From Spongiibacteraceae bacterium (lineage in GTDB: Bacteria; Pseudomonadota; Gammaproteobacteria; Pseudomonadales; Dasaniaceae), in assembly GCA_028280715.1 (NCBI GenBank), contig JANQLG010000012.1:62211-126210 (forward strand): a stretch of DNA of 64,000 nt, in the 5' to 3' direction. This document shows positions 1 through 64,000 of this stretch, piece by piece. A program made the translations under genes and the position numbers. The notes beneath the pieces were generated by a model. That model did no database searches and was not told the origin of the DNA. It was given only the letters and a program-made list of their open reading frames with translations. How positions within the stretch are numbered: the first letter of the stretch is position 1; every line of letters starts with the position of its first letter.

Positions 1-1
1 A

Positions 2-706
2 GGCGAAGCCTTCTACCCGGTTGCAGCACGCCTGCTTTCCGAATTAGAGGATGCAAAGGAAGAACTACACAATCTGTTTGCCCTTAAACGGGGAAAGCTG
101 GCTGTAGCAGCAATGCCCTCTTTCGCAGGACATCAATTACCCAGCATTATCAGCGAGTATCGGAAGCGCTTTCCGGCCATCAATATCACTGTTCATGATG
201 TGCTGGCTGAAAAGGTAGTGGAAATGGTTCGCTCCGGCCTGGTAGAGGTGGGTATCACCTTCGATCCAGATATTGCCTCTGATGACCTGCTCTTCGAACC
301 ACTGTTTGAGGACCAGTTTGTCATTGCACTACCGGACAAGCACCCGCTGCTAGAGCATAAAACTTTAAGCTGGAATCAAATCAAAGATCAACCCTTAATT
401 GCACTGCAACGTCCCTCCAGTATTCGAGAACTCATTGAAAGCCGCCTGGAGGAGAAAGGGAGAAAGCCCATCATTGAGCTGGAATCGCATCAACTGGTCA
501 CCATTATCCGCATGGTTGTATGCGGGCTTGGCATTAGTATCATGCCCTCTCTATGTAAACCCCAGATTGAACAGCTGGGCAGTCATTGGCGCCCTCTTAA
601 AAGCCCTACAATCAGTCGCAAAGTGGGCATGCTAGTAAGAAAACGCACCCCTTTATCGACAGCTGCCAAAGAAATGGTACATGCCTTAAAACAATACGTG
701 CATTAA
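2..706 (+). CDS. LysR-family transcriptional regulator, C-terminal effector-binding part (5' end outside window)
   Basis: Reading frame of ORF 113..706 stays open to the window edge. The sequence has a LysR substrate-binding-domain-like pattern. Confidence 0.75.
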   Translation, partial: GEAFYPVAARLLSELEDAKEELHNLFALKRGKLAVAAMPSFAGHQLPSIISEYRKRFPAINITVHDVLAEKVVEMVRSGLVEVGITFDPDIASDDLLFEPLFEDQFVIALPDKHPLLEHKTLSWNQIKDQPLIALQRPSSIRELIESRLEEKGRKPIIELESHQLVTIIRMVVCGLGISIMPSLCKPQIEQLGSHWRPLKSPTISRKVGMLVRKRTPLSTAAKEMVHALKQYVH

Positions 707-877
707 CCGAGAAACTGCCATTCATTTAAAACACTTTGGGCTTTGAAATAGCGCGCACTTCTGCCAAAAAATAATGGCAGCTATGTCACAGCTACCTATA
801 CTTGATATAAAAGGTGGGATTTTATCTTGTAATCTATAATACACAGGCATTTAGCCCTATTGGGCACAAGAATTAAT

Positions 878-1861
878 ATGCAATCACCTAGCACTCCAGA
901 CAATGAGGCTCATCGCCTGGCCACTCTCAAATCCCTGAATATTTTAGATACTGAAGCAGAAGAACGCTTTGATCGTATTACGCGCATGGCGAGAAAATTG
1001 TTTCAGGTACCTATTGCGCTGGTAAGCCTGGTTGACGAAAACCGACAATGGTTTAAATCCTGTTTTGGTATTGATGCCACAGAAACACCGCGCGACATCT
1101 CATTTTGTGGACATGCCATATTAGGCAACGAAGTGTTTAACATACCCGATGCCTCGCAAGATACACGTTTTGCCGATAATCCATTAGTTACCGGTGCACC
1201 CAATGTTCGCTTTTACGCAGGCAGGCCATTAAAAGCGCCCAATGGAGACAAAATTGGTACACTCTGTATTATCGACCAGGAACCCAGAAACCTGGACGAT
1301 GAGGATCTGATAATACTTGACGACCTGGCCGCAATGGTCGAGCAAGAATTGTCTGCCGTGCAACAAGCATCGATCGATGAGCTTACCCAAATCAGTAACC
1401 GCAGGGGTTTTCATCAAATAGCCGAGCACAGCTTGCAGGTCTGCAAGCGTCAAAATATTCCTGCCTGCCTGGCATTTTTTGATCTAGATAGCTTTAAACC
1501 AATCAATGATCAATTCGGCCATAAAGAAGGCGATAATGCGCTGCGCTTTTTCGCTGAACAATTACAGCTGGCTTTTAGAGAAACTGATTTAGTAGCGCGT
1601 ATAGGTGGCGATGAATTTACAGTTTTTTTTATCAACACGTCGACAGACTTGGCAAATGCTTTTGTTGAACGATTCACTTCCCAACTGGAAGAGGCCACAC
1701 AAACAGACAAACGTCCCTATAAAATCTCTTTCTCCTATGGTTTGGTTGATTACGATAGCAAGCGTCACCATTCGATTAACGAGTTAATGATCGCCGCCGA
1801 TAAAATTATGTATCAACACAAACAGGAAAAAAATCAGCGAAAACACCTTTCATCGCTTTGA
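878..1861 (+). CDS. GAF-domain diguanylate cyclase (GGDEF)
   Basis: N-terminal half is GAF-like. C-terminal half carries RIGGDEFTVFF (GGDEF active site). ATG at 878 is preferred to the TTG at 860 used by the ORF track. Confidence 0.85.
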   Translation: MQSPSTPDNEAHRLATLKSLNILDTEAEERFDRITRMARKLFQVPIALVSLVDENRQWFKSCFGIDATETPRDISFCGHAILGNEVFNIPDASQDTRFADNPLVTGAPNVRFYAGRPLKAPNGDKIGTLCIIDQEPRNLDDEDLIILDDLAAMVEQELSAVQQASIDELTQISNRRGFHQIAEHSLQVCKRQNIPACLAFFDLDSFKPINDQFGHKEGDNALRFFAEQLQLAFRETDLVARIGGDEFTVFFINTSTDLANAFVERFTSQLEEATQTDKRPYKISFSYGLVDYDSKRHHSINELMIAADKIMYQHKQEKNQRKHLSSL

Positions 1862-1964
1862 ATATATAGTTATTTCATCACCTACTGCTAAACCCTTTTC
1901 ATTCTAAAGTTCATCCAACTCGCCTCCTATACTTAACAAGAAGACCAGCGAAGGAGGTATCACC

Positions 1965-2726
1965 ATGAGCACAATTACTCAACACACTCCCTCTTATCCT
2001 ATTCGTACTGTTCCCATGACTCGCCCTTTTGTTTGGTTAGCACGGGGATGGGAGGATTTAATGCATCACTTCCAGGCCAGCTTTACTTATGGCGCAATGG
2101 TAACCTTTATGGGAGCTTTAATTCTCGCCTACGAACGGCACCCACTGTTCATCGCCGCAGCCATGAGCTGCTTTATGATGGTGGCACCGATTTTAGCTGC
2201 AGGTTTAACAGAACTATCCCGCTGCAGCGATCTCAACGAAGAAGCCAATTTTGATAGTTCGTTAAAAGCCCTGCGACGCAACCACGACAACTTATTGAGC
2301 TTTGCCGGTTTTCTACTGGTAATCAGTGTTATCTGGTTTGCTGCTTCCTACTGGCTGATGGCCGCTATTATTGGTGAAGTAACACCGACCATTGCGCAAA
2401 CTGTTTGGGGCGATGTACTCCACAATATGACTGGCACTCAACTTACTGCCTATGCCATTTCCGGTGGTTTATTAATTGGCTTGGTGTTTGCGCTTTCAGT
2501 AGTCACGGTACCCATGATTATTGATCATCATGTCGATGCGCGCTCTGCTATGAAAACCAGTTTGCGGGTATTCGTTAAAGATCTACCTGCCATCGCCATG
2601 TGGGGCGTGATCATCCTTGCACTGATCGCCATTGCCTTTGCATCGTATCTGATCGGCATGTTGATTATTTTTCCGCTACTGGGGCATGCGACCTGGTATG
2701 CCTATCAGGATTTGGTAAAACACTAA
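1965..2726 (+). CDS. Integral membrane protein (DUF2189-like)
   Basis: 253-aa ORF with several hydrophobic helices and a GGAGG-like RBS upstream. The family assignment is from memory only. Confidence 0.45.
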   Translation: MSTITQHTPSYPIRTVPMTRPFVWLARGWEDLMHHFQASFTYGAMVTFMGALILAYERHPLFIAAAMSCFMMVAPILAAGLTELSRCSDLNEEANFDSSLKALRRNHDNLLSFAGFLLVISVIWFAASYWLMAAIIGEVTPTIAQTVWGDVLHNMTGTQLTAYAISGGLLIGLVFALSVVTVPMIIDHHVDARSAMKTSLRVFVKDLPAIAMWGVIILALIAIAFASYLIGMLIIFPLLGHATWYAYQDLVKH

Positions 2727-2749
2727 TCTATCGGTAGTAGATAATCTGT

Positions 2750-3271
2750 TTACTCAGCAGGCTGATCTTCCAGCTTGGTGGTTTCACGGGTATCCATGAT
2801 CGCTGCGATTTTCCAGCCCTGATCGGTACGGATGACAAAATAGGCTTCCTTAAAGCTTTGACGTTTTTCAGTACCGATTAGGATACGGACAGAGTGAGTT
2901 TCAATATCGGCCCATATCGTCGCGATATCGCCTTCTACCCGGCTATCGATAATGTTAGCCGTGCGAGTATAGGATCTGGTCATTTTAAAAATAACGGGAA
3001 TGATGCCCGACCAGTACTCTGGTAAATTCTCAGTCAAGCCTTTAGGGTCGACACCCGCATGGGCACTCTTGATCGTAAACTGCACACCACCATCGACCAT
3101 AGTGTTGATCAATCCTTCCTCATCCTCATTGGCAAAGGCGGCATTAAAATCCAGTACGACTTGCTCATGGGGTGCAGCTGCATATGACAATGAAGCCACC
3201 AGTAACCCTGCAATCAAAACTCCAGCCATCAAGCCCCAACTACCTAACAAGCGATGAACATATTTAGTCAT
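2750..3271 (-). CDS. Exported NTF2/SnoaL-like protein of unknown function
   Basis: ORF 2750..3331. The internal ATG at 3271 gives a classical signal peptide (MTKYVHRLLGSWGLMAGVLIAGLLVASLSYAAA). The C-terminal part looks like an alpha+beta barrel. Confidence 0.5.
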   Translation of the reverse strand: MTKYVHRLLGSWGLMAGVLIAGLLVASLSYAAAPHEQVVLDFNAAFANEDEEGLINTMVDGGVQFTIKSAHAGVDPKGLTENLPEYWSGIIPVIFKMTRSYTRTANIIDSRVEGDIATIWADIETHSVRILIGTEKRQSFKEAYFVIRTDQGWKIAAIMDTRETTKLEDQPAE

Positions 3272-3447
3272 TTCTTTGCCCTTTACTCTGCTTATATTCT
3301 CGTGTTTTAAAATGCTAACAGTCTTGCTCACAGGGTTCCAAGAGATTGCCTATAGCAATAGCCAATATCTTGATTTACAACAAATAAAAGCCGTGTAATA
3401 TTTTCGTTCTGTCATTGTTAAACCAATAAATACATAAAGGGCATTTT

Positions 3448-4965
3448 ATGGAAGCCAAACATTCGGCGGGTACACCCTCTGAAACCAATCATCTGGACAA
3501 CAGTAATACTACCCCTCGATATCGTCTGTTAGCTATTATGCTTGGGCCAGCTGTGTGCTTGTTATTGTCCTCTTTACCTGCGCCGGAAGCTCTTTCCATT
3601 GAATCCTGGAAACTCATTGCACTGACGTCCTGGATGGTATTGTGGTGGATGACAGAAGCTGCACCGGTTGCCGTCACCGCTTTATTGCCTATTCCTTTTA
3701 TGCCAATTTTAGGCATCAGTACCCAACCTGCTGTTACAGCCAGTTATGGCCACCCTTTAGTGTTTTTATTTTTAGGCGGTTTTTTAATTGCAGCAGCCAT
3801 GCAGAGATGGGGCCTGCATAAACGAATTGCACTTAGAATTGTCCAGTTAGCAGGCAATAGCAGTCGTGGCATTATCGGTGGTTTTATGGTTTCCACAGCA
3901 TTCCTTTCGATGTGGATTTCCAACACAGCAACATCACTGATGATGTTTACTGTCGGCATTTCCCTAATTGATTTTGTGTCATCAAAAGTTGAAGACCGTG
4001 CTCAAGTGAGAAATTTCGGCATAGCACTTATGTTAGGAATTGCTTACAGCGCCTCTATCGGTGGAGTTGCAACCTTAATCGGAACACCACCGAACACACT
4101 ATTGGCGGCATTTCTATCAGACAATTACAACATCACTATTGATTTCTCTACCTGGATGGCGGTTGGCGTACCGATTATGCTCATTATGCTTCCTATAGTC
4201 TGGATATTGTTATGTCGATGGATTTTTCCGGTCGGTGATTTACATATTGGGGAGGTTTCAGAATTGGTTTCAGGTGAACTGCATGAATTAGGCGCCATGT
4301 CCCGCGGTGAAAAAGTCGTCATGGTGGTGTTTTGTTTGACGGCTGTTGCCTGGATTACACGAAAGTGGCTGGTGGCTATGACAGGCCTAAATATTTCAGA
4401 TACCTCAATTGCGTTAATGGCAGCATGTGCACTGTTTGTTATTCCGGTATCTTTGCAGCGCAATCAATTTACCGTTGAATGGGAGGCAGCGCACAATGTG
4501 CCCTGGGGTATTTTGATTTTATTCGGTGGCGGCCTGGCGCTAGCTGGTGCTTTTAAAAGTACTGGCTTAGCTGCAACAATTGGTGAATATGTTGGCGGGT
4601 TAAATACCCTGGATATCACGATGATTGTTTTAGTGGCAATCGCAGCTATTATTTTTCTGACTGAAGTGACCTCCAACACGGCAACCACTGCAACGTTTCT
4701 ACCAATCTTAGGCGCTGTCTCTGTTGGTTTGGGCTACAGCCCAATGACATTAGCTATTCCTGCCGCATTAGCAGCGTCTATGGCCTTTATGATGCCCGTG
4801 GCCACGCCACCTAACGCCGTTGTATTTTCCTATGAAGAGATGCACATCAGTGACATGATGAAAGCGGGAATTTGGTTAAACCTAATAACTATCAGCTTGA
4901 TCTATTTGGCCATGATCACATTTATCCCCATACTTTTCGATCTCGGCTATAGCAGTATTTTTTAA
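3448..4965 (+). CDS. DASS/SLC13-family sodium-coupled anion (di/tricarboxylate or sulfate) symporter
   Basis: 505-aa polytopic membrane protein. Conserved SNTA and PPN hairpin motifs occur in both halves (WISNTATSLM.., GTPPNTLL; TSNTATTATFLP, ATPPNAVV). Confidence 0.8.
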   Translation: MEAKHSAGTPSETNHLDNSNTTPRYRLLAIMLGPAVCLLLSSLPAPEALSIESWKLIALTSWMVLWWMTEAAPVAVTALLPIPFMPILGISTQPAVTASYGHPLVFLFLGGFLIAAAMQRWGLHKRIALRIVQLAGNSSRGIIGGFMVSTAFLSMWISNTATSLMMFTVGISLIDFVSSKVEDRAQVRNFGIALMLGIAYSASIGGVATLIGTPPNTLLAAFLSDNYNITIDFSTWMAVGVPIMLIMLPIVWILLCRWIFPVGDLHIGEVSELVSGELHELGAMSRGEKVVMVVFCLTAVAWITRKWLVAMTGLNISDTSIALMAACALFVIPVSLQRNQFTVEWEAAHNVPWGILILFGGGLALAGAFKSTGLAATIGEYVGGLNTLDITMIVLVAIAAIIFLTEVTSNTATTATFLPILGAVSVGLGYSPMTLAIPAALAASMAFMMPVATPPNAVVFSYEEMHISDMMKAGIWLNLITISLIYLAMITFIPILFDLGYSSIF

Positions 4966-5029
4966 TCGCACACGTTACTGCTACCAAATCAGTACTGCTA
5001 TATCTGTCGAACTTTTCAATGCGAGCAAT

Positions 5030-7381
5030 TCAGAGCGATTCTTTTACAGATTTTCCGATACGCTCTTTTTGTTCATCGTCCAAACTTAATTCCACAGGTA
5101 ATTCCTCAAGCTCAACATCATTAATCATGTTATTACGATCTGTTGCTTCACTAATCACCTGTTGTGGCGACTGTTCAATGTCCTGCAATAATCTACTGCC
5201 CAGAAGTAAATCTGTGGGTTTGCCCATGTCACCTTTGCTGTAATCACAAACACCTTGGGGGAAAATTTTTTCCAGTATTTGTTGATAAGAAGACATATCA
5301 ATAGAGCCATAAACGCCTTTATCTAGTGCTGTTTTTACGGGCTGCAAATGACATTTGAAAATGTCACCAGCAACATCCGCGCCGGCCAATTGTCTGGAAA
5401 CAGAATAAGAGGGGTAAACATCCATACAGGCCCCTTTTTTCAAATCATTCCATGCACCATTCCAAACATCACTCCCAGCGGCAATAATTTTTCCTTCATT
5501 GTCAAAACAAGTATCAACCGCCTGTTTTGGTTTAGCTTTTTTAGTTAACCACTGATCCAGCACAGCAAAAGCTTCAGGCTCACCGGTATGGGGTTTTCGA
5601 GTCACCCATATCAAATGGTTTTCGCTATGGCCCTGCTCTCGCAACAACCGTTTTCGAGCTGAGAAAGAGGCAGATAAATGATGCATGTCCAATTCATCCT
5701 CTAAATAATGCCGTAAATCAATAAGAGGAATCGGCAAATGGCCTAAAAATACATGACCACTGCGATAAACAGCATGCATTGCTTTTATATGACCCTCACT
5801 GCGCACGGCGGGCTTTTCCAACGTTCCATGCCGCATATTTTTATGACTCCAAATGGAAATTCTGATGGGAAAAACATCGCCATTTAAAAACCAGAAATGT
5901 TCCTTACGTAAATCCTTTTGTGCTTTCCAGCCACCGATACTGGCATTGAGTTTTAAAAATTCATCAATGGTAATTTTATTGTCCAATAATGTTTTCAATC
6001 CGTATTGAACACCAACATTGTCCCAAGTGGTTCGGCCATAACCCTGTTCATCAGTACCATAAATTAATTTCAAATCATTCCAATGCGTCCAGTTAACGGA
6101 TTCCACCACATCCGGATGATAATATTTTGCTTTATGCGTAAACGTCGGGTTATTCACCAGAGCTGTTAAACCGCGCCAACCATTGGCGCACTCGGTCTCA
6201 CCATTTTCCATACTGGGAAAAACACCGCTCCTGATTTGTGATAACCGTTGAAACCAGCGAAAACGGCTGGTGATTTCGGCACTGGCATTCAGTCCTTCGA
6301 TATCACGACGATTCTCCCAATCCTGCCAGCGTGGATTATTTCTGTCAGTGACATCGAAAAAGTATTCCAACAACTCACAGTCCATCGCATAAGCTTTCTG
6401 CGTCACCATGTCTGGATAGGCATATTCGGCAATGGCTGCATCGAGAATATCGGGATTATTTTGCGCAAGGATATATTGTTGTACTGCGCCTCCTGATCCG
6501 CCAATGCCAACGGTATAAAGCGGCTCGCCATAAAGTGCAGTAAATTGTTTCTTAACCCTTAGAGCTACATCTTCCGAAGTCCATAAGTTGTAATGATTGG
6601 ATGTTTGGGTACCAGTGGAATAAATAACGGCATAACCCTGCACGAGTTGTTCATACCTGCGTTTAAAAATAATTCGAGGTGACAAACGTCCTTGTCGGTA
6701 GCCAATACCCACACCGCCGCGAAACTGATAAATTAATTTTTGATTCCAATTACTGCCATTGGGGTTATCTAACGTTTCATTGTCGCCACGTAAAGCGACA
6801 ATCATATAGAGAAAGCGATTTATCGTGCCTATCTCTACTCTAACAACAAAATCAATCTCTTTACCGTTTACCACAATTTTTTCAATATCATCATTCGCCT
6901 GTGATAGAGGATAAAAGCTATCTTCGGTATCAACACGTTTGTAATAGTAATTGGCTTGAGTGGGCAGCAGACAATCTTTACTGTAACCCATAACCTGATC
7001 GGTAACAGTGCCCTGCTTATTCAATTTATAAACAGGCACCCCCCAACCCTGATAATTATCAATCAAGGGTTGCCCAAGCCCGGATCGTCTTATCCCACAC
7101 AGAAAAGGATATTGTGGTTCACCCGCAAACAAAGGCTCAACCGGACCTACTTCACCGATATGTATGGGAAAGGTAAAAGTCTCTTCAGGTCGACTGATAA
7201 CCGAAGGATGTAAACCCTGATAGGAAGGCAGCGATATATCCTTTTCAACCGGAGGCATTCCCACAACATATACGGGAGGAATTGATTTAGAATCAGGATG
7301 TAAATAAAAACCTGCGCAGGATATTAATAACAGCGCAAAAAACATCCAGGCAAAATGCAATTTCTTTTTTACAAGCAACAT
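5030..7381 (-). CDS. Large lipoprotein, probable alpha/beta-hydrolase-fold enzyme
   Basis: 783-aa ORF with a lipobox (LLLISCAG) and a nucleophile-elbow-like GIGGSGGA motif. No family recognised by eye. Confidence 0.4.
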   Translation of the reverse strand: MLLVKKKLHFAWMFFALLLISCAGFYLHPDSKSIPPVYVVGMPPVEKDISLPSYQGLHPSVISRPEETFTFPIHIGEVGPVEPLFAGEPQYPFLCGIRRSGLGQPLIDNYQGWGVPVYKLNKQGTVTDQVMGYSKDCLLPTQANYYYKRVDTEDSFYPLSQANDDIEKIVVNGKEIDFVVRVEIGTINRFLYMIVALRGDNETLDNPNGSNWNQKLIYQFRGGVGIGYRQGRLSPRIIFKRRYEQLVQGYAVIYSTGTQTSNHYNLWTSEDVALRVKKQFTALYGEPLYTVGIGGSGGAVQQYILAQNNPDILDAAIAEYAYPDMVTQKAYAMDCELLEYFFDVTDRNNPRWQDWENRRDIEGLNASAEITSRFRWFQRLSQIRSGVFPSMENGETECANGWRGLTALVNNPTFTHKAKYYHPDVVESVNWTHWNDLKLIYGTDEQGYGRTTWDNVGVQYGLKTLLDNKITIDEFLKLNASIGGWKAQKDLRKEHFWFLNGDVFPIRISIWSHKNMRHGTLEKPAVRSEGHIKAMHAVYRSGHVFLGHLPIPLIDLRHYLEDELDMHHLSASFSARKRLLREQGHSENHLIWVTRKPHTGEPEAFAVLDQWLTKKAKPKQAVDTCFDNEGKIIAAGSDVWNGAWNDLKKGACMDVYPSYSVSRQLAGADVAGDIFKCHLQPVKTALDKGVYGSIDMSSYQQILEKIFPQGVCDYSKGDMGKPTDLLLGSRLLQDIEQSPQQVISEATDRNNMINDVELEELPVELSLDDEQKERIGKSVKESL

Positions 7382-7686
7382 AACAATGTCTCCTCTACAT
7401 CATTACTGTAGACATCACATGCAGCTCTTATTTTTAATAGTGCATATAGTATTTTTAGACTATTTAAAGCAGCGGGCTTGTAGTTAATTGCTATAAGAAC
7501 GGATTTAAAATCTGATCACTCTTAATCCATGACAAGATTTTTATTTAAGTTGGCAGTTATTAACAGGAAAGGCTTTGAATTAAGCAGGATAAAAAAATCA
7601 AATGAAATTTTAAGACTAAATCGAACTAAGTATTAGACAATAAAATTCTAAATCATTTTGTAGCTATTGATGACTATGAGTTATGT

Positions 7687-8322
7687 CTATGAACCGTAGG
7701 CTTTTAGAAAAAAATCAACTGACTGTTCAACTAATTGATCAATTTCAGCCTTTGAAACAGTATCAATACCAATCATCATTTTGGTTTTTTTCACTCCACA
7801 CAACAATGCAATAAATTGTAATGCAGCGAGTTCAGCATCGTCGGCATGGCAATGACCGGCGTCAATTTGTTTTTGTAAGTAACTGATAAAATTTTGTTGA
7901 ATCCAGACGGGGCCAGCTTCCCAAAACATTTGCGACACTTCAGGATGCGCCTGCGAGCCTGCCACACACAAACTTTCCAACCGAATAGCCTGCTCACTAA
8001 ATAGCAACTCGCAGAATTCGCACCCCATTTTGGTTAGGGTTTCTCTTAAGGAAAGACCCGACGGAGAAAGAATTTCAGCTGGAGTATGCTCTCTGCAGGC
8101 GCAATTAATGGCCTCCTTGAACAGGGCTTCTTTACTACCAAAATGGCTATATAGCGTCTGTTTGGATACACCCGCCATTTCAGCAATCTCAACCATACTG
8201 GCATTATCGAAACCGGCATGAAGAAATACATTGGCCGCAGCATCCACAATAGCCTGACGACGCTGCTCCTGCTGTTCAGCTCTGGTGGATTTCATAGTAT
8301 TTATTGACGCCGCTTTACTCAC
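7687..8322 (-). CDS. TetR/AcrR-family transcriptional regulator
   Basis: N-terminal HTH (FDNASMVEIAEMAGVSKQTLYSHFGSKEALF). It is divergent from the RND pump genes. Confidence 0.85.
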   Translation of the reverse strand: MSKAASINTMKSTRAEQQEQRRQAIVDAAANVFLHAGFDNASMVEIAEMAGVSKQTLYSHFGSKEALFKEAINCACREHTPAEILSPSGLSLRETLTKMGCEFCELLFSEQAIRLESLCVAGSQAHPEVSQMFWEAGPVWIQQNFISYLQKQIDAGHCHADDAELAALQFIALLCGVKKTKMMIGIDTVSKAEIDQLVEQSVDFFLKAYGS

Positions 8323-8442
8323 TAACTTTGCTCGCTATAAGTGCCTGAATGTAAAGAATTAATGCTCACTCTCTGTTATTGAACAGATGATGTGCACTTT
8401 TGAAGAGCCCTATAGGCTTGATCGCCCAGTGTATATTCATTA

Positions 8443-8459
8443 GACTAGACCGTCCAGTC
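8443..8459. promoter_or_regulatory. Candidate TetR operator (17-bp palindrome with one mismatched pair)
   Basis: GACTAGAC-C-GTCCAGTC lies in the divergent tetR/pump intergenic region. Confidence 0.35.
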
Positions 8460-8545
8460 CAGCCAGATAAAGATATATGTCCCATAGCTGGCTCGATGTA
8501 AAGACTGCCCATAACCATATTAAGGATAAAAGGGAGGATAATGCA

Positions 8546-9727
8546 TTGAGAATTTATCTCTATTTAAAGCCCTACTTATGTTTAAAACCCTATTTATGGA
8601 AAGGCTTGTCGGTATTGCCCTTGGCATTAATCGCAGGTTGTGGCGCAGAAAACATCTCACCTTCGGACTTAGCAATTAACCATAAAACGGTTTCTGCCAA
8701 GCAAGTCACCATCCAACCTGATTACCAAGTAGCCCGCGAATTTATTGGTGCACTTAAAGCACCACAACGTATCGATTTAGGTTTTGATTCGGCGGGACCG
8801 ATTGTCTCTGTGTTGGTTGAAGAAGGTGATAACGTTAAAGCCGGGCAAGTACTGGCAGAATTGGATTCCTCCGTCTTGAATGCAGAACTAGAAGCGACTC
8901 AGGCACGAAAAAGAGAACTATTGGCAAGGCTTGATTTAAACAAACGCGATCTGGAACGCCAGAAAAAATTGCGGGAAAAAAGTTTTGCCTCCGAGAGTCG
9001 TAGCGACCAGCTCATTTCGCAACAACAATCACTGATTGCACAAATTGATCAAGTCACCGCATCAACGCTATCCTTAGAAAAACAGTTAGAGAAAAAAGTA
9101 TTGTATGCACCTTTTGATTCCAGTGTATCCAATCGTCTTCTAGATGAAGGCGCCGTCGTTAAAGAGGGAACTGCTGTCCTACAGTTGCTGGAGTCCGGTA
9201 GATTAGAAGCGCGTATTGGGGTTCCACTTCGCCTTGCTCGTAAACTGGAAGCAGGTGGCGAAGCCGAAGTTGTTATTGAACGACAGATACATCAAGCAAA
9301 ATTTTTATCTATCGGCACCTCAGTAAACTCGACTACCAAAACTATTCCCACTGAGTTAGAAGTTTTTGTAAATGATGGCGCTAAAAAATTGTACGACGGA
9401 CAAATCATTCGCCTCAAAGTGAACGAAACTCGCTCACAAAGTGGCGTATGGATTCCAGTGGATAGTTTGATCGCCGGTATTCGCGGCAGCTGGGATGTTT
9501 TTGTGCTGTCGCCCGTAGATGACAAAGAACCCAGTGATGACTCATTGCATATCATTGAACGCAGAAAAGTCAATGTCGATTATGTCGGCGGTGGACGCGC
9601 TTTTGTCAGCCATGGTCTTAACACAGGCGATTGGTTAGTCGATGCCGGCGCGCACAAAGTAGCTACCGGACTGCAGGTAAAAATTGCTCACCCCGTTGAA
9701 GTAGCTAGCGTACCAATAATTCACTAA
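8546..9727 (+). CDS. RND efflux pump periplasmic adaptor (membrane fusion protein), lipoprotein
   Basis: Coiled-coil/lipoyl/beta-barrel MFP architecture with lipobox LALIAGCG. A TTG at 8546 lies 8 nt after GGGAGG and is more plausible than the ORF-track ATG at 8477. Confidence 0.8.
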   Translation: MRIYLYLKPYLCLKPYLWKGLSVLPLALIAGCGAENISPSDLAINHKTVSAKQVTIQPDYQVAREFIGALKAPQRIDLGFDSAGPIVSVLVEEGDNVKAGQVLAELDSSVLNAELEATQARKRELLARLDLNKRDLERQKKLREKSFASESRSDQLISQQQSLIAQIDQVTASTLSLEKQLEKKVLYAPFDSSVSNRLLDEGAVVKEGTAVLQLLESGRLEARIGVPLRLARKLEAGGEAEVVIERQIHQAKFLSIGTSVNSTTKTIPTELEVFVNDGAKKLYDGQIIRLKVNETRSQSGVWIPVDSLIAGIRGSWDVFVLSPVDDKEPSDDSLHIIERRKVNVDYVGGGRAFVSHGLNTGDWLVDAGAHKVATGLQVKIAHPVEVASVPIIH

Positions 9728-9769
9728 CGAATTCACTAACGCGTTTCCATTTAGTAACAGGATATTACC

Positions 9770-12700
9770 GTGATCTTCAAACTGCTGAGCAACGTCAGGG
9801 TAGTCGCTCTCTTCACTGCCTTAATTGTGGTCGCAGGTTTAGCTGCACTCAGTGAATTGCCTCGCACCGAAGACCCGGAACTGGCTATTCGCTTTGGCAC
9901 TATTCTCACCAACTTCCCTGGCGCTGATGCCGAACGAGTAGAATCTTTAATTACCGAACCCATTGAACATGAAATGCGTACCCTGCCCGAAGTTGGTAAT
10001 GTCGCTTCTTCATCTTCATTCGGATTATCCGTTGTAACCATTGAACTTGAGGACTCACTCAAGCCCTCTGAGTTGGATAGAGCATGGTCTGAAGTCCAGG
10101 AAGAATTGGATTTGGTAATCGGTAAATTGCCCTCTGATGCCTCCAAGCCATTTCTCGATAAAGACCGTTTTTCCGCGGTGACTATGGTGTTTGGATTGAC
10201 ACTCGAAGACACAGACAATCGAGAGTCGGAACATTATATTTCACAACTTAGCCGATACGCCGAAGATCTTGAAAGTGTTTTACTCTCGGTAAAAGGCACG
10301 GAATACGTCATCATCATTGGCGACCCCGGCGAAGAAATTATCGTAGAACTGGATATGGGCAAAGTGATATCCAGCGGTTTAAGTGTGACGGAAATTAGCA
10401 ACCGAGTTGCCCTCGCAGACACTAAAGTATCCGCAGGTTCAATCAACGGCGCAGGCCATCGCATTGCCATTGAAGTAGCCGGTAGCTTTGAAGACCTGGA
10501 ACGATTAAGACGCATTCCTTTAGTAGTCGGTAGCGAAGGTGTATTGATGCTCGGTGATATTGCCACCATACAACGCTTACCCGTCAACCCTGCTACCGGT
10601 TATGCGTTACTTTCAGGTCAGCGCGGTATCGCCGTGGGCGCACGCATGGACAGCAATATGCGTAGCGACATATGGCGAGAACGAATCTTGAAACGCGTAG
10701 ACAGTTATCAACAAACATTGCCTTCCAATGTGAAGGTTGAAATGATTTTCAATCAGGAAGAATACACAAATACCCGACTTCGTTCGCTGATCATTAATGT
10801 CATGATTGGCTTTTCACTGATCGTAGCCGTGCTGATGTTGTCACTAGGCTGGTGCTCCGCGCTGATTGTCGCCATCTCGTTACCACTCACTGCATTATTT
10901 GCCCTTGCTGCGTTGAATACCTTTGAACGCACAATCGATCAAATGACTGTCACCGGCTTAATTATTGCGTTAGGAATCATGGTAGATAACTCTATCGTCA
11001 TGGCAGATACCGTAGCACGATATCGAGCGACCGGTTTATCTATGTTCGAAGCACAGAAAAAAGCTGTTCAGCATTTGTGGATGCCACTACTAGGATCAAC
11101 ACTCACCACTATTTTTGCTTTTTTACCGATGATTCTTCAACCCGGTCCAGTTGGCGAATTTATTTCCGGTATTGGTGTTGCTGTGACCGCTTCACTAACC
11201 GGTTCATTCTTAATATCACAAATCTTCGTCGCGAGTTTAGCTGCACGCTTTTTAAACACGACTGCAGAGCGCAATGGCCATTGGTACACGGCAGGCATAA
11301 AAATTAAAAGCGCCGCTACTTTTTTACGCAATATAATTTTTAACGCCCTGTTAAAACCCTGGAAAACCAGCGCCATTATTTTTCTGGTTCCCATAACCGG
11401 TTTCTATACAGCAATGCAATTACCGACGGAGTTTTTCCCCGCTTCAGACCGGGACATGTTTAATCTGGAAATCAGATTGTCCGGCTCAAGCAATGCACAA
11501 GCAACACGTACACTGGTCGAACGCGTTGACGCAGTCATAGCCAATGATCCTGATATCGAATCACTGCATTGGTTTATAGGCAGTAACGCTCCCAAGGTGT
11601 ACTACAACCTGCCCTTTAATGCTGATGGTGCACAAAATTATGCACAGGCGATGATCAAAATGACGGATTTTAAAACCGCCAATCGCCGCGTACCGGAACT
11701 TCAAAAACAACTGGATCAATTATTCCCTGAAGCACAATTTATTATCAGGCGCTTTCAACAAGGACCGCCCTTTGCCCCTATCGAAGTGCGAGTAAAAGGC
11801 CCAGAGATTGAACAGCTCGCGCTTATCGGTGAAGACATTAAGCAACGTCTACTATCAATCAACGGTATTACCCAAAGTAGCGCCTCCATGTCTCAGGGTG
11901 TACCGAAAGCCACGATTATGGCTGATGAAGGCATTCTACGCAGCATTGGTTTAGCATTAGGCAATACTGCCACACAAACAGTCGCGGCTACCGATGGGCT
12001 GATTCAATCGCAAATACTAGAGGATACCCAATCCTTACCGATACGTGTTCGCGCCAGCGATTTTAAGCAGGATGATGGCGAACTATTAATGGACTTTCCC
12101 CTTATTGGCGCAAGGCAAGATTCCAGTGGGCTATACGGCACACCACTTTCATCATTAGCCAATGTGGTATATATCCCCGTGCGTAATTCCATAAGCCGCT
12201 GGAATGGACAACGCACGAATACGATAACAGCCTATTTGCAAGATGGATTACTGCCCAGCGAAATGTTGAGCATCTTTGTTGCGGATTTAGAAAAAAATCC
12301 ACTCACACTACCTCCGGGCTATACACTGGAATATGGTGGTGAAGCACAGGAAAGCGGTGACGCCATAGGTGGACTGTTAGGGAAAGTCGGGCTGATCATT
12401 ATTCTTATGATTATCTCTATTGTGATGGCATTTAATTCATTCCGCCTCACTAGTGTAATTATGCTGGTTGCCGTGATGGCAGCCGGATTAGGTATGCTGT
12501 CTCTAGGTATATCCGGTTATCCCTTTGGCTTTACCTCCATATTGGGCATCATGGCTATGATAGGGCTCGCAATTAACGCCGCTATCGTCATTATTGCTGA
12601 ATGTCGATCAAGTGCAGAAGCGAGTAAAGGAAATAAAGAAGCTATCGTTGATTCGGTCATGAATTGTTCAAGGCATATCACCTCCACCACCATCACCACT

Positions 12701-12901
12701 ATTATGGGTTTTATGCCGTTGTTAATTGCTGGCGGTGGTTTCTGGCCTCCCTTTGCTATCGTTGTCGCCGGCGGAACATTACTCACCACAATGTTATCGT
12801 TAATTTTAGTACCGATATTATTTTCAAAAATAGCCGCAAGACGTGCATTTCCAGCAGTAGATCACGAAGGGCAATCGTTATTGCTCGAAGATGGTGTTTA
12901 A
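9770..12901 (+). CDS. RND-family efflux transporter permease (AcrB/HAE-like)
   Basis: 1043 aa with 12-TM architecture and two large periplasmic loops. GTG start. No outer-membrane factor gene is adjacent. Confidence 0.85.
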   Translation: MIFKLLSNVRVVALFTALIVVAGLAALSELPRTEDPELAIRFGTILTNFPGADAERVESLITEPIEHEMRTLPEVGNVASSSSFGLSVVTIELEDSLKPSELDRAWSEVQEELDLVIGKLPSDASKPFLDKDRFSAVTMVFGLTLEDTDNRESEHYISQLSRYAEDLESVLLSVKGTEYVIIIGDPGEEIIVELDMGKVISSGLSVTEISNRVALADTKVSAGSINGAGHRIAIEVAGSFEDLERLRRIPLVVGSEGVLMLGDIATIQRLPVNPATGYALLSGQRGIAVGARMDSNMRSDIWRERILKRVDSYQQTLPSNVKVEMIFNQEEYTNTRLRSLIINVMIGFSLIVAVLMLSLGWCSALIVAISLPLTALFALAALNTFERTIDQMTVTGLIIALGIMVDNSIVMADTVARYRATGLSMFEAQKKAVQHLWMPLLGSTLTTIFAFLPMILQPGPVGEFISGIGVAVTASLTGSFLISQIFVASLAARFLNTTAERNGHWYTAGIKIKSAATFLRNIIFNALLKPWKTSAIIFLVPITGFYTAMQLPTEFFPASDRDMFNLEIRLSGSSNAQATRTLVERVDAVIANDPDIESLHWFIGSNAPKVYYNLPFNADGAQNYAQAMIKMTDFKTANRRVPELQKQLDQLFPEAQFIIRRFQQGPPFAPIEVRVKGPEIEQLALIGEDIKQRLLSINGITQSSASMSQGVPKATIMADEGILRSIGLALGNTATQTVAATDGLIQSQILEDTQSLPIRVRASDFKQDDGELLMDFPLIGARQDSSGLYGTPLSSLANVVYIPVRNSISRWNGQRTNTITAYLQDGLLPSEMLSIFVADLEKNPLTLPPGYTLEYGGEAQESGDAIGGLLGKVGLIIILMIISIVMAFNSFRLTSVIMLVAVMAAGLGMLSLGISGYPFGFTSILGIMAMIGLAINAAIVIIAECRSSAEASKGNKEAIVDSVMNCSRHITSTTITTIMGFMPLLIAGGGFWPPFAIVVAGGTLLTTMLSLILVPILFSKIAARRAFPAVDHEGQSLLLEDGV

Positions 12902-13675
12902 TCTTCCCGCCAGGCGAATACCTGCCTTCAGTAATTGCTGGTTAAGCGTATTAATATTGTTATCGCTATAGTTAAAGCCGAGATTTATAACTCCATTGCT
13001 CTGCTCATCAAAATCATAAACCTGCTTACGCAAAGCTTTGGACTCTTTGGCGTAATCGAGATAAGTCGCTAATTGCCATTTAATGATTTCTTCTTCATTA
13101 GCATGATCAATAAAATCAACATACTCGCTGTAGCTCAGTTGCTGCCCTTCAATTAACTGCGTATCCCATACACGATGCAGGTTTGACGGCTTGCCAAACC
13201 ATTTAACAGCAATATTATTCCCTCCCCTATCATCTCGCCGACCCACATGCAGAGGCTGATGAATATCGGCGATAAAATGCACATAAAAGGCCAAAGCTTG
13301 CCAGCGTTTTTCACCCTTCACTTCAGGATTTCGCAGTTGACTTTCAAAACGCTGCAGCGCGTCCAGCACATCACCTCTATTACTACGCTTAAAATTTTCT
13401 ATTGTTTCATGATCATCGATAGATATGTAATGCCAAGGCTTAGCTCTATCCCAGTTTTTATCTGATCGAATAGCATCAGGCCATGTAGATAACTGCGCTA
13501 GCGATCGACCATTAGTAATCAACATGATCTCCTGAAGCACTTTAGGTGTGAGATGATTTTCGGCAATTTGCGCAACGATGCGATGGCCATTTTTGCCAAA
13601 GCTGTAGACAGGAGAATGCCCAAAAAGTAAAAGACTAAAAAAGATACAGCTTATAATTAATCGTATCCGGAACAT
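12878..13675 (-). CDS. S1/P1-family secreted nuclease
   Basis: Signal peptide followed by the mature N-terminus FGKNGHRIVAQIAENHL. Histidine/aspartate metal ligands (FIADIHQPLHVG, NLHRVWD) are typical of S1/P1 nucleases. Confidence 0.8.
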   Translation of the reverse strand: MFRIRLIISCIFFSLLLFGHSPVYSFGKNGHRIVAQIAENHLTPKVLQEIMLITNGRSLAQLSTWPDAIRSDKNWDRAKPWHYISIDDHETIENFKRSNRGDVLDALQRFESQLRNPEVKGEKRWQALAFYVHFIADIHQPLHVGRRDDRGGNNIAVKWFGKPSNLHRVWDTQLIEGQQLSYSEYVDFIDHANEEEIIKWQLATYLDYAKESKALRKQVYDFDEQSNGVINLGFNYSDNNINTLNQQLLKAGIRLAGRLNTIFEQ

Positions 13676-13711
13676 AGAAAACCCTAGACCGGTGTATTTT
13701 CCAAATTCACA

Positions 13712-15082
13712 CTACCCTTTTACAGTTTGCCAAGGGCCTGTAATAGCTAACGTTTTCGCCGGAGAATAAATATTTACAAACATTGTATTTCCGTCTGCAG
13801 AAAAACATGCACCAGCAGTTTCAGTTCGTAGCTTCAGATGAGCAAATGGGTACACCTTTCCCTTTGGAGAAACTCCGCGCATATAATTGTTTATATCGCT
13901 ACCATATTGATCTTCACATACCAGCAAATGCCCTTGCGGCGTAACAGTTAAATTGTCACCAAAGTTGTATAAGGATTTATCAGTACTTTCCAAAAATAGC
14001 TGAATACGGCCAGGCTTATCCGTTTCCTCTGCTTTGCCCTCATAAACAGAAGGCTGGTAACGCATAATTTGGCCATATTTCGCAGCGCCGCCACTGGTAC
14101 AACAAAAATACAATTCGTTGTCTGCCCAGTGAATACCTTCTCCACGAGCGAAAACAGCAGCACCATCAGCAAACCCTCGTTGACGCAAATCATCTTCAGG
14201 GCTCTCTGGGTTCGATAAATCAATCCATTGTGTATTGAACCATTGATTAACTGACATATTGACTGACGACCAGTTACGGCTATCGAATTGTTTTTGCTGT
14301 GTTAACACCAACGCCTGCAATTTTCCACCTTTAGCCAGCTTGCCGTATTCATTCGGAATAAAACGATAAAACAGACTATCACTACGATCTTCCGTTAAAT
14401 ATACGATACCAGTTTTAGGATCAACTGCCGCCGCTTCGTGATTAAAACGCCCCATGGCTGTAAGAGGCAGTGGATCAATCAAGCCATTGGTATTTGCACT
14501 TACTTCAAATATATAGCCATGCGATTTACCGATACCAGATTCCGGGGTAGCCACTGATTCTTCGCAAGTCAACCAGCTGCCCCACGGCGTAATGCCACCA
14601 GCACAATTACGAATAGTACCGATCAAACTTAAAAATTCCTTCTCGGTCTGCCCAGTTTTGAGATTGTAAATAATATTACTGGTGCCACCAGGAAGTGCGA
14701 CACCATCTGCAAAACTGTCAAACGCTTTATCACTCTTAAAGTTTTTAAACATTGAGTCAGAATTTTTCAAATGCTTTGGATCGAGTTCATGATTACGAAT
14801 TAAAACCACTCGTTCAGAATCTAACTGAAAACACCCCATCCCATCAGCACGATTTGGCACGGGGAACCCATCCGACATTTTATCGCCTAACTGGGAGATG
14901 ATTTTATAGCTAAAGCCCGCAGGTAAATCGAGCAGCTTGCTAGGGTCTGGAATCAAAGGACCATACCCTTCAGCAGAGGCTAACTGGATTTCCGCTGTTG
15001 CGGTTTTACCCATAAAACTAGTAGCCAAACCAGTGAAGGCCATAGCACCGGCACCTAATGTAAATTGTCGCCTGGATAGCAT
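13712..15082 (-). CDS. PhoX-like/DUF839 beta-propeller phosphatase with Tat signal
   Basis: Twin-arginine signal MLSRRQFTLGAGAMAF. The body resembles the PhoX/DUF839 family. Confidence 0.6.
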   Translation of the reverse strand: MLSRRQFTLGAGAMAFTGLATSFMGKTATAEIQLASAEGYGPLIPDPSKLLDLPAGFSYKIISQLGDKMSDGFPVPNRADGMGCFQLDSERVVLIRNHELDPKHLKNSDSMFKNFKSDKAFDSFADGVALPGGTSNIIYNLKTGQTEKEFLSLIGTIRNCAGGITPWGSWLTCEESVATPESGIGKSHGYIFEVSANTNGLIDPLPLTAMGRFNHEAAAVDPKTGIVYLTEDRSDSLFYRFIPNEYGKLAKGGKLQALVLTQQKQFDSRNWSSVNMSVNQWFNTQWIDLSNPESPEDDLRQRGFADGAAVFARGEGIHWADNELYFCCTSGGAAKYGQIMRYQPSVYEGKAEETDKPGRIQLFLESTDKSLYNFGDNLTVTPQGHLLVCEDQYGSDINNYMRGVSPKGKVYPFAHLKLRTETAGACFSADGNTMFVNIYSPAKTLAITGPWQTVKG

Positions 15083-15309
15083 TATTACTGCCCTCGGAAA
15101 TGATGGTGTAGAAATTAGCGAATGCTATATATTACTTTGACAATATTTCATTAAAAAGTCTCATTTTTATTAAAATAAAGACCTTACATTTAACAAAACT
15201 TTCAATGCCTGTAGCAAGTTTAAAATTGATATTTACTAGTATATGCATAAGCAAAGTGAGTATAAAAGATAACCCGCTATATATATCATTGATCACACTA
15301 TGATGTAAT

Positions 15310-15540
15310 TTATTTTTTGGCACGAAAAAAACCTGACTGGGAGATCAAAACAATACCTGTGCTTATACATAAAAAACCCAATAATATGGTGGTAGAAGAC
15401 GACGTTTCTGTCGACTTAAAATCAGCCCTGCTATGATTGTGCAAGGTTATTGACTCTCCGGAATTACCTTTTATACCCGCCCCAAAACCAATAATAATTA
15501 GAAAAATACCAGCAATAAATTTTGATAAATCTCTTCTCAT
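15310..15540 (-). CDS. Small two-helix membrane protein (hypothetical)
   Basis: 76-aa hydrophobic ORF in an AT-rich spacer. No further support. Confidence 0.3.
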   Translation of the reverse strand: MRRDLSKFIAGIFLIIIGFGAGIKGNSGESITLHNHSRADFKSTETSSSTTILLGFLCISTGIVLISQSGFFRAKK

Positions 15541-15743
15541 AACAATTGACTTATTAAATATATTAGAAAGTTATGGCAATGGCAGCACCCGAGCCATCAT
15601 CCCCGCCTATAACACCGAAGCCCATAATCAATAAAATAGTTATGGTAAACCAGTTTCTCTGATTTTCCGCCAGGGCGTTTTTAAGAACTTACGCTTTTTT
15701 CTTTGCTCTTGCTTCCTGCTTATTTTCTAGCGCCAATTAACCA

Positions 15744-16712
15744 TCAAGTTAAAAAACGTAAAAAGACACAACGTTTTGGTATTCTTATTGAGCCTTTTTC
15801 TAGCCCATTGTTATTCAAACAGGTTAACTCCGGCCTATTAGGTAGGTCTTTCGGCAGTTTAACATTCCAGACCAAACCAATATTCATTAAACGGTTTAAA
15901 ACCCACCAACCCGGATCTGGTTGATGATGATAAATACCAAGAATTGCCGAACCAGGATACGCGTGATGATTATTATGCCAGGATTCTCCCATAGTTAAAT
16001 ACGCGGCAAATGGAACATTATGACCTTGAACTGCAGAGCCAATAATATGCCAATCTCTCTGACCCTGATTATGCGCAAAATAACCAATTAACCAATGCCC
16101 TGTGACAGAAACGGCTATTCTCGCCGAAACTCCCCATATGACCCAAGGCATACCGCCAAAGTAAAAAAATACGGCAACCCATGGAAGCTGCTGTAGCATC
16201 CAGGTTTTTTCCATAAAGTGATAAACCCCATCTTTCTCTATTCTTTTTTCTATAACAAATGTTGGAGGATGCCTGAGTTCTAAATCACAGTTTAATTGCC
16301 ACCATCCATCACGTAAAAAACCTTCACCGTGGCGCAGGTAACGATGACATTTGTTTTTTCGTTGCGCCCAGTCTCTTAAATCATGTTGTTGAACCATACC
16401 AAAGGGACCAGCCATTCCAACTAGCACGCCCAAATACACAAATAAATATTCCATCCATTTAGGGCATTCGTAACTGTTGTGAATCAGCCTTCTGTGCATT
16501 CCCAGTGAATGCCCCAGACACAATGTTAAAGCCGTCAATATGACAAAGACTAAAAATGCAGACCAGTTAAAAAATAGGCAACCACCTATAATAGCAACTA
16601 TTAAATGACCTAAATACCAAATGGATTTAACGGGAGACCATCTCACAACACCATCTTCGGCATTAGTCAGAATACTTTCTTGCATTCTGGGCGTTTCATT
16701 ATTTGTATCCAT
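15744..16712 (-). CDS. Membrane fatty-acid (acyl-CoA/acyl-lipid, delta-9-type) desaturase
   Basis: Three histidine boxes are present: HSLGMHRRLIH, HNQGQRDWH-type and WHNNHHAYP. Confidence 0.75.
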   Translation of the reverse strand: MDTNNETPRMQESILTNAEDGVVRWSPVKSIWYLGHLIVAIIGGCLFFNWSAFLVFVILTALTLCLGHSLGMHRRLIHNSYECPKWMEYLFVYLGVLVGMAGPFGMVQQHDLRDWAQRKNKCHRYLRHGEGFLRDGWWQLNCDLELRHPPTFVIEKRIEKDGVYHFMEKTWMLQQLPWVAVFFYFGGMPWVIWGVSARIAVSVTGHWLIGYFAHNQGQRDWHIIGSAVQGHNVPFAAYLTMGESWHNNHHAYPGSAILGIYHHQPDPGWWVLNRLMNIGLVWNVKLPKDLPNRPELTCLNNNGLEKGSIRIPKRCVFLRFLT

Positions 16713-16795
16713 ACGCTCTCTAACTTAACGGGAATTAGCCGCAAATATTTAAATTCACATACTCAACCTGATGATACGATGTAACTGTCAATAAC

Positions 16796-17453
16796 TTACT
16801 CTATCTCTCTAAAAACACCGGACTGTTCAAACATTATTCCTAGAAGAGGATGCTCAACATCAAGATCAAAGCGAAATCTTTCATTATCTAAAGCCGTTTG
16901 TACAACTACCGTTTTTCCCGGAGTCAACCAATGCGGAATGGGCACCTTAAAGCCCAACACATTGCAAAAAAAAACGCTGGCTTTCAAAACAAATAGCACC
17001 ATCTTTTTCTGAAACCTTTAAATACATACCAAAACCAAAACCTACCAACTCAACCAGCCCTGATTGTTCTTGAATACACTTCGTAGATTTCACACGATTT
17101 GTTTTGCTATTGGAGAAACGATAAAAACGATCCCAGGTCATGCCGTGTAAGATGGGATCAGGGTATACCTTCACGGTAATTGGCACATGCTAACCTTGAT
17201 AAAACGCCAGAGGAGCGCCAATCAATCTACATAGTTGCGCCCAAATACGTCCAACAGCAGACATCGACACAACATCCATAATGCCTTCATAAGTAGTTTC
17301 TCGATGAGCATACTCCGTACTGAAACGCTTCTGGATATCAGGATGCAACCTTGCCCACGCATCACACCCTAACAATGTTTTATAGTTAGCATGTTCACTG
17401 GCGCGGTTTTTTATCAGTTTTTTGGGCAAACCTGGTGGTGGGTTTCTAGTCAT
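16796..17453 (-). pseudogene. DUF4166-family gene disrupted by an in-frame TAG and a homopolymer frameshift
   Basis: Three consecutive ORFs (17190..17453, 16947..17186, 16796..17002) together resemble the intact paralog at 18595..19119. TAG at 17190..17192 is in frame with the next ORF. The frame changes within the A9 run at 16966..16974. Confidence 0.65.
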
Positions 17454-18574
17454 GACAACCTCCTTTGCTCAATACCCCATCGTGCCGCGATGACAAAAAA
17501 TTCTTTCAGGGTAAACAATCCCATGCATGGCATGGCTCCTGTAACCACCCCGCCCTTGGCCATCTTATTAATGATAATTTCTGCTGAAATGGTAGGAACA
17601 TTGGGGCCAAAACCATCCTCTGCAATTAACTGCCATACCAAGGTTTTGTTTTTATCCTCTTCGCTCACGCCTTTAAGCACCACAAACATACCGCCAGCAT
17701 CGCTGCCCCAACGCAAAAACCACTCACTCATCACAAACAGCCAATCGGTGTAAAGCGACCAATTGTTGACCAAACCTGCACGACTCAACCATGAAAGCCC
17801 CCATAACCCTAGATGCATCAATGTGACTTCCAGGCCAGCCTGAAAAGAAACATTCTTAATCATTGGATAACGCACAGGTAGTAGTGCTAGGTCAGGAATA
17901 TCACAATTGCTCATCCAACGCTTACCTAATGGCCGACCAAAATCATAACGATTAATATCCTGCCAGCCATAAATGGTTTTTTGTTGTCCATTACATAATG
18001 TGGAAAAGGGCTTTCCGGTATACGACAAAATAGAGGCGACTGTGGCTTTTCCTCGTTCGGTTTTATTACCCGGAGAAATACCAAAACGAATAGTTTCCAG
18101 AGACACAAACTCATCAATATATTCATCAATCACCGCCGCGGTTAATCCTGGCACTGTGCTGGCGCCACTGACAACCATCACACCTTGAGATTGAGCCTTA
18201 TCATTTAGCTGAGATATATTGGCAACGAAGGCACGATCATCAGCCAAATCAACATAGTGACAACCTATTTCAATACAAGCATTCGCCACTTTATATGCCT
18301 GGTCGTCGTCTCGTTGTGCATGAAAGGGACCGGAAGCATTAACCACAATGCTTGGACTAACTTGAGTTAACAGCTGCGCCAGATCATCCTTCAACACATC
18401 AACGGCAAAGCACTCAACGGTTTTACCAAAATCATTGATTAATTGTTGCTGAAACATCTTGGCTTTAGTCAATGAACGGCCAGCAATGGCAACTTCGTAG
18501 TCATAGTGCTCCACCAAACTCAGTACGAGCCTTTTACCAAAGTTGCCATAACCACCGATCACCAGAATTTTCAT
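17450..18574 (-). CDS. Saccharopine-dehydrogenase-like NAD(P)-binding oxidoreductase
   Basis: N-terminal Rossmann motif MKILVIGGYGNFGKRL. 374 aa. Its stop overlaps the downstream DUF4166 start (ATGA). Confidence 0.7.
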   Translation of the reverse strand: MKILVIGGYGNFGKRLVLSLVEHYDYEVAIAGRSLTKAKMFQQQLINDFGKTVECFAVDVLKDDLAQLLTQVSPSIVVNASGPFHAQRDDDQAYKVANACIEIGCHYVDLADDRAFVANISQLNDKAQSQGVMVVSGASTVPGLTAAVIDEYIDEFVSLETIRFGISPGNKTERGKATVASILSYTGKPFSTLCNGQQKTIYGWQDINRYDFGRPLGKRWMSNCDIPDLALLPVRYPMIKNVSFQAGLEVTLMHLGLWGLSWLSRAGLVNNWSLYTDWLFVMSEWFLRWGSDAGGMFVVLKGVSEEDKNKTLVWQLIAEDGFGPNVPTISAEIIINKMAKGGVVTGAMPCMGLFTLKEFFVIAARWGIEQRRLS

Positions 18575-18594
18575 ACTTCATCCTTTATTGACAT

Positions 18595-19119
18595 TTATTC
18601 ACTATCAATGAGCTGCAATTCACCTCCATAACGAATGACACTGCCGATCAGGAACATCGTGACGTTGACACTAAAACGATAACGCCCTTCATATTCTTGC
18701 TCATAGGCTATCACTTGTGGGCTGAATACATTTGGCATGGGAATTCCCCACAACCGTGTTTTGATAAATTGATAATGCAATGCCCGATCCTTTTCGATTG
18801 CTTTAAAGGACAACGCCAACGGGCCTAAATACTCAATAAGAAAATCACCGTCCTGAGTGAAATGGGATTCCACCTTCAGTCCATCGAAATTGCGTTTCCA
18901 GTGCATAGTGTTTTCTGTATGTTCACAGTCCACCGATAATTGCGCCTGCGGATTGGCTTTAGGAAACTGAAATAGTCGGCAAATAATTCTTGCCGCCCAA
19001 TTACCCTGCTGCACATTGGCAATACCCTCAATGCGCTGTTTGCCGTCATGCACTTGCTGTAACAAGGGAGATAAACGTTGAAAGGATTCCCCCATATGAG
19101 CCATCAACACACTAGCCAT
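18595..19119 (-). CDS. DUF4166 domain protein
   Basis: 174-aa ORF paired with a saccharopine-dehydrogenase-like gene, an arrangement I recall for this family. It is a paralog of the pseudogene at 16796..17453. Confidence 0.55.
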   Translation of the reverse strand: MASVLMAHMGESFQRLSPLLQQVHDGKQRIEGIANVQQGNWAARIICRLFQFPKANPQAQLSVDCEHTENTMHWKRNFDGLKVESHFTQDGDFLIEYLGPLALSFKAIEKDRALHYQFIKTRLWGIPMPNVFSPQVIAYEQEYEGRYRFSVNVTMFLIGSVIRYGGELQLIDSE

Positions 19120-19190
19120 TCAATAACTCCTTTTTAATTTCCAATACGGTTAATTGTCAGTAGCAAAAAATACCGCCGCCCTAAAGTCAG

Positions 19191-19634
19191 TTATGGCTTT
19201 TCACCACTGCTTTCCCCAATCAGAGGCTTTCCCTTTAGCCATAACAACAATCGCCTTAACCGAACGAAAAGGGGATACACCACTTTGGCAAGCTGGCGAT
19301 GACGCAGGATATTGCGATTAAGCCAACCCACAAAACCTTTGGCATCGCTGTGATTGGCAATCAAGCAAATGGCCTCATCACCAAAACAAAAACGGCCCTG
19401 GTAAAATACAATCGCACCCTGGTCGATATCCAGGCCATTAGCAGCGGCCGCTACCAATTCCTCAGGGTTGTGCCGACTATTGCGCACAGTGATATCGGAA
19501 TTATTCGTATCAATGGCACAAGCGAAGTGATTGCAAATAGGGCATTCTTTGTCGTACAAAACAACCATGGCCTCTCGCTTGTTCATCACTCTACTCACTT
19601 CATCCGTTTTAATTTCAGTCATTTCTGTCATCAC
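19191..19634 (-). CDS. DCC-family (DUF393) thiol-disulfide oxidoreductase
   Basis: N-terminal YDKECPICNHF (CxxC) motif characteristic of the DCC family. Confidence 0.6.
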   Translation of the reverse strand: MMTEMTEIKTDEVSRVMNKREAMVVLYDKECPICNHFACAIDTNNSDITVRNSRHNPEELVAAAANGLDIDQGAIVFYQGRFCFGDEAICLIANHSDAKGFVGWLNRNILRHRQLAKVVYPLFVRLRRLLLWLKGKPLIGESSGEKP

Positions 19635-19660
19635 AGAAATGTAATGGCAAATTTTTTTCG

Positions 19661-27772: not shown

Positions 27773-28336
27773 TTAAGCAGCAAGCCAACATCTTTGCCCA
27801 CTAAAACGGGCTTTTAAGTATTCCATCTGATCACCACGAATCTGGCGATTATCCAGATACATAAATTCAAAAATATTCGGCGCAAAAGGAATGGCTAATA
27901 ATTCCATACCTGCTTGTTCTGGAGTACGACCACCTTTATGGTGATTGCACCGTTCACATGCAGCGACAACATTGGTCCAACAATCCTTACCACCTTGTAC
28001 ACGTGGCACAATGTGATCACGCGTTAACTGCCTGTTATCGAATTCCATTCCACAATACATACAACGTTGACCATCACGCCGAAACAACATCCTGTTAGTT
28101 AGCAGTGGTTCGAAGTTTTGTTTTCCAACATCACCACTGCAGGCAATGATCGGAGCTAGTTGCAAACTTGACTGCAAGCCTTCGCGGTTTACTCCACCAA
28201 AGATCCATAATGACTCAGAACCAAGACTCCAAATCACTTGCTCTTTTACATACATAGTGGCCGCTTCTTGACGGGTTACCCAAGCTTGAGGAACCCCTGA
28301 CTTATTCAATTTCAAAATGCGAGTTTGCTCTTTCAT
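27773..28336 (-). CDS. HNH endonuclease
   Basis: CMYCG...TRDHIVPRVQGGKDCWTNVVAACERCNHHKG (HNH/zinc-finger core). AGGTAGGAG RBS. It sits between tRNA genes. Confidence 0.8.
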   Translation of the reverse strand: MKEQTRILKLNKSGVPQAWVTRQEAATMYVKEQVIWSLGSESLWIFGGVNREGLQSSLQLAPIIACSGDVGKQNFEPLLTNRMLFRRDGQRCMYCGMEFDNRQLTRDHIVPRVQGGKDCWTNVVAACERCNHHKGGRTPEQAGMELLAIPFAPNIFEFMYLDNRQIRGDQMEYLKARFSGQRCWLAA

Positions 28337-28413
28337 ACTCCTACCTCTACTTCATCACTTTCACTCTCACAAATAAAGATGCACTTCCCCTGTGCGACTT
28401 ATCATCCGTAAGC

Positions 28414-28492
28414 TGGTACCCAAGGTGAGAGTCGAACTCACAAAATCAACAGATTCTAAATCTGCACGCTTTGCCAATTTGCGTACCTGGGT
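28414..28492 (-). tRNA. tRNA with UAG anticodon (Leu-decoding) but no long variable arm; non-canonical
   Basis: Acceptor ACCCAGG/CUUGGGU (one G.U), D arm CGCA-AAUUGGCAA-AGCG, anticodon arm GCAGA-UUUAGAA-UCUGU, 7-nt variable region UGAUUUU, T arm GUGAG-UUCGACU-CUCAC, A73, encoded CCA. Confidence 0.6.
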
Positions 28493-28539
28493 AAATTTTG
28501 TGTGCACACATCCCTTGTGCTTGTCTTTCATCCTTAAAC

Positions 28540-28614
28540 TGGTTGGGGCAATGGGAATCGAACCCACCTCCGCCGGATTAAAAGTCCGGTGCACAACCGC
28601 TATGCCATACCCCA
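28540..28614 (-). tRNA. tRNA-Lys (UUU)
   Basis: Acceptor UGGGGUA/UGCCCCA, D arm GCAU-AGCGGUU-GUGC, anticodon arm CCGGA-CUUUUAA-UCCGG, variable CGGAG, T arm GUGGG-UUCGAUU-CCCAU, A73, encoded CCA. 75 nt. Confidence 0.85.
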
Positions 28615-28630
28615 TCTTTCGAAAATAAAT

Positions 28631-28708
28631 TGGTCAGAGTGGTAGGACTCGAACCTACGACCCCCTCCATCCAAAGGAGGTGCGCTAACCAGACTGCGCT
28701 ACACTCTG
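28631..28708 (-). tRNA. tRNA-Pro (UGG)
   Basis: Acceptor CAGAGUG/CACUCUG (C1-G72), D arm GCGC-AGUCUGGUUA-GCGC, anticodon arm CCUCC-UUUGGAU-GGAGG, variable GGGUC, T arm GUAGG-UUCGAGU-CCUAC, A73, encoded CCA. 78 nt. Confidence 0.9.
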
Positions 28709-28723
28709 AAAATCTTTTTACTA

Positions 28724-28798
28724 TGGAGTGCGCAACTGGAATCGAACCAGTGAAAACGGAAGTTGCAGTTCCGCGCATTACCTCTCTGCCACACGCAC
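28724..28798 (-). tRNA. tRNA-Cys (GCA)
   Basis: Acceptor GUGCGUG/UGCGCAC (two wobble pairs), D arm GCAG-AGAGGUA-AUGC, anticodon arm CGGAA-CUGCAAC-UUCCG, variable UUUUC, T arm ACUGG-UUCGAUU-CCAGU, U73, encoded CCA. 75 nt. Confidence 0.85.
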
Positions 28799-28817
28799 TT
28801 TTTGCTCATTGTAAAAG

Positions 28818-28891
28818 TGGCTACGGTGTCCGGACTCGAACCGGAATCCTCGGAGTCAAAGTCCAATGCGTTACCATTTCGCCACACCGCA
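28818..28891 (-). tRNA. tRNA-Gln (UUG)
   Basis: Acceptor UGCGGUG/CACCGUA (U1-A72), D arm GCGA-AAUGGUA-ACGC, anticodon arm UUGGA-CUUUGAC-UCCGA, variable GGAU, T arm UCCGG-UUCGAGU-CCGGA, G73, encoded CCA. 74 nt. Confidence 0.85.
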
Positions 28892-28898
28892 AAAAATT

Positions 28899-28972
28899 TG
28901 GGGTGATGCCGGGAATTGAACCCTGGTCTCCTGGTCCACAGCCAGGCGCTCTACCACTGAGCTAACATCACC
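28899..28972 (-). tRNA. tRNA-His (GUG), one nucleotide short on the 3' side
   Basis: 5' GGUGAUGU-UA, D arm GCUC-AGUGGUA-GAGC, anticodon arm CCUGG-CUGUGGA-CCAGG, T arm CAGGG-UUCAAUU-CCCGG (A.G mismatch), 3' CAUCACC-CCA. The 5' side has the extra G typical of bacterial tRNA-His. Only 15 nt rather than 16 follow the T loop. Confidence 0.65.
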
Positions 28973-28978
28973 ACAATT

Positions 28979-29064
28979 TGGTGGGGAGGGAGTCGAACCC
29001 CCAAAGCTTTCGCGACGCGTTTACAGCGCGCTAGAGTTGCCACATCTCTTCTGTGCCTCCCCGC
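28979..29064 (-). tRNA. tRNA-Tyr(GUA)-like gene with aberrant acceptor/T-arm geometry (non-canonical or pseudo-tRNA)
   Basis: D arm AGAG-AUGUGGCAA-CUCU, anticodon arm GCGCG-CUGUAAA-CGCGU, 12-nt variable region containing GC-GAAA-GC, GGGGG-UUCGACU-CCCUC, end ...CCCCACCA. GGGGAGG can pair with CCUCCCC, but that uses nucleotides needed for the T stem. The gene is 4 nt short on the 3' side and has 4 nt extra on the 5' side. Confidence 0.4.
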
Positions 29065-29068
29065 TATT

Positions 29069-29143
29069 TGGCTGGCCTGGTAGGGGTCGAACCTACGATT
29101 CTCCGGTTAACAGCCGGACGCTTTACCACTCAGCTACAGACCA
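29069..29143 (-). tRNA. tRNA-Asn (GUU)
   Basis: Acceptor UGGUCUG/CAGGCCA (U1-A72, one U.G), D arm GCUG-AGUGGUA-AAGC, anticodon arm UCCGG-CUGUUAA-CCGGA, variable GAAUC, T arm GUAGG-UUCGACC-CCUAC, G73, encoded CCA. 75 nt. Confidence 0.85.
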
Positions 29144-29235
29144 ACAATTTTTAAGCGACCACATTGTTAAAAAACAGCTACCGTGTTGGCGGGTAGCGCA
29201 CCATGTCATTCAAAAAAATTCTACCGTAAAAAAAC

Positions 29236-29270
29236 AAAACCCCGGCTGGGTTCACCAACCGGGGTTTTTG
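29236..29270. terminator. Bidirectional rho-independent terminator between rtcA and the tRNA array
   Basis: AAAACCCCGGCTGG-GTTCA-CCAACCGGGGTTTTT, with an A-run before and a T-run after. Confidence 0.7.
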
Positions 29271-29510
29271 ATTACAAACTCCACTCCGGTTGGCACTAGC
29301 CTCCCGGAATTTCCAAAAGACTAGATTTTCGTTTTTTCACCTACAGACATCACTAGGTGACTTACATTTTTATTAGGCAGACTTTGCCCCTGCTTGCGAC
29401 ACTGCAAACATAAAAACCTTTCATTTATTGACAAATCTTTTGTCGTTTTCCTAAATAAATGGCATATCAAATTAACGATTACCTCTACGCAAAAATTTAC
29501 AGACATAAAA

Positions 29511-29549
29511 AAACCCGATAGATATTTTTCAAAAATACCTACCGGGTTT
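29511..29549. terminator. Long imperfect hairpin flanked by A/T runs (terminator-like) downstream of rtcA
   Basis: AAACCCGATAGATATTTTT-C-AAAAATACCTACCGGGTTT: 19-nt arms with 2 mismatches. Confidence 0.45.
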
Positions 29550-29859
29550 TAAACTTGTTTAAAGCTATTCAACCTGGAAGGCATAAGTGCCTTCCAAAAA
29601 GAAAGACACTGCTACCGATTATTCTCCACATGCGTGAGTGGGTTAATAACCATACGAATGCTATAACAGCACTGCATTAGGTTTTGTTGACCAAAAAATT
29701 TACTCATTACTTTTACTATTCGTTTTGCTTTATTTAAATCTTAATGAAAAATTAAAAAATTATTTCCATCAATTTAGTTGCAGCAATAATAGTATTCAAA
29801 ATTTCAAAGTCAACAAATTATTTATGAAAATATATACTTTATTAAAAAATTTATATTTT

Positions 29860-30885
29860 CTAAACACAAACCTCCCATACACCTTTTTCAATTTCACTCA
29901 ATTGAATATCAATATTCATTAACTGACTTATAATACTAATGTTAGTTAACAGGTGTTGACTTGGTTTTAGCGTTCGAAAAATACCACCCACACCCAATAC
30001 CATTGGCAACAACAACTGATCTGCCAGATATTCTCCTACACTAACATCAACTTTAAGGTAGCGTTTTACTTCTCGAATCGCCTTTTTTGCCACTCGCTCA
30101 GCACTAACACCATGCTCACCTACAACTTCTACCACTTCACTGACGTTTTCACTACACAAACGCAGTGAGAGAATATTGCCAGGACCTTGAGAACGTACAA
30201 GCTGTTGCTTAAGTGTCGACGCTGGCCACAACCCAATACGCCTAACTTGATCAAGTTCTCGTTCAGTAATATGCTCTGGTAAACACGCCGAAGTCGCAAC
30301 GGCTAAACGTGAAACTTCACGGCCACGTTCAACCAAATTTAGCCTTGTGGTTTTCTGCACTGGATAAATTCTTACACGCCAGGCACCACCGCCAGCAGGA
30401 TAAAAACCATAACGTTGTAACTCGACATCAGCCCGATAGCCCATTTGTGCAATAGCTGGCAAAAAACACTCAGCAATAAAATCAAAGCTAGGCGCAAATC
30501 CGTTATGTGTGCCACCTTCGAGATAAATTTCACTCACCTCTTTAGCGAATAACAGTGGCATATATACTGTTTGGAAAACCAAACTGGTACTGCCAGCTGA
30601 ACCCACTGAGAATCGGTATTCTCCAGCTTTAATCATCCCTGGCCTAAAAGTAACTTCCCTAGAACCCAATTCATCACCGGTTATTTCTGCATCGCAAATC
30701 ATTTGCGCAGCTCGTAGGCAAGTTAAGTGCTGCCGCAGCAAACCAGGCTTGGAACGACCTGCACGAATATTTTGTATTCGCACCGATTTTCCTAAACACA
30801 TTGCCAGGGTCAATGACGTTCGAAATATCTGTCCGCCACCCTCTCCTAATGAACCATCTATTACAATCACACTATTTTTCCTCAT
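29860..30885 (-). CDS. rtcA: RNA 3'-terminal phosphate cyclase
   Basis: Close to E. coli RtcA (IDGSLGEGGGQIFRTSL, RAGRSKPGLLRQHL, FYPAGGG, EYLADQLLLPM). The ATG at 30885 matches the E. coli N-terminus. The ORF-track extension to 30936 runs into the tRNA-like element. Confidence 0.9.
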   Translation of the reverse strand: MRKNSVIVIDGSLGEGGGQIFRTSLTLAMCLGKSVRIQNIRAGRSKPGLLRQHLTCLRAAQMICDAEITGDELGSREVTFRPGMIKAGEYRFSVGSAGSTSLVFQTVYMPLLFAKEVSEIYLEGGTHNGFAPSFDFIAECFLPAIAQMGYRADVELQRYGFYPAGGGAWRVRIYPVQKTTRLNLVERGREVSRLAVATSACLPEHITERELDQVRRIGLWPASTLKQQLVRSQGPGNILSLRLCSENVSEVVEVVGEHGVSAERVAKKAIREVKRYLKVDVSVGEYLADQLLLPMVLGVGGIFRTLKPSQHLLTNISIISQLMNIDIQLSEIEKGVWEVCV

Positions 30886-30892
30886 GTTTATT

Positions 30893-31049
30893 TGGTGGAC
30901 GTGACGGGATTCGAACCCGCGTATAACAACAACCAAGGCATTACTCTTGGTCAGTCATAGACTTGGAAACGCGCGCCAGCTGACACCCGCATTAGAGCAT
31001 CGAGCCTGCATCCTCAACCGTACATCTATCACTGATTACGTTGCCACCA
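30893..31049 (-). ncRNA. CCA-terminated tRNA-like element between rtcB and rtcA (Y-RNA/YrlA-like candidate or degenerate tRNA)
   Basis: Minus strand ends GCGGG-UUCGAAU-CCCGU-CACGUCC-A-CCA, 7 nt before the rtcA ATG. The 3' ACGU-CCACCA can pair with UGGUGG-CA-ACGU at 31038..31049. An internal hairpin ACCAAG-AGUAAUGC-CUUGGU is present. No standard cloverleaf could be closed by eye. Confidence 0.4.
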
Positions 31050-31130
31050 GTTTTACCCGGCTACCTTCATGCTAATCATTTTAGGTAGTGACACTCCCTA
31101 CGCATCAGCACACCCTATAATCTCAAACAA

Positions 31131-31153
31131 ATAGTGCCGTCCCTTGGCACTAT
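31131..31153. other. 8-bp hairpin immediately downstream of rtcB (terminator/processing-site candidate)
   Basis: ATAGTGCC-GTCCCTT-GGCACTAT. On the minus strand it is followed by TTGTTTG. Confidence 0.4.
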
Positions 31154-31177
31154 CCCTTGGTACAATGAAACATCCCT

Positions 31178-32404
31178 TTACCCTTTTACACACACCACTT
31201 GTTTTAAGGTGTACACGATTTCCACTAAATCCTGTTGCGCCTCCATCACTTTATCGATGGGCTTGTACGCAGCCGGTGTTTCATCAATCACACCTTTGTC
31301 TTTTCGGCACTCAACATCCGCTGTTGCCTGAAGGTGCTCTTCCAAAGACACCATTTTTTTTGCTTTAGTGCGCGACATCACGCGACCTGCACCATGGCTA
31401 CAACTACAGAAGCTTTCTTCGTTGCCAAGTCCGCGAACAATGTAAGACCGAGCTCCCATGCTTCCGGGGATAATACCCATTTCACCTTCGCGAGCGCGTA
31501 CCGCACCTTTGCGTGTAACCAACACATCTTTTCCATAGTGGTGCTCGCGAGACACATAATTATGATGACAGTTCACCGCTTCCATCCGCGCCTCAAAGAT
31601 CATCCCTAATTCTTCGGTAACCGCTGCGATAACACGAGCCATCATTACTTCTCGGTTAATACGTGCAAAATTTTGTGCCCATTCCACCGCTTCGACATAC
31701 TCATCAAAATGTTCAGTACCTTCTGGCAAGTAAGACAGGTCACTATCAGGCAAATGAATATGCCAACGCTCCATATCTTTCTTAGCCACTTCAATAAAGT
31801 GCGTACCAATGCAGTTACCAACACCACGTGAGCCGCTATGCAACATAAACCATACTCGACCATACTCATCCAAACACACTTCGATAAAGTGGTTGCCAGT
31901 ACCTAAAGTACCCAGATGGTTAATGTTGTTGGTATTTTTCAATACCGGATGTTTATCTACTAACACATCAAATTGTGCTGACAGCGGCATCCAGGCTTTC
32001 ATCACATCATCAGGGACATTACACCACGCACCTTTATCCCGCTTACCGCGCAAACGCCTTGAACGACCATGCGGTACTGCTTTTTCAATCGCATCACGAA
32101 TACCGGCCAAGCTATCAGGCAACTGCTCCGCGGTCAGGCTGGTTCGCACCGCCATCATCCCGCAGCCGATATCTACTCCAACGGCTGCAGGAATCACCGC
32201 ACCTAATGTAGGAACGACGCTGCCAATTGTTGCACCCTTGCCAAGGTGGACATCCGGCATTGCCGCCACCCATTGATGAATAAAGGGCATTCGCGAAATA
32301 TTCTTTAATTGCTCTTTAGCATCTTCTTCAAAAGGAACGCCTCGGGTCCAAGTTTTGATAGGTACACCACCGTCTTGCATTACTTCATAGCGCTCTTGAG
32401 TCAT
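31178..32404 (-). CDS. rtcB: RtcB-family RNA ligase (copy 2, RtcR-controlled)
   Basis: 408 aa with strong similarity to E. coli RtcB. It is divergent from rtcR and has a sigma54 promoter upstream. Confidence 0.92.
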   Translation of the reverse strand: MTQERYEVMQDGGVPIKTWTRGVPFEEDAKEQLKNISRMPFIHQWVAAMPDVHLGKGATIGSVVPTLGAVIPAAVGVDIGCGMMAVRTSLTAEQLPDSLAGIRDAIEKAVPHGRSRRLRGKRDKGAWCNVPDDVMKAWMPLSAQFDVLVDKHPVLKNTNNINHLGTLGTGNHFIEVCLDEYGRVWFMLHSGSRGVGNCIGTHFIEVAKKDMERWHIHLPDSDLSYLPEGTEHFDEYVEAVEWAQNFARINREVMMARVIAAVTEELGMIFEARMEAVNCHHNYVSREHHYGKDVLVTRKGAVRAREGEMGIIPGSMGARSYIVRGLGNEESFCSCSHGAGRVMSRTKAKKMVSLEEHLQATADVECRKDKGVIDETPAAYKPIDKVMEAQQDLVEIVYTLKQVVCVKG

Positions 32405-32470
32405 TGCCTTGTCCTTTAAGTACTGAGTACTTATTAATAATTTTTATCCCATCTCTTTGCCTATGAGTAT

Positions 32471-32486
32471 TGCGAAGGCAGTGCCA
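32471..32486 (-). promoter_or_regulatory. Sigma54 (-24/-12) promoter of rtcB
   Basis: The minus strand reads TGGCAC-TGCCT-TCGCA, with GG and GC at consensus spacing, 67 nt upstream of the rtcB ATG. Confidence 0.75.
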
Positions 32487-32631
32487 ACATTCTTAAAAAG
32501 GTAGAAAATATTTTTATCTTATTGTTTTTAAAGGTTTTATTTTTAGCAGAGTAAAAATTCAAGAAGTTTATCATTCGATTGAATGTATATTTTTATATCT
32601 ATTTTGATATCTATATATTATATTTGATAGC

Positions 32632-34224
32632 ATGAAAACCGTAGCGATCAGCATTCTAGGTACCACTATGGACCGTCGTGGTAAGGGCGAAAAACGCTGG
32701 GACAAATGGCGCCCCACCATTTCCATGTGCCAACACGATGACCTATTGATTGATCGTCTGGAACTGCTATTCGACAACCACTCGCAGAGCCTGGCTGAGC
32801 AAGTCAAAGAGGATATCGCCCGCGTCTCTCCAGAAACCGAAGTGATTTATCACCACGTCAACTTTCATGACCCCTGGGATTTTGAAACGGTCTATGGCGA
32901 ATTGCTCGACTTTGCACGAGGCTATTCTTTTAAACCAAGTAAAGAGCGCTACCTAACACACATCACAACCGGCACCCACGTTGCTCAAATCTGCTTGTAT
33001 CTGTTGACCGAAGCTGGCTACCTGCCAGGCCAATTAATCCAAACATCCCCGGCACCTAGAAACAGTAATGTAGCAGGCCAATATCAAATTATTGATCTGG
33101 ACTTATCCAAGTACGATCAAATTGCGTCGCGCTTTAAAAAGGAGCACTTTGAAGGCACCACTTACTTAAAGGGAGGAATAAAAACCAATAACAAAGCCTT
33201 TAACCAAATGATCGAGCAATTGGAGCAGGTATCGATTCGCTCAAGTGAGCCGATTCTTTTAACTGGCCCCACCGGCGCCGGCAAATCACAACTGGCCCAA
33301 CGGATTTATTCACTAAAAAAACAGCGCGGCCTAATCAGCGGTAATTTGGTCGTCGTCAACTGTGCGACCTTAAAAGGTGAGAATGCCATGTCTGCGTTAT
33401 TTGGCCATAAGAAAGGCGCCTTTACCGGTGCAACAACCGATAGAGCAGGCCTGCTTCGCGAAGCCGATGGCGGCATGTTATTTCTGGATGAAATTGGAGA
33501 ACTTGGTACGGACGAGCAAGCCATGCTGCTACGCGCAATAGAAGATAAAAAATTTATGCCATTCGGCGCTGACAAAGAAACCACCAGCAATTTCTTATTA
33601 ATCGCTGGTACTAATCGCGATTTGAGCGGTCAAGCTCAACGGGGAGAATTCCGCGAGGATTTACACGCCCGCATTGATTTGTGGACCTATCGACTACCTT
33701 CACTTTCAGAAAGGATGGAGGACTTCGAACCAAATCTCGATTATGAACTGGAGAATTACTCCACCAAAACCGGTTATCTCATCAGCTTTAACAAAGATGC
33801 CAGAAAAAAATACCTGCAGTTCGCAACATCGACAGAAGCCACATGGTCAGCCAATTTTCGGGACCTCAATGCCAGCATTACACGCATGGCAACCCTGGCC
33901 AATGGCGGTAGGATTACTGTAAGCGTCGTTAATGAAGAAATTGACCGACTGCAACACAAGTGGCAATCGACAAGCAATAAAAGCCACACCAATGACACAA
34001 CATTACTCAAATCCATTCTCGGTGAAAACAAGATTAAGTCACTGGACTTATACGAGCAGATGACACTAGCACCGGTATTAAAAATTTGTCAAAGCGCCAA
34101 CTCTATGGCCGAAGCAGGAAGAATCCTCTTCAATGTGAGCCGGGAGCAGAAAAAATCCAATAACGACTCACATCGGATAAAACAGATCCTGGATAAACAC
34201 CAGATTAAGTTTGGCGACCTATGA
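32632..34224 (+). CDS. rtcR: RtcR, CARF-domain sigma54-dependent transcriptional activator
   Basis: 530 aa. It has an N-terminal CARF-like region, an AAA+ sigma54-interaction core (LLTGPTGAGKSQLA, GAFTGA, LFLDEIGEL) and a C-terminal HTH. It is divergent from rtcB as in E. coli. Confidence 0.9.
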   Translation: MKTVAISILGTTMDRRGKGEKRWDKWRPTISMCQHDDLLIDRLELLFDNHSQSLAEQVKEDIARVSPETEVIYHHVNFHDPWDFETVYGELLDFARGYSFKPSKERYLTHITTGTHVAQICLYLLTEAGYLPGQLIQTSPAPRNSNVAGQYQIIDLDLSKYDQIASRFKKEHFEGTTYLKGGIKTNNKAFNQMIEQLEQVSIRSSEPILLTGPTGAGKSQLAQRIYSLKKQRGLISGNLVVVNCATLKGENAMSALFGHKKGAFTGATTDRAGLLREADGGMLFLDEIGELGTDEQAMLLRAIEDKKFMPFGADKETTSNFLLIAGTNRDLSGQAQRGEFREDLHARIDLWTYRLPSLSERMEDFEPNLDYELENYSTKTGYLISFNKDARKKYLQFATSTEATWSANFRDLNASITRMATLANGGRITVSVVNEEIDRLQHKWQSTSNKSHTNDTTLLKSILGENKIKSLDLYEQMTLAPVLKICQSANSMAEAGRILFNVSREQKKSNNDSHRIKQILDKHQIKFGDL

Positions 34225-34980
34225 AGCACCAAAACCTTCCACGACAGACTTCCATAACACTTCAAACTCCATAGTGAACGCCTTGTAGCTGGCCGTTTCA
34301 GATTTTAAACGCGCCTCCTCTATAGCGTCATTAGAATTCCATATGGTGTGACGCTGCTCTTCTTTTTCAGTTATTTCCGCTACTCCGTAAACAAACCCTG
34401 TTCGAACATCAATCAAAGCACCAGAAGTTGTTGAAGAAACGTAGGCTTTTTGGTTGGGAATAAAACCCAGGCTCACCAGTGACAATGGACCAAGCGGCGT
34501 TCCCTCCACATGAAATACCGTTTCAACGGAATAGATCAGCAAAAGATCCGTCTTAAGCCTTGCAGCCGAACGCCTTAGATCTTTCAAAGATGTAAGTTCT
34601 GCGGGCAGCAATAAACGACTCATCGGCGCAATAGCCGAAATCATAGGCAGCCTTGCAAGGCGCGACAAATCCTCATCACTTTCTATATCCCGATTAGTAA
34701 TCACACTATAGCGCCCTGAACCATAACCATGATTGGTCTTAGTGAAATACCCCGACGCCTGAACCCGAATAACCGCAAGCCTGGCCGGAAAACCACTGGC
34801 AGGCTCAACATTCATAAGGTCTGCAATATCCTCATCGGTTAATGCTGTAATATTGACTCCACCAGCAGGCGTTGTGTAGGTAGCCGCACAGCCCTGAAGA
34901 ACTAATAGGAGAATTACAACACCAATACTCTTACTCTTGGCAAACCTGAATACAGATAAATAAATTGCTATACAATTCAT
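34219..34980 (-). CDS. Hypothetical lipoprotein
   Basis: 253-aa ORF with lipobox LVLQGCAA. It overlaps the convergent rtcR end by 6 nt. Confidence 0.5.
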   Translation of the reverse strand: MNCIAIYLSVFRFAKSKSIGVVILLLVLQGCAATYTTPAGGVNITALTDEDIADLMNVEPASGFPARLAVIRVQASGYFTKTNHGYGSGRYSVITNRDIESDEDLSRLARLPMISAIAPMSRLLLPAELTSLKDLRRSAARLKTDLLLIYSVETVFHVEGTPLGPLSLVSLGFIPNQKAYVSSTTSGALIDVRTGFVYGVAEITEKEEQRHTIWNSNDAIEEARLKSETASYKAFTMEFEVLWKSVVEGFGAS

Positions 34981-35061
34981 GACTAACTCCCTGGAATGGT
35001 TAAATATACTGTCAGTCTAGAGTTAGCATGATTTTGGCAATAGCGTCAGTTAAGCCGTAAA

Positions 35062-35991
35062 ATGGTCTTCACAGATAAAAATAATTGTGTTATGGCAAAC
35101 CTATACAGCAAAATTCATCGTTTAAAAGCTCAAGGGTGGACATGGGATAAATTTCTTCAGGAAATTGAAAAACACTACCCAGCCGGGTTAGAAGAAAAAA
35201 CACTTAAAGCTCATTTTAAACAGCCGCACCGAAAAGCGTCTAACCATGTAACCCAAGCTATAGAAACGGTCCACAATATATATTTTCCTTCACCCTTCCC
35301 TGAAGATATTGAAGCTTTAGTGCGAATCTATAATCGATTGTTAAAAAATACCTCTCACGCGCCCACCGATGAAAACATTAATGATCTATCTCTGTTTATA
35401 TCCGGCGAACTAAAACAATCGCGAAACCAAAATTTACTTCGCGATGTTCGTTTACATTGGTTAAAGGCTAATATTTATTTCGACCAGCTACCCAACTTGC
35501 GCCAATCAGGCAACAAGGCATTATTACTGGAAACTAAAAACACCGCTATTAAACACTACTATCTCGCGATAGAATTGATCAACCATCACAACGCTACTCA
35601 AAACCCTCCTAGCGTAAGTGAGTTTGTTTTATATAAACTGCAACAGAATATCTTAGCTTGTCATCTGAACTCAGTAGTGCCAGACAAACGCCTTACAGAT
35701 AAAGCTGTTTTAAACCATTTAAAGGAATCTGATTTTTTCCTACAGAGTAAAACCGTTCTAGAACAGGAACCGTTTCAGTGGGTGGTCGCAAGAAATGGAT
35801 TGCGCTTTAGCTCTATCACTAAAAATAAGGATGATTGCCAGTGGTTCTTTAACGCGCTTATCAAATCCAATAAACATTTTGAAGATTTAAACTATAGTCC
35901 TGTAGGCTATCCAGCAATCATTAACAGCATGGAATTTGATTGGGCTATTGAACATATTTTAAATGATAAAAATAGAATCCAAGACGAGTAA
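35062..35991 (+). CDS. Hypothetical protein (helical, possibly repeat-containing)
   Basis: 309-aa ORF. No family recognised. Confidence 0.45.
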   Translation: MVFTDKNNCVMANLYSKIHRLKAQGWTWDKFLQEIEKHYPAGLEEKTLKAHFKQPHRKASNHVTQAIETVHNIYFPSPFPEDIEALVRIYNRLLKNTSHAPTDENINDLSLFISGELKQSRNQNLLRDVRLHWLKANIYFDQLPNLRQSGNKALLLETKNTAIKHYYLAIELINHHNATQNPPSVSEFVLYKLQQNILACHLNSVVPDKRLTDKAVLNHLKESDFFLQSKTVLEQEPFQWVVARNGLRFSSITKNKDDCQWFFNALIKSNKHFEDLNYSPVGYPAIINSMEFDWAIEHILNDKNRIQDE

Positions 35992-36008
35992 ATATATGGG
36001 AGATAACA

Positions 36009-36194
36009 ATGACATATAAGTTAAAGCGAACACTTTTAGCCCTATCAATCATCGCTTTACTCATATCAGGCTGCTCGACAAGTAATTATCATATTGATTG
36101 TGATATATCCTCAACGCCAGAGAATAATGAACTGTGCTCACCCGCTTCAGAGCAGAAAAAAAATGATGAAGATGATATGGAGAGAATGGATTAA
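36009..36194 (+). CDS. Small acidic lipoprotein
   Basis: 61 aa with lipobox LLISGCST. GGGAGA RBS-like sequence upstream. Confidence 0.45.
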   Translation: MTYKLKRTLLALSIIALLISGCSTSNYHIDCDISSTPENNELCSPASEQKKNDEDDMERMD

Positions 36195-36199
36195 GCAAC

Positions 36200-36868
36200 T
36201 CATATCCAGGTTATACCATCAGGCAAGACATAATCACTGTACTCAACATGCAAGACTCTTCTATATGAAGCATCATTAGACTTACTCGATGCATGCAACA
36301 GATGCGGTCGCATCGCTAAAGCGGAACCGGCTCTTCCTGTAATATGATCTGCCTTATGAGACTGCACATAACGATTAATGCGCTCTTGCGTCATTTTCTC
36401 ATCTTGATGACTACCGGGAATAACCTTTAAACACCCGTTTTCTTTTGTTACCTCATCAAGATGAATTCTAAAGGTCACCATGCGATTAAGTACATCAATG
36501 GTTGGCTGCACATGATGAATACCATCCTTAACACTCCATGGCCCCCAGCCAGTCATTTCAAACTGATCAGATACAGCGATGGTTTTATCCTGATGCCAAG
36601 TTACAAGCCAATTATTGTCAGGGGATTTTATAAAGAGTATTGCTCTAACCAGATTCGGAGTTCCCGACAAATAATAACCCACCTTCTTAAGGACACAATC
36701 CGAATATACTAATTCCTTAACAGACTCGAGTTTCTTTTCAGCATTTCGTAACCCACCCACTCGTCCGGGCTCTATTGCCAATTCATCTAATTCGGATAAA
36801 ACCTTATCTATAGATTTAGCAGTTAGAAAACCATCAATTAATTCAAAACCCACTTCTGAAAAAGACAT
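36200..36868 (-). CDS. Phytanoyl-CoA dioxygenase (PhyH)-family Fe(II)/2-oxoglutarate oxygenase
   Basis: VTWHQDKT (HxD) and a distal His (RPHLLHAS) pattern. Confidence 0.65.
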   Translation of the reverse strand: MSFSEVGFELIDGFLTAKSIDKVLSELDELAIEPGRVGGLRNAEKKLESVKELVYSDCVLKKVGYYLSGTPNLVRAILFIKSPDNNWLVTWHQDKTIAVSDQFEMTGWGPWSVKDGIHHVQPTIDVLNRMVTFRIHLDEVTKENGCLKVIPGSHQDEKMTQERINRYVQSHKADHITGRAGSALAMRPHLLHASSKSNDASYRRVLHVEYSDYVLPDGITWI

Positions 36869-37450
36869 CTATTGATACCTATAATGCCCTGTGATCCGAT
36901 AGCTAAACAACATATCCTCCAATTTAGGGCCTGCACCAATATTATGAACAATCATAGGATTACCTGAATCAGGATGGAATTTATCTGTCACAATACCTAT
37001 GTGTGGCAAATTACCCGGCAACATCCAGGTAACAATATCGCCTGCCTTATAGTCAGAAGACTTTGAAGAAACTGGCAGCGCAACACCCTTTCTTGAAAAA
37101 AATGTTTGTAAATTTGGCACTCTGCGATGATCGATATTTTTATCCGGTTTAGATAAGCCCCAGATTCTTTTTGATGGATATTGATCGAAGCTTTCTGCAA
37201 TATCTTCATGAACTAGTTTTTGAAGATCTATATTGAGCGCCCGATAGCTGCGAATCACAACATCTGTACAGACTCCGATATTCTCTGGCACATCACCACC
37301 AGGATAGCCTATGGAATAATAAGCTCCGTTATATTCAATGTCATATTTAGTACGCTCCAAAGCGGCAAGCACAAGACTATCTTCAAAAGTTTCAGCCTGA
37401 GCTTTGGAAGTCACTATCAATAAAAACAATATTAAACGGACTAAACTCAT
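36869..37450 (-). CDS. DUF1287-family exported protein
   Basis: Signal peptide plus CTDVVIRSYRALNIDLQKLVHEDI, NIDHRRVPNL and GDIVTWMLPGNLPHIGIV, which match my recollection of DUF1287. Confidence 0.6.
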   Translation of the reverse strand: MSLVRLILFLLIVTSKAQAETFEDSLVLAALERTKYDIEYNGAYYSIGYPGGDVPENIGVCTDVVIRSYRALNIDLQKLVHEDIAESFDQYPSKRIWGLSKPDKNIDHRRVPNLQTFFSRKGVALPVSSKSSDYKAGDIVTWMLPGNLPHIGIVTDKFHPDSGNPMIVHNIGAGPKLEDMLFSYRITGHYRYQ

Positions 37451-37521
37451 ATCATTTATTCTTTAAACACGTCTAGTATCAATTCCTTGAAATTAGTAAC
37501 TCAACCGGTCGCATAAGATAA

Positions 37522-37764
37522 CTAATCAATATTGACATCCGTATTTCGGGCCACTATACCCACTGACCTTAATAAAAAGGCAATGCTTTTATAAGGCAGA
37601 TCAATGACCAACTCAATCATGTCATACCATACATCATTACCCCGATGATGCTTGGGCCACAGATAATGAATAAAGAGGTATCCACTAATACAAGCAAAGA
37701 ACACAATCCAGTCAAAGCCATTGACAATCAAATCATAGACTAGATATGAACTGATAAAAAACAA
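37522..37764 (-). CDS. Small membrane protein (hypothetical)
   Basis: 80-aa ORF with two hydrophobic helices. Confidence 0.4.
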   Translation of the reverse strand: MFFISSYLVYDLIVNGFDWIVFFACISGYLFIHYLWPKHHRGNDVWYDMIELVIDLPYKSIAFLLRSVGIVARNTDVNID

Positions 37765-37823
37765 TAAAATTGAAATAATTGCCCTGAATGTATCGATGAT
37801 ATACCTTCCTTATTAGCAGCTAA

Positions 37824-38063
37824 TTATATACTAAACTCCATTCTTAACTGGTCGACTCTATCTGACAGCTCCCCCTGAAGCTCATCACGGTTTAACCTGC
37901 CAATTATATTTCTCAAAACACGTTTTTCATCTTCATCAACCACACCATCGCGTAATGCAATATCGACGATCTTATTTAGCTCATCGACATCCAGCTTACC
38001 ATCATCAGCAAAGCAGTTAATCGAATGAAAGCTCATTTCTAAATAATCGGTGGTATCACTCAT
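37824..38063 (-). CDS. Small acidic helical protein (TerB-like?)
   Basis: 79-aa ORF. The DGKLDVDELNKIVDIALRDGVVDEDEKRVL repeat-like pattern is reminiscent of TerB-type helices. Confidence 0.35.
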   Translation of the reverse strand: MSDTTDYLEMSFHSINCFADDGKLDVDELNKIVDIALRDGVVDEDEKRVLRNIIGRLNRDELQGELSDRVDQLRMEFSI

Positions 38064-38095
38064 TCCTGTATCTCCTTTTTAATCGTTAGATCAGT

Positions 38096-38629
38096 TTATT
38101 CAAAATTAGTAATAAGATATTGCCTTAACTGGTGTTTATTCGGATGTTGATCAAGCCACTCTTTAAAGACATCGAGCTTATCAAAATCATCCGGACTCAA
38201 TTGCTGCCTATAATGCTCTTTTAAATTTTCTTTCTGCTTCTCAATACGAATGTTTCGTTGCCAAGCATCCGTAAAAATGGAAGGCAGTTTAGTGTGATTA
38301 TCCTGCGACTTAAGTAACTGCCACTCACCCTTATCGAGCCATACTTCATCACAATAACTACAGAGTTCAATTTTATTATTAGATTCAGCACCTATTTGAA
38401 ACTTTGTCATCAGGCGGGAACATTTGGGGCATAGTTTGGCTTTACCAACATCTTCAACGACTACGTCGTCTAAGTCTCCTTTATCAACATCAATATTTTG
38501 ATCAATCCAGTAACGGTAATTGATTAATGGTAACAATACACCTTCGCACTTCGGGCAAGCAGCAGCAACCAAACCTTCATCTATAGATACTGGAGCCAAT
38601 CGATAACCCTTACATTGCGTACAATTCAT
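38096..38629 (-). CDS. Double zinc-ribbon protein (TFIIB-type zinc-ribbon-like)
   Basis: Two CxxC...CxxC units (CTQCKG..CPKCEG; CPKCSR..CSYCDE). Confidence 0.5.
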   Translation of the reverse strand: MNCTQCKGYRLAPVSIDEGLVAAACPKCEGVLLPLINYRYWIDQNIDVDKGDLDDVVVEDVGKAKLCPKCSRLMTKFQIGAESNNKIELCSYCDEVWLDKGEWQLLKSQDNHTKLPSIFTDAWQRNIRIEKQKENLKEHYRQQLSPDDFDKLDVFKEWLDQHPNKHQLRQYLITNFE

Positions 38630-38672
38630 AAATAATCCCCTACTCTATTAGTTATTTCCGCACCGATCTAAA

Positions 38673-39515
38673 CTAGGACCGCGGCATACAGCAACGCTTA
38701 TAACGTTTGCCACTACCACAGGGACAGGGTGCTTTTTTTCTGGGCTTGATATCTTCAGCAATGGCCAACACCTCTTGCTGGTAAAATTCTGTTAATGATT
38801 CATACAAATGTGGATGCTTATTTTTTAATAACTGCGGCCTTTCAAAAAAGTACTCCGATGCCACTGCAAAAAACTCTGCACGATTACTAGCACCATAATC
38901 GCGAATATTGCTACGCCTGCTATCAATTTCTTTAATTTTCTTTTCTATCAGATCAAACCAGGGTATCGAAAATCTAAATGCCTGTAGTCTTTCAGGAAAA
39001 CCATCACAGTCGCCATCAGCCATATCCACTAGATGGGCGAATTCATGGATACCAACATTTTTTTTATCCCTACTATTTTCAAACCCTGAATAGAGATGAG
39101 GCCGACTTAGTGCCATTTTGCCAGTCATAGGCCCTGTGCCCACCATACCACTTATGGTTGAATCTGGCTGCCCACACTCAAAGTTTTCATTAAAAACTCC
39201 TGGAAATAGATAGACTGCTCTTAAATTGAAGTAATGCCACTTAGGAAAGCCCCATACAGGAATGATTGCACTGGCAGCCACTAGCAAACAGTCTTCATCA
39301 GACACTTCAATTTGACCTGCCTCTACAGCTGTAGTTTGTAAAAAAAGCAGTGATCGCTGTTGAAAAAGTATTTTATCTTTATCATTTAATGTGCGGTAAA
39401 AAACTACCTTATCATTAAGGAAGTCTGACCAAGACTGTTGCCAAGTTATTACTTGTTTGGATTTATTAAACCCAAACAACTGACGTAACCATTGCTTTAG
39501 CTGACTAAACATCAA
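38673..39515 (-). CDS. MtfA-like (M90) zinc peptidase with C-terminal SEC-C motif
   Basis: GIHEFAHLVD (HExxH) in an MtfA-like context. The C-terminus is CPCGSGKRYKRCC. Confidence 0.65.
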   Translation of the reverse strand: MMFSQLKQWLRQLFGFNKSKQVITWQQSWSDFLNDKVVFYRTLNDKDKILFQQRSLLFLQTTAVEAGQIEVSDEDCLLVAASAIIPVWGFPKWHYFNLRAVYLFPGVFNENFECGQPDSTISGMVGTGPMTGKMALSRPHLYSGFENSRDKKNVGIHEFAHLVDMADGDCDGFPERLQAFRFSIPWFDLIEKKIKEIDSRRSNIRDYGASNRAEFFAVASEYFFERPQLLKNKHPHLYESLTEFYQQEVLAIAEDIKPRKKAPCPCGSGKRYKRCCMPRS

Positions 39516-39545
39516 TCTATTTTTCGTAAATAGTGAAACAAAATA

Positions 39546-40121
39546 TTATAGGCGCCCATAACTTCTCCTTAGCAAAGTGGTCTTGGTGGCAATGGCACCA
39601 CATACCACACCTGCCACCACACCGAATAGATGTGACTCAAAGGACACGCCAGTTTGTATTGGCAAAATCCCATAAATCATTCCGCCATAAAAGAAGATGA
39701 CAAATAGGGCAATGGCAATATTTTTAAAACTGCGATCAAACCAGGCGATAGTAATGGATAAACTCCATAGACCAAATATCCATCCGCTAGCACCAATATG
39801 ACTGGCTTCTCTGCCAAATAACCAGACCAGTATGCCGGTTACTAAGATAATGATCAGACTGCTGATAAGGTAGAAGCTGACCGGCCGCACTAAACAGATA
39901 GCACTAAAAATACTTAAGCCAATGATGTTATTGATTAAGTGCCAATAGCTGCCATGGATAAATGGCGCAGTAATGATGTGGTACCAGTTTTCCGGTGAAC
40001 GAGGAATAATGCCGTATTGATTAAATTGTCCATCCAGTATGATATTGAAAATGTGGATAATACTGATCAACATTACCACACAGGTAATAACTCGTACTCT
40101 TAACCACAAAGAGCTCGTCAT
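39546..40121 (-). CDS. Rhomboid-family intramembrane serine protease
   Basis: Six TM segments, HLINN and GASGWIFGL (catalytic Ser) and a distal His (ESHLFG). Confidence 0.75.
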   Translation of the reverse strand: MTSSLWLRVRVITCVVMLISIIHIFNIILDGQFNQYGIIPRSPENWYHIITAPFIHGSYWHLINNIIGLSIFSAICLVRPVSFYLISSLIIILVTGILVWLFGREASHIGASGWIFGLWSLSITIAWFDRSFKNIAIALFVIFFYGGMIYGILPIQTGVSFESHLFGVVAGVVCGAIATKTTLLRRSYGRL

Positions 40122-43100
40122 TACTCATCTCTCTTAGGTGACTTCTTTGATGACCGTTTTGGAGAGCTTTCTATAACTTGGGCTTCAGCCACGTGGGTTT
40201 CGAGATTACGCAACTGCTCAGAAATATCTTTCATTTTATTATGCGTACGAAGATCAATTTCCAGTTTTTTATCCATACTTCGCACTAAAGGAAAAATACT
40301 ATGCTCAATGGTTTCTGCCAGAACAGTCAGCACTTTATCAATTCCGGGTACAGGTTCATTAACGACTTTTACTGATGGTTTACTCTGCTTAACAACATCT
40401 GCCAGCTTATCGACAACATTCGCTAATTCCTGTGAAGATCTATCACTGCCACTCACTGATGACGTACTTACCTGAGTGGCTACATCTTTTAATTCTTGAA
40501 CACCATTGACCAAATCCACTAACTGGGCAACCACTTTTCCACCCACATCCGCATCATCACCACCCATGGCTTTATTACGCAGAAAATCCTTTTTAATTTG
40601 CTGCCAACGTCGCCCCTCTTCCGCCGTAATATTGCCTCGAAGTTCTACTAATTTGAGCAAATTGTCTTCTGCCCCCGTGGTGAGCAATTGCGCTTCACCC
40701 AAATAATGATCTGCAATCATCTGCATTAATTCTTCTTCATTCATTACTGCAGAAATTTTTTCCGTCATTTTATTCATGTTGCGATAACTGCCCTGTAGTT
40801 TAAAGGCAGGTTCGGTGCGATATTTATCATCCTGCGCTGCTGATGCGATATACTGCTGGTTAATTTTTAGGACGACATCCTGGACAACAAACATTTTTTT
40901 CAGGATTTCGGTGATTTCATTAATTTCTGCACCACTGTATGAATGGCTCAAATCAGTAGTAGCAACATTCGCTCCTTTGGCCATATTAATCAGTTTGTAG
41001 ACATCATCCATTTCACGCACTGCTAGTGGAGCTAATACGGAATTAGAGGTCAGCGCATTCTCGACATAACTCAAAGCAAACTGCTCATCCATGCCACCTA
41101 AAATATCACCCAAGTTATAAATATCGGCACGGTTAGCCAGCATATCCGGTATTTTGAAAGCTTCACCGGATTCGGTATAAGGATTACCGGCCATTACCAC
41201 ACAGAATTTTCGACCGCGCATATCATAGGTTTTGGTGGCACCTTTCCAAACACCTTCAATACGGCGCGTACCATCACACAGCGAAATAAATTTTTGCAGA
41301 AATTCGGGATGGGTATGTTGTATATCGTCTAAATACAACATTACATTGTTACCCATCTCCAGCGCTAAATTTAACTTGCCGAGCTCTTGCCTTGCAGTAG
41401 CATTGGGTGCCTGCTCTGGGTCCAGTGATAAAACATCATGACCTAGGGAAGGGCAATTGATCTTCATAAAGATCAAGCCCAAGCGATTAGCCACATATTC
41501 CATCAAGGTGGTTTTACCGTAGCCTGGCGGAGAGATCATCATCAACAAACCCATGAGGTCGGTACGCTTGTTTTCACCAACAGTGCCCATTTGCTTGGCC
41601 AGATTGTCACCAATTAACGGCAAGTAGGATTCATTGATTAATCGATTACGCACAAAGGAGCTGAGCGGCCTTGGCTTGAATTCTTCTAACCGCAGTTTTT
41701 CTCGCTGTTCTTTTATGGTGTTTTGGCGCAACTCTAAATAATGATGATAGGAAGGCACCACTTCGAAGCGATGTTTTTCCATACGCTGCAAATAAGAATC
41801 CAACGAAAATTGTAGCTGTCGATTTTCTATTGTCGGGTGATCGCCTAATAGCCCTTCTATTGTTAGTTCCAGATCCACCTCGGTTAAACGGCGCTCTAAA
41901 CGTTCATCGGCATTAATGAGAGCCACTGCTTCTGGGATATACCCTTCCATGCCTTCGAGGTTTTTTTCTTTGATTAGTGCATCCAACCAAGCCGTCGATA
42001 AGTTCCAACGCTCTGCTGGCCATCCCATCATTTTATCCAAGGCCATTTGATAACGCCGCCAGGTACTATCATCCATGGAGCGTTTTAATTCCTCGACCAA
42101 ATAGGTGGCATATTTGCTGCCGATAAATTCGACCCTTTCTCGACCCAATTCAGCCACTAAATAATCGGCCGCTCGGCGAATATCCAACTCATTAACAGGA
42201 ATCGGATGCAACTCAACAAAAACAGTCAGCGCCTCGCGCACTTCACTTGCTAATAACTCAATAGCTTCTGAACTAGCAAAAACCGATTGCATTTGGGCGG
42301 CAGACTGTGCTCGTTCTGGCCAAGTGGTGAAAGATAGCGCCTCACGCTCCGCTTCACTGGGTTTGTTTTTGGCTAAATTTTTTATATTGGCCCAGAATAC
42401 TTGTGCCAATCCGCGACTTAATGGATCATAGCGCAACAAGTCAGCACGATCGATAGCAGGTATTAAAGCTTTTAATAACAACACCGCATCGTGATCGTGA
42501 ACACCCTTCTCATATCCCTCTTTATAGCGGGGCGCAGCAAAATCTCTCACTAAGGCGTTAATCAATTCATCATCCAATAAACTCTGCTGTAGTTTATCCG
42601 CCGTCAATTCATTCTGTTGGTGCTTGGCCGCTTCAATGATTAAAGATGCCAGATACTCTGACCGATAGACCTCTGGTGTCTCAGACTCCAGTGACATATC
42701 CCAATAATCACGCATTGCTTGTAAATCGGAGTGAGTAATAGGCTCATAAAAATCGGTACCCGTTAAATGCAAATTTAATGCGCCACTACGAGGGATAATG
42801 GTTAAATCCAGCTCCTGAGTATTAACTGAAAACTTATGGCGAGGCCCTAGTTTTATAATATTACCGCCATCTTCAAAGATATCTGTTTTATCACGCAACG
42901 AACGTAACGCTTGTTCTTTAATTGCTTTAAAGCGAGCCTCAACGTCATCGGCTTTTACCGCGCTATCCAACTCACGCAATTGTTCAATCAGCTCACGAGC
43001 TTTCAGCACTAAAGCGTCGGAGGCAAAATACGTATTTAATTCATCCGCCTCTGTAAATTTAAGCGAGCGTTTTTCTATACTAGCAAGAATACGATCGGCA

Positions 43101-45448
43101 GCATCGGTAATCGATTGCGCTTTTCGCTGACGCTCATCGAGTAATTGCTGTTTATGGCTTTCAAAGGATTCATATATTTCCTCACGCTTATCCATTATAT
43201 CTGCAAGGAATTGATCAAAATTTGTGAACTGGCTTTCCAACTCTTCCAATTGCACTAGCAAGCGGGACAGTTGTTCGTCACATTTTTCCGGCGTTGTTGC
43301 CAAGCCTAATGCGTTGGTAATACTTTGAGAAAATAATTTAAACTGTGCACCGAACTGAGCAACGGCTTCTTCTGAACCGAGATTTTTCTGTTTATGCTTG
43401 GCATTAGCTTTGCTCTGATTCAGTTTTGAATAAACCTGGGAAATGGCATCAATGATACAGGTACGAACAGTGGCATCTTCGACCTTTAAGGTTCCCATTA
43501 ATTCTGATAATAAATCCAAGCCTGATGCTGTTGTTTCAATAGTATCTATTAATGGCTGCAGAGCAGCATTGGTCTCAGCCTGATCGACTTCTTTATTAAG
43601 CGTATCAATTTTTATCAGGTATGGCTCAAGTGCTTTTTCATCGGAGAGGAAAACCACCGTCTGTTCACTGAGAGACTCTTCTGTACGCTGTAGCTCCTGA
43701 TCCAACTCTTCAATGCGAGCAACATCGATATATCGATTGTCTTTAATGGTGGTGAGGTGGCCACGCTGGCGCCGCAGCTTTCCCAATGCATCGACAAACT
43801 CTTCAGCTGTTTCCCAGTTTTCTGAGCGAATAACCTGCAGCAATTCTTCCTGATCACGTTCAGCCTCCAGCATAGTTTTCGCCGATTGCTGGCGAATACT
43901 TTCGACTTTTTCAAATTCATCAATGACCAATTCTGAAGTCGATGAGATCTCTTTAAGAGTCACTGCTATATCTTGGGTTTCGGTATCTTCAACCCAATAG
44001 TGATCATCAAAAACCTTTTTCGCTGCCTTGCTCAGCTCTTCATACAAACGTAGCGACACTGACTGATTGTCAATCCTTCGACAAATACTATATAAGTCGG
44101 ATACACCTCGCACCAACTCAGCATTACCGATCCTGCCAAAAAATGTTTGGCTGGCAGGTGCTTTACTGGCAAATTCTGTGCTCTGGTAGGGCGTTTGCCA
44201 AATTTGCATAGGATGTACACGTATGGGTTCTTCTTCGGCGGAAAAAATAACCAGCTGACCATTTTCTGCCAGAGCATAACCATGGCTATAAATAGGATTT
44301 TGTAATTGTTTTTCGATCAGGTTGTAGGCAAATAATCCAACATTGCCCTCTTCTTGTTCATAGAAAACATAGAGAACATCTTCTCCATTGGGTGAACGAA
44401 TAGATCGCTTAAACTTTAAGCCTGCAACCTCTTCATCAAAGGCCTTGTATTCGCCCGTTTGTAAGTAGTAACCACCGGGAAATATCAATCCATGATCTTC
44501 AGGCAGCTGCACACAGGACTGCCCAATGGCATCAACACGTAATACTTTTTGGATTAAGGTGTTATAGATATAATAACGCCAGCGCTCTTCTTGGTAAGGT
44601 CTGATTTTTAACAGTATTAAGCTACCAACTGCAGCATAAGCTATTTGCGCATCATCCAGTGATTGAGTTTTATCTTCGACTGACTCCCGATAAACCCCTA
44701 ATCCATCTTCAGTATTATTTTCGATTTTGATGGTAAGGTCACCGCCCAAGGTTTCAACGAACACGGTGTCAAGCACATTAATGTGAGGATGACGGCCATG
44801 AATGGCGTCTTCTCGTGTCGTATCAATCCATTCAAAATCGTACTCGGGAGGCAGTTGAATATCGCGCTCGCCACGATTATCGATATAGCGCAATTCCTTT
44901 TCATCAGCCGAAACTGACCAGCGAAAGACGCGAATATCTTCAAGTCGCTCACCAATTTGAAAACCTGCCAACAACTTACCATCTTTAATAGTAAGCTCAA
45001 CCAGCTTGGTATGTTTGTAGTAACGATATAACTCTTCAAAATCACTAACAAAACTACTCTGGGTTAAAAAAGTACCCGCCAGCGATACTGGCTCCATTTC
45101 ATAGTTGCCGTCTGTCTGCTTAATATCAAACAACGCAAACACATCTTCAATTTTGGTTTCTTTTTTAAGACCAATAAAGACGTTGTAACCAAAGAGTAGA
45201 TGATCACCTACCTGGACGATATCTCTGGCAATGCAGTTATTTTCTGTGCGCACTCGAACTCGAGCGAGTACATCCATATCCAAACTACCAAATTCTTCTA
45301 AGCGAGACTCATTAAGCGCCTGTACTTTTTGGCTGAGCGTTTGCCCCTGGCTTACCAGGCGCTTGCGAATAATGTCGTAAGCACCGCCTTCGGCTACTGC
45401 GCTGTCGACTATATCGTTAGCTTCCACAGCCTGCTCTTGCTGTTCCAT
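40121..45448 (-). CDS. Giant (1775 aa) AAA+ ATPase with long coiled-coil region
   Basis: Walker A ISPPGYGKTT (41507..41530) and Walker B VMLYLDDIQ. The N-terminal ~450 aa are non-helical, the middle ~800 aa are helical, and the C-terminal tail is KR-rich. The start overlaps the rhomboid gene end by 1 nt. Confidence 0.75.
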   Translation of the reverse strand: MEQQEQAVEANDIVDSAVAEGGAYDIIRKRLVSQGQTLSQKVQALNESRLEEFGSLDMDVLARVRVRTENNCIARDIVQVGDHLLFGYNVFIGLKKETKIEDVFALFDIKQTDGNYEMEPVSLAGTFLTQSSFVSDFEELYRYYKHTKLVELTIKDGKLLAGFQIGERLEDIRVFRWSVSADEKELRYIDNRGERDIQLPPEYDFEWIDTTREDAIHGRHPHINVLDTVFVETLGGDLTIKIENNTEDGLGVYRESVEDKTQSLDDAQIAYAAVGSLILLKIRPYQEERWRYYIYNTLIQKVLRVDAIGQSCVQLPEDHGLIFPGGYYLQTGEYKAFDEEVAGLKFKRSIRSPNGEDVLYVFYEQEEGNVGLFAYNLIEKQLQNPIYSHGYALAENGQLVIFSAEEEPIRVHPMQIWQTPYQSTEFASKAPASQTFFGRIGNAELVRGVSDLYSICRRIDNQSVSLRLYEELSKAAKKVFDDHYWVEDTETQDIAVTLKEISSTSELVIDEFEKVESIRQQSAKTMLEAERDQEELLQVIRSENWETAEEFVDALGKLRRQRGHLTTIKDNRYIDVARIEELDQELQRTEESLSEQTVVFLSDEKALEPYLIKIDTLNKEVDQAETNAALQPLIDTIETTASGLDLLSELMGTLKVEDATVRTCIIDAISQVYSKLNQSKANAKHKQKNLGSEEAVAQFGAQFKLFSQSITNALGLATTPEKCDEQLSRLLVQLEELESQFTNFDQFLADIMDKREEIYESFESHKQQLLDERQRKAQSITDAADRILASIEKRSLKFTEADELNTYFASDALVLKARELIEQLRELDSAVKADDVEARFKAIKEQALRSLRDKTDIFEDGGNIIKLGPRHKFSVNTQELDLTIIPRSGALNLHLTGTDFYEPITHSDLQAMRDYWDMSLESETPEVYRSEYLASLIIEAAKHQQNELTADKLQQSLLDDELINALVRDFAAPRYKEGYEKGVHDHDAVLLLKALIPAIDRADLLRYDPLSRGLAQVFWANIKNLAKNKPSEAEREALSFTTWPERAQSAAQMQSVFASSEAIELLASEVREALTVFVELHPIPVNELDIRRAADYLVAELGRERVEFIGSKYATYLVEELKRSMDDSTWRRYQMALDKMMGWPAERWNLSTAWLDALIKEKNLEGMEGYIPEAVALINADERLERRLTEVDLELTIEGLLGDHPTIENRQLQFSLDSYLQRMEKHRFEVVPSYHHYLELRQNTIKEQREKLRLEEFKPRPLSSFVRNRLINESYLPLIGDNLAKQMGTVGENKRTDLMGLLMMISPPGYGKTTLMEYVANRLGLIFMKINCPSLGHDVLSLDPEQAPNATARQELGKLNLALEMGNNVMLYLDDIQHTHPEFLQKFISLCDGTRRIEGVWKGATKTYDMRGRKFCVVMAGNPYTESGEAFKIPDMLANRADIYNLGDILGGMDEQFALSYVENALTSNSVLAPLAVREMDDVYKLINMAKGANVATTDLSHSYSGAEINEITEILKKMFVVQDVVLKINQQYIASAAQDDKYRTEPAFKLQGSYRNMNKMTEKISAVMNEEELMQMIADHYLGEAQLLTTGAEDNLLKLVELRGNITAEEGRRWQQIKKDFLRNKAMGGDDADVGGKVVAQLVDLVNGVQELKDVATQVSTSSVSGSDRSSQELANVVDKLADVVKQSKPSVKVVNEPVPGIDKVLTVLAETIEHSIFPLVRSMDKKLEIDLRTHNKMKDISEQLRNLETHVAEAQVIESSPKRSSKKSPKRDE

Positions 45449-45521
45449 ATCACTTTCCTTAAGCTCAAACAGTGGTTAATAAAAGAGGCAGAGACATTTC
45501 ACCCCTGCTATGAAAACCTGA

Positions 45522-47471
45522 TCAGGCCTTCTCTTGCTCTTCATTAACGGCTGTTGGCTTGCCGTCGATGATGCGGCCAATCAGCGCTGCAATGGTATCG
45601 CTCTTATCAGCCAAACCGTCTACAGCTTTACCAATTGACAAGGACTTGGCGAAATTATTAAAGAAGTGATCTTCTCCACCCACGATATCAATTTTGGCTT
45701 TCTGTAGGGCAACAGCCAGCACTTCAGCATTTTCTCTGGCGATATCCTTACCCGCATCAATTGAAGCCAATGCTTCTTTCAGCGCGGTTTCTAGCCCCAT
45801 GCGATATTCCTCGTGCTCTCGCGCATCAGCACTCATACTGTTCATGGCTTCGAATTTATCTACTAAGCCGTCTGCTTCCGCCTTAAATTGCTCACGAGTC
45901 ACATCGGCACCGGCCATACCTATTTCTTTAGCTGCCTGCGCTTCTGAATTACCTTTGGCGGCTATGACTTCAGCCTCAGCTTTACCCGTTTCACGTTGTG
46001 CGCTAGCTTCCGCATCGCCTTTAGCCTTAACAACAGTAGCTTCTGCCAAACCTTCTTTTTCCTGCGCATCGGCTTTCGCTTCCTGAACTTTGGCATCAGC
46101 CAAACCAGGTGCCGCACGCTCAGCCTGAACACCTTCGGCCAGTTTTTTCTTAGCATCGGCTTCTTTGGCCGCAGCTTCCAGTTCTGCTTGCGCAATGGTC
46201 GTTATTTCAATCGCTTTATGTTTTGCAGAAAGCTCTTCAGCCTCAGCCGCTTTGACTTGCTTAACCTTTTCCTCATCAGCCTGAGCTTCAGCTGCTAACA
46301 CTTGCGTTTGTTTCGCACGGTCAGCTTCAGAGACTTCACGAACTTCCTTAATACGTTCCTCTTCTATAGCAACGGTCTTATCAACGGCAACACGTTCACG
46401 AATAACATTAGCAATTTCTTTTTTCTCAACTTCCACCGCTTTCTCAGCTTCAATTCTTTGCAACTCCACCTCACGTTCTCTGGCAACAATTTCCAAATCA
46501 CGTGCACGTGTTACTTTTTCTTCTTCTATCGCTACAGCACGCTGACGATTTTGCTCTGCTACTTCAATTTCACGCTTTTGATTTTCAGTTTGTACTGATA
46601 GATCTTGTTCAACTTGAATAGTAGTTGCCTCTGCTTTGCGCCGTTCTTCTTCCTGAACTTTCTTGGTTTCTGCTTCTTCACGAGCACGGATAGTGGCAAT
46701 TTCACGCTCTTGTTTCGCTTCTGCATCTGACTGTTGACGCTCTAATTCAAGCATCGCCTCAACTGTTTCGACATTTTTCTTCTTAATGGCTAACTCTTCG
46801 TCGCGCTCAAGAATATTGGTCCGAATATTTTGCTCAGCAGTTAATTCCGTAATTTTCTTAATACCTTCAGCATCAAGGATATTAGAGGGATCAAGTGAAG
46901 CCTTTGGTGTCTGCTCTAAATAATCAATGGCCACATCTTCTAATACATAACCGTTCAGGTCATCACCGATAACCCGAATAATTTTTTCACGGAATTCCTG
47001 GCGATTTTCAAACAACTTAACAAAATCGATTTGTTTACCCACTGTTTTTAAGGCTTCAGAAAACTTTGCATTGAATAACTGATTAACAGCTTCTTTATCC
47101 GACGCTCTTCCCGCCCCAATGGATTTAGCAACCTTTAACACATCATCGGCTGTTTCATTCACTCTTAGATAGAATGCAACGGTTATATCCGCCCTCATAT
47201 TATCCGCACAAATCAAACCATCCTGGCCTCGGCGATCAACCTCAAGGGTGATTAATGAAATTTTCATTAATTCCTTTTTATAAATAATGGGATACACCAA
47301 AGCACCGGTAAAATGGACCTTTGGTTTAGCACTCATATCATTAACAATTAATGCTGTACCCTGCTCAACCTTTACATAGAACGACTTAAATAATGCGGCA
47401 AACCCCATAAGAATGACAAAAAAGATGCCGACTCCCATAATGATGGGCATAAGAACTGATAGATCAGCCAT
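45522..47471 (-). CDS. Flotillin-like SPFH protein (YqiK-type) with very long E/A/K coiled coil
   Basis: N-terminal TM segment, then SPFH core, then ~350 aa of EAKR-rich heptad-like sequence. Confidence 0.85.
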   Translation of the reverse strand: MADLSVLMPIIMGVGIFFVILMGFAALFKSFYVKVEQGTALIVNDMSAKPKVHFTGALVYPIIYKKELMKISLITLEVDRRGQDGLICADNMRADITVAFYLRVNETADDVLKVAKSIGAGRASDKEAVNQLFNAKFSEALKTVGKQIDFVKLFENRQEFREKIIRVIGDDLNGYVLEDVAIDYLEQTPKASLDPSNILDAEGIKKITELTAEQNIRTNILERDEELAIKKKNVETVEAMLELERQQSDAEAKQEREIATIRAREEAETKKVQEEERRKAEATTIQVEQDLSVQTENQKREIEVAEQNRQRAVAIEEEKVTRARDLEIVAREREVELQRIEAEKAVEVEKKEIANVIRERVAVDKTVAIEEERIKEVREVSEADRAKQTQVLAAEAQADEEKVKQVKAAEAEELSAKHKAIEITTIAQAELEAAAKEADAKKKLAEGVQAERAAPGLADAKVQEAKADAQEKEGLAEATVVKAKGDAEASAQRETGKAEAEVIAAKGNSEAQAAKEIGMAGADVTREQFKAEADGLVDKFEAMNSMSADAREHEEYRMGLETALKEALASIDAGKDIARENAEVLAVALQKAKIDIVGGEDHFFNNFAKSLSIGKAVDGLADKSDTIAALIGRIIDGKPTAVNEEQEKA

Positions 47472-47518
47472 AGTGGTTACTCCATTTCCTAATAGTTAAA
47501 TAACAATATTTTTAATAG

Positions 47519-48214
47519 TTAGCTTCCAGAAAATTCTTGCTCAGAAACAACGCGGTATACGTTTTCTTCTTTTAAATGCTCCAACAGCACAACGCGATCT
47601 CCTTTTACGAATTCATCATCACCTGTTGCTCTCACTTTGAGAATAAGCCCCGCCCCACCATCTTCTAACATAGCCTCACCAAAACCCTGATCAACTCGAG
47701 AGGTTCTGACAATCGCCGTCTGGCCTAATATATGTTTTACGGTTTGTTGTTGTGCTTTTTTGAATAACGGCCTTAATGGCTTAATAACAACGGCGGTTAT
47801 CATAACCGCTACGTATAGCGACCCGAATAAAATGGGGATTCCGACTAAAAACTCTAAAAAAGCACCTGGAACTAGGCCAAATAGAAAATGAACGGCATAG
47901 TAGGATAACAGCCATCCAAACAAAGATATAAACGAGATAATGACGGTGACGGGAACGCCATGCAGACCAAACCTCAACATCAGCCCGGCCAACACATCGG
48001 GATTTGATAACCCATCTGCATCAACAGCAAATGCACCGTCAGTTTCAGGAAGATCAAAATCGAGAATGTCAATTTCTACAAATCCCAAAACAGCAACCAA
48101 CCAATACAGAACGGTAATAGCTAAGAAAAACGTAAAGAAAACGGTCGGGAATGAAGCAATATTTTGGTAAAACGGATCCATTCCCTCCGTTAAAAAAATT
48201 GCAAACATTCCCAC
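47519..48214 (-). CDS. YqiJ/NfeD-like membrane protein (OB-fold C-terminus)
   Basis: Four TM helices plus a C-terminal soluble beta domain. It lies directly upstream of the flotillin gene, as yqiJ-yqiK do in E. coli. Confidence 0.6.
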   Translation of the reverse strand: MGMFAIFLTEGMDPFYQNIASFPTVFFTFFLAITVLYWLVAVLGFVEIDILDFDLPETDGAFAVDADGLSNPDVLAGLMLRFGLHGVPVTVIISFISLFGWLLSYYAVHFLFGLVPGAFLEFLVGIPILFGSLYVAVMITAVVIKPLRPLFKKAQQQTVKHILGQTAIVRTSRVDQGFGEAMLEDGGAGLILKVRATGDDEFVKGDRVVLLEHLKEENVYRVVSEQEFSGS

Positions 48215-48281
48215 CTCCTTTTTTGATTGTGTTTATTCCTAAGACACTGATACTTAACAATACGTATCAGTTAAGAATTAA

Positions 48282-48968
48282 CTATTTTTTGTTTTTCAAT
48301 CTTTCCAAGATATCATCCGCGCTCTTACCACTAGGGGCAATTCCAGCTTCCTCCAGTTTAGTCTGTAAAGAGGTATCAGATGTTTCCTCAGCAAGCTCAC
48401 TGGCTGCAGACATTTGTGCTGACTTCAACGCCTGCTTTTCTTTGATACGCTCCAATGAATCCATTGCAGTACGCATTTTTGAATGTGAGCCGCTATGCCT
48501 TTCAGCCACTGCAGTCTGCGCTCGCTGTACATTTTCTGTCGCTTTTACCGTATCCACCTGCTGCTTAATACGTTTTAAATTGCGCTCTGTTTGCTTAATC
48601 GCCGTGCGAAGATTGTTGGCGCTAGACTCAAAACCGACAGTAGATTCTTTTTCCTGAGCTAATTGGTTTTCAAAATCGGCAATTTTTTCAGCCACTTCGT
48701 GCGCCAAAGCATTATCATCCTTTTCTAATGCTTTAATCGCATAGCCCTCATGCTCTTCTATCTGCTTTTTAAGATTGGCACACTTTTCTTCGGATAATTT
48801 TTGCCTCGCCATAATCTCAGCGAGACTATCTTTAGACTGCTTTAGCTCCTCAGAAGCATCACGAACTTCCTGATCCAGTATCCGCAACGCCTGACTATCA
48901 ACAATTGCTTCACCAGCCTCATTCACACCACCACGTAAAGCGGTCATCATTTTTGCCCAAATATTCAT
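48282..48968 (-). CDS. PspA/IM30-family protein (YjfJ-like)
   Basis: 228-aa all-helical protein with the N-terminal MNIWAKMMTALRGGVNEAGEAIVD pattern typical of PspA/IM30. Confidence 0.85.
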   Translation of the reverse strand: MNIWAKMMTALRGGVNEAGEAIVDSQALRILDQEVRDASEELKQSKDSLAEIMARQKLSEEKCANLKKQIEEHEGYAIKALEKDDNALAHEVAEKIADFENQLAQEKESTVGFESSANNLRTAIKQTERNLKRIKQQVDTVKATENVQRAQTAVAERHSGSHSKMRTAMDSLERIKEKQALKSAQMSAASELAEETSDTSLQTKLEEAGIAPSGKSADDILERLKNKK

Positions 48969-48988
48969 TGATCTGCTCCTATCATCAA

Positions 48989-49618
48989 CTAGCTGGCTTC
49001 TACGGAAAGGTTTAAGAATTCGCTATAGGCTTCCGTCGCCTGTATAACGTTACTTGCCAAAACTTCTATCTCGAAAATCACATTCGACAAAATAGATGTT
49101 GAACTCAGCGCACCAAACATGTGGTAGTAATCACCATTTTTTCCAAGACTATCGAGACTAATGGTGGAAAGAGGGAAATACTTATGAGTTCTTAAGATCG
49201 TTTCATTAAAACGATTAACATCAACCACTTCATCAACTGACCACAGTACCGCTTCAACAATAATCTGTTCACCAGATACCGTTAGGAAAACCGGCAAATC
49301 CCCATACTCCCCCATAACAACATGCAGGGCAGGCTCCACACCATCAATCAATTCAATGGTTGCTCGGCCACTAGAAAACAAATCAGACTCCTTTAGCGAC
49401 TCAAACAAGCTACTGGTCGTCCAACTATTGGTATTCTCAGTCATGCTTCTTTCTCCTTTTACTGTATTTAACTCACCAGGCATACGCAGTTGCTTTTCCA
49501 ACTCAGTCAACCTCCCAGCGTTCTCCGGAAGAATCCAAACCTCCTTCTTCACCAACCCCTGCTCACGCAAGCGGCGTCGGTATTCACGCTGATAATATGC
49601 TGATGACTTTGCTTTCAT
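48989..49618 (-). CDS. YjfI-like (DUF2170) protein with basic N-terminal extension
   Basis: The C-terminal 130 aa align by eye with E. coli YjfI (YGDLP.F..VSGEQIIVE..., YYHMFGALSSTSILSNVIFEIEVLASN). The ATG at 49618 is preferred. Confidence 0.65.
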   Translation of the reverse strand: MKAKSSAYYQREYRRRLREQGLVKKEVWILPENAGRLTELEKQLRMPGELNTVKGERSMTENTNSWTTSSLFESLKESDLFSSGRATIELIDGVEPALHVVMGEYGDLPVFLTVSGEQIIVEAVLWSVDEVVDVNRFNETILRTHKYFPLSTISLDSLGKNGDYYHMFGALSSTSILSNVIFEIEVLASNVIQATEAYSEFLNLSVEAS

Positions 49619-50069
49619 GGCCAAACTATAATTTGTTACATGTGATATTGCAAATAATTTTACATGTAACAAAAAATAAACTCCTATCTATTTGATTTTA
49701 TTAATATAAATAAAAACCAAAAACACTCACCACCCCAAAAAGATGGAAGTTTTAATCAGCAGAAAGGAGAAAATAGAGAGAAGACCGCAACATTTTCCTA
49801 TGCATTATTATGTTTATTGGTTGCTATTATCTTGAAGCATTGCAGCTTATATCATTACAAAATTATTTTTATAAAGCGACACCCAATAAATCACAGCTTT
49901 ATTACAGGAGCAATAATTAGGAATTGTAATTACTAAACAAAAAAACAGCTCAATCAAAACTGAAGCTTTGCAGTTATAGCCTAGATTAGCCTCTTAAACG
50001 GACGTTTAATAGCACGCATGAGTTCCGCCAAACATGCTTCAGCTGCCTTCAACTCCTTAGAAAACTGAA

Positions 50070-50120
50070 GACCATTCATTAAAAAAGCCACCCGATGGGT
50101 GGCTTTTTTAATGAATGGTC
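50070..50120. terminator. 51-bp perfect palindrome (24-bp arms) acting as tRNA-Pro terminator and overlapping the tRNA 3' end
   Basis: GACCATTCATTAAAAAAGCCACCC-GAT-GGGTGGCTTTTTTAATGAATGGTC. The right arm includes the tRNA 3' GACCA (50116..50120). Confidence 0.7.
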
Positions 50121-50192
50121 GGGACGGCAGGATTTGAACCTACGACCACCACACCCCCAGTGTGGTGCGCTACCAGACTGCGCTACGCCCCG
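50116..50192 (-). tRNA. tRNA-Pro (GGG)
   Basis: Acceptor CGGGGCG/CGUCCCG, D arm GCGC-AGUCUGGUA-GCGC, anticodon arm CCACA-CUGGGGG-UGUGG, T arm GUAGG-UUCAAAU-CCUGC, A73, CCA. 77 nt. Confidence 0.9.
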
Positions 50193-50257
50193 TGAGAGGG
50201 TGGCCATTATACCGAAACGGACTTGGGTAACAAGCCAATTCTGATGGCTCAAGGCAT

Positions 50258-50287
50258 AAAAAAACCGGGCTGTTTTGCCCGGTTTTT
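50258..50287 (-). terminator. Rho-independent terminator after the MerR-like gene
   Basis: CCGGGC-TGTTTT-GCCCGG flanked by an A-run and a T-run. Confidence 0.7.
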
Positions 50288-50309
50288 AAAAGGAGAAACT
50301 ATTCGCAAA

Positions 50310-50666
50310 TCAAATGGTTAGTACTTTTAGTACATCTTCCAGTTCATCGATCATTTGGCGAATCATTACTTTGAATTCGCTGTTTTCTTCACCTTCACCC
50401 TCACCTGACATACGCTGACGAGCACCGCCAATGGTGTAGCCCTGATCATACAGTAAGCTGCGAATTTGGCGAATCAGGATCACGTCTTCACGCTGGTAGT
50501 AACGGCGGTTACCACGGCGTTTAACCGGTTTCAGGTTTGGAAACTCCTGCTCCCAGTAGCGCAGTACATGTGGTTTTACTGCACATAATTCACTGACCTC
50601 ACCGATGGTGAAATAGCGCTTGCCCGGAATTACCGGTAATTCATCATTGTGGCTCGGTTCCAGCAT
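50310..50666 (-). CDS. MerR-family transcriptional regulator (ihfA-linked)
   Basis: [24 protein letters not shown]. It has the usual position downstream of ihfA. Confidence 0.8.
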
Positions 50667-50949
50667 AGGCCTCTACTCGTGCTTTCAACTTCTGCCCAGG
50701 TCTGAAGGTCACTACACGGCGTGCAGAGATGGGTATTTCTTCACCCGTTTTCGGGTTACGTCCCGGACGCTGACTTTTGTCTCTCAGATCAAAATTGCCG
50801 AACCCGGATAATTTGACCTGTTCGTTATCTTCCAAGGAGTGGCGAATCTCTTCAAAAAAGTGTTCAACCACTTCTTTGGCTTCGCGTTTATTCAGGCCAA
50901 GCTCTTCATATAGCTTTTCGGCCATTTCCGACTTGGTAAGCGCTGTCAT
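50644..50949 (-). CDS. ihfA: Integration host factor alpha subunit
   Basis: [29 protein letters not shown]...[12 protein letters not shown] is canonical IHF-alpha. Confidence 0.95.
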
Positions 50950-50996
50950 CCACTCGGTTCCTTAACTCGTTAACCAAAGTGACTCATTCAAGAGTC

Positions 50997-53387
50997 CTAG
51001 TTTCTGAGCATGGCACCGAATCTGTTTTCCAGTTCTTTAACCACACTCTCAACGGAGGCATTAACCTCATTTTCATTAAGAGTGCGCGAAGAATGCTGAT
51101 ACGTCAAGCCGATGGCCAGACTTTTTTCTTTAAGATCAATACCTTTACCCTCATAGATGTCAAACAGCCTGAGGTTTTTCAGGTCATCACCAGCGGCTTC
51201 TCGCACGGTTTCGAGGACAGTTTTTGCCTCGATTTCACGATTTATCAGAATAGCTAAATCACGGCGAACTTCCGGGAATTTGGACAGTTCTGTGAACTTC
51301 GGCAGGTCAGAATCGGTAATAGCCGACAGTTTTACCTCAAAAAGGTAAATTGTTTGGTTGAATCCGAGCTCTTTTTGCAGCTGCGGGTGAATCGCGCCGA
51401 TATAGCCTACTAATTTACTATCCCTCATCAGCTGGGCGGTCTGACCGGGGTGCAAAGCCGGGTGCTTACCCTTCTCAAAGGTGAAATCGGTACTATTACC
51501 ACCCAAACCTAAAATGGACTCCAAATCCCCCTTTAGGTCATAGAAATCGACCATTTCACCGTTTTCCGACCAGGATTCAGGCTCTCGGCGGCCAGTAATG
51601 GCCGCTGCCAGCATCACATCCTGTACAGGTAGGCCATTACCATCGGGAATAAAACGCTGACCTGACTCGAACAGACGCAAGCGGTATTGCTGGCGGTTAA
51701 GATTATGCTGCAAGGTTTGTAACAGGCCCGGCCACAGGCTGGTTCTCATCACCGACATATCCGCCGATATGGGGTTCTTTAATGGAACACTGGCGCCCCC
51801 AGGACATACCAGTTGCTGCAATTTAGGTTCAACGAAGCTGTAAGTGATCGCCTCCTGATAGCCTCTGGCAACCAATTGGCGCCTAATAGCTGTCACCGGT
51901 AGTTCGGTATCAGATTTAGGCTTGAGGTGCATATCAGCATGGATCGGGGTCACTGGCATGTTGTTATAGCCGTACACCCGGGCCAATTCTTCTAATAAGT
52001 CCGCTTCAATCTCAATATCGAAACGCCAGGAGGGTGAATCAGCACGCCAACCGGCATCGGTTTCAGTCACGTTCATACCCAAGCGTTGAAGAATCTCAGT
52101 GACTTCTGCACGTGGGATTTCCAGGCCCAGCAAACGCTCGATGCGCGCTGCACGTAACTCAACCGCAACTGCCTTCGGCATTTGCTTTTCCTTACGCACT
52201 TCAATCAAAGGGCCAGCCTGGCCGCCGACAATCTCAAGAATCAATTGCGTTGCTCGCTCAGCAGCAATAGCCTGCAGCTCGTAATCAACACCACGCTCAA
52301 AGCGCAGTGACGAGTCAGTATGCAAACCGTAAGAACGAGCACGGCCGGAAATGTTTACCGGTGCGAAAAATGCCGACTCTAAAAAGATATGCTTGGTATT
52401 GTCGTTAACCGCCGTGGCTTCACCACCCATAATCCCCGCAAGCGCTACCGCTTTGTCGTGATCAGCAATCACCAGCGCACCTTCATTCAGCTCTATTTCC
52501 TGGCCATCAAGCAAGGTGATTTTTTCTTTGTCAGCCGCCTGTCGAACAACGATACCACCGGACAATAAATTCAAATCAAAGGCATGCAGTGGCTGACCTA
52601 ATTCCAGCAATACGTAGTTGGTAATATCAACAATCGCATCAATTGAGCGAATACCACTGCGGCGCAGTTTTTCCACCATCCAAAGCGGTGTTGGAATCGA
52701 CACATCAACGTCACGAATAACACGGCCAACATAACGCGGACAATCTTCTGCCGCCTGAATGTCAACAGGCAACGTTTCATCTATCGTAGGTGCTACAGCA
52801 TCAACCGCAACTTCGGTCACCACCTCTTTATTTAATACGCCGACATCACGGGCAATACCTCGAATCGAAAAACAATCGGCGCGATTTGGGGTTAAATCAA
52901 CTTCAATGATGCTGTCATCAAGACCAAGATAGTCACGAATATCGGTGCCAACAGGTGCATCATCGGCCAGCTCCATCAGGCCATCACTGCTTTGTGCCAT
53001 ACCCAGCTCTTGCTCAGCACACAACATGCCAAAGGATTCTACGCCGCGCAGCTTGGCTTTTTTAATTTTCAGCGTATCGCCGTTTGGCATTGGCAGTGCA
53101 GCACCCACCGTAGCAAAGGGTACTTTTAAACCTTCGGTAGCGTTGGGGGCACCACAAACCACCTGTACAGATTCACTACCGTTATTGACTTGGCAAATGC
53201 GCAGCTTGTCAGCATCCGGATGCTGTTCAACAGAGAGAATTTCACCGACGATAACACCACTAAAGGCACTGGCTACAGATTCCATACCATCGACTTCAAG
53301 ACCGGCCATCGTCAATTGTTCAACGAGGTCCGCTGTCGGCAGGTTTGGGTTAACCCATTCACGTAGCCATTGTTCGCTTATTTTCAT
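50997..53387 (-). CDS. pheT: Phenylalanine--tRNA ligase beta subunit
   Basis: 796 aa starting MKISEQWLREWVNP. Conserved operon context. Confidence 0.95.
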   Translation of the reverse strand: MKISEQWLREWVNPNLPTADLVEQLTMAGLEVDGMESVASAFSGVIVGEILSVEQHPDADKLRICQVNNGSESVQVVCGAPNATEGLKVPFATVGAALPMPNGDTLKIKKAKLRGVESFGMLCAEQELGMAQSSDGLMELADDAPVGTDIRDYLGLDDSIIEVDLTPNRADCFSIRGIARDVGVLNKEVVTEVAVDAVAPTIDETLPVDIQAAEDCPRYVGRVIRDVDVSIPTPLWMVEKLRRSGIRSIDAIVDITNYVLLELGQPLHAFDLNLLSGGIVVRQAADKEKITLLDGQEIELNEGALVIADHDKAVALAGIMGGEATAVNDNTKHIFLESAFFAPVNISGRARSYGLHTDSSLRFERGVDYELQAIAAERATQLILEIVGGQAGPLIEVRKEKQMPKAVAVELRAARIERLLGLEIPRAEVTEILQRLGMNVTETDAGWRADSPSWRFDIEIEADLLEELARVYGYNNMPVTPIHADMHLKPKSDTELPVTAIRRQLVARGYQEAITYSFVEPKLQQLVCPGGASVPLKNPISADMSVMRTSLWPGLLQTLQHNLNRQQYRLRLFESGQRFIPDGNGLPVQDVMLAAAITGRREPESWSENGEMVDFYDLKGDLESILGLGGNSTDFTFEKGKHPALHPGQTAQLMRDSKLVGYIGAIHPQLQKELGFNQTIYLFEVKLSAITDSDLPKFTELSKFPEVRRDLAILINREIEAKTVLETVREAAGDDLKNLRLFDIYEGKGIDLKEKSLAIGLTYQHSSRTLNENEVNASVESVVKELENRFGAMLRN

Positions 53388-53476
53388 TTTCTATCCCAAA
53401 ACTCTTTATGAAGGCTGTAGGGTGGAACTCGCTCCACCTTTCTGGAGGATTAAAATCCACCCTACTGGCTTAAGCT

Positions 53477-54481
<1,005 letters not shown>

Positions 54482-54553
54482 TTATGTACGTTGTCTCTAT
54501 TTATGTTTGTTTCGATTCAGGTGAACCGTAAAAAAACCATTGTCTAAAACGAC

Positions 54554-54587
54554 AAATAGGGAAAGAGCGGCAGCCCTTTCCCTATTT
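54554..54587 (-). terminator. rplT terminator / pheST attenuator hairpin
   Basis: Minus strand: AAAUAGGGAAAG-(10 nt)-CUUUCCCUAUUU followed by GUCGUUUU. Confidence 0.7.
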
Positions 54588-54638
54588 AAGTGTTTTGTAA
54601 AATCAGAATCTAATCTCTTAGATCCCAAAATTCAAACA

Positions 54639-54995
54639 TTAAGCCAAGGCTGCTTTAGCTTTCTCAACTACAACAGCAAAAGCAGCTTTATCGTGTACAG
54701 CCAGATCAGCCAGTACGCGACGATCCAAACCGATCTCTGCTTTTTTCAGGCCAGCAATCAAACGGCTGTAGGACAAACCGTTAGCACGGGACTGCGCATT
54801 AATACGAGTGATCCACAGTGCACGGAACTGACGCTTACGCTGACGACGGTCACGGTAGGCGTATTGGCCGGCTTTGATAACCGCTTGTTTGGCAACACGG
54901 AAGATACGCGAGCGCGCTCCGTAGTAACCTTTGGCTTGCTTTAAAATCTTTTTGTGACGACGGTGTGCTGTCACACCACGTTTTACGCGAGGCAT
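54639..54995 (-). CDS. rplT: 50S ribosomal protein L20
   Basis: [30 protein letters not shown]. Confidence 0.97.
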
Positions 54996-55041
54996 AGTAG
55001 TCTTCTCCTATCTAGGACTCTTGAACAATGAGTGACAGCGC

Positions 55042-55236
55042 TTACTTAGCGCGTAACATACGATCGACCAGTACTTTGTCTGAAGCGTGAACTTCTGAAG
55101 TACCGCGCAGCTGACGCTTACGCTTGGTAGTCATTTTGGTCAAGATGTGACTCTTGTGAGCGCTTTTACGTTTGTAACCGGAACCGGTTTTTTTGAAACG
55201 TTTAGCTGCCCCGCTATGTACTTTAGCTTTTGGCAT
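55042..55236 (-). CDS. rpmI: 50S ribosomal protein L35
   Basis: [34 protein letters not shown]. Confidence 0.97.
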
Positions 55237-55342
55237 CGTTAGATACTCCGCATTTGAGGCTTATTACAGCCTAATCATTAATAAAACAAAAAAGTGTGCG
55301 GCCCTTTTTACCTATATAGATAAAAAATATGAGCTCACGCAG

Positions 55343-55870
55343 TTACTTTTTCTTACTTTTTGGGGCAATCACCATCGTCAATTGACGACCTTCCATTTTC
55401 GGAAACTGTTCTACAGTACCCAGCTCTTCGAGATCTTTCTCGACGCGCTTGAGCAACTCCATCCCAATTTCCTGGTGGGCCATCTCACGACCGCGGTAAC
55501 GCAAGGTCACCTTGGCTTTATCCCCATGTTCAAGGAAACGTATCAGGTTGCGTAGTTTTACCTGATAATCCCCTTCTTCCGTCCCAGGACGAAACTTCAT
55601 TTCCTTAACCTGTGTACGAACCTGCTTTTTACGCTGAGCAGCTTGCTGCTTCTTGGCCTCGAACACATGTTTGCCGTAGTCCATAATTTTACAGACTATC
55701 GGATCGGAATCCGTTATTTGCACTAAATCCAGAGCCGCTTCAGCTGCTGCTGCACGCGCTTCTTCGATAGGTACTATGCCGACCTGTTCCCCATCGGCTC
55801 CAATTAGGCGAACTTCACTGGCCTGTATGTCGTCGTTTATATTCGCCCGCTTACTATTACCTTTCTTAAT
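55343..55870 (-). CDS. infC: Translation initiation factor IF-3 (ATT start codon)
   Basis: The ORF-track fragment 55343..55723 extends in frame upstream through [38 protein letters not shown] to an ATT at 55870. 175 aa. The AUU start is the conserved infC feature. Confidence 0.9.
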
Positions 55871-55921
55871 CGTTATCTCTCCGTTGGTTACTCTCTATAT
55901 ACAACTACTCTTACTCTGGAA

Positions 55922-57865
55922 TCATTCAGTTGGTTCAGTTTCAGAAACAACACGGCCGCGTCGGGCTACGTCTTCAGCGAGGCGCTGCTCAAAGGCTTCC
56001 AGAGACATGGAGCCGAGGTCCTCACCGCTACGCGCACGCACGGCCACGGTTTGATTTTCCACTTCCTTACCGCCAACTACCAATAGATAAGGAACTTTCT
56101 GAATTGTGTGCTCGCGGATTTTAAAGCCGATTTTCTCGTTTCTCAAGTCTGCTTCGACCCTAATACCCTTATTTTTCAAGGATTCTTCCACTTTTCGGAC
56201 ATAATCGGCGTGTTTATCGGTAATATTGGCGATTACAACCTGAGTTGGCGCCAGCCAAGCTGGGAAGGCGCCAGCATAATGTTCGGTCAAAATACCGATA
56301 AAACGCTCCAGCGAACCCAATATCGCCCGGTGAATCATCACTGGTGTCTGACGGTCGCCATGCTCATCAATGTACTGGGCACCCAAACGCCCAGGCATAG
56401 AGAAATCCAACTGAATAGTGCCGCATTGCCATGCACGCTGTAGACAATCATACAAAGTGAACTCGATCTTAGGGCCATAAAAAGCGCCCTCACCTTCTTG
56501 AATCTCATACTCAAGATCATTGGCCTTCAGGGCGTCGGCTAACCCTTGCTCCGCCTTATCCCAGATTTCATCAGAGCCTATACGCTGCTCTGGCCGGGTC
56601 GATAACTTAACGTCAATGGAGTCTTCAAAGCCAAAGTCACGATACACGTCGTAAACCATGCGAATACAACTGGTCAGCTCCTCCAGTATCTGGCTTTCTG
56701 TACAAAAAACATGAGCGTCATCCTGGGTGAAAGAGCGAACACGCATTAGGCCATGCAGGGAACCCGATGGCTCATTACGGTGGACAATACCAAACTCAGC
56801 CATGCGATATGGCAAATCACGATAGCTCTTCAAGCCCTGGTTATAAATCTGTAGATGGCCGGGGCAGTTCATCGGTTTTACCGCATAAGTACGTTTCTCG
56901 GATTCAGTGGCAAAAATATTGTCGTGGTATTTATCCCAGTGACCGGACTTCTCCCACATCGACACATCCATAATCATCGGCGCGCGTACTTCTTCGTAGT
57001 CATACTCAGTCAACTTGGCACGCATATAATTTTCTAGTGACGTGTAGATACTCCAGCCCTTGGCGTGCCAAAACACCATGCCAGGTGCTTCTTCCTGCCA
57101 GTGAAATAAATCCAGCGTTTTGCCCAACTTTCTGTGGTCACGCTTTGCCGCTTCTTCAATTCGGGTAATATGAGCCTTCAAATCCTTCTTGTTCGCCCAA
57201 GCAGTACCATAAATACGCTGCAGCTGGGTATTGGCAGAGTCGCCACGCCAATAGGCACCCGAAACTCTCATCAACTTGAAGTAATGACAAAAACGCATAT
57301 TGGGTACATGCGGGCCGCGGCACATATCAATATACTCTTCGTGATGATAAAGACCAGGCTGGTCATCGCGAGCAATATCCCGTTCTAAAATTTCCATTTT
57401 GTAGGTTTCGCCGCGCGCAGCAAAAGTATCATAAGCCTCCTGCCAACTGACCTTTTTCTTAACTACATCGTAATCAGTCTTCGCTAACTCCAACATGCGT
57501 TTCTCTAATGCAGCCATGTCTTCATCGGTCAGGGTTTTGTCGATATCAACATCGTAGTAAAAACCATTGTCGATGGTTGGGCCAATGGCCATTTTGGCAT
57601 CGGGCCATAATTGTTTAATAGCATGACCTAACAAGTGCGCGCAGGAGTGGCGGATAATCTCCAGGCCATCTTCATCCTTCGCCGTAAAAATCACCAAGTC
57701 GGCATCTTCTTCAATCATGTCGACGGCATCGACTCGCACACCGTTAACCCGACCACCCAATGTGGCCTTAGCCAGACCAGGGCCTATGTCATTGGCAACA
57801 TCGAGGACAGAAACGGGATTATCAAAGGAGCGCTGACTTCCGTCAGGGAGAGTAACAACAGGCAT
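55922..57865 (-). CDS. thrS: Threonine--tRNA ligase
   Basis: 647 aa starting [14 protein letters not shown] (TGS domain), with a class-II core and an anticodon-binding C-terminus. Confidence 0.95.
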
Positions 57866-57974
57866 TGCTTTTTCCTATATCAGTGGTGAACCCTACCAAA
57901 GCCCACGTGAAAATAACTACAAAAACTAAAAATCAATAAGCGGTAAGTTTTAAGGGCGACCACTCTACCACAGC

Positions 57975-58022
57975 CCAGATTCATGTAAAGCCAGAATCAT
58001 GTAAAGCCAAATTCATTTAAAA
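57975..58022. repeat. Three tandem 16-bp repeats in the hisC-thrS spacer
   Basis: CCAGATTCATGTAAAG / CCAGAATCATGTAAAG / CCAAATTCATTTAAAA, head to tail. Confidence 0.8.
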
Positions 58023-58045
58023 AAGGCACATACAAAATTGTAGTT

Positions 58046-59113
58046 TTATGACGCCGACAAAATCCGCTTAACTGCTGCAATAAACTGCTGCATTTCTTCA
58101 TCGGAGCCAATACTCACTCGCAGATATTCATCGATACGCGCCTTGCTGAAATAGCGCACAATGATATTTTCTTCGCGCAGAGCTTTGAACATTGCCTCAG
58201 CCGACATCTGCGGAGGTTTAGCCATTACAAAATTGGTTTTGGACGGAATCACTTCAAAACCCAACACCTCTAATTGCGCAGTGGTCCACTCACGCGTTGC
58301 AATGATCTTATTACAGCAATCATTAAAATATTCCCTATCCTCAATCGCCACCGTCGCCGCCAGTTCAGCAACACGATCCAATGAATAGGGGTTAAAGGAA
58401 TTTTTGACTCGCTCCATACCTTCAATTAATTCTGCACTGCCGACAGCAAAACCGACACGCGCTCCGGCCAAAGAACGGGATTTGGATAAGGTTTGAATCA
58501 CTAACACATTGGGATAACGATCAATCAAGGCTGTCGCCGACTCACTGCCAAAATCCACATAGGCTTCATCGACAATCACCACGGTTTCGGTATTGCTCTT
58601 CAGTAACTCTTCGATGACTGACAGCTCCATGCCGATGCCCGTCGGTGCATTGGGGTTAGGAAAAATAATTCCGCCGTTGGGCTGCAGGTAATCATCCAGA
58701 TTGATGGAGAAATCGTCAGCAAGTGGCAACTCGACATAGTCAATATCAAACAAACCGCAATAGACGGTATAAAAGCCATAGGTGATATCGGGAAACAGCA
58801 GCGGTTTGTCTTGTTTAAAAAACGCCTGAAAAGCAAAAGCCAGCACTTCATCGGAGCCATTACCGACAATCACCTGTTGCTCACTGATATCGTAGTGCTT
58901 GGCAATGGCCTGCTTGAGTTGCGCGTTAGCCGGATCAGGGTACAGTCTCAGGTTATCGATGGCATCCTTCGACAATGCCTCTAACACCTTGGGTGAAGGC
59001 GGATAAGGATTCTCATTGGTGTTAAGCTTGATCAGATCAAGCTGTTTAGGTTGCTCGCCGGGTACGTAGGGATCTAACTGATCGACTAAACCGCTCCAGT
59101 ATTTTGAGGGCAT
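58046..59113 (-). CDS. hisC: Histidinol-phosphate aminotransferase-like class-II aminotransferase
   Basis: [18 protein letters not shown], and [10 protein letters not shown] carrying the PLP lysine. The ATG at 59113 is preferred to the ORF-track start at 59176. Confidence 0.75.
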
Positions 59114-59266
59114 GGGTTTAAGGGTTCCACAATCTACTAAATGCCGGAAAGTATACACCAAGAAATGTAGCGACAATATTTACGACAAAATTTAAAACAA
59201 CATTCGAGCCATTATCCTTGCCGCTACCAAACCCAATCCCTCAACCTCAAGAATAGATTAAAGGGA

Positions 59267-60412
59267 CTATTTCATTACGTAAGTATTGATGGTTTCTTTA
59301 GCAAAGGACTTTCCCGTACTTGAGTCATACTTACCCTCTTCCATGACTTGCTGAGCATATTGAAATAAGGGCATAAAAATCGGTTGGCCGTTGACTTTCT
59401 CATGTAACCTTAAGGAGTCATGGCTTTCAAAAACCTGCAGCCATTCCTCTCGTACATCTGCCCAGAATTGTCCAGCTAAGGACATATATTGATCCCCTGC
59501 AGAGAAATCAAAGTCAGTAATTCTCTGATAACGAGCCAGACCTTCCTCCTTTGATAAATAAGGCTCTTCTACAGCAGGCTCACCAGTTTCATCAACCACC
59601 AATTTCCAATTCTCTTCCTCCTGCACCCAACCGTTACGGGTTATGGTATGGCGGTTAAAACCTTCGAGTACTTGATAATCGCTTCTTATACTGTGTTCTC
59701 TACGTGGCAATGGACGCCGAGTCGTATCGCTAATCCAACTGGAAAAACTGGTATTGTGTTGCCAGCGACCTATCGATTCATAACGTGGCGAATCATCAAC
59801 TTGAAACACCGCCTGGCTCCATTTGCCGGAACGCTCTTTACGGGAAACCCGCTGTTTGGACCACTGATTCCTGTGATCAAAAACCAGCAATTCATCATCC
59901 TCATAGGTCCAATCCTGACGCCAGTGCTTCATCACCATCGGTGCTGAGACCGATCCGTCTTCCTGCTCAAAATACATCACCATCAGATGCTGTAAGCTGA
60001 TGAAATCCTCACGTTCTTCTAGCACATAAACATATTCGGTACCCCAGGATTGATAAGGGCGATCACGTTTAAATTGCTTGCTAAAGCCAACGGTTTCCAA
60101 AAAATCAAAGCTGACTTTATAGGGCCCCGCCATCGCCAGAATTGCCCTGCGGTCCTTTTCAAAACTGGACAGGCCTTGTTGCTGAATTGCCAACCAACCA
60201 GAATGCGGTTCAGTATCTAAAGTGACTGACGCACCCCGACTACTACCACCGCGGGGAGCATTATTACATTCACTACCGATAGCCCAGCTAAACACGTAAC
60301 GTTGATGGTCGCTACTACAGTTTTTTTCCTGCTCCGCTGAATAGGCCAATACACTGTTAGTAAAAGCGAAGACCAAAACTGCTATAACCCATTTCGTTAG
60401 TTGAAAAGTCAT
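59267..60412 (-). CDS. Exported protein of unknown function
   Basis: 381-aa ORF with a signal peptide (VIAVLVFAFTNSVLAYSA). Trp-rich. Confidence 0.5.
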   Translation of the reverse strand: MTFQLTKWVIAVLVFAFTNSVLAYSAEQEKNCSSDHQRYVFSWAIGSECNNAPRGGSSRGASVTLDTEPHSGWLAIQQQGLSSFEKDRRAILAMAGPYKVSFDFLETVGFSKQFKRDRPYQSWGTEYVYVLEEREDFISLQHLMVMYFEQEDGSVSAPMVMKHWRQDWTYEDDELLVFDHRNQWSKQRVSRKERSGKWSQAVFQVDDSPRYESIGRWQHNTSFSSWISDTTRRPLPRREHSIRSDYQVLEGFNRHTITRNGWVQEEENWKLVVDETGEPAVEEPYLSKEEGLARYQRITDFDFSAGDQYMSLAGQFWADVREEWLQVFESHDSLRLHEKVNGQPIFMPLFQYAQQVMEEGKYDSSTGKSFAKETINTYVMK

Positions 60413-60755
60413 CTTTCACCTATGTTTAAAAAAATTATTCATATCTTTCCAAAAGCAAAACTAACACATTAATTATGCTGCACACTCTATACCTATCTAT
60501 ACCTAGCAGTAACCAGCAAACCTCTGCTTTTCTATCTGTCTTAGGAAGATAAACAACTAGACAACAGATATTAATGATAATGATAACTATTTTCAATAAG
60601 ATATTTTATTTAGTGTAGTGCTGATTTAATCTGTACAAGGAGCTGAGCATGGGAGACCGTGATTTTGTTTCTAAAGCGCTCTCCAGGGAGGCTATTTGGC
60701 AGCAATGCACTATCCTAGATAGACAGTTTTATTCACTATCGACATCGAGGCTGAT

Positions 60756-61079
60756 ATGGAAGAGCAGGAAAAAAATCGTTTGATGTTGCAGTTTGAACAC
60801 TTGCTGCGCAAAACCAATAAAGACAATATCAATCCGGTTATAGACTCATTAAGTATTGATGACCTGGAGCCGATCATTAGCTTGGTGGCAAGATGCCGGG
60901 CACGCTATCTCGCTTATGTTCATGACATCAGCAAAAAGTATGAAGGTACAGACGATTTCCCCAATGCAGAGGAGATGGAAAAGCTTAGGAAGTTACGTGT
61001 GGCTTTTGATGAGCTGACTAGTGGGTCTCAGGCGTTTGAGACGTCTATTTTGAGGGGGTATTTGGATGTGAAGGGGTGA
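60756..61079 (+). CDS. Hypothetical helical protein
   Basis: 107-aa ORF. No family recognised. Confidence 0.4.
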   Translation: MEEQEKNRLMLQFEHLLRKTNKDNINPVIDSLSIDDLEPIISLVARCRARYLAYVHDISKKYEGTDDFPNAEEMEKLRKLRVAFDELTSGSQAFETSILRGYLDVKG

Positions 61080-61259
61080 GAGAAATTAAGGTTCAGTGTT
61101 GTTATCTCATAACGCACAACAAGGGTGAACAAAAGCACGGCTAGACAATACCGTGAAGCAGTACTCTGCTCCAAACACCTCGCCATTGCGCAGTTCCTGC
61201 AGTCCAACTACAATCCAGCGCTATAAAATCTAATAAAGTTCAAGAAGGAGAACTTAGCA

Positions 61260-61697
61260 ATGTCAGCCAATCCAATCCAAGCGATTTCAACTTCTGACAA
61301 CGCAGAAGACTATTTAAACGCGTACTTTGATGCGTGGCGCAGAGGCGATATAGATGAAGTAATGGCTTATTTCACTGACGACGTGGAAATGGTGACGCCT
61401 ATCGGCACACTCCAAGGCAAAGATGCCGTTAGAAACGAATTCGTTGCACCCTTTTGTGTTGCGTTTCCAGGCAATGTACACGAGCCTCAGTGCGTCGTAT
61501 ACAAAGAAGGTGTCGCTTCTGTGGAATGGCGTTTCAAAGCCGAACACCTAGGAGAACTCAACGGAATCCCTGCCAGCGGCCTCAAGACAGATCTACCAGG
61601 GTGCTCGTTCTACTTCCTTGAAGGAAACCTTATCAAAAGCGGACATATCTATTACAACTTACCTACATTTCTTGCACAGATAGGGGTTGAGTCGTAA
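61260..61697 (+). CDS. SnoaL-like/NTF2-fold (ester-cyclase-like) protein
   Basis: YFDAWRRGDIDEVMAYFTDDVEM is the typical SnoaL_2 N-terminus. AAGGAG RBS. Confidence 0.6.
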   Translation: MSANPIQAISTSDNAEDYLNAYFDAWRRGDIDEVMAYFTDDVEMVTPIGTLQGKDAVRNEFVAPFCVAFPGNVHEPQCVVYKEGVASVEWRFKAEHLGELNGIPASGLKTDLPGCSFYFLEGNLIKSGHIYYNLPTFLAQIGVES

Positions 61698-61720
61698 GTT
61701 AGCTAAGGCATTATGTGAAG

Positions 61721-61755
61721 AGGCGATAACAGAAAACTGTTATCGCCTTTTTTGT
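61721..61755 (+). terminator. Rho-independent terminator
   Basis: AGGCGATAACAG-AAAA-CTGTTATCGCCT followed by TTTTTTG. Confidence 0.85.
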
Positions 61756-61946
61756 TTTTGGAAGAAAAAAATTATTAGGTTGGTTTGGGAATTTAGCGCC
61801 ATAATCGGAATTACTTAAATTATTGGGGAAAGATTTATTTTTGGAATTAAAATGATTCATTTAAATAATTCTGTCCCTATTATTTATTTAACACCCCAAA
61901 AAAGCAGGCCCAAAGCGAAGGTATGGGGTCAGTTTTGCTTACCTTT

Positions 61947-62363
61947 TCAAGTTTTGCTTACCTTCCTTTGAACAAGCTTGATCATATCGTCGATAGTTTT
62001 TGCGTTTTCAGCTTCTGCATCTTCAATGCTTATATTAAACGTATTTTCCAATGCCACAATAATTGCCACATCGACCATAGAATCTGACTTTAGAAGAAAA
62101 GATAAGTCACTTGAGAAATCATCTTCTTTGTGAAGTCTTGATAGATCTACATCTAGCTGTTCTTCCAGTATCCCTATCACGCCACTTACGATTTCAATTG
62201 GCATATCTTCATGTGAATAATATTTATTGTAAAACTCGTTAACCGTTAGTGACTTCCTGCCAAAAAATATTTCATCGAGTTTTTCTTGGTGCTTTCTTTT
62301 ATCTCTTTTTATTGAGAAGTATATGCCTAAGATTAGGATGATTATTAGGGTGATGGTTTCCAT
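61947..62363 (-). CDS. Membrane-anchored protein with acyl-carrier-protein-like C-terminal domain
   Basis: N-terminal TM helix. The C-terminal ~80 aa look like an ACP helical bundle with DSM in place of DSL. Confidence 0.35.
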   Translation of the reverse strand: METITLIIILILGIYFSIKRDKRKHQEKLDEIFFGRKSLTVNEFYNKYYSHEDMPIEIVSGVIGILEEQLDVDLSRLHKEDDFSSDLSFLLKSDSMVDVAIIVALENTFNISIEDAEAENAKTIDDMIKLVQRKVSKT

Positions 62364-62457
62364 GAGAGATTAACGCCTAGGAATGTTCAGCTTTGTGGCG
62401 CAGCCGTGCTTAAAACTGTCCAGCCGCAGGCGTTCATTGCGCGTTTTGTTATATGTT

Positions 62458-62811
62458 TTACTTTGGCTCTATTTGCCATGTAGCTTTACCACGCCCATCT
62501 GTTTCTAAAATTGAGTAAATAAACTCAAACTCGAATCCAATTTTTTCATTAGCTAGATATCTTCCAGAGGCCGACATATATTCCTTTAAAAGCTTATCCT
62601 TAACTGAGCTCTCTGAAAAATATACTCGTTTTATAGAGCCCTCGAGCATCCGGCAGCTGTATCCTTTGCACTGGGAGCCTCCACTTATTCTTAGATCTAT
62701 ATAGTCAGTCCCTTTTGAAAATACAGACGCCTTCCCCACGCAAACGCAACTTGAATTAGCAGCCACCTCAAAAGATGCTATTAAAAATATTAAGGCCGTA
62801 TATCTGATCAT
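62458..62811 (-). CDS. Small exported Cys-containing protein (paralog of 63627..63995)
   Basis: Signal peptide ending AANSS followed by CVCVGK. Confidence 0.45.
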   Translation of the reverse strand: MIRYTALIFLIASFEVAANSSCVCVGKASVFSKGTDYIDLRISGGSQCKGYSCRMLEGSIKRVYFSESSVKDKLLKEYMSASGRYLANEKIGFEFEFIYSILETDGRGKATWQIEPK

Positions 62812-62839
62812 TGGTGCATTGTTTTGTTATGCATTAAAC

Positions 62840-64000: not shown

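What the first reader, a model, noticed from the sequence alone, without database searches (positions are those of the whole stretch)
27773..28336. HNH endonuclease gene embedded inside the tRNA set
Seen: a 187-aa HNH protein with its own RBS lies between the 8-gene array and tRNA(CAU), on the same strand. Established: HNH and GIY-YIG homing endonucleases are typical passengers of phage tRNA gene clusters (for example T4 and T5). Inference: it may mark the array as a mobile or phage-derived cassette. Alternatively it could be a functional nuclease of the repair system. Its ~100-aa N-terminal domain is unassigned.
Basis: partly seen in the sequence, partly recalled or inferred. Interest (0 to 1): 0.55.

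Follow-up and report, generated by a model that had tools for sequence, protein, structure and literature searches.

The report
tRNA-array companion HNH nuclease gene
The gene is real and encodes a two-domain HNH nuclease of the family that travels with clustered tRNA genes in phages, plasmids and cyanobacteria; here it sits with its tRNA cluster inside a bacterial RNA-repair gene island, and what the nuclease does is still unproven.

Summary
Observation confirmed. Window 27773-28336 (-) is an intact 187-aa ORF with a Shine-Dalgarno site and an HNH_5 domain. It lies on the same strand between a tRNA array and a tRNA(CAU). The array has 7 canonical tRNAs plus one non-canonical Tyr-like element.

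The unassigned N-terminus (residues 1-66) folds like the PLMP domain of IsrB/IscB. The HNH core is closest to Cas9/IscB HNH. The protein therefore has the published "IshB" layout (PLMP + HNH, ~180 aa).

It is homologous along its length to Anabaena all8564, the HNH gene conserved beside long tRNA arrays. Relatives sit directly 3' of 19-37-gene arrays on four betaproteobacterial megaplasmids. They lie within 500 bp of tRNAs in 55 of 80 viral contigs.

Its closest relatives (65-76% identity) are gammaproteobacterial. Some occupy the same slot of RtcR/RtcBA-array-HNH-tRNA-SPFH-CCA-RlaP islands. Others stand alone in core chromosome with no tRNA nearby.

Across Rtc/SPFH islands, array and HNH are present or absent together. 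The HNH has diverged at the pace of its neighbours under purifying selection.

Best reading: an array-linked DNA endonuclease that promotes inheritance and remodelling of the array, not a recent selfish insert or an Rtc repair enzyme. A tRNA-directed role is not excluded.

The parts
27773..28336 (-). HNH endonuclease CDS, 187 aa, ATG start, intact active site
28139..28336 (-). N-terminal PLMP-like domain (residues 1-66; strand-strand-helix-four strands; conserved G14-x-P16, W19, A25)
27899..28096 (-). HNH core with CxxC...CxxC zinc site (residues 81-146), Cas9/IscB type
27776..27898 (-). C-terminal helical extension (residues 147-187; P150, P153, E157, D169-Q-M, L174 conserved in proteobacterial and phage members; absent from all8564)
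28344..28348 (-). Shine-Dalgarno AGAGG, 7 nt before the ATG
   Evidence: read from the sequence
28414..29143 (-). tRNA array upstream of the HNH: Asn(GUU), [Tyr-like], His(GUG), Gln(UUG), Cys(GCA), Pro(UGG), Lys(UUU), Leu(UAG)
28975..29062 (-). non-canonical tRNA-like element (anticodon-loop GUA, long variable arm, CCA encoded), not called by ARAGORN or Rfam
29228..29332 (-). conserved hairpin element plus strong bidirectional intrinsic terminator at the left end of the array/HNH cassette. Also present in L003, L081-83, L085 and L178; absent from stand-alone HNH loci.
27571..27646 (-). resident tRNA (CAU here) immediately downstream of the HNH. It is orthologous across islands but has a different anticodon in different lineages.
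27647..27756 (-). conserved structured ~100-nt RNA element between the HNH stop and that tRNA. It is present in islands with and without the HNH, so it belongs to the tRNA-SPFH unit.
   Evidence: 29 predicted pairs, 16 with compensatory changes
29860..32404 (-). rtcB (31178-32404) and rtcA (29860-30936; probable true start near 30885), with a sigma-54-like site at 32472-32486
32632..34224 (+). rtcR, the divergent sigma-54 activator
   Evidence: NF038308, E 1e-233
20351..27206 (-). downstream island genes: SPFH/Band_7 (26061-27206), CCA-adding enzyme (24766-26019), two RlaP nucleotidyltransferases (23834-24739, 23070-23837), orf314, and a second RtcB paralogue (20351-21562)

Best explanation
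The ORF encodes a PLMP-like + Cas9/IscB-type HNH nuclease. It belongs to the family typified by Anabaena all8564, which accompanies tRNA gene arrays on phages, megaplasmids and genomic islands. In this window it is the 3'-terminal gene of a cassette (conserved hairpin/terminator, tRNA array, HNH). The cassette sits between rtcA and a resident tRNA-SPFH unit of an RtcR-controlled RNA-repair island. It is probably transcribed with the tRNAs. Shown: the gene, its domains, its family, the statistical linkage to arrays, the cassette-like presence/absence, and long-term purifying selection. Inferred: the protein is a metal-dependent DNA nicking or cutting enzyme. Breaks at or near tRNA genes would stimulate recombination. 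That recombination would keep the nuclease and the array together, copy them into nuclease-free alleles, and drive gain, loss or amplification of tRNA genes. This is the role shown experimentally for the unrelated GIY-YIG enzyme SegB in T-even tRNA regions. It would then be a domesticated, array-serving endonuclease, not an Rtc repair enzyme and not a recent selfish invader.
Against: No activity or target was tested. At least 595 gammaproteobacterial species-representative genomes carry an orthologue. In the 80 loci examined it sits mostly in housekeeping neighbourhoods (pntAB, priA, xni, bcp by my reading of the sequences) with no tRNA nearby. That pattern implies a cellular function that does not need an array. 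[quoted passage not shown] That regulon mirrors this island and suggests a physiological role in translational stress. The PLMP domain contacts RNA hairpins in IsrB/IscB (PMC9581776, PMC10734217). An HNH nuclease can cleave tRNA, as PtuB of Septu and Retron-Eco7 does (PMC13096335, PMC12673091). No HNH-less allele of an otherwise identical array was found that could define a homing site.
Confidence: 0.5

Rival explanations
1. The nuclease is a working part of a translational-stress or tRNA-damage response and acts on RNA. Its PLMP/IF3-N-like domain would bind tRNA or tRNA-like RNA. The HNH would process tightly packed array transcripts or clear damaged tRNAs, alongside RtcB, the CCA enzyme and RlaP.
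For: The gene sits inside an RtcR/RtcBA-SPFH-CCA-RlaP island. [quoted passage not shown] It is tightly packed between tRNAs on the same strand, so it is expressed only with the array. The N-terminal fold is PLMP-like, and PLMP binds RNA hairpins in IsrB (PMC9581776). Conserved stand-alone orthologues argue for a cellular function. HNH chemistry (3'-OH/5'-P) is the same as that of RNase P and RNase Z products (established knowledge). PtuB is an HNH enzyme that cleaves tRNA-Tyr (PMC13096335).
Against: Array-linked copies in phages and plasmids have no repair genes nearby. Two strong terminators lie between rtcA and the array. HNH products are not RtcB substrates, since RtcB needs 3'-P or 2',3'-cyclic-P plus 5'-OH (established knowledge). 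The closest solved homologues cut DNA. Most stand-alone orthologues are not next to any RNA-metabolism gene.
Confidence: 0.27
2. It is a classical free-standing homing endonuclease: a purely selfish, recently inserted passenger that marks a phage-derived array.
For: Nuclease genes are common in phage tRNA regions (PMC13096335, PMC5966550). 471 viral contigs encode relatives. It is a free-standing ORF between tRNA genes.
Against: The best phage identity is 51%, against 65-76% to gammaproteobacterial chromosomal genes. GC content equals that of the neighbours. dN is 0.18-0.22, the same as SPFH and CCA, and dN/dS is at most about 0.1 where dS is not saturated. The gene holds the same position in islands whose other proteins are 64-87% identical. 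Orthologues are found in at least 595 species-representative genomes.
Confidence: 0.1
3. It is an OMEGA-type (IshB-like) RNA-guided nuclease that uses a nearby structured RNA, a tRNA-like RNA or another transcript as guide.
For: It has the PLMP + HNH layout and the ~180-aa size of IshB (PMC10734217, PMC11610941). The HNH core is closest to IscB and Cas9d. Conserved structured RNAs lie on both sides of the cassette.
Against: No IS200/605 TnpA gene and no omega/HEARO RNA hit lie near the gene in the window or in stand-alone loci. The flanking RNA elements also occur without the HNH or are missing from stand-alone HNH loci. The protein has no RuvC, bridge-helix or TAM-interaction parts to hold a guide-target duplex.
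Confidence: 0.08

Closest known systems
all8564 of Anabaena/Nostoc sp. PCC 7120 (HNH gene beside the trn long tRNA array; PMC8421152, PMC10272220)
   Same: It has the same two-domain layout and is homologous over residues 3-153 (hhalign probability 99.6%; tblastn 34%). It lies next to a tRNA array on the same strand. Its regulon partners (rtcB, slipin) are physical neighbours of the HNH here.
   Different: Identity is only 31-34%. all8564 lies 5' of the array with its own promoter, whereas this gene lies 3' and inside the array. all8564 lacks the C-terminal DQMEYL helical extension. It is plasmid-borne and TrcR-repressed, whereas this gene is chromosomal-type and sits in an RtcR island.
IshB (PLMP + HNH, ~180 aa) of the OMEGA/IscB-IsrB group (Altae-Tran 2021, as summarised in PMC10734217 and PMC11610941)
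   Same: Size, domain order and a Cas9/IscB-type HNH core. The N-terminal fold is PLMP-like.
SegB, the GIY-YIG homing endonuclease of the T4/T6 tRNA region (PMC13096335)
   Same: It is a free-standing nuclease gene embedded among tRNA genes. It shows a strong statistical association with tRNAs. It supplies the proposed working model: breaks, then recombination, then co-conversion or amplification of tRNA genes.
   Different: The fold is unrelated (GIY-YIG, not HNH). SegB is phage-only. Its activity is demonstrated, whereas activity here is only inferred.
Gme HNH nicking endonuclease (PDB 4h9d) and phage packaging-type HNH proteins
   Same: The HNH core is 39% identical over about 61-67 residues. 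A distant PLMP-HNH relative in Gordonia phages lies between the terminase and portal genes.
   Different: These proteins are single-domain and have no PLMP-like domain. They have no tRNA context.
PtuB, the HNH nuclease of Septu and Retron-Eco7
   Different: PtuB works with the PtuA ATPase, and no such partner is present here. The similarity is at core level only. PtuB has no PLMP domain.

Membership tests
HNH (beta-beta-alpha-Me) nuclease superfamily | An HNH motif with a catalytic His, Asn/His metal ligands and, in this subgroup, two CxxC zinc pairs | tested here: met
tRNA-array-associated HNH (all8564 family) | Full-length homology to all8564, including the N-terminal domain | tested here: met
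   hhalign probability 99.6%, E 1.4e-24, residues 3-153
tRNA-array-associated HNH (all8564 family) | The gene lies adjacent to or inside a tRNA gene array on the same strand | tested here: met
   for the window. for relatives.
tRNA-array-associated HNH (all8564 family) | Co-induction with the array under translational stress | not testable with these tools
   This needs expression data. The absence of a promoter or terminator between array and ORF is compatible with it.
Free-standing homing endonuclease | Sporadic presence or absence among close relatives and signs of recent insertion | tested here: not met
   The gene holds the same slot in islands whose proteins are 64-87% identical, and its dN equals that of its neighbours. 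Its GC content is not deviant. No near-identical arrays were available for comparison.
Free-standing homing endonuclease | Site-specific cleavage of the endonuclease-free allele | not testable with these tools
   This needs biochemistry. Array plus HNH are present or absent as a unit in Rtc/SPFH islands, which is compatible with homing but is not proof.
IshB / OMEGA | An N-terminal PLMP domain followed by an IscB-type HNH, about 180 aa | tested here: inconclusive
IshB / OMEGA | Residence in an IS200/605-type element with an associated omega RNA | tested here: not met
   No TnpA gene lies next to the gene in the window or in the stand-alone loci, and Rfam finds no HEARO/omega RNA. One Y1 transposase in L083 lies beyond the CCA gene.
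Rtc RNA-repair system component | Consistent co-occurrence with rtcB/rtcA across the family | tested here: not met
   Only 2 of 80 species-representative loci have Rtc or SPFH neighbours. No viral or plasmid array-linked copy has them.
Septu / retron PtuB defence nuclease | A full-length match to PtuB and a partner PtuA ATPase | tested here: not met
   PADLOC hits cover only residues 82-144. There is no PtuA-like neighbour.

The most novel reading that the evidence does not exclude
The PLMP-HNH protein is not a selfish enzyme but a tRNA-recognising nuclease. Its IF3-N/PLMP-like domain would bind tRNA or tRNA-like RNA. The HNH would then either cut DNA in a tRNA-dependent way or cleave and clear tRNAs. 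It would be an effector of a conserved translational-stress module made of a spare tRNA array, the HNH, RtcB and a slipin/SPFH protein. That module exists as the TrcR regulon in Anabaena and is fused into one island here. The family would also be a free-living relative of the PLMP + HNH parts of IscB.
Probability: 0.2. Interest if true: 0.8.

Novelty: new member of a known kind. Interest (0 to 1): 0.5.

Why it matters
tRNA arrays are increasingly seen as spare or decoy tRNA sets against tRNA-cutting toxins and defence systems. The one protein gene that travels with them most faithfully has never been characterised. This locus adds three points:
- The companion nuclease has the PLMP + HNH layout of the smallest IscB/Cas9 relatives.
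- It and its array behave as one insertable unit.
- In marine Gammaproteobacteria that unit sits inside an RtcR/RtcBA-SPFH-CCA-RlaP island. This reproduces in one place the set of genes that Anabaena co-regulates under translational stress.

That gives clear, testable alternatives (array-remodelling DNA nuclease or tRNA-directed enzyme) and several genetic systems in which to test them. The gene itself is an ordinary member of the family.

Tried and rejected
- Sequence-level assignment of the N-domain failed. A profile of 10 N-termini hit nothing meaningful in PDB sequences or in Pfam at E up to 10.
- The first AF2 model, from 20 sequences, was poor outside the N-domain (pLDDT 60). Its Foldseek search gave only sub-threshold IsrB/IscB hints. 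A 41-sequence alignment fixed this.
- No consistent SOS control or shared upstream motif was found for stand-alone orthologues. LexA-like boxes occur in 9/80 loci against about 5% of control windows, and they are clade-specific.
- The conserved CTGGCAC block after the HNH stop is not a sigma-54 promoter. By my reading of the alignment the GG-GC spacing is wrong. It is part of a structured RNA.
- The tRNA downstream of the HNH in phage arrays is not orthologous to the island's resident tRNA.
- Co-divergence of the HNH with its flanking tRNAs in 13 viral arrays gave no correlation (rho 0.10). This is uninformative.
- Defence-system membership was rejected: PADLOC gives only core-level hits.
- No repair genes lie near viral or plasmid copies.
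- The source contig of the window protein could not be retrieved.
- Altae-Tran 2021 and Burroughs & Aravind 2016 are not held. The IshB definition therefore comes from secondary papers.
- An alignment that included the cyanobacterial and Gordonia-phage members was too diverse for a locus scan.

Full report
THE OBSERVATION

Window 27773-28336 (minus strand) is an ATG-started ORF of 187 aa. AGAGG lies 7 nt upstream of the start, read from the sequence. Pfam finds HNH_5 (E 1.7e-17) and HNH (E 4.9e-13) over residues 92-146.

The ORF lies on the same strand as its flanking tRNA genes. tRNA-Leu(UAG) ends 77 bp upstream. A tRNA with anticodon CAU starts 126 bp downstream.

ARAGORN and Rfam agree on seven canonical tRNAs upstream: Asn, His, Gln, Cys, Pro, Lys and Leu. 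It reaches no tRNA threshold.

No promoter-like site or strong terminator separates the array from the ORF.

SURROUNDINGS

The gene is embedded in a long minus-strand RNA-repair island:
- rtcR lies upstream and is divergent (NF038308, E 1e-233).
- rtcB has a sigma-54-like site upstream. rtcA follows it.
- An AT-rich spacer with two strong intrinsic terminators comes next.
- The tRNA array, the HNH gene and the tRNA(CAU) follow.
- Then come an SPFH/Band_7 gene, a CCA-adding enzyme, two RlaP nucleotidyltransferases, an unknown ORF and a second RtcB paralogue.

WHAT THE PROTEIN IS

The family is conserved along its whole length, not only in the HNH core. A whole-library profile search found 256 clusters (at 50% identity) with E <= 1e-30.

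With a 41-sequence alignment AlphaFold gave a confident model (pLDDT 88, pTM 0.74). It has three parts:
- an N-terminal domain (residues 1-66) of two strands, a helix and four strands;
- a zinc-bearing HNH core (residues 81-146);
- two C-terminal helices.

hhalign puts the conserved G-x-P...A motif in register with the published DtIsrB PLMP sequence, weakly (E 0.04; sequence from PMC9581776). The PLMP domain is described there as a four-stranded sheet plus helix resembling IF3-N.

I therefore assign the N-domain as PLMP-like at the fold level. PLMP + HNH at about 180 aa is the layout named IshB in the OMEGA literature (PMC10734217, PMC11610941). I could not compare the protein with IshB sequences directly. 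There is no IS200/605 or omega-RNA context here.

WHERE ITS RELATIVES LIVE

There are two very different settings.

Setting 1: tRNA arrays.
- The Anabaena PCC 7120 delta-plasmid protein all8564 is a full-length homologue (hhalign probability 99.6%). It lies just upstream of 24 tRNA genes.
- Published work reports this HNH as conserved next to long arrays in most cyanobacteria and co-induced with the array and rtcB (PMC8421152). It is also a member of the TrcR regulon, together with rtcB and a slipin gene (PMC10272220).
- Mycobacterial arrays also most often carry an HNH gene (PMC5966550). My searches matched those only in the HNH core.
- On four betaproteobacterial megaplasmids the homologue (36-43% identity) starts 14-93 bp after the last of 19-37 tRNA genes.
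- 471 IMG/VR contigs encode relatives. Of the best 80 (41-51% identity), 66 have a tRNA within 5 kb, 53 have at least three, and 55 have one within 500 bp. All are on the same strand, and the gene usually sits inside the array.
- Thirteen diverged arrays keep the gene between tRNA-Met(CAU) and tRNA-Cys.
- Salicola jumbo phage SCTP-2 has it inside its tRNA region.

Setting 2: stand-alone chromosomal genes.
- At least 595 gammaproteobacterial species-representative genomes encode an orthologue.
- In the 80 best loci only 3 have any tRNA within 5 kb.
- The neighbours are housekeeping genes that change with the clade: transhydrogenase, PriA, a 5'-3' exonuclease and peroxiredoxin, by my reading of the sequences.
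- Rfam finds nothing next to the gene.
- Gynuella, Spartinivicinus and a 5.8-Mb genome carry 69-72% identical copies in such settings.

THE WINDOW'S OWN LINEAGE

The nearest relatives (73-76%) sit in the same architecture as the window: RtcR | RtcB-RtcA - spacer - array - HNH - single tRNA - SPFH - CCA - RlaP. This was seen in Porticoccus sp. W117 and in several metagenome contigs.

The tRNA sets differ between these islands, while the HNH and everything downstream keep their places:
- Asn-His-Gln-Lys in one;
- Asn-Gly-Gln-Pro-Lys in another;
- Glu-Lys-Thr-Arg in a third.

I anchored a metagenome scan on the SPFH gene. Among the resulting islands:
- seven have array plus HNH;
- six have neither, and in them rtcA or rtcB is followed directly by the single tRNA, or by SPFH;
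- two have the HNH without an array (L003, L004);
- none has an array without the HNH.

A hand Fisher test gives p about 0.006, but the loci are not independent.

A conserved hairpin plus bidirectional terminator marks the left end of the unit. It is present even where rtcBA is replaced by another gene (L082) or where no tRNAs remain (L003).

In an NJ tree the window's clade nests within the gammaproteobacterial stand-alone genes. Three other islands with the same slot carry an HNH that groups with the megaplasmid type. The tree is only indicative at these distances.

The window gene is not compositionally foreign. Its non-synonymous divergence from the orthologous islands (0.18-0.22) equals that of SPFH and CCA and is below that of RtcA. 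dN/dS is at most about 0.1 where dS is not saturated.

Array-linked copies in phages and plasmids have no Rtc, SPFH, CCA or RlaP genes within 5 kb.

HOW IT MOST LIKELY WORKS

The constant partner of this family outside chromosomes is a tRNA array, not a repair enzyme. The array and the nuclease behave as one unit whose tRNA content is fluid. The closest solved relatives cut or nick DNA.

The best-supported model is a DNA endonuclease that serves the array. Breaks at or near tRNA genes would stimulate recombination. That would co-convert the nuclease and its flanking tRNA genes into empty alleles and drive gain, loss and amplification of tRNA genes.

This is what the unrelated GIY-YIG enzyme SegB was recently shown to do in T6. 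There, amplification of tRNA-Tyr overcomes Septu (PMC13096335). Earlier authors proposed similar roles for array-linked HNH genes (PMC8421152, PMC5966550).

The steps from 'nuclease' onward are inferred. Nothing here tests activity or target.

The model must also accommodate strong, long-term purifying selection and hundreds of stand-alone orthologues. I therefore regard the enzyme as domesticated, not as a classical short-lived homing gene. I put the model at about 0.5.

THE MAIN RIVAL (about 0.27)

The protein may act in the stress response itself, on RNA. Four points favour this:
- The Anabaena regulon (array, all8564, rtcB, slipin) is reproduced here as physical neighbours.
- PLMP contacts RNA hairpins in IsrB/IscB.
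- HNH chemistry gives the same ends as RNase P and RNase Z.
- The HNH enzyme PtuB cleaves tRNA-Tyr (PMC13096335, PMC12673091).

Three points count against it:
- There are no repair genes around phage and plasmid copies.
- Terminators lie between rtcA and the array.
- HNH products are not RtcB substrates.

A purely selfish recent insert (about 0.1) and an RNA-guided OMEGA-like enzyme (about 0.08) are less likely, for the reasons given in their entries.

COMPARISON AND NOVELTY

The gene is a new member of a known kind, the tRNA-array-associated HNH family. It occurs in a new setting, an RtcR-controlled repair island in Gammaproteobacteria. As far as the papers I could read show, three points have not been reported:
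- the fold-level PLMP assignment, which ties the array HNH to IshB/IscB-type proteins;
- the size of the association in viral contigs;
- the all-or-none coupling of array and HNH in Rtc/SPFH islands.

The array here is rich in species that known anticodon nucleases attack (Asn, His, Tyr-like; Lys, Gln). That statement rests on my own knowledge of colicin E5, PrrC and zymocin targets. It fits the idea of a spare-tRNA-plus-repair island. Interest is moderate.

Noticed in passing
window 27571-27756 (-); also L004, L081, L085, L178, L181, L183, L184, L191, L194, L195, L197, L199: The single 'tRNA' just upstream of the SPFH gene is orthologous across Rtc/SPFH islands: the acceptor, D and T arms are conserved. 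Its anticodon differs by lineage (CAU, AUU, AAU, GUU, UGU, UUU, and a second copy with UUA in L194). It is always preceded by a conserved ~100-nt structured element: 29 predicted pairs, 16 with compensatory changes. The element occurs with or without the HNH. It may be a Y-RNA-like or decoy/sensor RNA of the Rtc system and not a decoding tRNA.
   Followed up: partly
window 27490-27570 (-): Directly after that tRNA lies a conserved GUCGUCUGAAAAACGAC hairpin (an anticodon-arm-like 5-bp stem with a 7-nt loop), followed by a T-arm-like GGGGUUCGAGUCCCC. It looks like a truncated tRNA-like piece. The start of it is conserved in L081, L085 and L178.
   Followed up: partly
window 28975-29062 (-): A non-canonical tRNA-like element lies between tRNA-Asn and tRNA-His. 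It has a GGGGAGG/CCUCCCC acceptor stem, a GUA anticodon loop, a variable arm and an encoded CCA. ARAGORN misses it and it stays below Rfam thresholds (tRNA-Sec 19.6 bits, YrlA 20.2 bits).
   Followed up: partly
window 29228-29332 (-); L003 9740-9850, L081 6930-7040, L082 3040-3150, L085 7220-7330, L178 7550-7660: A conserved hairpin element (GUAGUC..UUCGGAA.UUCCGGAA..GGCUAC) followed by a strong bidirectional terminator marks the left end of the array/HNH unit. It persists where rtcBA is replaced (L082) or where no tRNAs remain (L003). It is absent from stand-alone HNH loci. It may be a small RNA or an operator.
   Followed up: partly
window 30893-30988 (-): Rfam gives a weak tmRNA/tRNA-like hit (20 bits, E 1e-4) between rtcB and rtcA. 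The listed TTG start of the RtcA ORF translates a T-arm-like GGUUCGAAUCC as '..RGFESRH..'. The true RtcA start is therefore probably the ATG near 30885, and a tRNA-like element may sit between rtcB and rtcA, as Y RNAs do in Salmonella.
   Followed up: no
window 28414-29143 (-): The array is enriched for tRNAs that known anticodon nucleases attack (Asn, His, Tyr-like; Lys, Gln). Orthologous islands carry other subsets, such as Glu, Lys, Thr and Arg. This suggests a spare or decoy tRNA set coupled to repair. The target lists are from my own knowledge and were not tested.
   Followed up: no
window 20351-24739 (-): The island carries two adjacent RlaP paralogues (23834-24739 and 23070-23837, overlapping by 4 nt), an unassigned 314-aa ORF conserved in other islands (21757-22701), and a second RtcB paralogue (20351-21562).
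   Followed up: partly
L082 792-3002 and L083 8737-9171: In contigs carrying the identical HNH protein, rtcBA is replaced upstream by a gene with DruA and Tnp_DNA_bind domains (L082). An IS200-type Y1 transposase lies after the CCA gene (L083). These are rearrangements at the borders of the unit.
   Followed up: no
L185 1466-2014; L092 5980-6507: There are other arrangements of distant family members. In one metagenome contig an HNH at 37% identity lies directly after the SPFH gene. In Gordonia phages a copy at 30% identity lies between the terminase and portal genes, with no tRNAs.
   Followed up: no

Follow-up and report, generated by a model that had tools for sequence, protein, structure and literature searches.

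An L-array-like tRNA gene cassette within an RtcR/sigma-54 RNA repair operon of a Spongiibacteraceae bacterium

Introduction

Long tRNA arrays (L-arrays) contain 20-43 tRNA genes, more than gene accretion would predict, and are transferred horizontally, on plasmids and in large phages. They duplicate isoacceptors that their genomes already have and stay silent until translation is stressed. One example close to the locus described here is the trn operon on plasmid delta of Anabaena/Nostoc PCC 7120 (Santamaria-Gomez et al. 2021, PMC8421152; TrcR regulon, PMC10272220). Translational stress switches on the Anabaena array, which aids survival and whose tRNAs are charged; the array is dispensable for the recovery of protein synthesis. 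It is co-regulated with rtcB, an HNH gene and a slipin gene, and a sponge role has been suggested for the tRNAs of the operon (PMC8421152, PMC10272220). Homing by the array-linked HNH protein has also been proposed (PMC8421152).

tRNA-related genes have been linked to RNA repair or to HNH genes in three other settings. The Salmonella RtcR operon, rsr-yrlBA-rtcBA, houses structured tRNA-like noncoding RNAs (Y RNAs), and RtcR binds tRNA 5′ halves with cyclic-phosphate ends (2020, PMC7790460). Jumbo phages join tRNA genes with RtcB, RlaP and a CCA-adding enzyme (Iyer et al. 2021, PMC7824862). In the tRNA array units of mycobacteria, HNH is the most widespread linked gene; these arrays of Actinobacteria are much longer than the one described here, lie on plasmids or phages and have no reported RtcR control (Morgado and Vicente 2018, PMC5966550). 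In the literature searched, no rtcBA or RtcR operon with internal tRNA genes was reported; the survey of Burroughs and Aravind (2016), which lay outside it, may mention such operons.

Here we analyze a tRNA array on a 64,000-nucleotide stretch of chromosomal DNA from a marine Spongiibacteraceae bacterium (the window). Its operon shares with that of Salmonella a divergent RtcR gene, a sigma-54 promoter, RtcB and RtcA, but houses genuine tRNA genes. No TROVE (Rsr/Ro60) protein was found among the operon ORFs and no YrlA or YrlB Y RNA was detected, the YrlA model giving at best a 20-bit match (gathering score 69) across two neighboring genes. In their place the operon has HNH, SPFH, CCA enzyme, two RlaP and second RtcB genes. 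The parts are those of the jumbo-phage toolkit, but the set is cell encoded, is placed under a stress-sensing activator and has no adjacent phage genes.

Results

The array was located on the minus strand at 28414-29143 with ARAGORN and the Rfam tRNA model and comprised seven intact tRNA genes and one decayed Tyr-like element (Table 1). All seven intact members matched the Rfam model at its gathering score (50-68 bits, E 1e-7 to 1e-12). An earlier note, made from the sequence alone, had listed eight genes here; seven were called by both methods at that place, while the Tyr-like member is better read as a pseudogene. The spacers between members (4, 6, 7, 19, 15, 16 and 47 nt), the genomic CCA on every member and the identity elements of Asn, Gln, Cys, Pro and His (Table 1) were all as the note had described them. 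The encoded CCA ends are not special to the array: a genomic CCA is normal in Gammaproteobacteria and is carried by the window's own chromosomal tRNA-Pro(GGG). A U1-A72 start, attributed to four members, was present in only three (Asn, Gln and Lys), the fourth such gene being a tRNA outside the array. The D arm that the array Pro was said to share with chromosomal Pro(GGG) is indeed common to both but is a generic tRNA-Pro D arm, and the T arms agree only in part. A ninth tRNA-shaped gene, X, absent from the earlier list, was found just past the HNH gene at 27571-27646. The array therefore has eight genes plus one beyond HNH, compared with three to seven genes in sister cassettes. A megablast search of E. 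coli genomes with the array region gave no match.

Table 1. Features of the tRNA array and the surrounding operon (window positions)
Feature	Position	Strand	Evidence
RtcR, sigma-54 activator with CARF-type sensor domain; divergent from operon	32632..34224	+	Pfam RtcR 7e-85, Sigma54_activat 1e-46
Putative sigma-54 promoter TGGCAC-N5-TCGCA, ~65 nt 5′ of rtcB1	32471..32486	-	Pattern search, one mismatch allowed
RtcB1 RNA ligase	31178..32404	-	Pfam RtcB 1.6e-133
RtcA RNA 3′-phosphate cyclase	29860..30936	-	Pfam RTC 4e-76 + RTC_insert
Terminator-like hairpin (19 bp + U-run), rtcA-array spacer	29510..29550	-	Seen in window
Conserved leader: hairpin CCGGGAGGC..GCCAACCGG, then 14-bp intrinsic terminator + U-run, directly 5′ of first tRNA	29229..29326	-	
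tRNA-Asn(GUU), core member; U1-A72, G73, CCA	29069..29143	-	ARAGORN, Rfam
Decayed tRNA-Tyr(GUA)-like element, read as pseudogene	28979..29064	-	Uncalled by ARAGORN/Rfam; partial Tyr alignment
tRNA-His(GUG); G-1, C73, CCA; T-stem/acceptor junction 1 nt short	28899..28972	-	ARAGORN, Rfam
tRNA-Gln(UUG); U1-A72, G73, CCA	28818..28891	-	ARAGORN, Rfam
tRNA-Cys(GCA); U73, CCA	28724..28798	-	ARAGORN, Rfam
tRNA-Pro(UGG); C1-G72, A73, CCA; A37 in place of G37	28631..28708	-	ARAGORN, Rfam
tRNA-Lys(UUU), core member; U1-A72, A73, CCA	28540..28614	-	ARAGORN, Rfam
UAG-anticodon tRNA; Leu-type D loop, A73, CCA, short variable loop (type I)	28414..28492	-	ARAGORN, Rfam
HNH endonuclease, tRNA-array-associated family	27773..28336	-	Pfam HNH_5 + HNH
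X: tRNA-shaped gene, anticodon CAU here, elongator-Met-like body, ends ACCG, then conserved hairpin	27571..27646	-	ARAGORN, Rfam
SPFH/Band-7 (slipin-like) protein	26061..27206	-	Pfam Band_7 2e-30
Multifunctional CCA addition/repair enzyme with HD domain	24766..26019	-	NCBIfam NF008137, 621 bits vs cutoff 451; Pfam PolyA_pol + HD
RlaP nucleotidyltransferase, copy 1	23834..24739	-	Pfam PF10127 1.5e-16
RlaP nucleotidyltransferase, copy 2	23070..23837	-	Pfam PF10127 2.7e-66
314-aa protein without assigned family	21757..22701	-	Pfam, NCBIfam, PADLOC: no match
RtcB2, second RNA ligase, last operon gene	20351..21562	-	Pfam RtcB 5e-130

The Tyr-like element was called neither by ARAGORN at default settings nor, in a 171-nt slice, by the Rfam model even at E<=10. 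The 3′ strand of its T stem overlaps that of the acceptor by 4 nt, and 15 nt rather than 9 precede its D stem. Real tRNA-Tyr genes could be aligned only with its anticodon and T arms and its 3′ strand; its 5′ half did not align. The element folded no better than shuffled sequence (z = -0.52), and in the most similar cassette, L102, the Asn and His genes are separated by a 22-nt spacer with no such element. Matches to Y RNA, tmRNA and sX4 models fell far under the gathering scores and spanned neighboring genes, and a low-threshold ARAGORN call of tRNA-Pyl (CUA) was too weak to retain.

The array lies within an operon of the order rtcB-rtcA-terminator-array-HNH-tRNA-SPFH-CCA enzyme-RlaP-RlaP-unknown-rtcB2, under a divergent RtcR. 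Pfam and pattern searches recovered the layout of RtcR-regulated rtcBA operons, with divergent RtcR, rtcB, rtcA and a -24/-12 promoter whose position fits an RtcR-dependent promoter and which probably acts as one. The array is thus embedded in a sigma-54/RtcR operon together with two RtcB, RtcA, the CCA enzyme and two RlaP, and its link to RNA repair enzymes is stronger than was first claimed. Neither PADLOC nor NCBIfam assigned HNH, the 314-aa protein or the RlaP copies to a named system. The genes downstream of RtcB2 (MarR, DCC1-like and others) are unrelated to the operon. The immediate flanks consist of cellular genes, and neither there nor inside the operon was an integrase or phage structural gene found; the GC content is unremarkable.

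The conserved leader 5′ of the first tRNA was present in the window and at L085, L099, L100, L101 and L003; L081 was taken in from the terminator onward only. In the window, the leader terminator lies at 29268-29236. RNAalifold predicted 22 pairs in the leader, five of them with compensatory changes, and the distance from the U-run to tRNA-Asn was at most 15 nt in four cassettes. Because a strong conserved terminator and a second hairpin lie between rtcA and the array, coupling of the array to RtcR would need read-through or another upstream promoter. No sigma-54-type promoter was found directly 5′ of the array by pattern search. The sole match nearby, at 27688-27703, was rejected as a sigma-54 promoter; it is missing the -12 GC, and such matches occur at chance frequency.

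Seven related operons hold tRNA genes in the same slot as the window, in differing sets with a core of Asn and Lys, and the seven cassettes have seven different contents. The cassette of L081-84 contains Glu, Lys, Thr, Arg and a chimeric Asn::Pro gene; that of L085 (Porticoccus sp. W117, GCA_030341905.1), Asn, His, Gln and Lys as well as a UAG tRNA gene that is interrupted; and that of L099, Asn, Gly, Gln, Pro and Lys together with interrupted His, Cys and Thr genes. Smaller sets were found in L100 (Asn, Lys, Arg) and L101 (Asn, Lys, Met), and L102 has Asn, His, Gln, Cys, Pro and Lys. All seven operons keep the same insertion site and the gene order around it; the window and L085 have different flanking genes. 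The tRNA genes are homologous across operons. The mean column identity was 95% for tRNA-Asn over six cassettes, with compensatory changes, and 97% for tRNA-Lys over seven, compared with 63-87% for flanking proteins. Stem changes between cassettes are compensatory, and the anticodon loops are kept with a single exception, C33 in the Asn of L099. By these comparisons, Asn and Lys are under strong purifying selection. The frequency of pseudogenes, chimeras and insertions shows that much of the cassette is dispensable.

The anticodon loops of Asn and Lys are canonical, while those of His, Gln, Cys, Pro and Leu deviate at positions 32, 37 or 38. The short junction of His recurs in the His of L085, with covariation in the acceptor stem (A4-U69 to G4-C69), and the Gln T stem differs from that of L085 by two compensatory changes. 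tRNA-Cys is found in L102 as well and is interrupted in L099. Position 37 is A in the array Pro and G in the chromosomal Pro; A37 in Pro and Leu, together with the short arm of Leu, might impair function.

Comparison with individual tRNAs suggested, for some members, that the nearest sequence affinities are with plasmid L-arrays. The Lys gene is 79% identical to the Nostoc L-array Lys, with which it has its D arm in common, and 65-69% identical to housekeeping Lys genes. For tRNA-Pro(UGG), identity was 80% with the Pro of the Polaromonas L-array, compared with 73% for E. coli proM. The UAG tRNA has the architecture of four short Leu tRNAs in the Nostoc L-array, unlike E. coli leuW, and a 16-nt direct repeat occurs on both sides of the gene at unit spacing. 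Asn, His, Gln and Cys showed no clear preference for L-array copies.

An adjacent HNH gene of the all8564 type is a trait of L-arrays and is present in the window. By tblastn, the window HNH was 34% identical to the HNH of pCC7120delta (Nostoc 7120; 80% coverage, E 2e-15) and 43% identical to the array-adjacent HNH of Polaromonas and Methylibium plasmids; the tRNA arrays beside these homologs have 24 (Nostoc), 19 (Polaromonas) and 27 (Methylibium) genes. In total, 606 HNH homologs were found. Identity is 46-76% over at least 591 genomes, most of which have one HNH gene on its own, without nearby tRNAs. HNH neighborhoods were scored by a tblastn presence matrix; an ORF-gap measure around HNH was too noisy. 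The distribution of arrays was sporadic and fits horizontal transfer, not vertical inheritance. None of 80 HNH genome loci had an array, 78 having no tRNA and two a single one (only an X-type tRNA at L004 and only a distant Lys at a contig end at L064), and the Rtc+HNH operons L003 and L103 had no tRNA at all. A metagenome scan with the HNH protein alone found no relative; a DNA-word scan did. The AlphaFold model of HNH was poor (pLDDT 59.6), and a Foldseek search of this model against the PDB recovered a generic HNH core only (Cas9, IscB, Gme HNH), with nothing below E 1e-3.

Several further properties are common to this array and the L-arrays: both are nonperiodic, of mixed isotypes and sporadic in distribution, both contain pseudogenes and short-armed Leu tRNAs, and both this array and that of Anabaena are tied functionally to rtcB and a slipin/SPFH gene. 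By the standards of Gammaproteobacteria the array described here is long, but within the L-array class it is short. It is chromosomal, lies inside an RtcR/sigma-54 operon, is pared to few isotypes around the Asn and Lys core and is gated by the conserved terminator, whereas the array of Anabaena is on a plasmid and under trans control by the repressor TrcR.

The HNH family was also found in nine large viral contigs, within tRNA arrays. One of these, L106, has 22 tRNAs, RtcB inside the array and a Leu(UAG) gene directly before HNH; its tRNAs are 57-74% identical to those of the window. A blastn search of 50,697 phage records returned only generic single-tRNA matches of 75-80%, and 22-24-mers of the array-type Lys and Asn had no viral match. 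The suggestion of the earlier note that the array is a phage-derived cassette is thus supported for the module family, which has HNH relatives in viral tRNA arrays, one of them with RtcB, but not for the array itself, which has no flanking phage genes and no phage or plasmid tRNA closer than ~80%.

Colicin E5-type and PrrC-type nucleases cut wobble-modified tRNA species. That the array is enriched for anticodon-nuclease targets, also claimed earlier, was examined with a post hoc isotype enrichment test; for the seven Q34 or xm5s2U34 species, the result (P ~0.0015 with five of eight members, 0.011 with four of seven intact members) is suggestive only. To our knowledge, nearly every tRNA is a target of some known toxin.

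The X gene ends in CCG, not CCA, in the window. Across seven genomes its cloverleaf is 98% paired, with five compensatory pairs and six anticodon-loop states, and it is often without U33 and without CCA (ending in CC). The SPFH gene follows HNH-X in L004, L081-84, L085, L099, L100 and L102, and the HNH-X-SPFH order is kept even where the Rtc genes are missing.

Discussion

We lean towards the view that the array is a spare-tRNA cassette of the L-array type, seven members intact and one decayed, which came from a horizontally spreading HNH-linked array lineage, was captured by a chromosomal RtcR/sigma-54 repair operon and supplies fresh copies of often-attacked tRNAs. Ribotoxins or stress would cut tRNAs, and the resulting 2′,3′-cyclic-phosphate fragments, by analogy with Salmonella, where this step is established, would activate RtcR. 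Transcription from the sigma-54 promoter would then yield RtcB and RtcA, if the genes are co-transcribed and inducible. Read-through of the terminator could release a burst of new tRNAs, mainly the Q34 and xm5s2U34 species (Asn, His, Gln, Lys) regarded as classic anticodon-nuclease targets, along with Cys, Pro and Leu(UAG). As the transcript ran on into HNH, SPFH, the CCA repair enzyme, RlaP and the second RtcB, replacement and repair would be deployed together; the array tRNAs would presumably be aminoacylated, used in translation and beneficial under tRNA attack. The arrangement suggests, short of proof, that replacement of tRNAs and their repair go together in cells, as is known for large phages and for some cyanobacteria.

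A selfish origin is unlikely in our estimation, although several features speak for it. In this reading, the array and its HNH entered the rtc operon as one mobile homing-endonuclease unit, which is kept by homing or gene conversion without benefit to the host and whose content is shuffled incidentally when HNH induces recombination. Relatives of HNH are found with tRNA arrays on plasmids and in phages and mycobacteria, homing by this HNH has been proposed (PMC8421152), and the rapid turnover, the chimeric Asn::Pro, the interrupted genes and the unit-length direct repeat around the UAG gene would all be expected. However, the HNH gene mostly stands alone, unlike a typical homing endonuclease, and the selection on Asn and Lys, with their intact anticodons, and the conserved site and gene order of the seven operons argue against a mere passenger. 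Somewhat less likely again, the array tRNAs, X or both could be made for cutting rather than for translation, soaking up ribotoxins or yielding cyclic-phosphate halves that switch RtcR on in a positive feedback. The binding of such halves by RtcR (PMC7790460), the sponge role suggested in Anabaena, the bias of the array to classic nuclease targets and the tRNA shape that X holds while its anticodon drifts and U33 and CCA are often lost agree with such a decoy. Yet a decoy has no need of the aminoacylation identity elements and encoded CCA that the array tRNAs retain, and a sensor placed behind a terminator, downstream of the promoter that it induces, could not start the response.

Phage tRNA sets offset tRNA depletion by host nucleases, and multi-tRNA operons are common in Gammaproteobacteria. 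The absence of an integrase or structural gene from the operon and its near surroundings and the unremarkable GC content make it very improbable that the cassette is a recent remnant of an integrated phage tRNA cluster; the nine viral contigs, one with RtcB and with Leu(UAG) before HNH, would favor this origin, but the phage records gave only generic single-tRNA matches, the Lys and Asn words had no viral counterpart and the tRNAs of L106 are distant. To an ordinary housekeeping tRNA operon that adjoins repair genes by chance we give almost no credence: intact identity elements and CCA ends would fit, but content differs among close relatives and the array is missing from others, one member is a pseudogene, and the U1-A72 Lys with an L-array-like D arm, the short-armed Leu and the A37 of Pro, against G37 in the chromosomal gene, are atypical. 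For the same reasons, namely variable content, relatives without arrays, decay of members and atypical features, the array is unlikely to hold the sole housekeeping copies of its isoacceptors. A spare-tRNA set that the cell itself encodes and places under a stress-sensing activator presumably protects it from incoming toxins and is not a phage counter-defense.

The locus bears on the question of what RtcB and RtcA repair in bacteria, as the genome itself sets their presumed clients beside the enzymes. A fast-evolving, selectable tRNA set, centered on Asn and Lys and rich in wobble-modified species, shares an operon with two RNA ligases, a cyclase, a CCA repair enzyme and two end-healing nucleotidyltransferases. 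Three separate observations are thereby joined, namely the stress-induced L-arrays co-regulated with rtcB, the tRNA and repair genes of jumbo phages, and the sensing of tRNA halves by enterobacterial RtcR; taken together, they suggest that a single recurring "replace and repair" module travels among phages, plasmids and chromosomes. The variable content of the cassettes may record the ribotoxins that each lineage meets.

The tRNA-shaped RNAs of the operon could also serve as more than spare parts, though we consider this distinctly improbable. X would then be a nondecoding tRNA mimic that acts as a bait or sensor, reporting ribotoxin attack to the repair system through its cleavage or the state of its 3′ end, or as a processing or assembly handle for the operon enzymes. 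More speculatively, the tRNA genes of L085 and L099 with short structured insertions might be matured by a nuclease and RtcB; if true, bacteria would have protein-dependent tRNA splicing.

Some mycobacterial arrays contain RF-1-domain and ribosome-rescue genes (PMC5966550), and L081 has a pair of RtcB and RF-1-domain genes beside its operon. A 38%-identical homolog of the 314-aa protein adjoins this pair.

tRNA genes of the array

ARAGORN called nine tRNA genes in the window, and the same nine were found at gathering score with the Rfam tRNA model. Seven of these are arranged head to tail on the minus strand (28414-29143), where the earlier note had described eight. Reading of the sequence confirmed the claimed spacers (4, 6, 7, 19, 15, 16 and 47 nt), the genomic CCA end of every member and all of the identity elements; U1-A72 starts, claimed for four members, were present in three. 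An encoded CCA is the usual state in Gammaproteobacteria and is also carried by the chromosomal tRNA-Pro(GGG).

The eighth member, a Tyr(GUA)-like element, was called by neither ARAGORN nor Rfam, even when a 171-nt slice was searched with Rfam at permissive settings. Its anticodon arm (CUGUAAA) is good, and a T arm and an ACCA end are present. The 3' strands of its T-stem and acceptor share 4 nt, 15 nt rather than the usual 9 precede the D-stem, its 5' half did not align to genuine tRNA-Tyr genes, and its folding was no better than that of shuffled sequence (z = -0.52). From these features, we regard it as a decayed tRNA-Tyr. The motif GAGAUGUGGC in its 5' half occurs again in the His-Gln gap of a related cassette (L102), and a shortened form, GAGAUGUG, in the Cys insertion of another (L099). 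The eight-gene description also overlooked X, a tRNA-shaped gene beyond the next protein gene.

Features of the array, its operon and the chromosomal comparison gene
Feature	Position	Strand	Remarks
RtcR	32632-34224	+	divergent from remaining operon
Predicted sigma-54 promoter	32486-32471	-	TGGCAC-N5-TCGCA; between RtcR and RtcB1
Sigma-70-like promoter	29786-29813	-	TTGACT-16-TATTAT; just past rtcA
Second terminator-like hairpin	29510-29550	-	19 bp; just past rtcA
Leader	29326-29229	-	~100 nt
tRNA-Asn(GUU)	29069-29143	-	ARAGORN + Rfam
Tyr-like element	28979-29064		no call
tRNA-His(GUG)	28899-28972	-	ARAGORN + Rfam
tRNA-Gln(UUG)	28818-28891	-	ARAGORN + Rfam
tRNA-Cys(GCA)	28724-28798	-	ARAGORN + Rfam
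tRNA-Pro(UGG)	28631-28708	-	ARAGORN + Rfam
tRNA-Lys(UUU)	28540-28614	-	ARAGORN + Rfam
UAG-anticodon tRNA	28414-28492	-	ARAGORN + Rfam
16-nt direct repeats	28528-28543, 28402-28417		after Lys and after UAG tRNA
HNH endonuclease	27773-28336	-	directly after tRNA array
X	27571-27646	-	anticodon CAU, ACCG end; ARAGORN + Rfam; just beyond HNH gene
SPFH/Band-7 protein		-	3' of X
Multifunctional CCA addition/repair enzyme		-	3' of SPFH; NF008137, 621 bits vs cutoff 451
Two RlaP nucleotidyltransferases		-	3' of CCA enzyme
314-aa protein	21757-22701	-	precedes RtcB2
RtcB2	20351-21562	-	operon's last gene
Chromosomal tRNA-Pro(GGG)	50116-50192		encoded CCA

The array within an RNA-repair operon

The array is one segment of a co-oriented operon of ~12 kb, in the order RtcB1, RtcA, two-hairpin spacer, tRNA array, HNH, X, SPFH, CCA enzyme, two RlaP genes, 314-aa protein and RtcB2. 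Before cleaved tRNAs are ligated, RlaP extends their 5' halves with added nucleotides (PMC12776372). The 314-aa protein had no family match; in the related locus L081, a homolog (38% identical) adjoins an RtcB and RF-1-domain (PrfH-like) pair on the other side of RtcR (1092-4206). The genes flanking the operon are unrelated cellular genes, its GC content is unremarkable, and no Ro60/Rsr, integrase or phage structural gene was found in the operon or its immediate flanks.

A conserved leader, consisting of a covarying hairpin followed by a 14-bp terminator with a U-run, abuts the first tRNA and was also present in L085 (Porticoccus sp. W117), L099, L100, L101 and L081. In L003, an Rtc and HNH operon devoid of tRNAs, the leader sits before the HNH gene. 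Since the U-run lies 15 nt or less from tRNA-Asn in four cassettes, there is no room for a promoter between them, and transcription of the array would therefore have to start upstream and pass the terminator. Judged from sequence, this transcript could start at the sigma-54 promoter or at the sigma-70-like site in the rtcA-array spacer, and the arrangement looks like a gate. The leader itself may act as a conditional terminator or give rise to an sRNA; it showed a weak, sub-threshold likeness to attenuator-type leaders (His_leader, rnk leader). The spacer holds two strong terminator-like hairpins, and the 19-bp hairpin together with the sigma-70-like site suggests that a small, independent transcription unit lies between rtcA and the array. 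A 61-aa open reading frame (29321-29506) overlaps this region.

A conserved slot with changing content

The whole operon recurs in the subclade nearest the window, with tRNAs likewise lying between rtcA and HNH. In a census of seven such operons, several from short metagenomic contigs, the cassettes differed in content: Asn, an interrupted UAG tRNA, His, Gln and Lys in L085; Asn, Gly, Gln, Pro and Lys with interrupted His, CAU, Cys and Thr genes in L099; Asn, Lys and Arg in L100; Asn, Lys and Met in L101; Asn, His, Gln, Cys, Pro and Lys in L102; and a type-II-like remnant, Glu, a chimeric Pro, Lys, Thr and Arg(ACG) in L081-L084. Two RtcR-RtcB-RtcA-HNH operons, L003 and L103, contained no tRNAs. 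Thus, the shared position and the differing sets indicate a conserved slot whose content changes quickly around a core of Asn and Lys.

Conservation was far higher in homologous members than in the neighbouring proteins. With anticodon loops included, mean column identity was 95% for Asn (six cassettes) and 97% for Lys (seven), as compared with 63-65% for RtcA and 72-76% for HNH at the same loci. Substitutions were often compensatory, including U-A to C-G in the Asn T-stem, U.G, C-G or U-A at Asn pair 4-69, two double changes in the Gln T-stem, A-U to C-G and C-G to U-A in the Lys anticodon stem, and A-U to G-C in the His acceptor. This combination of high identity and compensatory change argues that the intact members work as folded tRNAs with defined anticodons.

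Other members have been disrupted. A chimera in L081 (9456-9533) joins the Asn 5' acceptor strand (TGGCCTG) to the body and 3' strand of Pro(UGG), with a broken acceptor stem and a CCG end; this scar of a deletion or recombination shows how genes are lost from cassettes. The L085 UAG tRNA (8949-9133) has ~70-75 nt inserted in its T-loop with exons otherwise intact. Across the interrupted genes of L085 and L099 (the latter at 4410-4622, 4699-4808, 4883-5008 and 5163-5432), the insertions are structured, measure 25-170 nt and lie in the D-loop, anticodon loop or T-arm; two of those in L099 share a REP-like palindromic module, CGCC-loop-GGCG(G)CCCGAAGGG. In the window, the two copies of the 16-nt direct repeat (88% identical) are spaced 126 nt apart, the length of one tRNA-plus-spacer unit, which suggests modular gain of the UAG gene by duplication or insertion.

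X is a different kind of object from the array tRNAs. It was found in seven genomes: the window, L085 (10219-10293), L081 (10703-10778), L099 (6117-6192), L100 (2520-2594), L004 (10675-10749; HNH-X-SPFH only, without Rtc genes) and L102 (3305-3378). At 81% identity to E. coli metT and metU, its body is like that of gammaproteobacterial elongator tRNA-Met, and 98% of cells in its cloverleaf were paired, with five compensatory pairs, as compared with 31-40% in slid controls. The anticodon loops were CUCAUAA, CUCAUAA, CUAUUAA, CUAAUAA, CAGAAG, GAGUUAA and AAGGUAA, giving CAU, CAU, AUU, AAU, a 6-nt loop, GUU and GGU, respectively, and two to three of the seven have lost U33. No CCA is encoded; X mostly ends in ACC-G, after which comes a conserved hairpin. 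X is a conserved tRNA-shaped RNA that is unconstrained as to the codon decoded, and it could serve as a processing signal, mimic or bait.

Origin of the array

The window HNH protein had 606 detectable homologs, mostly in marine Gammaproteobacteria (46-76% identity). No tRNA lay within 10 kb in 78 of the 80 genome loci fetched around such homologs (L001-L080), nearly all of these 78 being stand-alone HNH genes without Rtc genes nearby; the HNH gene is therefore not simply a rider on tRNA arrays. A lone, well-conserved gene is also unusual for a supposed homing endonuclease. The family occurs in at least 591 species-level genomes, mostly as a lone gene in unrelated neighbourhoods; some 60 residues were invariant among 19 sequences, and an unassigned, beta-rich N-terminal domain was confidently predicted by modelling.

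In tblastn searches of plasmids, 80% of the HNH query aligned at 34% identity (E 2e-15) with the HNH gene beside the tRNA array, 24-26 genes long, on plasmid delta of Nostoc/Anabaena PCC 7120; further matches were HNH genes directly after 19- and 27-gene arrays of Polaromonas and Methylibium plasmids (43%), and Variovorax, Burkholderia, Mycobacterium and Rhodococcus plasmids. In the window UAG tRNA, a short variable loop accompanies a Leu-type D-loop, A73 and an ACCC...GGGU acceptor; the same is true of four 75-78-nt Leu tRNAs of the Nostoc array, whereas E. coli leuW is long-armed. The unusual Lys D arm, GGCAUAGCGG..GUGCA, is likewise common to both arrays, and window Lys was 79% identical to the Nostoc array Lys versus 65% to E. 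coli and 69% to Competibacteraceae chromosomal Lys. These two apparently derived characters link the window tRNAs to the Nostoc array. Window Pro(UGG) most resembled its counterpart in the Polaromonas array (80%), no clear affinity emerged for the other isotypes, and the phylogenetic signal of tRNAs is weak.

The suggestion that the array is a phage-derived cassette applies only to the HNH-linked family of modules: all nine full-length HNH relatives in viral contigs lay within tRNA arrays, four of them with tmRNA. The closest (58% identity), in the 145-kb contig L106 (IMGVR_UViG_3300020383_000006), directly follows Leu(UAG) in an array of 22 tRNAs (192-8442) that encloses an RtcB 52-56% identical to the window's. 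However, the L106 tRNAs were only 57-74% identical to those of the window, the array was absent from phage and plasmid records, which gave only generic single-tRNA matches at ~75-80%, and array-type Lys and Asn words had zero viral hits. Collectively, from these comparisons we conclude that the array is not a recent prophage remnant and probably belongs to an HNH-linked lineage that circulates between phages, plasmids and chromosomes and has here been domesticated as part of a repair operon. Large viral contigs with an array and the HNH family included L106, L107, L108, L122 and L124, the four besides L106 having tmRNA by the array; L106 also has a 3'-5' exoribonuclease-like gene.

Proposed coupling of tRNA repair and replacement

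In Salmonella, the activating signal for RtcR is a tRNA 5' half with a cyclic-phosphate end (PMC7790460). The Anabaena array is silent until translation is impaired, whereupon 23 of its 26 tRNAs are made, charged and found on polysomes; it aids survival and is co-regulated with rtcB, an HNH gene and a slipin gene (PMC8421152, PMC10272220). In jumbo phages, tRNA genes occur together with RtcB, RlaP and CCA-adding enzymes (PMC7824862). By analogy with these systems, the operon would link the mending of cut tRNAs to the provision of new copies. HNH-linked arrays in cyanobacteria and mycobacteria, arrays co-regulated with or adjacent to rtcB in cyanobacteria, and tRNAs with RNA-repair enzymes in jumbo phages are already known; our literature search, whose scope left out one key survey, found no report of tRNA genes inside an RtcR/sigma-54 rtcBA operon.

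The composition of the array fits this proposal. Nucleases of the colicin E5, PrrC and zymocin types attack tRNAs with Q34 (Asn, His, Tyr, Asp) or xm5s2U34 (Lys, Gln, Glu). These seven species account for five of the eight members and four of the seven intact ones (hypergeometric P ~0.0015 and 0.011, respectively, both post hoc). The claimed enrichment for nuclease targets is suggestive on these post hoc counts, and Asn and Lys form the conserved core.

Because the anticodon loops of array Asn and Lys are canonical, nuclease resistance of these copies is not supported. Array His, Gln and Cys have changes at loop positions 32 and 38. Array Pro(UGG) and UAG/Leu have A37, likewise found in the Pro copies of L099 and L081, in place of the G37 (m1G37 site) of chromosomal Pro(GGG) and of canonical Pro and Leu(CUN) tRNAs. 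A37 may affect reading-frame maintenance or nuclease recognition, and the His, Gln, Cys, Pro and Leu copies are the remaining candidates for resistance. The T-stem/acceptor junction of tRNA-His is 1 nt short, with an A.G mismatch or a shared G, and is kept so in Porticoccus W117 (9134-9207) though the acceptor stem covaries.

What the first reader, a model, noticed from the sequence alone, without database searches (positions are those of the whole stretch)
28899..29064. Structurally aberrant array members: Tyr-like gene that cannot close a cloverleaf and a His gene one nucleotide short
Seen: the GUA-anticodon gene has good D, anticodon and type-II-like variable elements and a UUCGACU T loop. 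Only 12 nt follow the T loop, where a canonical tRNA has 16. Thirteen nt rather than 9 precede the D stem. GGGGAGG can pair with CCUCCCC only by consuming the T-stem strand. The His gene has the canonical 10-nt 5' side (extra G, 7-nt acceptor strand, UA). It has 15 rather than 16 nt after the T loop and an A.G mismatch in the T stem. The UAG-anticodon gene at 28414..28492 lacks the long variable arm expected for bacterial Leu tRNAs. Inference: these are decaying copies, deliberately non-canonical decoys or sensors, or tRNAs with an unusual fold.
Basis: seen in the sequence. Interest (0 to 1): 0.6.

Follow-up and report, generated by a model that had tools for sequence, protein, structure and literature searches.

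The report
Broken tRNA-Tyr copy beside variant tRNA-His
In a tRNA gene cluster inside a bacterial RNA-repair operon, the tyrosine-like gene is most likely a recently broken copy, while the odd histidine and leucine genes belong to conserved, probably working variant classes.

Summary
The GUA gene (28979-29062, minus strand) has 13 nt before the D stem and 12 nt after the T loop. ARAGORN and the Rfam tRNA model both miss it. Its one clear homologue, in Ca. Endobugula sertula, shares the 4-nt CACA insert between acceptor and D stems. That homologue keeps a full T stem and 3' acceptor strand, and seven base pairs differ between the two by compensatory double changes. The window copy lacks exactly one unit of an inferred CCTC-CCTC repeat at the T-stem/acceptor junction. 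So the 5' oddity is conserved, and the 3' defect looks like a lineage-specific slippage deletion, or an assembly error.

The His gene (28899-28972) scores 55 bits. Its missing nucleotide recurs in six arrays with covariation: a 7-bp acceptor helix starting at G-1, no unpaired discriminator, and a 3-nt connector. The short-variable-arm Leu belongs to a class of 22 sequences with strong covariation.

The array sits in an RtcR-RtcB-RtcA operon with HNH, SPFH/slipin, a CCA-adding-type enzyme, RlaP and a second RtcB. Related arrays are common upstream of the slipin gene and contain many broken members.

Verdict: a pseudogene next to conserved variants. Interest is modest.

The parts
28979..29062 (-). 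Tyr-like (GUA) tRNA-derived gene, probably a pseudogene. Parts: acceptor 5' strand 29056-29062; CACAGA connector 29050-29055; D arm 29033-29049; anticodon arm 29015-29031 (GUA at 29022-29024); variable arm 29003-29014; T stem 5' strand and loop 28991-29002; CCCUCCCC 28983-28990, which must serve as both T-stem and acceptor 3' strand; ACCA 28979-28982.
   Evidence: Sequence. Not called by ARAGORN or the Rfam tRNA model. Called as a perfect tRNA-Tyr only after adding CCTC and removing CACA. Homologue at L007 4426-4513.
28899..28972 (-). tRNA-His (GUG) of a conserved variant class. It has a 7-bp acceptor helix that includes G-1:C73 (28966-28972 with 28902-28908) and a 3-nt connector UUA (28963-28965). 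The anticodon is at 28937-28939. The T stem has an A.G mismatch, and CCA is encoded at 28899-28901.
   Evidence: ARAGORN and Rfam at 55.4 bits. A 5-sequence alignment gave 94% of cells paired, 14 pairs with double changes and 0/500 shuffles. A further copy is in L174.
29069..29143 (-). tRNA-Asn (GUU), the first gene of the array; canonical.
   Evidence: 68.1 bits.
28414..28492 (-). tRNA-Leu (UAG) with a Leu-type D arm, a 7-nt variable loop, A73 and encoded CCA. It belongs to a conserved short-variable-arm Leu class.
   Evidence: 50.1 bits. In a 22-sequence RNAalifold, 18 of 20 pairs showed compensatory changes.
28540..28891 (-). Canonical array members: Gln UUG 28818-28891, Cys GCA 28724-28798, Pro UGG 28631-28708, Lys UUU 28540-28614. 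All have encoded CCA.
   Evidence: 57-67 bits.
27773..28336 (-). HNH endonuclease gene at the end of the array. It is conserved at 60-76% identity in many marine Gammaproteobacteria and usually lies beside the slipin gene.
   Evidence: Pfam HNH_5 and HNH; homologues; contexts.
27207..27760 (-). Large conserved structured RNA upstream of slipin. It contains a full tRNA-like cloverleaf (27573-27646, called 'Met') and a second T-arm-like module. This is context, not part of the finding.
29860..34224 (.). RNA-repair genes upstream of the array: RtcA 29860-30936 (-), RtcB 31178-32404 (-), and the divergent RtcR 32632-34224 (+).
   Evidence: Pfam.
20351..27206 (-). Downstream operon genes: SPFH/slipin 26061-27206, CCA-adding-type nucleotidyltransferase with an HD domain 24766-26019, RlaP 23834-24739 and 23070-23837, an unknown ORF 21757-22701, and a second RtcB 20351-21562.
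   Evidence: Pfam.
29236..29813 (-). Two sRNA-like units between rtcA and the array. Each has a sigma70-like promoter and an intrinsic terminator.
   Evidence: Sequence blocks are conserved in L164, L168, L169, L172 and L174. No Rfam family matches.

Best explanation
The array is a set of extra tRNA genes carried inside an RtcR-controlled RNA-repair operon. I infer that it is expressed with the operon to replace or buffer tRNAs cut by anticodon nucleases.

Tyr-like gene. It descends from a lineage-specific tRNA-Tyr that already carried a 4-nt insert (CACA) between the acceptor and D stems. That form was kept under structural selection. The window copy then lost 4 nt by slippage in an inferred CCTC-CCTC repeat spanning the T-stem/acceptor junction. 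The T stem and acceptor stem now compete for the same strand, so it cannot form an L-shaped tRNA. It is a recent pseudogene.

His gene. It is not damaged. It belongs to a conserved class in which G-1 pairs with C73 at the end of a 7-bp helix, rather than the usual 8-bp one. Position 7 joins a 3-nt connector, and CCA follows the helix directly. I infer that RNase P's normal 12-bp measuring would then leave G-1 in place, and that HisRS identity (G-1 and C73) is preserved.

Leu gene. It belongs to a conserved short-variable-arm class.

Shown: the anatomy, the homology, the covariation and the operon context. Inferred: the deletion mechanism, expression, charging and the replacement role.
For: 1. 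Two edits (add CCTC, remove CACA) turn the window gene into a perfect ARAGORN tRNA-Tyr with a 7/7 acceptor stem. Removing CACA from L007 raises its acceptor from 5/7 to 6/7.
2. Window and L007 are 87% identical. By direct reading, they differ by double compensatory changes at 4 acceptor pairs (shifted register), 2 anticodon-stem pairs and 1 T-stem pair. The chance of 7/7 and 6/7 complementarity at one fixed register in both genes is about 1e-5.
3. L007 has CCAUC plus UGCCUAC after the T loop. The window has C-CCUC-CCC, which equals C-CCUC-CCUC-CCC minus one unit.
4. Closest syntenic arrays:
- L174 (Asn-His-Gln-Cys-Pro-Lys) and L083 lack the Tyr-like gene. Their Asn-His spacers keep only a GAAGAG motif.
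- L002 has a different Tyr gene with a deletion from the T loop to the acceptor between UUC repeats.
- Tyr is present in only 24% of 51 arrays, against 78% for His.
5. Related arrays hold many other broken members:
- a His with a 105-nt replacement (L083);
- a Leu with a roughly 70-nt insert in the T loop (L168);
- a His/Gln chimera (L172);
- an Asn/Pro chimera (L164);
- a Cys with a D-loop insert (L083).
6. His class: window, L168, L015, L092 and L154 gave 94% of cells paired, 14 pairs with double changes and 0/500 shuffles. Slid registers gave 41-51%. L174 is a sixth copy. In all six the helix is followed directly by CCA.
7. Leu class: 22 sequences, with compensatory changes at 18 of 20 pairs.
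8. Context: Pfam assignments.
9. Published parallels:
- tRNA arrays with HNH and rtcB nearby, co-induced under translational stress, with 3 of 26 genes being pseudogenes (PMC8421152);
- RtcR activation by cleaved tRNAs (PMC7790460).
Against: - Only one homologue of this Tyr type was found, so the ancestral CCTC-CCTC state is inferred rather than observed.
- The CACA insert already gives a 6-nt connector that no standard tRNA has. L007 also fails the Rfam tRNA model (tRNA-Sec 20.4 bits). The parent form may therefore never have been a translating tRNA.
- Two independent Tyr-type genes (window and L002) lost the T arm yet kept a closable acceptor stem and an intact anticodon arm. That could reflect selection rather than decay.
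- No expression, processing or charging data exist.
- The deletion could be an assembly error. An independent copy of the source genome could not be retrieved.
Confidence: 0.6

Rival explanations
1. Sentinel or decoy RNA. The Tyr-like transcript is kept on purpose as a non-translating RNA. Its intact GUA anticodon arm would be cut by nucleases specific for QUN anticodons (colicin E5-like). That would soak up the toxin or generate 2',3'-cyclic-phosphate fragments that switch on RtcR.
For: - The anticodon arm, D arm and ACCA end are intact while the T arm is disabled, both in the window and, independently, in L002.
- The first three array genes are Asn, Tyr and His. From my own knowledge, tRNAs with QUN anticodons are colicin E5 targets.
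- RtcR responds to cleaved tRNA halves (PMC7790460).
- Charged but untranslated irregular tRNAs in polycistrons have been reported (PMC5389517).
Against: - The two lesions differ and are not conserved in any second genome.
- The nearest arrays have simply lost the gene.
- Many other array members are broken in unrelated ways, as expected from decay.
- The T-stem pairs still covary with L007, so the T arm was in use until recently.
Confidence: 0.12
2. Sequencing or assembly artefact. The genome really has CCCTCCCTCCCC, and one CCTC unit was dropped in a C-rich low-complexity stretch.
For: - The defect is exactly one unit of a short tandem repeat in a C-rich run. Long-read assemblies tend to compress this kind of site (my own knowledge).
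- Every other stem is intact and covaries with L007.
Against: - The other eight tRNAs score normally.
- The surrounding operon genes are intact full-length ORFs with full Pfam matches and no split genes.
- Even if repaired, the gene still has the CACA insert, and ARAGORN still does not call it at default settings.
Confidence: 0.12
3. Functional tRNA with an unusual fold. Candidates are a tRNA without a T arm, a Sec-like fold, an 8/4 or 9/3 allo-tRNA-like fold, or one in which CACA pairs with UGUG of the D loop.
For: - Weak tRNA-Sec hits in both the window (19.6 bits) and L007 (20.4 bits).
- CACA can pair with UGUG in the window.
- Irregular acceptor-branch tRNAs exist in tRNA clusters (PMC5389517).
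Against: - Only 8 nt lie between the T loop and A73, whereas 7/5, 8/4 and 9/3 folds all need 12.
- The folding energy is no better than shuffles.
- The anticodon is GUA, not UCA.
- CACA:UGUG is not supported in L007, where CGUG gives an A.C mismatch.
- The T-loop sequence and T-stem covariation show that a normal T arm was the selected state.
Confidence: 0.06

Closest known systems
[quoted passage not shown]
   Same: - Dense polycistronic tRNA genes with an HNH endonuclease gene and rtcB in the neighbourhood.
- Spread by horizontal transfer.
- Induced under translational stress.
- Some members are pseudogenes (3 of 26 in Anabaena).
   Different: - The window array is short, with 8 genes plus the Tyr-like copy.
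- It lies inside an RtcR/sigma54-type rtcBA operon of a Cellvibrionales-like gammaproteobacterium, between rtcA and an SPFH gene.
- Regulation by TrcR-type repeats is not shown here.
Irregular tRNAs in tRNA polycistrons: 8/4 tRNA-His, G-1 'tRNA1' species, allo-tRNAs (Mukai et al., PMC5389517)
   Same: - Non-canonical acceptor-branch arithmetic in clustered tRNA genes.
- G-1-bearing species can be charged by HisRS.
- Some are charged but not used in translation.
   Different: - The window His keeps G-1:C73 but has a 12-bp branch with one unpaired nucleotide in the connector. The published 8/4 tRNA-His lacks G-1 and has A73.
- The Tyr-like gene fits none of the 7/5, 8/4 or 9/3 schemes.
Salmonella rsr-yrlBA-rtcBA operon with the tRNA-like Y RNA YrlA (PMC7790460)
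   Same: An RtcR-regulated RtcB/RtcA operon that also encodes tRNA-like non-coding RNA.
   Different: - No Ro/Rsr gene is present.
- The Rfam YrlA model scores 20 bits against a gathering threshold of 69.
- The window has real tRNA genes plus a different large tRNA-like-containing RNA.
Ordinary tRNA pseudogenes made by small deletions or recombination
   Same: A tRNA-derived sequence with intact arms but a lesion that prevents closure of the cloverleaf. Relatives have lost it or have other lesions.
   Different: The parent form already carried a conserved 4-nt insert, with covariation around it.

Membership tests
Canonical bacterial elongator tRNA (7/5 cloverleaf) | A 7-bp acceptor stem and a 5-bp T stem can form at the same time (12 nt between the T loop and N73). 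| tested here: not met
   In the Tyr-like gene only 8 nt lie between the T loop and A73, so the two stems share 4 nt. There is no ARAGORN call and no RF00005 hit.
Canonical bacterial elongator tRNA (7/5 cloverleaf) | A 2-nt connector between the acceptor and D stems. | tested here: not met
   The Tyr-like gene has 6 nt (CACAGA), shared with L007. His has 3 nt. In a survey, 531 of 561 array tRNAs had 2 nt.
Bacterial tRNA-Tyr (type II) | GUA anticodon, A73, G1:C72 and a long variable arm. | tested here: met
   The Tyr-like gene has GUA at 29022-29024, A73 followed by CCA, G1:C72 and a 12-nt variable arm with a GAAA-capped mini-stem. Charging was not tested.
Bacterial tRNA-His | Encoded G-1 paired with C73, a GUG anticodon, and CCA directly after the helix. 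| tested here: met
   In the window His the first G pairs with the C before CCA. This holds in all six class members.
Bacterial tRNA-His | An 8-bp acceptor helix (G-1:C73 plus pairs 1:72 to 7:66). | tested here: not met
   Only 7 bp form and U7 has no partner. The feature is conserved with covariation.
Bacterial tRNA-Leu (type II) | A long variable arm. | tested here: not met
   The window gene has a 7-nt variable loop and most of its 22-sequence class has 5 nt. The Leu-type D arm and A73 are kept.
tRNA pseudogene | tRNA-derived sequence with a disabling lesion that orthologues lack, and loss in relatives. | tested here: met
   L007 has the full 3' side. L174 and L083 lack the gene. Lack of expression was not tested.
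tRNA-Sec / allo-tRNA (8/5, 9/4, 8/4, 9/3) | [quoted passage not shown] | tested here: not met
   Only 8 nt are available. tRNA-Sec scores 19.6 bits against a gathering threshold of 47.
YrlA-type Y RNA | Match to the Rfam YrlA model and an adjacent Ro (rsr) gene. | tested here: not met
   20.2 bits against a threshold of 69. No TROVE/Ro domain was found among the operon ORFs scanned with Pfam; one ORF had no Pfam match.
tRNA array linked to RNA repair (L-array-like) | Dense same-strand tRNA genes with HNH and RtcB genes nearby. | tested here: met
   The arrangement recurs in 51 non-identical arrays upstream of slipin homologues. Stress induction is not testable with these tools.

The most novel reading that the evidence does not exclude
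The rtc-operon arrays may deliberately keep non-translating, tRNA-shaped RNAs as sentinels or decoys for anticodon nucleases. Examples would be the Tyr-like genes in the window and L002, which have an intact GUA anticodon arm but a disabled T arm. Cleavage of such RNAs would feed RtcR activation. The conserved 6-nt-connector Tyr and the 7-bp G-1 His would then be new tRNA architectures tuned for this repair system.
Probability: 0.12. Interest if true: 0.8.

Novelty: new variant of a known kind. Interest (0 to 1): 0.38.

Why it matters
A broken tRNA copy in a fast-evolving array is ordinary. Three things around it are worth a specialist's attention.

1. A conserved tRNA-His keeps G-1:C73 but has a 12-bp acceptor branch. 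This bears on how RNase P and HisRS define tRNA-His.
2. A conserved bacterial tRNA-Leu class lacks the long variable arm.
3. tRNA arrays are embedded in RtcR-RtcBA repair operons of Gamma- and Betaproteobacteria. The amino acids best represented (His, Lys, Asn, Gln, Asp, Glu, Arg) are those whose tRNAs I know to be anticodon-nuclease targets.

This links RNA repair with supply of replacement tRNAs. It also offers a testable system for what Rtc operons defend against.

Tried and rejected
- Close relatives in the phage and plasmid collections: only generic tRNA hits.
- Pattern scan for the Tyr-like D arm plus anticodon (GAAGAGNNGTGGNNACTCTAGNNNNNTGTAA): no hits in viral or metagenome contigs. 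Among the 80 loci held at that point only L007 matched, and no other homologue turned up in loci fetched later.
- Retrieving the source genome or an independent assembly to check the deletion: not on record.
- Alternative folds for the Tyr-like gene were rejected: Sec-like with a 6-bp D stem, 8/4, 9/3, T-armless, and a CACA:UGUG pseudoknot. The arithmetic fails (8 nt available), there is no covariation, and the folding energy equals that of shuffles.
- YrlA/Y RNA was rejected (20 bits; no Ro gene found).
- The canonical-register acceptor for L007 that ARAGORN chose (5/7) was rejected in favour of the shifted register (6/7 in L007, 7/7 in the window).
- My automatic connector-length survey misplaces D stems of type II tRNAs. 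I use only its majority figure and the hand-checked cases.
- Burroughs and Aravind 2016 on RNA repair systems could not be read. I cannot say whether they already described these arrays.

Full report
**1. What is there**

On the minus strand, ARAGORN finds a run of tRNA genes:
- Asn GUU (29069-29143)
- His GUG (28900-28972)
- Gln UUG
- Cys GCA
- Pro UGG
- Lys UUU
- Leu UAG (28414-28492)

An HNH gene (27773-28336) follows, then a further 'Met' gene (27571-27646).

Nothing is called in the 96 nt between Asn and His. The Rfam tRNA model hits all eight called genes at 50-71 bits. In the gap it finds only a sub-threshold tRNA-Sec match of 19.6 bits, E = 1.6.

Read by eye, the gap holds a tRNA-derived gene at 29062->28979. 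Its parts in order are:
- GGGGAGG (acceptor 5' strand)
- CACAGA (connector)
- AGAG-AUGUGGCAA-CUCU (D arm)
- A
- GCGCG-CUGUAAA-CGCGU (anticodon arm)
- CGCGAAAGCUUU (variable arm)
- GGGGG-UUCGACU-CCCUC (T arm)
- CCC
- ACCA

- Thirteen nt precede the D stem and 12 nt follow the T loop.
- The 7/7 acceptor pairing GGGGAGG:CCUCCCC consumes four T-stem nucleotides.
- The minimum-energy fold is no better than shuffled sequence (z = -0.6).
- His has 15 nt after the T loop and an A.G mismatch in the T stem.
- Leu has a 7-nt variable loop.

**2. Context**

Pfam scans show that the array lies inside an RNA-repair operon. The order is:
- RtcR (divergent)
- RtcB
- RtcA
- two sRNA-like units, each with its own promoter and terminator
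- the tRNA array
- HNH
- a tRNA-like element
- an SPFH/slipin protein
- a CCA-adding-type nucleotidyltransferase with an HD domain
- two RlaP nucleotidyltransferases
- an unknown ORF
- a second RtcB

Homologues of the slipin place the organism among Cellvibrionales-like marine Gammaproteobacteria.

I fetched 162 slipin loci from genomes and metagenomes and scanned them for tRNAs. Fifty-one non-identical arrays of 3 or more tRNA genes (3-34) lie upstream of the gene, in Gamma- and Betaproteobacteria. The amino acids most often represented are His (78% of arrays), Lys (69%), Pro and Leu (63%), Arg (61%), Asn (59%), Gln (55%), and Asp, Glu and Phe (49%). Tyr is present in 24% and Ser in 10%.

The two closest slipin relatives (84% and 79% identity) have no array between rtcA and slipin. 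The array is therefore a variable insertion in a conserved operon.

The HNH protein is conserved at 60-76% identity and regularly lies beside slipin.

Published work bears on this context:
- Long tRNA arrays with an HNH gene and rtcB nearby have been described. They are co-induced under translational stress, and 3 of 26 genes are pseudogenes (PMC8421152).
- RtcR is activated by cleaved tRNAs (PMC7790460).
- RlaP adds one or two nucleotides to damaged RNA 3' ends (PMC12776372).
- An SPFH gene lies in the Pseudomonas aeruginosa rtc locus (PMC13086221).

**3. The Tyr-like gene**

One clear homologue exists, in the array of Ca. Endobugula sertula (L007 4426-4513). Its parts are:
- GCAGGUA
- CACAGA
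- AGAG-ACGUGGUGA-CUCU
- A
- GCCGG-UUGUAAC-CCGGU
- CGCGAAAGCUUU
- GGUGG-UUCAACU-CCAUC
- UGCCUAC
- ACCA

The two genes are 87% identical.

Both carry the invariant CACAGA connector. In both, the 7 nt upstream of it pair with the 7 nt before ACCA: 7/7 in the window, and 6/7 with one G.U in L007. The two sets of sequences are quite different.
- Four acceptor pairs, two anticodon-stem pairs and one T-stem pair differ by changes on both sides.
- With a pairing probability of 0.375 per position, the chance of 7/7 and at least 6/7 at one fixed register is about 1.4e-5.
- The 13-nt 5' side is therefore a conserved feature of a lineage kept under structural selection. It is not decay.

The 3' side is different. 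L007 has a full T stem and a separate 7-nt acceptor strand. The window's C-CCUC-CCC is what remains if one unit is removed from C-CCUC-CCUC-CCC, that is, the T-stem strand CCCUC followed by the acceptor strand CCUCCCC.

ARAGORN calls the window gene as a perfect tRNA-Tyr only after adding CCTC and removing CACA. Adding CCTC alone is not enough at default settings. L007 also fails the Rfam tRNA model (tRNA-Sec 20.4 bits).

The arrays with the same gene order as the window lack the gene:
- L174 has Asn-His-Gln-Cys-Pro-Lys. L083 has Asn-His-Gly-Met-like-Gln-Cys-Pro-Lys.
- Their 22-nt Asn-His spacers both contain GAAGAG, the D-arm motif of the Tyr-like gene. This may be a remnant.

L002 carries a different, E. 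coli-like Tyr gene at the same position after Asn. It has lost the stretch from the T loop to the acceptor strand between two UUC repeats.

**4. Broken members are common in these arrays**

In related arrays I found:
- a His with a 105-nt replacement of its variable loop and T-stem strand (L083);
- a Leu(UAG) with a roughly 70-nt insert in the T loop (L168);
- a Met-like gene with a destroyed T arm, and a Cys with a D-loop insert (L083);
- an Asn/Pro chimera and a 225-nt tRNA-like gene (L164);
- a His/Gln chimera (L172, L173).

The lesions are all different. That pattern fits turnover by slippage and recombination between neighbouring tRNA genes. It may be helped by the HNH endonuclease, but that is an inference.

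**5. The His gene**

The same 15-nt 3' side occurs in L168 (Porticoccus sp. W117), L174, L015, L092 and L154.

An alignment of five of them was scored against a cloverleaf whose acceptor helix runs from the first G. That gives 7 bp followed by a 3-nt connector. The results were:
- 94% of cells paired;
- 14 of 21 pairs with double changes;
- 0 of 500 shuffles reached the observed values;
- registers slid by 1-3 columns gave only 41-51% paired.

In all six genes the helix is followed directly by CCA. The first G therefore plays the part of G-1 paired with C73, which is the tRNA-His hallmark. Canonical tRNA-His has 8 bp here. This class has 7, so the acceptor/T stack is 12 bp, as in ordinary tRNAs.

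I infer two consequences. RNase P's usual measuring would leave G-1 in place, and HisRS identity would be retained.

In the window, L168, L174 and L092, U7 could instead pair with position 65 (G, G, G and A respectively). That would give an 8/4-like branch. L015 and L154 do not support this.

Irregular tRNA-His and G-1 species in tRNA clusters, including 8/4 forms, have been reported (PMC5389517). This exact form has not, to my knowledge.

**6. The Leu gene**

Twenty-two distinct 77-79-nt Leu genes from these arrays share three features: a Leu-type 3-bp D stem with a large D loop, a 5-7-nt variable loop, and invariant A73-CCA. RNAalifold recovers a cloverleaf in which 18 of 20 pairs show compensatory changes. 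The short arm is a conserved class, not a defect.

**7. Mechanism**

The best reading is that the array supplies extra tRNAs together with the repair enzymes. The best-represented species match tRNAs I know to be attacked by anticodon nucleases.

Within the array:
- the Tyr-like gene is a recently inactivated copy (confidence about 0.6);
- the His and Leu genes are working variants (about 0.7 each, inferred from covariation only).

The rivals are a selected decoy or sentinel (0.12), an assembly artefact (0.12), and an unusual functional fold (0.06).

**8. Verdict**

Novelty is a new variant of a known kind, namely irregular and pseudo-tRNAs in repair-linked tRNA arrays. Interest is modest for the finding itself and higher for the operon context.

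Noticed in passing
window 27207-27760 (-); L001-L174, roughly 250-520 nt upstream of slipin: The whole stretch between HNH and the slipin start codon is a conserved, large structured RNA. It contains a full tRNA-like cloverleaf, which at 71.4 bits is the best Rfam tRNA score in the window. Its anticodon loop varies freely between genomes (CAU, AAU, AUU, GGU, and 6- or 8-nt loops) and it lacks CCA. It also contains a second T-arm-like module and a long-range helix (GAGGCCCA with UGGGCCUC) just before the ribosome-binding site. RNAalifold on 15 loci gave 85 pairs, 55 of them with compensatory changes. No Rfam family matches.
   Followed up: partly
window 29236-29813 (-): Two sRNA-like units lie between rtcA and the array. 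Each has a sigma70-like promoter (TTGACT-16-TATTAT and TTGTCA-16-TATGTT) and a strong intrinsic terminator. Sequence blocks are conserved in L164, L168, L169, L172 and L174. No Rfam match reaches its threshold.
   Followed up: partly
L168 5441-5590; L083 7772-7925; L164 5146-5371: Some tRNA genes carry 70-150-nt insertions or replacements in the T loop, T arm or body. Examples are a Leu(UAG) in Porticoccus, a His in a metagenome contig, and a 225-nt tRNA-like gene with a closable acceptor stem. They do not look like clean introns. Whether RtcB-dependent processing is involved is unknown.
   Followed up: no
L007 4344-4420: The Endobugula array tRNA-Asn has a 4-nt connector (UGAA) between a 7/7 acceptor stem and the D stem. 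This is a second case of connector expansion in the same array as the CACA-bearing Tyr.
   Followed up: partly
L019, L022, L049, L056, L060, L061, L113, L118, L129, L130, L135, L158 (His genes): The His genes of betaproteobacterial arrays have U or C at position -1 and CACCCCCAAG at the 3' end. G-1 and CCA are therefore not encoded in the usual way. The flanks (GGG..., ...CCC) extend the acceptor helix.
   Followed up: no
window 20351-21562 and 31178-32404 (-): Two full-length RtcB genes bracket the operon, and two tandem RlaP genes lie beside a CCA-adding-type enzyme. The 314-aa ORF at 21757-22701 has no Pfam match.
   Followed up: no
L169-L171 3633-3920: In one relative a TacA1-type antitoxin gene follows slipin directly. 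This hints at a link between these loci and tRNA-targeting toxin systems.
   Followed up: no

What the first reader, a model, noticed from the sequence alone, without database searches (positions are those of the whole stretch)
30893..31177. CCA-terminated tRNA-like element inserted between rtcB and rtcA, in a locus lacking an Rsr/Ro60 gene
Seen: in E. coli rtcB and rtcA are adjacent, whereas here 292 nt separate them. The minus strand ends, 7 nt before the rtcA start codon, with a textbook T arm plus 3' end (GCGGG-UUCGAAU-CCCGU-CACGUCC-A-CCA). No 5' acceptor strand (GGACGUG) exists. Instead the ACGU-CCACCA terminus is complementary to UGGUGG-CA-ACGU about 145 nt upstream (31038..31049), so the two ends could form a closing stem. 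CCAAG occurs twice and can pair alternatively with one CUUGG. Established: in Salmonella and Deinococcus, rtcBA-linked loci encode Y-RNA-like RNAs (YrlA) with a tRNA-like domain that bind Rsr/Ro60. Inference: this may be a YrlA-type or other scaffold RNA co-transcribed with rtcBA. No TROVE-domain gene is present in this window.
Basis: partly seen in the sequence, partly recalled or inferred. Interest (0 to 1): 0.8.

Follow-up and report, generated by a model that had tools for sequence, protein, structure and literature searches.

The report
New tRNA-like RNA in RtcB operons
The gap between the RNA-repair genes rtcB and rtcA holds a conserved 223-base RNA gene that folds like a tRNA, carries the marks that normally specify loading with alanine, matches no family in the current RNA catalogue, and travels with RNA-repair genes and clusters of spare tRNA genes.

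Summary
The T arm plus ACCA end is real. It is the 3' end of a complete 223-nt RNA gene (window 31115..30893, minus strand), not a truncated tRNA. I found 16 homologous loci in Gamma- and Betaproteobacteria. A 15-sequence alignment gives 73 base pairs, 47 of them with compensatory changes, 94% paired against 35-47% for shifted controls. The fold has an acceptor stem, D arm, T arm, an arm with an enlarged loop where the anticodon arm would be, and a ~135-nt domain with a near-invariant core where the variable arm would be. G1-C72, G2-C71, G3.U70, A73 and CCA are kept in 15 of 16 loci while pairs 4-7 covary. That is the alanyl-tRNA synthetase identity set, as in tmRNA. The RNA has no tag reading frame and no YrlA topology or motif, and Rfam 15 has no family for it. 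It sits with rtcB in 12 of 16 loci, usually behind a sigma-54 promoter, next to rsr in 3, and is followed by tRNA genes in 11, from one gene to long arrays. Best reading: a new trans-acting tRNA mimic of the RtcR RNA-repair regulon, probably alanine-accepting. Its function is unproven.

The parts
30893..31115 (-). Whole RNA gene, 223 nt, from G1 to the encoded CCA ('element A').
   Evidence: Covariance model R1 scores it at 242 bits. Ten other loci have a 222-223-nt homolog. 47 of 73 pairs show compensatory change. Coordinates checked.
31109..31115 (-). Acceptor stem, 5' strand GGGUGUG. It pairs with 30903..30897.
   Evidence: All 7 pairs form. Pairs 4-7 covary across homologs and pair 3:70 is G.U in 14 of 15 aligned sequences.
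30893..30903 (-). Acceptor stem 3' strand CACGUCC, discriminator A73 (30896) and CCA (30895..30893).
   Evidence: ACCA is kept in 15 of 16 loci.
31089..31107 (-). D-arm-like hairpin UGAUGC-GUAGGGA-GUGUCA, with an invariant GG-A in the loop.
   Evidence: Pair 11:26 switches from A-U to G-C in 4 sequences. GG and A are invariant.
31062..31087 (-). Arm at the anticodon-arm position: 5-bp stem UACCU/AGGUA with an enlarged 16-nt loop AAAAUGAUUAGCAUGA. It has no 7-nt anticodon loop.
   Evidence: All 5 stem pairs show compensatory change. The loop sequence AAAAUGAUUGACAUG is shared between Gamma- and Betaproteobacteria.
31046..31061 (-). Hairpin P4, GCCGG-GUAAAA-CUGGU.
   Evidence: 5 of 5 pairs covary and the loop UAAA is near-invariant.
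31040..31045 (-). Long-range helix P5, 5' strand GGCAAC. It pairs with 30930..30925 (GUUGUU) and closes the large inserted domain.
   Evidence: 6 of 6 pairs show compensatory change, for example GGCCGU/ACGGUU in L087 and UGCAGCA/UGCUGCA in Eleftheria.
30925..30930 (-). Long-range helix P5, 3' strand GUUGUU.
31024..31033 (-). Helix P6, 5' strand AGUGAUAGAU. It pairs with 30962..30953.
   Evidence: 10 of 10 pairs show compensatory change.
30953..30962 (-). Helix P6, 3' strand GUCUAUGACU.
30963..31023 (-). Near-invariant core (GGUUGAGGAUGCAGGCUCGAUGCU...GCGGGUGUCAGCUGGCGCGCGUUUCCAA), containing one hairpin.
   Evidence: The 3' block was not used as a search key, yet it is identical or nearly so in the 13 less divergent loci. 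GAUGCAGG and CUGGCGCGC are kept in all 16 loci; the flanking UUUCCAA is lost in L004 and reduced in L074. 6 hairpin pairs covary once the divergent members are added.
30931..30952 (-). Hairpin P7, GACCAAG-AGUAAUGC-CUUGGUU.
   Evidence: The stem covaries in at least 7 variants. The loop AGUAAUGC is conserved in the gammaproteobacterial copies.
30904..30920 (-). T arm, GCGGG-UUCGAAU-CCCGU.
   Evidence: 3 of 5 pairs covary, for example GCGAG/CUCGC and GUGGG/CCCAC.
31124..31153 (-). Hairpin AUAGUGCC-AAGGGAC-GGCACUAU plus a U-rich tail, just after the rtcB stop. It looks like a leaky terminator or a processing site. Its role is unknown.
   Evidence: Sequence. An equivalent hairpin with a changed stem and a similar loop is present in L083. 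The consensus terminator scan did not call it.
32471..32487 (-). Sigma-54-type promoter TTGGCACTGCCTTCGCA between rtcR and rtcB. It drives the unit that contains the RNA.
   Evidence: Pattern TGGCAC-N5-T[TC]GC found here and in 9 other element-bearing loci. It lies directly upstream of the RNA in L091 (-79), L078 (-51) and L099 (-30).
31178..32404 (-). rtcB (RNA 3'-phosphate ligase), upstream gene in the same unit.
   Evidence: Translation. 66-88% identical to the RtcB of 80 genomes.
29860..30870 (-). rtcA (RNA 3'-phosphate cyclase), downstream gene. The likely start is GTG 30870; ATG 30885 is the alternative.
   Evidence: tblastn. Start codon argument.
32632..34224 (+). rtcR, the divergent sigma-54 activator.
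   Evidence: Translation. Homologs are present in 9 of 16 element-bearing loci.
27571..29143 (-). Array of 8 tRNA genes downstream of rtcA (Asn, His, Gln, Cys, Pro, Lys, Leu, Met). It is context that recurs, from one gene to long arrays, in 11 of the 16 loci.

Best explanation
Shown: this is a gene for a roughly 223-nt trans-acting RNA that folds as an enlarged tRNA. It has a 7-bp acceptor stem, D arm and T arm. An arm with an oversized loop replaces the anticodon arm. A ~135-nt domain with a near-invariant core sits where the variable arm would be.

Shown from layout: the gene moves as an independent module within RtcR/sigma-54 RNA-repair units. It is found after rtcB, after rtcA, before rtcB, before rsr, or at the head of a tRNA array.

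Inferred: it is transcribed with the operon when RtcR is activated by RNA damage. The ordinary tRNA-processing enzymes then cut it out, with RNase P cleaving at G1 and 3' trimming back to the encoded CCA.

Inferred from established identity rules: because G1-C72, G2-C71, G3.U70, A73 and CCA are held constant while the rest of the stem drifts, alanyl-tRNA synthetase charges it with alanine, as it does tmRNA. The RNA then acts on the damaged or stalled translation machinery that the Rtc system services. It cannot decode and carries no tag message, so it would work like the tRNA-like half of tmRNA alone. The conserved inserted domain would serve as the docking surface for a partner protein or the ribosome.
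For: Structure: 73 pairs, 47 with compensatory change. 94.2% of cells are paired against 35-47% when partners are slid, and 0 of 500 shuffles reach any measure (12-sequence version). The single-sequence fold reproduces every internal helix.

Independent module: the RNA has five different positions relative to rtcB, rtcA and rsr. In L004 it has its own terminator. In the L081 group a terminator lies upstream of it.

Regulon: sigma-54 promoters lie upstream of the unit in 10 of 16 loci. RtcB is present in 12 of 16, RtcR in 9 and RtcA in 7.

Alanine identity: pair 3:70 is G.U in 14 of 15 aligned sequences, plus L004, and in 10 of 11 distinct stems. A73 and CCA are kept in 15 of 16 loci. Pairs 4-7 each show 3-4 pair types.

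Control for identity: in 32 YrlA-type modules from the same loci, pair 3:70 is G.U in only 6 of 25 distinct stems and ACCA follows in 8 of 32.

Closest catalogue match: the only Rfam model that touches the region is tmRNA, through its tRNA-like ends (20 bits, E = 3.5e-6).

Context fits translation rescue and repair. PrfH-like release factor plus a second RtcB (L088), Tpt1/KptA (L081), a CCA-adding-type nucleotidyltransferase, RlaP, and tRNA genes lie nearby. E. coli RtcB repairs tmRNA (PMC9650030).
Against: There are no expression, end-mapping or charging data. Aminoacylation is inferred only from identity elements.

One divergent member (L074) has G3-C70 and ends in ACCG. The Budvicia copy (L078) lacks a canonical T arm.

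No conserved tag reading frame exists. The candidate codons lie inside helix P5, which covaries as RNA. No smpB-like gene turned up among the neighbors scanned. A D stem is present, unlike tmRNA.

The near-invariant core and the adjacency to rsr and YrlA in three loci fit a protein-scaffold (Y-RNA-like) role at least as well.

The z-score of the single-sequence fold is unremarkable (-1.41).
Confidence: 0.4

Rival explanations
1. Y-RNA-like scaffold. The invariant inserted domain binds a repair protein: Rsr/Ro60 where it is present, otherwise RtcB, RtcA or the RtcR CARF domain. The tRNA-shaped module recruits a tRNA-binding partner or protects the RNA from exonucleases. Alanine charging would be absent or incidental.
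For: In L074 the RNA lies between rsr and rtcB among three YrlA genes. In L078 and L099 it is the first element behind the sigma-54 promoter and is followed immediately by rsr. Its T arm and acceptor end resemble those of YrlA closely enough for the model to pick up YrlA copies at 15-24 bits. The ~60-nt core is conserved far more strictly than the helices, as expected for a protein-binding site. The window core has a helix GGCU-C(bulge)-GAUG that recalls the GGUC-C-GA Ro-binding helix of animal Y RNAs. That resemblance is from memory and is a lead only.
Against: 13 of 16 loci, including the window, have no rsr within reach. The GNCGAAN0-1G motif is absent from the core. The bulged-C helix sequence is not kept in the very copies that sit next to rsr (L099, L078). 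A scaffold role does not explain why G3.U70, A73 and CCA are held constant when YrlA lets them drift.
Confidence: 0.3
2. Decoy or sensor. The RNA mimics tRNA and is bound or cut by the same tRNA-targeting nucleases that trigger the Rtc response. It either soaks them up or yields 2',3'-cyclic-phosphate 5' fragments that feed back on the RtcR CARF domain.
For: RtcR is activated by tRNA 5' halves ending in cyclic phosphate, and YrlA has been proposed as a competitive inhibitor of an anticodon nuclease (PMC7790460). Spare tRNAs of cyanobacterial arrays co-regulated with rtcB were proposed to act as sponges (PMC8421152). The RNA is followed by tRNA genes, from one gene to long arrays, in 11 of 16 loci. 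It has an exposed, sequence-conserved loop where the anticodon loop would be.
Against: A decoy needs neither a 135-nt domain with an invariant core nor a conserved alanine identity set. The enlarged loop does not resemble any particular anticodon loop. Because the RNA is made only after induction in most loci, it cannot be the primary sensor.
Confidence: 0.15
3. Purely cis-acting element. A tRNA-like fold serves as an RNase P 'punctuation' signal, stabiliser or attenuator that uncouples rtcB and rtcA expression.
For: In the window it lies between two cistrons, preceded by a terminator-like hairpin and followed closely by the rtcA ribosome-binding site.
Against: Its position relative to genes differs in almost every lineage, and it can stand alone with its own terminator or at the head of a tRNA array. 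Punctuation would not need 223 conserved nucleotides with an invariant core.
Confidence: 0.05
4. Dead remnant of a tRNA or tmRNA gene, or the attachment-site scar of a mobile element.
For: The window copy lacks a standard cloverleaf. ARAGORN and the Rfam tRNA model do not call it, and the tmRNA model matches only the ends.
Against: A full-length structure is maintained by compensatory changes across Gamma- and Betaproteobacteria, and the length is conserved at 222-223 nt in 11 of 16 loci.
Confidence: 0.01

Closest known systems
tRNA-like domain of tmRNA (SsrA; Rfam RF00023)
   Same: 7-bp acceptor stem with G1-C72, G2-C71, G3.U70, A73 and an encoded CCA. T arm with a UUCGAAU-type loop. A large non-tRNA insert sits between the two halves of the tRNA-like part. 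It is the only Rfam model that touches this RNA. There is a functional link to the Rtc system, since RtcB repairs tmRNA in E. coli (PMC9650030).
   Different: No tag reading frame or conserved resume/stop arrangement. No PK1-PK4 or long P2 helix. A base-paired D stem and an extra arm at the anticodon position are present. It is 223 nt long against about 360 nt for typical bacterial tmRNA (my own knowledge). It scores 20 bits against a gathering score of 47, and ARAGORN does not call it.
YrlA, the bacterial Y RNA of rsr-rtcBA operons (Chen et al. 2014, PMC4201824)
   Same: A tRNA-mimicking RNA encoded in RtcR-controlled RNA-repair operons. T arm, D arm and acceptor-type stem are of similar sequence. 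It co-occurs with YrlA and rsr in 3 loci.
   Different: YrlA is circularly permuted: its ends form the Ro-binding stem and its acceptor-like stem is closed by a loop. It carries GNCGAAN0-1G, is about 100-130 nt long by my estimate from the copies seen, and lies within 4 kb of rsr. This RNA is unpermuted, ends in CCA, lacks the motif, has a 135-nt extra domain and mostly occurs without rsr. YrlA does not conserve G3.U70 or ACCA.
tRNA-Ala and class II tRNAs with long variable arms
   Same: Overall order of acceptor, D, 'anticodon' arm, insert at the variable position, T and acceptor. Alanine identity set at the acceptor end.
   Different: No 7-nt anticodon loop, so no decoding. C8 instead of U8. 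The variable-position insert is ten times longer than any tRNA variable arm and has its own invariant core. It is not detected by tRNA finders.
Stress-induced accessory tRNA arrays co-regulated with rtcB (cyanobacterial L-arrays, PMC8421152)
   Same: Genomic theme: rtcB, an HNH endonuclease gene and an array of extra tRNA genes lie together, as in the window.
   Different: That work describes no tRNA-like or tmRNA-like RNA. Regulation there is by a repressor, not RtcR/sigma-54. This entry is context, not a family for the RNA itself.

Membership tests
YrlA (bacterial Y RNA) | Permuted tRNA-like domain: 5' and 3' ends pair in the Ro-binding stem, ordered T arm, then closed acceptor-like stem-loop, then D arm. 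| tested here: not met
   The covariation-supported fold has the ends at the acceptor stem, ordered D arm ... T arm. Genuine permuted YrlA copies in L027, L029, L038, L074 and L078 were used for comparison.
YrlA (bacterial Y RNA) | GNCGAAN0-1G motif near the 5' end (proposed Rsr contact). | tested here: not met
   Read by eye against the sequences. Absent from the window copy and from the conserved core. It occurs only inside a lineage-specific insertion of L078, and near-misses occur in some D loops.
YrlA (bacterial Y RNA) | Encoded within about 4 kb of rsr (TROVE) on the same strand. | tested here: not met
   No rsr in the 64-kb window or in 13 of 16 loci. The feature is met in L074, L078 and L099.
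YrlA (bacterial Y RNA) | Bound by Rsr/Ro60. | not testable with these tools
   Needs immunoprecipitation or an in vitro binding assay.
tmRNA (SsrA) | tRNA-like domain: acceptor stem with G3.U70, A73, CCA, and a T arm. | tested here: met
   Kept in 15 of 16 loci.
tmRNA (SsrA) | mRNA-like domain with a tag reading frame ending in a stop codon. | tested here: not met
   No frame is conserved. The best candidate (GCA-ACG-UAA) lies in helix P5, which covaries as RNA. It reads A-T, A-A, I-T, A-V, M-A or 9-10 codons in different homologs (sequences; read by eye).
tmRNA (SsrA) | Pseudoknots PK1-PK4 and the long P2 helix; match to the family model. | tested here: not met
   Rfam tmRNA scores 20 bits against a gathering score of 47 and aligns only the two ends. 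ARAGORN finds no tmRNA.
tmRNA (SsrA) | Alanylation by AlaRS and SmpB-dependent entry into stalled ribosomes. | not testable with these tools
   Only the identity elements can be read from sequence.
Canonical tRNA | Cloverleaf with a 5-bp anticodon stem and a 7-nt anticodon loop; recognised by tRNA models. | tested here: not met
   No ARAGORN or Rfam tRNA hit. The arm at that position has a 16-nt loop.
Canonical tRNA | Acceptor stem, D arm with GG, T arm with a UUCGAAU-type loop, 3' CCA. | tested here: met
tRNA remnant or attachment-site scar | Only a 3' fragment of a tRNA or tmRNA, with no selection on structure. | tested here: not met
   A full 5' partner is present and 47 of 73 pairs show compensatory change.

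The most novel reading that the evidence does not exclude
The RNA is an alanine-charged, message-less analogue of tmRNA, switched on by RtcR together with RtcB. It enters ribosomes that are stalled or nuclease-damaged, accepts the nascent chain on alanine, and either releases it or marks it. That would be a second, stress-inducible ribosome-rescue or alanine-tailing route in Proteobacteria, independent of SsrA. Its conserved inserted domain would dock RtcB or Rsr onto the damaged ribosome.
Probability: 0.2. Interest if true: 0.92.

Novelty: new variant of a known kind. Interest (0 to 1): 0.78.

Why it matters
The natural substrates and partners of the bacterial RtcB/RtcA repair system are still poorly defined. 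A conserved RNA that the operon itself carries is a concrete handle on that question. It can be deleted, tagged, pulled down and tested for charging.

The RNA joins three themes that have been studied separately: RNA repair by RtcB, tRNA mimicry by Y RNAs and tmRNA, and accessory tRNA arrays. It shows that RNA-repair operons carry a second type of tRNA mimic beside YrlA. That type keeps the full alanine identity set, which YrlA does not.

If it is charged, it would be a rare non-decoding aminoacyl-RNA besides tmRNA. If it is not, the strict conservation of G3.U70, A73 and CCA needs another explanation. Either way it is a well-supported candidate for a new Rfam family.

Tried and rejected

2. 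The inner GGGUGUC (30988..) as the 5' acceptor strand, as the Rfam tmRNA alignment used it. It is invariant while the 3' strand changes, and it cannot pair in L082 or L089 (CAUCUCC).

3. A tmRNA-type tag frame or a small ORF (AUG-AUU-...-UAA) in the enlarged loop. Neither is conserved. L004 lacks the AUG, and L082 and L089 differ in frame.

4. A kink-turn or box C/D-like motif in the enlarged loop. It fits the window and the L081 group but not L005, L004, L087 or L082.

5. A Ro-binding-like bulged-C helix in the core. It is only a resemblance, not statistically distinctive (by my estimate an 8-mer with two mismatches is expected about once by chance in 223 nt), and it is not kept in the rsr-linked copies.

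6. Searches that found nothing further:
- phage genomes
- 5,426 E. coli genomes
- plasmids other than one Eleftheria megaplasmid
- viral contigs with the 20-mer
- a looser gapped pattern, which gave only chance hits, with 0 of the 80 loci kept (of at least 120 pattern matches) confirmed by the model
- exact-protein look-up of the window RtcB, which is not on record

7. The 525-aa gene after Eleftheria rtcB is not a divergent Rsr.

8. The Burroughs and Aravind 2016 survey of RNA-repair operons could not be read, so I cannot exclude that it mentions this RNA.
Full report
**What is at the coordinates**

On the minus strand, rtcR (32632..34224, +) is divergent from rtcB (32404..31178). A 292-307-nt gap and rtcA follow. 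The rtcA start is ATG 30885 or, more likely, GTG 30870, which has a GAGGA ribosome-binding site and is the conserved start in L083.

ARAGORN finds 9 tRNA genes in the window but nothing in the gap. Rfam at gathering thresholds finds only those tRNAs.

A permissive Rfam scan of the gap gives one notable sub-threshold hit. The tmRNA model scores 20 bits against a gathering score of 47 (E = 3.5e-6) and matches through its two tRNA-like ends only.

**The missing 5' strand**

GGGUGUG at 31115..31109 pairs with CACGUCC in all seven positions, two of them as G.U. That defines a 223-nt molecule, 31115..30893.

The first homolog settled the matter. In an Agarilytica genome (L005) the two strands read GGGCAUG and CGUGUCC, with coordinated changes at three positions.

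**Homologs**

The 80 closest rtcB loci from species-representative genomes yielded four copies. Three were found later with the model.
- L005: between rtcB and rtcA.
- L004: after rtcA, followed by its own terminator.
- L078 (Budvicia aquatica).
- L074.

An invariant 20-mer from the core found 10 metagenome contigs. BLAST found one copy on a 737-kb Eleftheria terrae (Betaproteobacteria) plasmid record. A second core pattern found one copy in a predicted provirus region (L099).

Phage genomes, E. coli genomes and other plasmids gave nothing. That makes 16 loci in total, two of which carry identical copies. The RNA is 222-223 nt long in 11 of them. Five carry lineage-specific differences in length:
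- 77 nt in a hairpin loop (L005)
- a 281-nt domain replacing a small hairpin (L004)
- 16 + 60 nt, with the 60 nt inside the T loop after UUCGA (L083)
- an expanded T region (L078)
- small differences (Eleftheria)

**Structure**

RNAalifold on 12 trimmed sequences predicts 73 pairs, 38 with compensatory change.

On the model-based alignment of 15 sequences, 47 of 73 pairs show compensatory change. 94.2% of cells are paired against 35-47% when partners are slid by 1-3 columns. No shuffle out of 500 reaches any of the five measures (the 12-sequence version is).

The helices, in window coordinates:
- Acceptor stem: 31115-31109 with 30903-30897.
- D arm: 31107-31089. Pair 11:26 switches A-U to G-C, and the loop has an invariant GG-A.
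- Arm at the anticodon position: 31087-31062. It has a 5-bp covarying stem and a 16-nt loop that starts AAAA.
- Hairpin P4 with a GUAAAA loop: 31061-31046.
- Long-range helix P5: 31045-31040 with 30930-30925. 6 of 6 pairs covary.
- Helix P6: 31033-31024 with 30962-30953. 10 of 10 pairs covary.
- Near-invariant core: 31023-30963.
- Hairpin P7 with an AGUAAUGC loop: 30952-30931.
- T arm: 30920-30904.

The minimum-energy fold of the window sequence alone reproduces all the internal helices. Its z-score is unremarkable (-1.41), so the evidence is comparative, not thermodynamic.

**The acceptor end**

Pairs 1:72 and 2:71 are G-C. Pair 3:70 is G.U in 14 of 15 aligned sequences and also in L004. The discriminator is A, and CCA is encoded in 15 of 16 loci. 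Meanwhile pairs 4-7 each show three or four pair types.

A wobble pair that stays fixed while its neighbors turn over is under direct selection. By established knowledge (Hou and Schimmel 1988; McClain and Foss 1988), G3.U70 with A73 and G2-C71 is the identity set of alanyl-tRNA synthetase. tmRNA carries the same set.

As a control I collected 32 permuted YrlA-type modules from the same loci. There pair 3:70 is G.U in 6 of 25 distinct stems, and ACCA follows in 8 of 32. For this RNA the figure is 10 of 11 distinct stems. The one exception is L074, which has G3-C70 and ends in ACCG.

**Genomic context**

The RNA is a mobile module inside RtcR/sigma-54 repair units.
- rtcR <> rtcB - RNA - rtcA: window, L083, L087, L005.
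- rtcB - rtcA - RNA - terminator: L004.
- rtcB - RNA: L082 and L085.
- sigma-54 promoter - RNA - rtcB: Eleftheria.
- sigma-54 promoter - RNA - rsr - YrlA - rtcB: Budvicia.
- rtcR <> sigma-54 promoter - RNA - rsr: L099.
- rsr - YrlA - RNA - YrlA - YrlA - rtcB: L074.
- Head of a tRNA array: L081, L084, L086, L088, L090. In L088 and L084 the array lies next to a divergent RtcB paralog, which in L088 is paired with a PrfH-like release factor. In L081 it lies next to Tpt1/KptA.

A TGGCAC-N5-T[TC]GC promoter precedes the unit in 10 of 16 loci. In the window it lies at 32487..32471.

Clustering of neighboring genes gives RtcB in 12 loci, RtcR in 9, RtcA in 7, an SPFH/Band-7 protein in 6, HNH in 4, Rsr in 3 and RlaP in 4 counting the window.

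The RNA is followed by tRNA genes in 11 of 16 loci, from a single gene to long arrays. The window has 8 and L081 has 17.

The window has no rsr (the query was verified as TROVE + Ro60-vWA).

**Comparison with known families**

YrlA (PMC4201824) is a permuted tRNA mimic with a GNCGAAN0-1G motif, and it is linked to rsr. Real examples appear in tandem upstream of rtcB in the alphaproteobacterial loci. This RNA has the opposite topology, lacks the motif and mostly lacks rsr, so it is not a YrlA. It does share a similar T arm and acceptor end with YrlA and sits among YrlA genes in L074, so a common origin is plausible.

tmRNA shares the charged-end features. This RNA has no tag frame and no pseudoknot series, it has a D stem, and it scores far below the family threshold. 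It is therefore not a tmRNA.

It is not a decoding tRNA either. No Rfam 15 family matches it. Full-text searches found no description of it. One relevant survey could not be read.

**How it most likely works**

Shown:
- It is a conserved, structured, independently positioned RNA gene in the RtcR regulon.
- It has tRNA-type acceptor, D and T arms.
- It keeps a fixed alanine identity set.

Inferred:
- It is excised by RNase P and 3' trimming.
- It is charged by AlaRS.
- It acts in trans on the translation apparatus, with the invariant domain serving as a docking surface.

Published findings fit a role in servicing the translation machinery. RtcB repairs tmRNA (PMC9650030). RtcR senses damaged tRNA (PMC7790460). 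tRNA arrays are co-regulated with rtcB (PMC8421152). The PrfH-RtcB rescue module lies next to some copies.

I put 0.40 on the alanine-accepting, tmRNA-half-like reading. I put 0.30 on a Y-RNA-like scaffold, 0.15 on a decoy or sensor, 0.05 on a purely cis role and about 0.01 on a remnant.

**Verdict**

The broader idea of an operon-borne scaffold-type RNA is partly right.

The feature is a new family of tRNA mimic, and it gives a direct experimental handle on what the Rtc system does.

Noticed in passing
window 27499..27735 (-); also L083 6003-6250, L005 8782-9013, L006 8330-8650, L003 8480-8800, L001, L002, L017, L007, L013, L014, L087: A second conserved RNA region of about 270 nt ('element B') lies just upstream of the SPFH/Band-7 gene. 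It has a 5' domain (AAAGAGUUUGGG..GGUUCUG..GGCACAA..UUGUGUACC) and then a tRNA or tRNA-like unit. That unit is a good tRNA-Met in the window (27646..27571). In L001-L003 and L017 its anticodon loop is odd or degenerate (6-nt loops in L002, L003 and L017; a 7-nt loop read as Phe-AAA in L001), and it reads as Ile-AAT or Asn-ATT elsewhere. A hairpin follows, then GGCGA(A/G)AG, a second T arm (GGGGUUCGAGUCCCC), and the SPFH start codon. Apart from the embedded tRNA unit, it is not in Rfam.
   Followed up: partly
window 23070..34224: The finding sits in an 11-kb RNA-repair island. On the minus strand after rtcR it contains: sigma-54 promoter, rtcB, the RNA, rtcA, two terminators (29550-29510, 29268-29236), 7 tRNA genes, an HNH endonuclease (28336..27773), element B with tRNA-Met, SPFH (27206..26061), a CCA-adding/poly(A)-polymerase-type enzyme with an HD domain (26019..24766), an unassigned ORF (24739..23834) and RlaP (23837..23070).
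   Followed up: partly
L083 about 2412-2471; L078 about 3570-3640: Two distant copies of the RNA carry about 60 extra nucleotides in the T-arm region, and both insertions share CCCGAAGGG. In L083 the insertion sits right after UUCGA of the T loop, a spot where T-loop motifs tolerate insertions (my own knowledge). In Budvicia no canonical T arm remains. I could not tell whether this is an optional domain, a mobile mini-element or something that gets spliced out.
   Followed up: partly
L027, L029, L032, L037, L038, L039, L051, L069, L072 at about 5300-6000; L074 3290-4040: Alphaproteobacterial rsr-rtcB loci carry two to five tandem YrlA-type Y RNA genes between rsr and rtcB (GGCGAAUGCCGG..GGGACUACAU..T arm..closed acceptor-like stem..D arm). 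Some keep G3.U70 plus ACCA in the closed stem.
   Followed up: partly
L088 1160-2937 (-); L084 1-1023 (-); L081 3082-3642 (+): In the lineage where the RNA heads a tRNA array, the divergent neighbor is a distant RtcB paralog. In L088 it is paired with an RF-1-domain (PrfH-like) gene, which is the ribosome rescue-and-repair pair. In L081 the gene just upstream is an RNA 2'-phosphotransferase (Tpt1/KptA).
   Followed up: partly
L083 6117-6192; L087 2485-2559; L001 8413-8488: tRNA genes with A at the first anticodon position (Ile-AAT, Asn-ATT, Phe-AAA) occur in these islands. These anticodons are unusual for bacteria (my own knowledge). They are the tRNA unit of element B.
   Followed up: no
L077 2221-2340; L079 3651-3768: There are short (about 120 nt) unpermuted tRNA-like sequences ending in ACCA, with an A-rich enlarged loop at the anticodon position, just upstream of rsr in Sphingomonas-type loci. 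They match the model weakly (24-29 bits) and may be a small relative of the RNA that lacks the large domain.
   Followed up: no
L081 12784-13003 (-): A group I intron (Rfam 52.8 bits) lies next to a tRNA-Cys gene at the far end of the tRNA-array locus.
   Followed up: no
window 31124..31153 (-): A hairpin with an AAGGGA(C) loop and a U-rich tail lies directly after the rtcB stop. It is kept with a changed stem in L083, and comparable hairpins occur in L087 and L082. It may be a leaky terminator or a processing site that sets the ratio of rtcB to the downstream RNA and rtcA.
   Followed up: no
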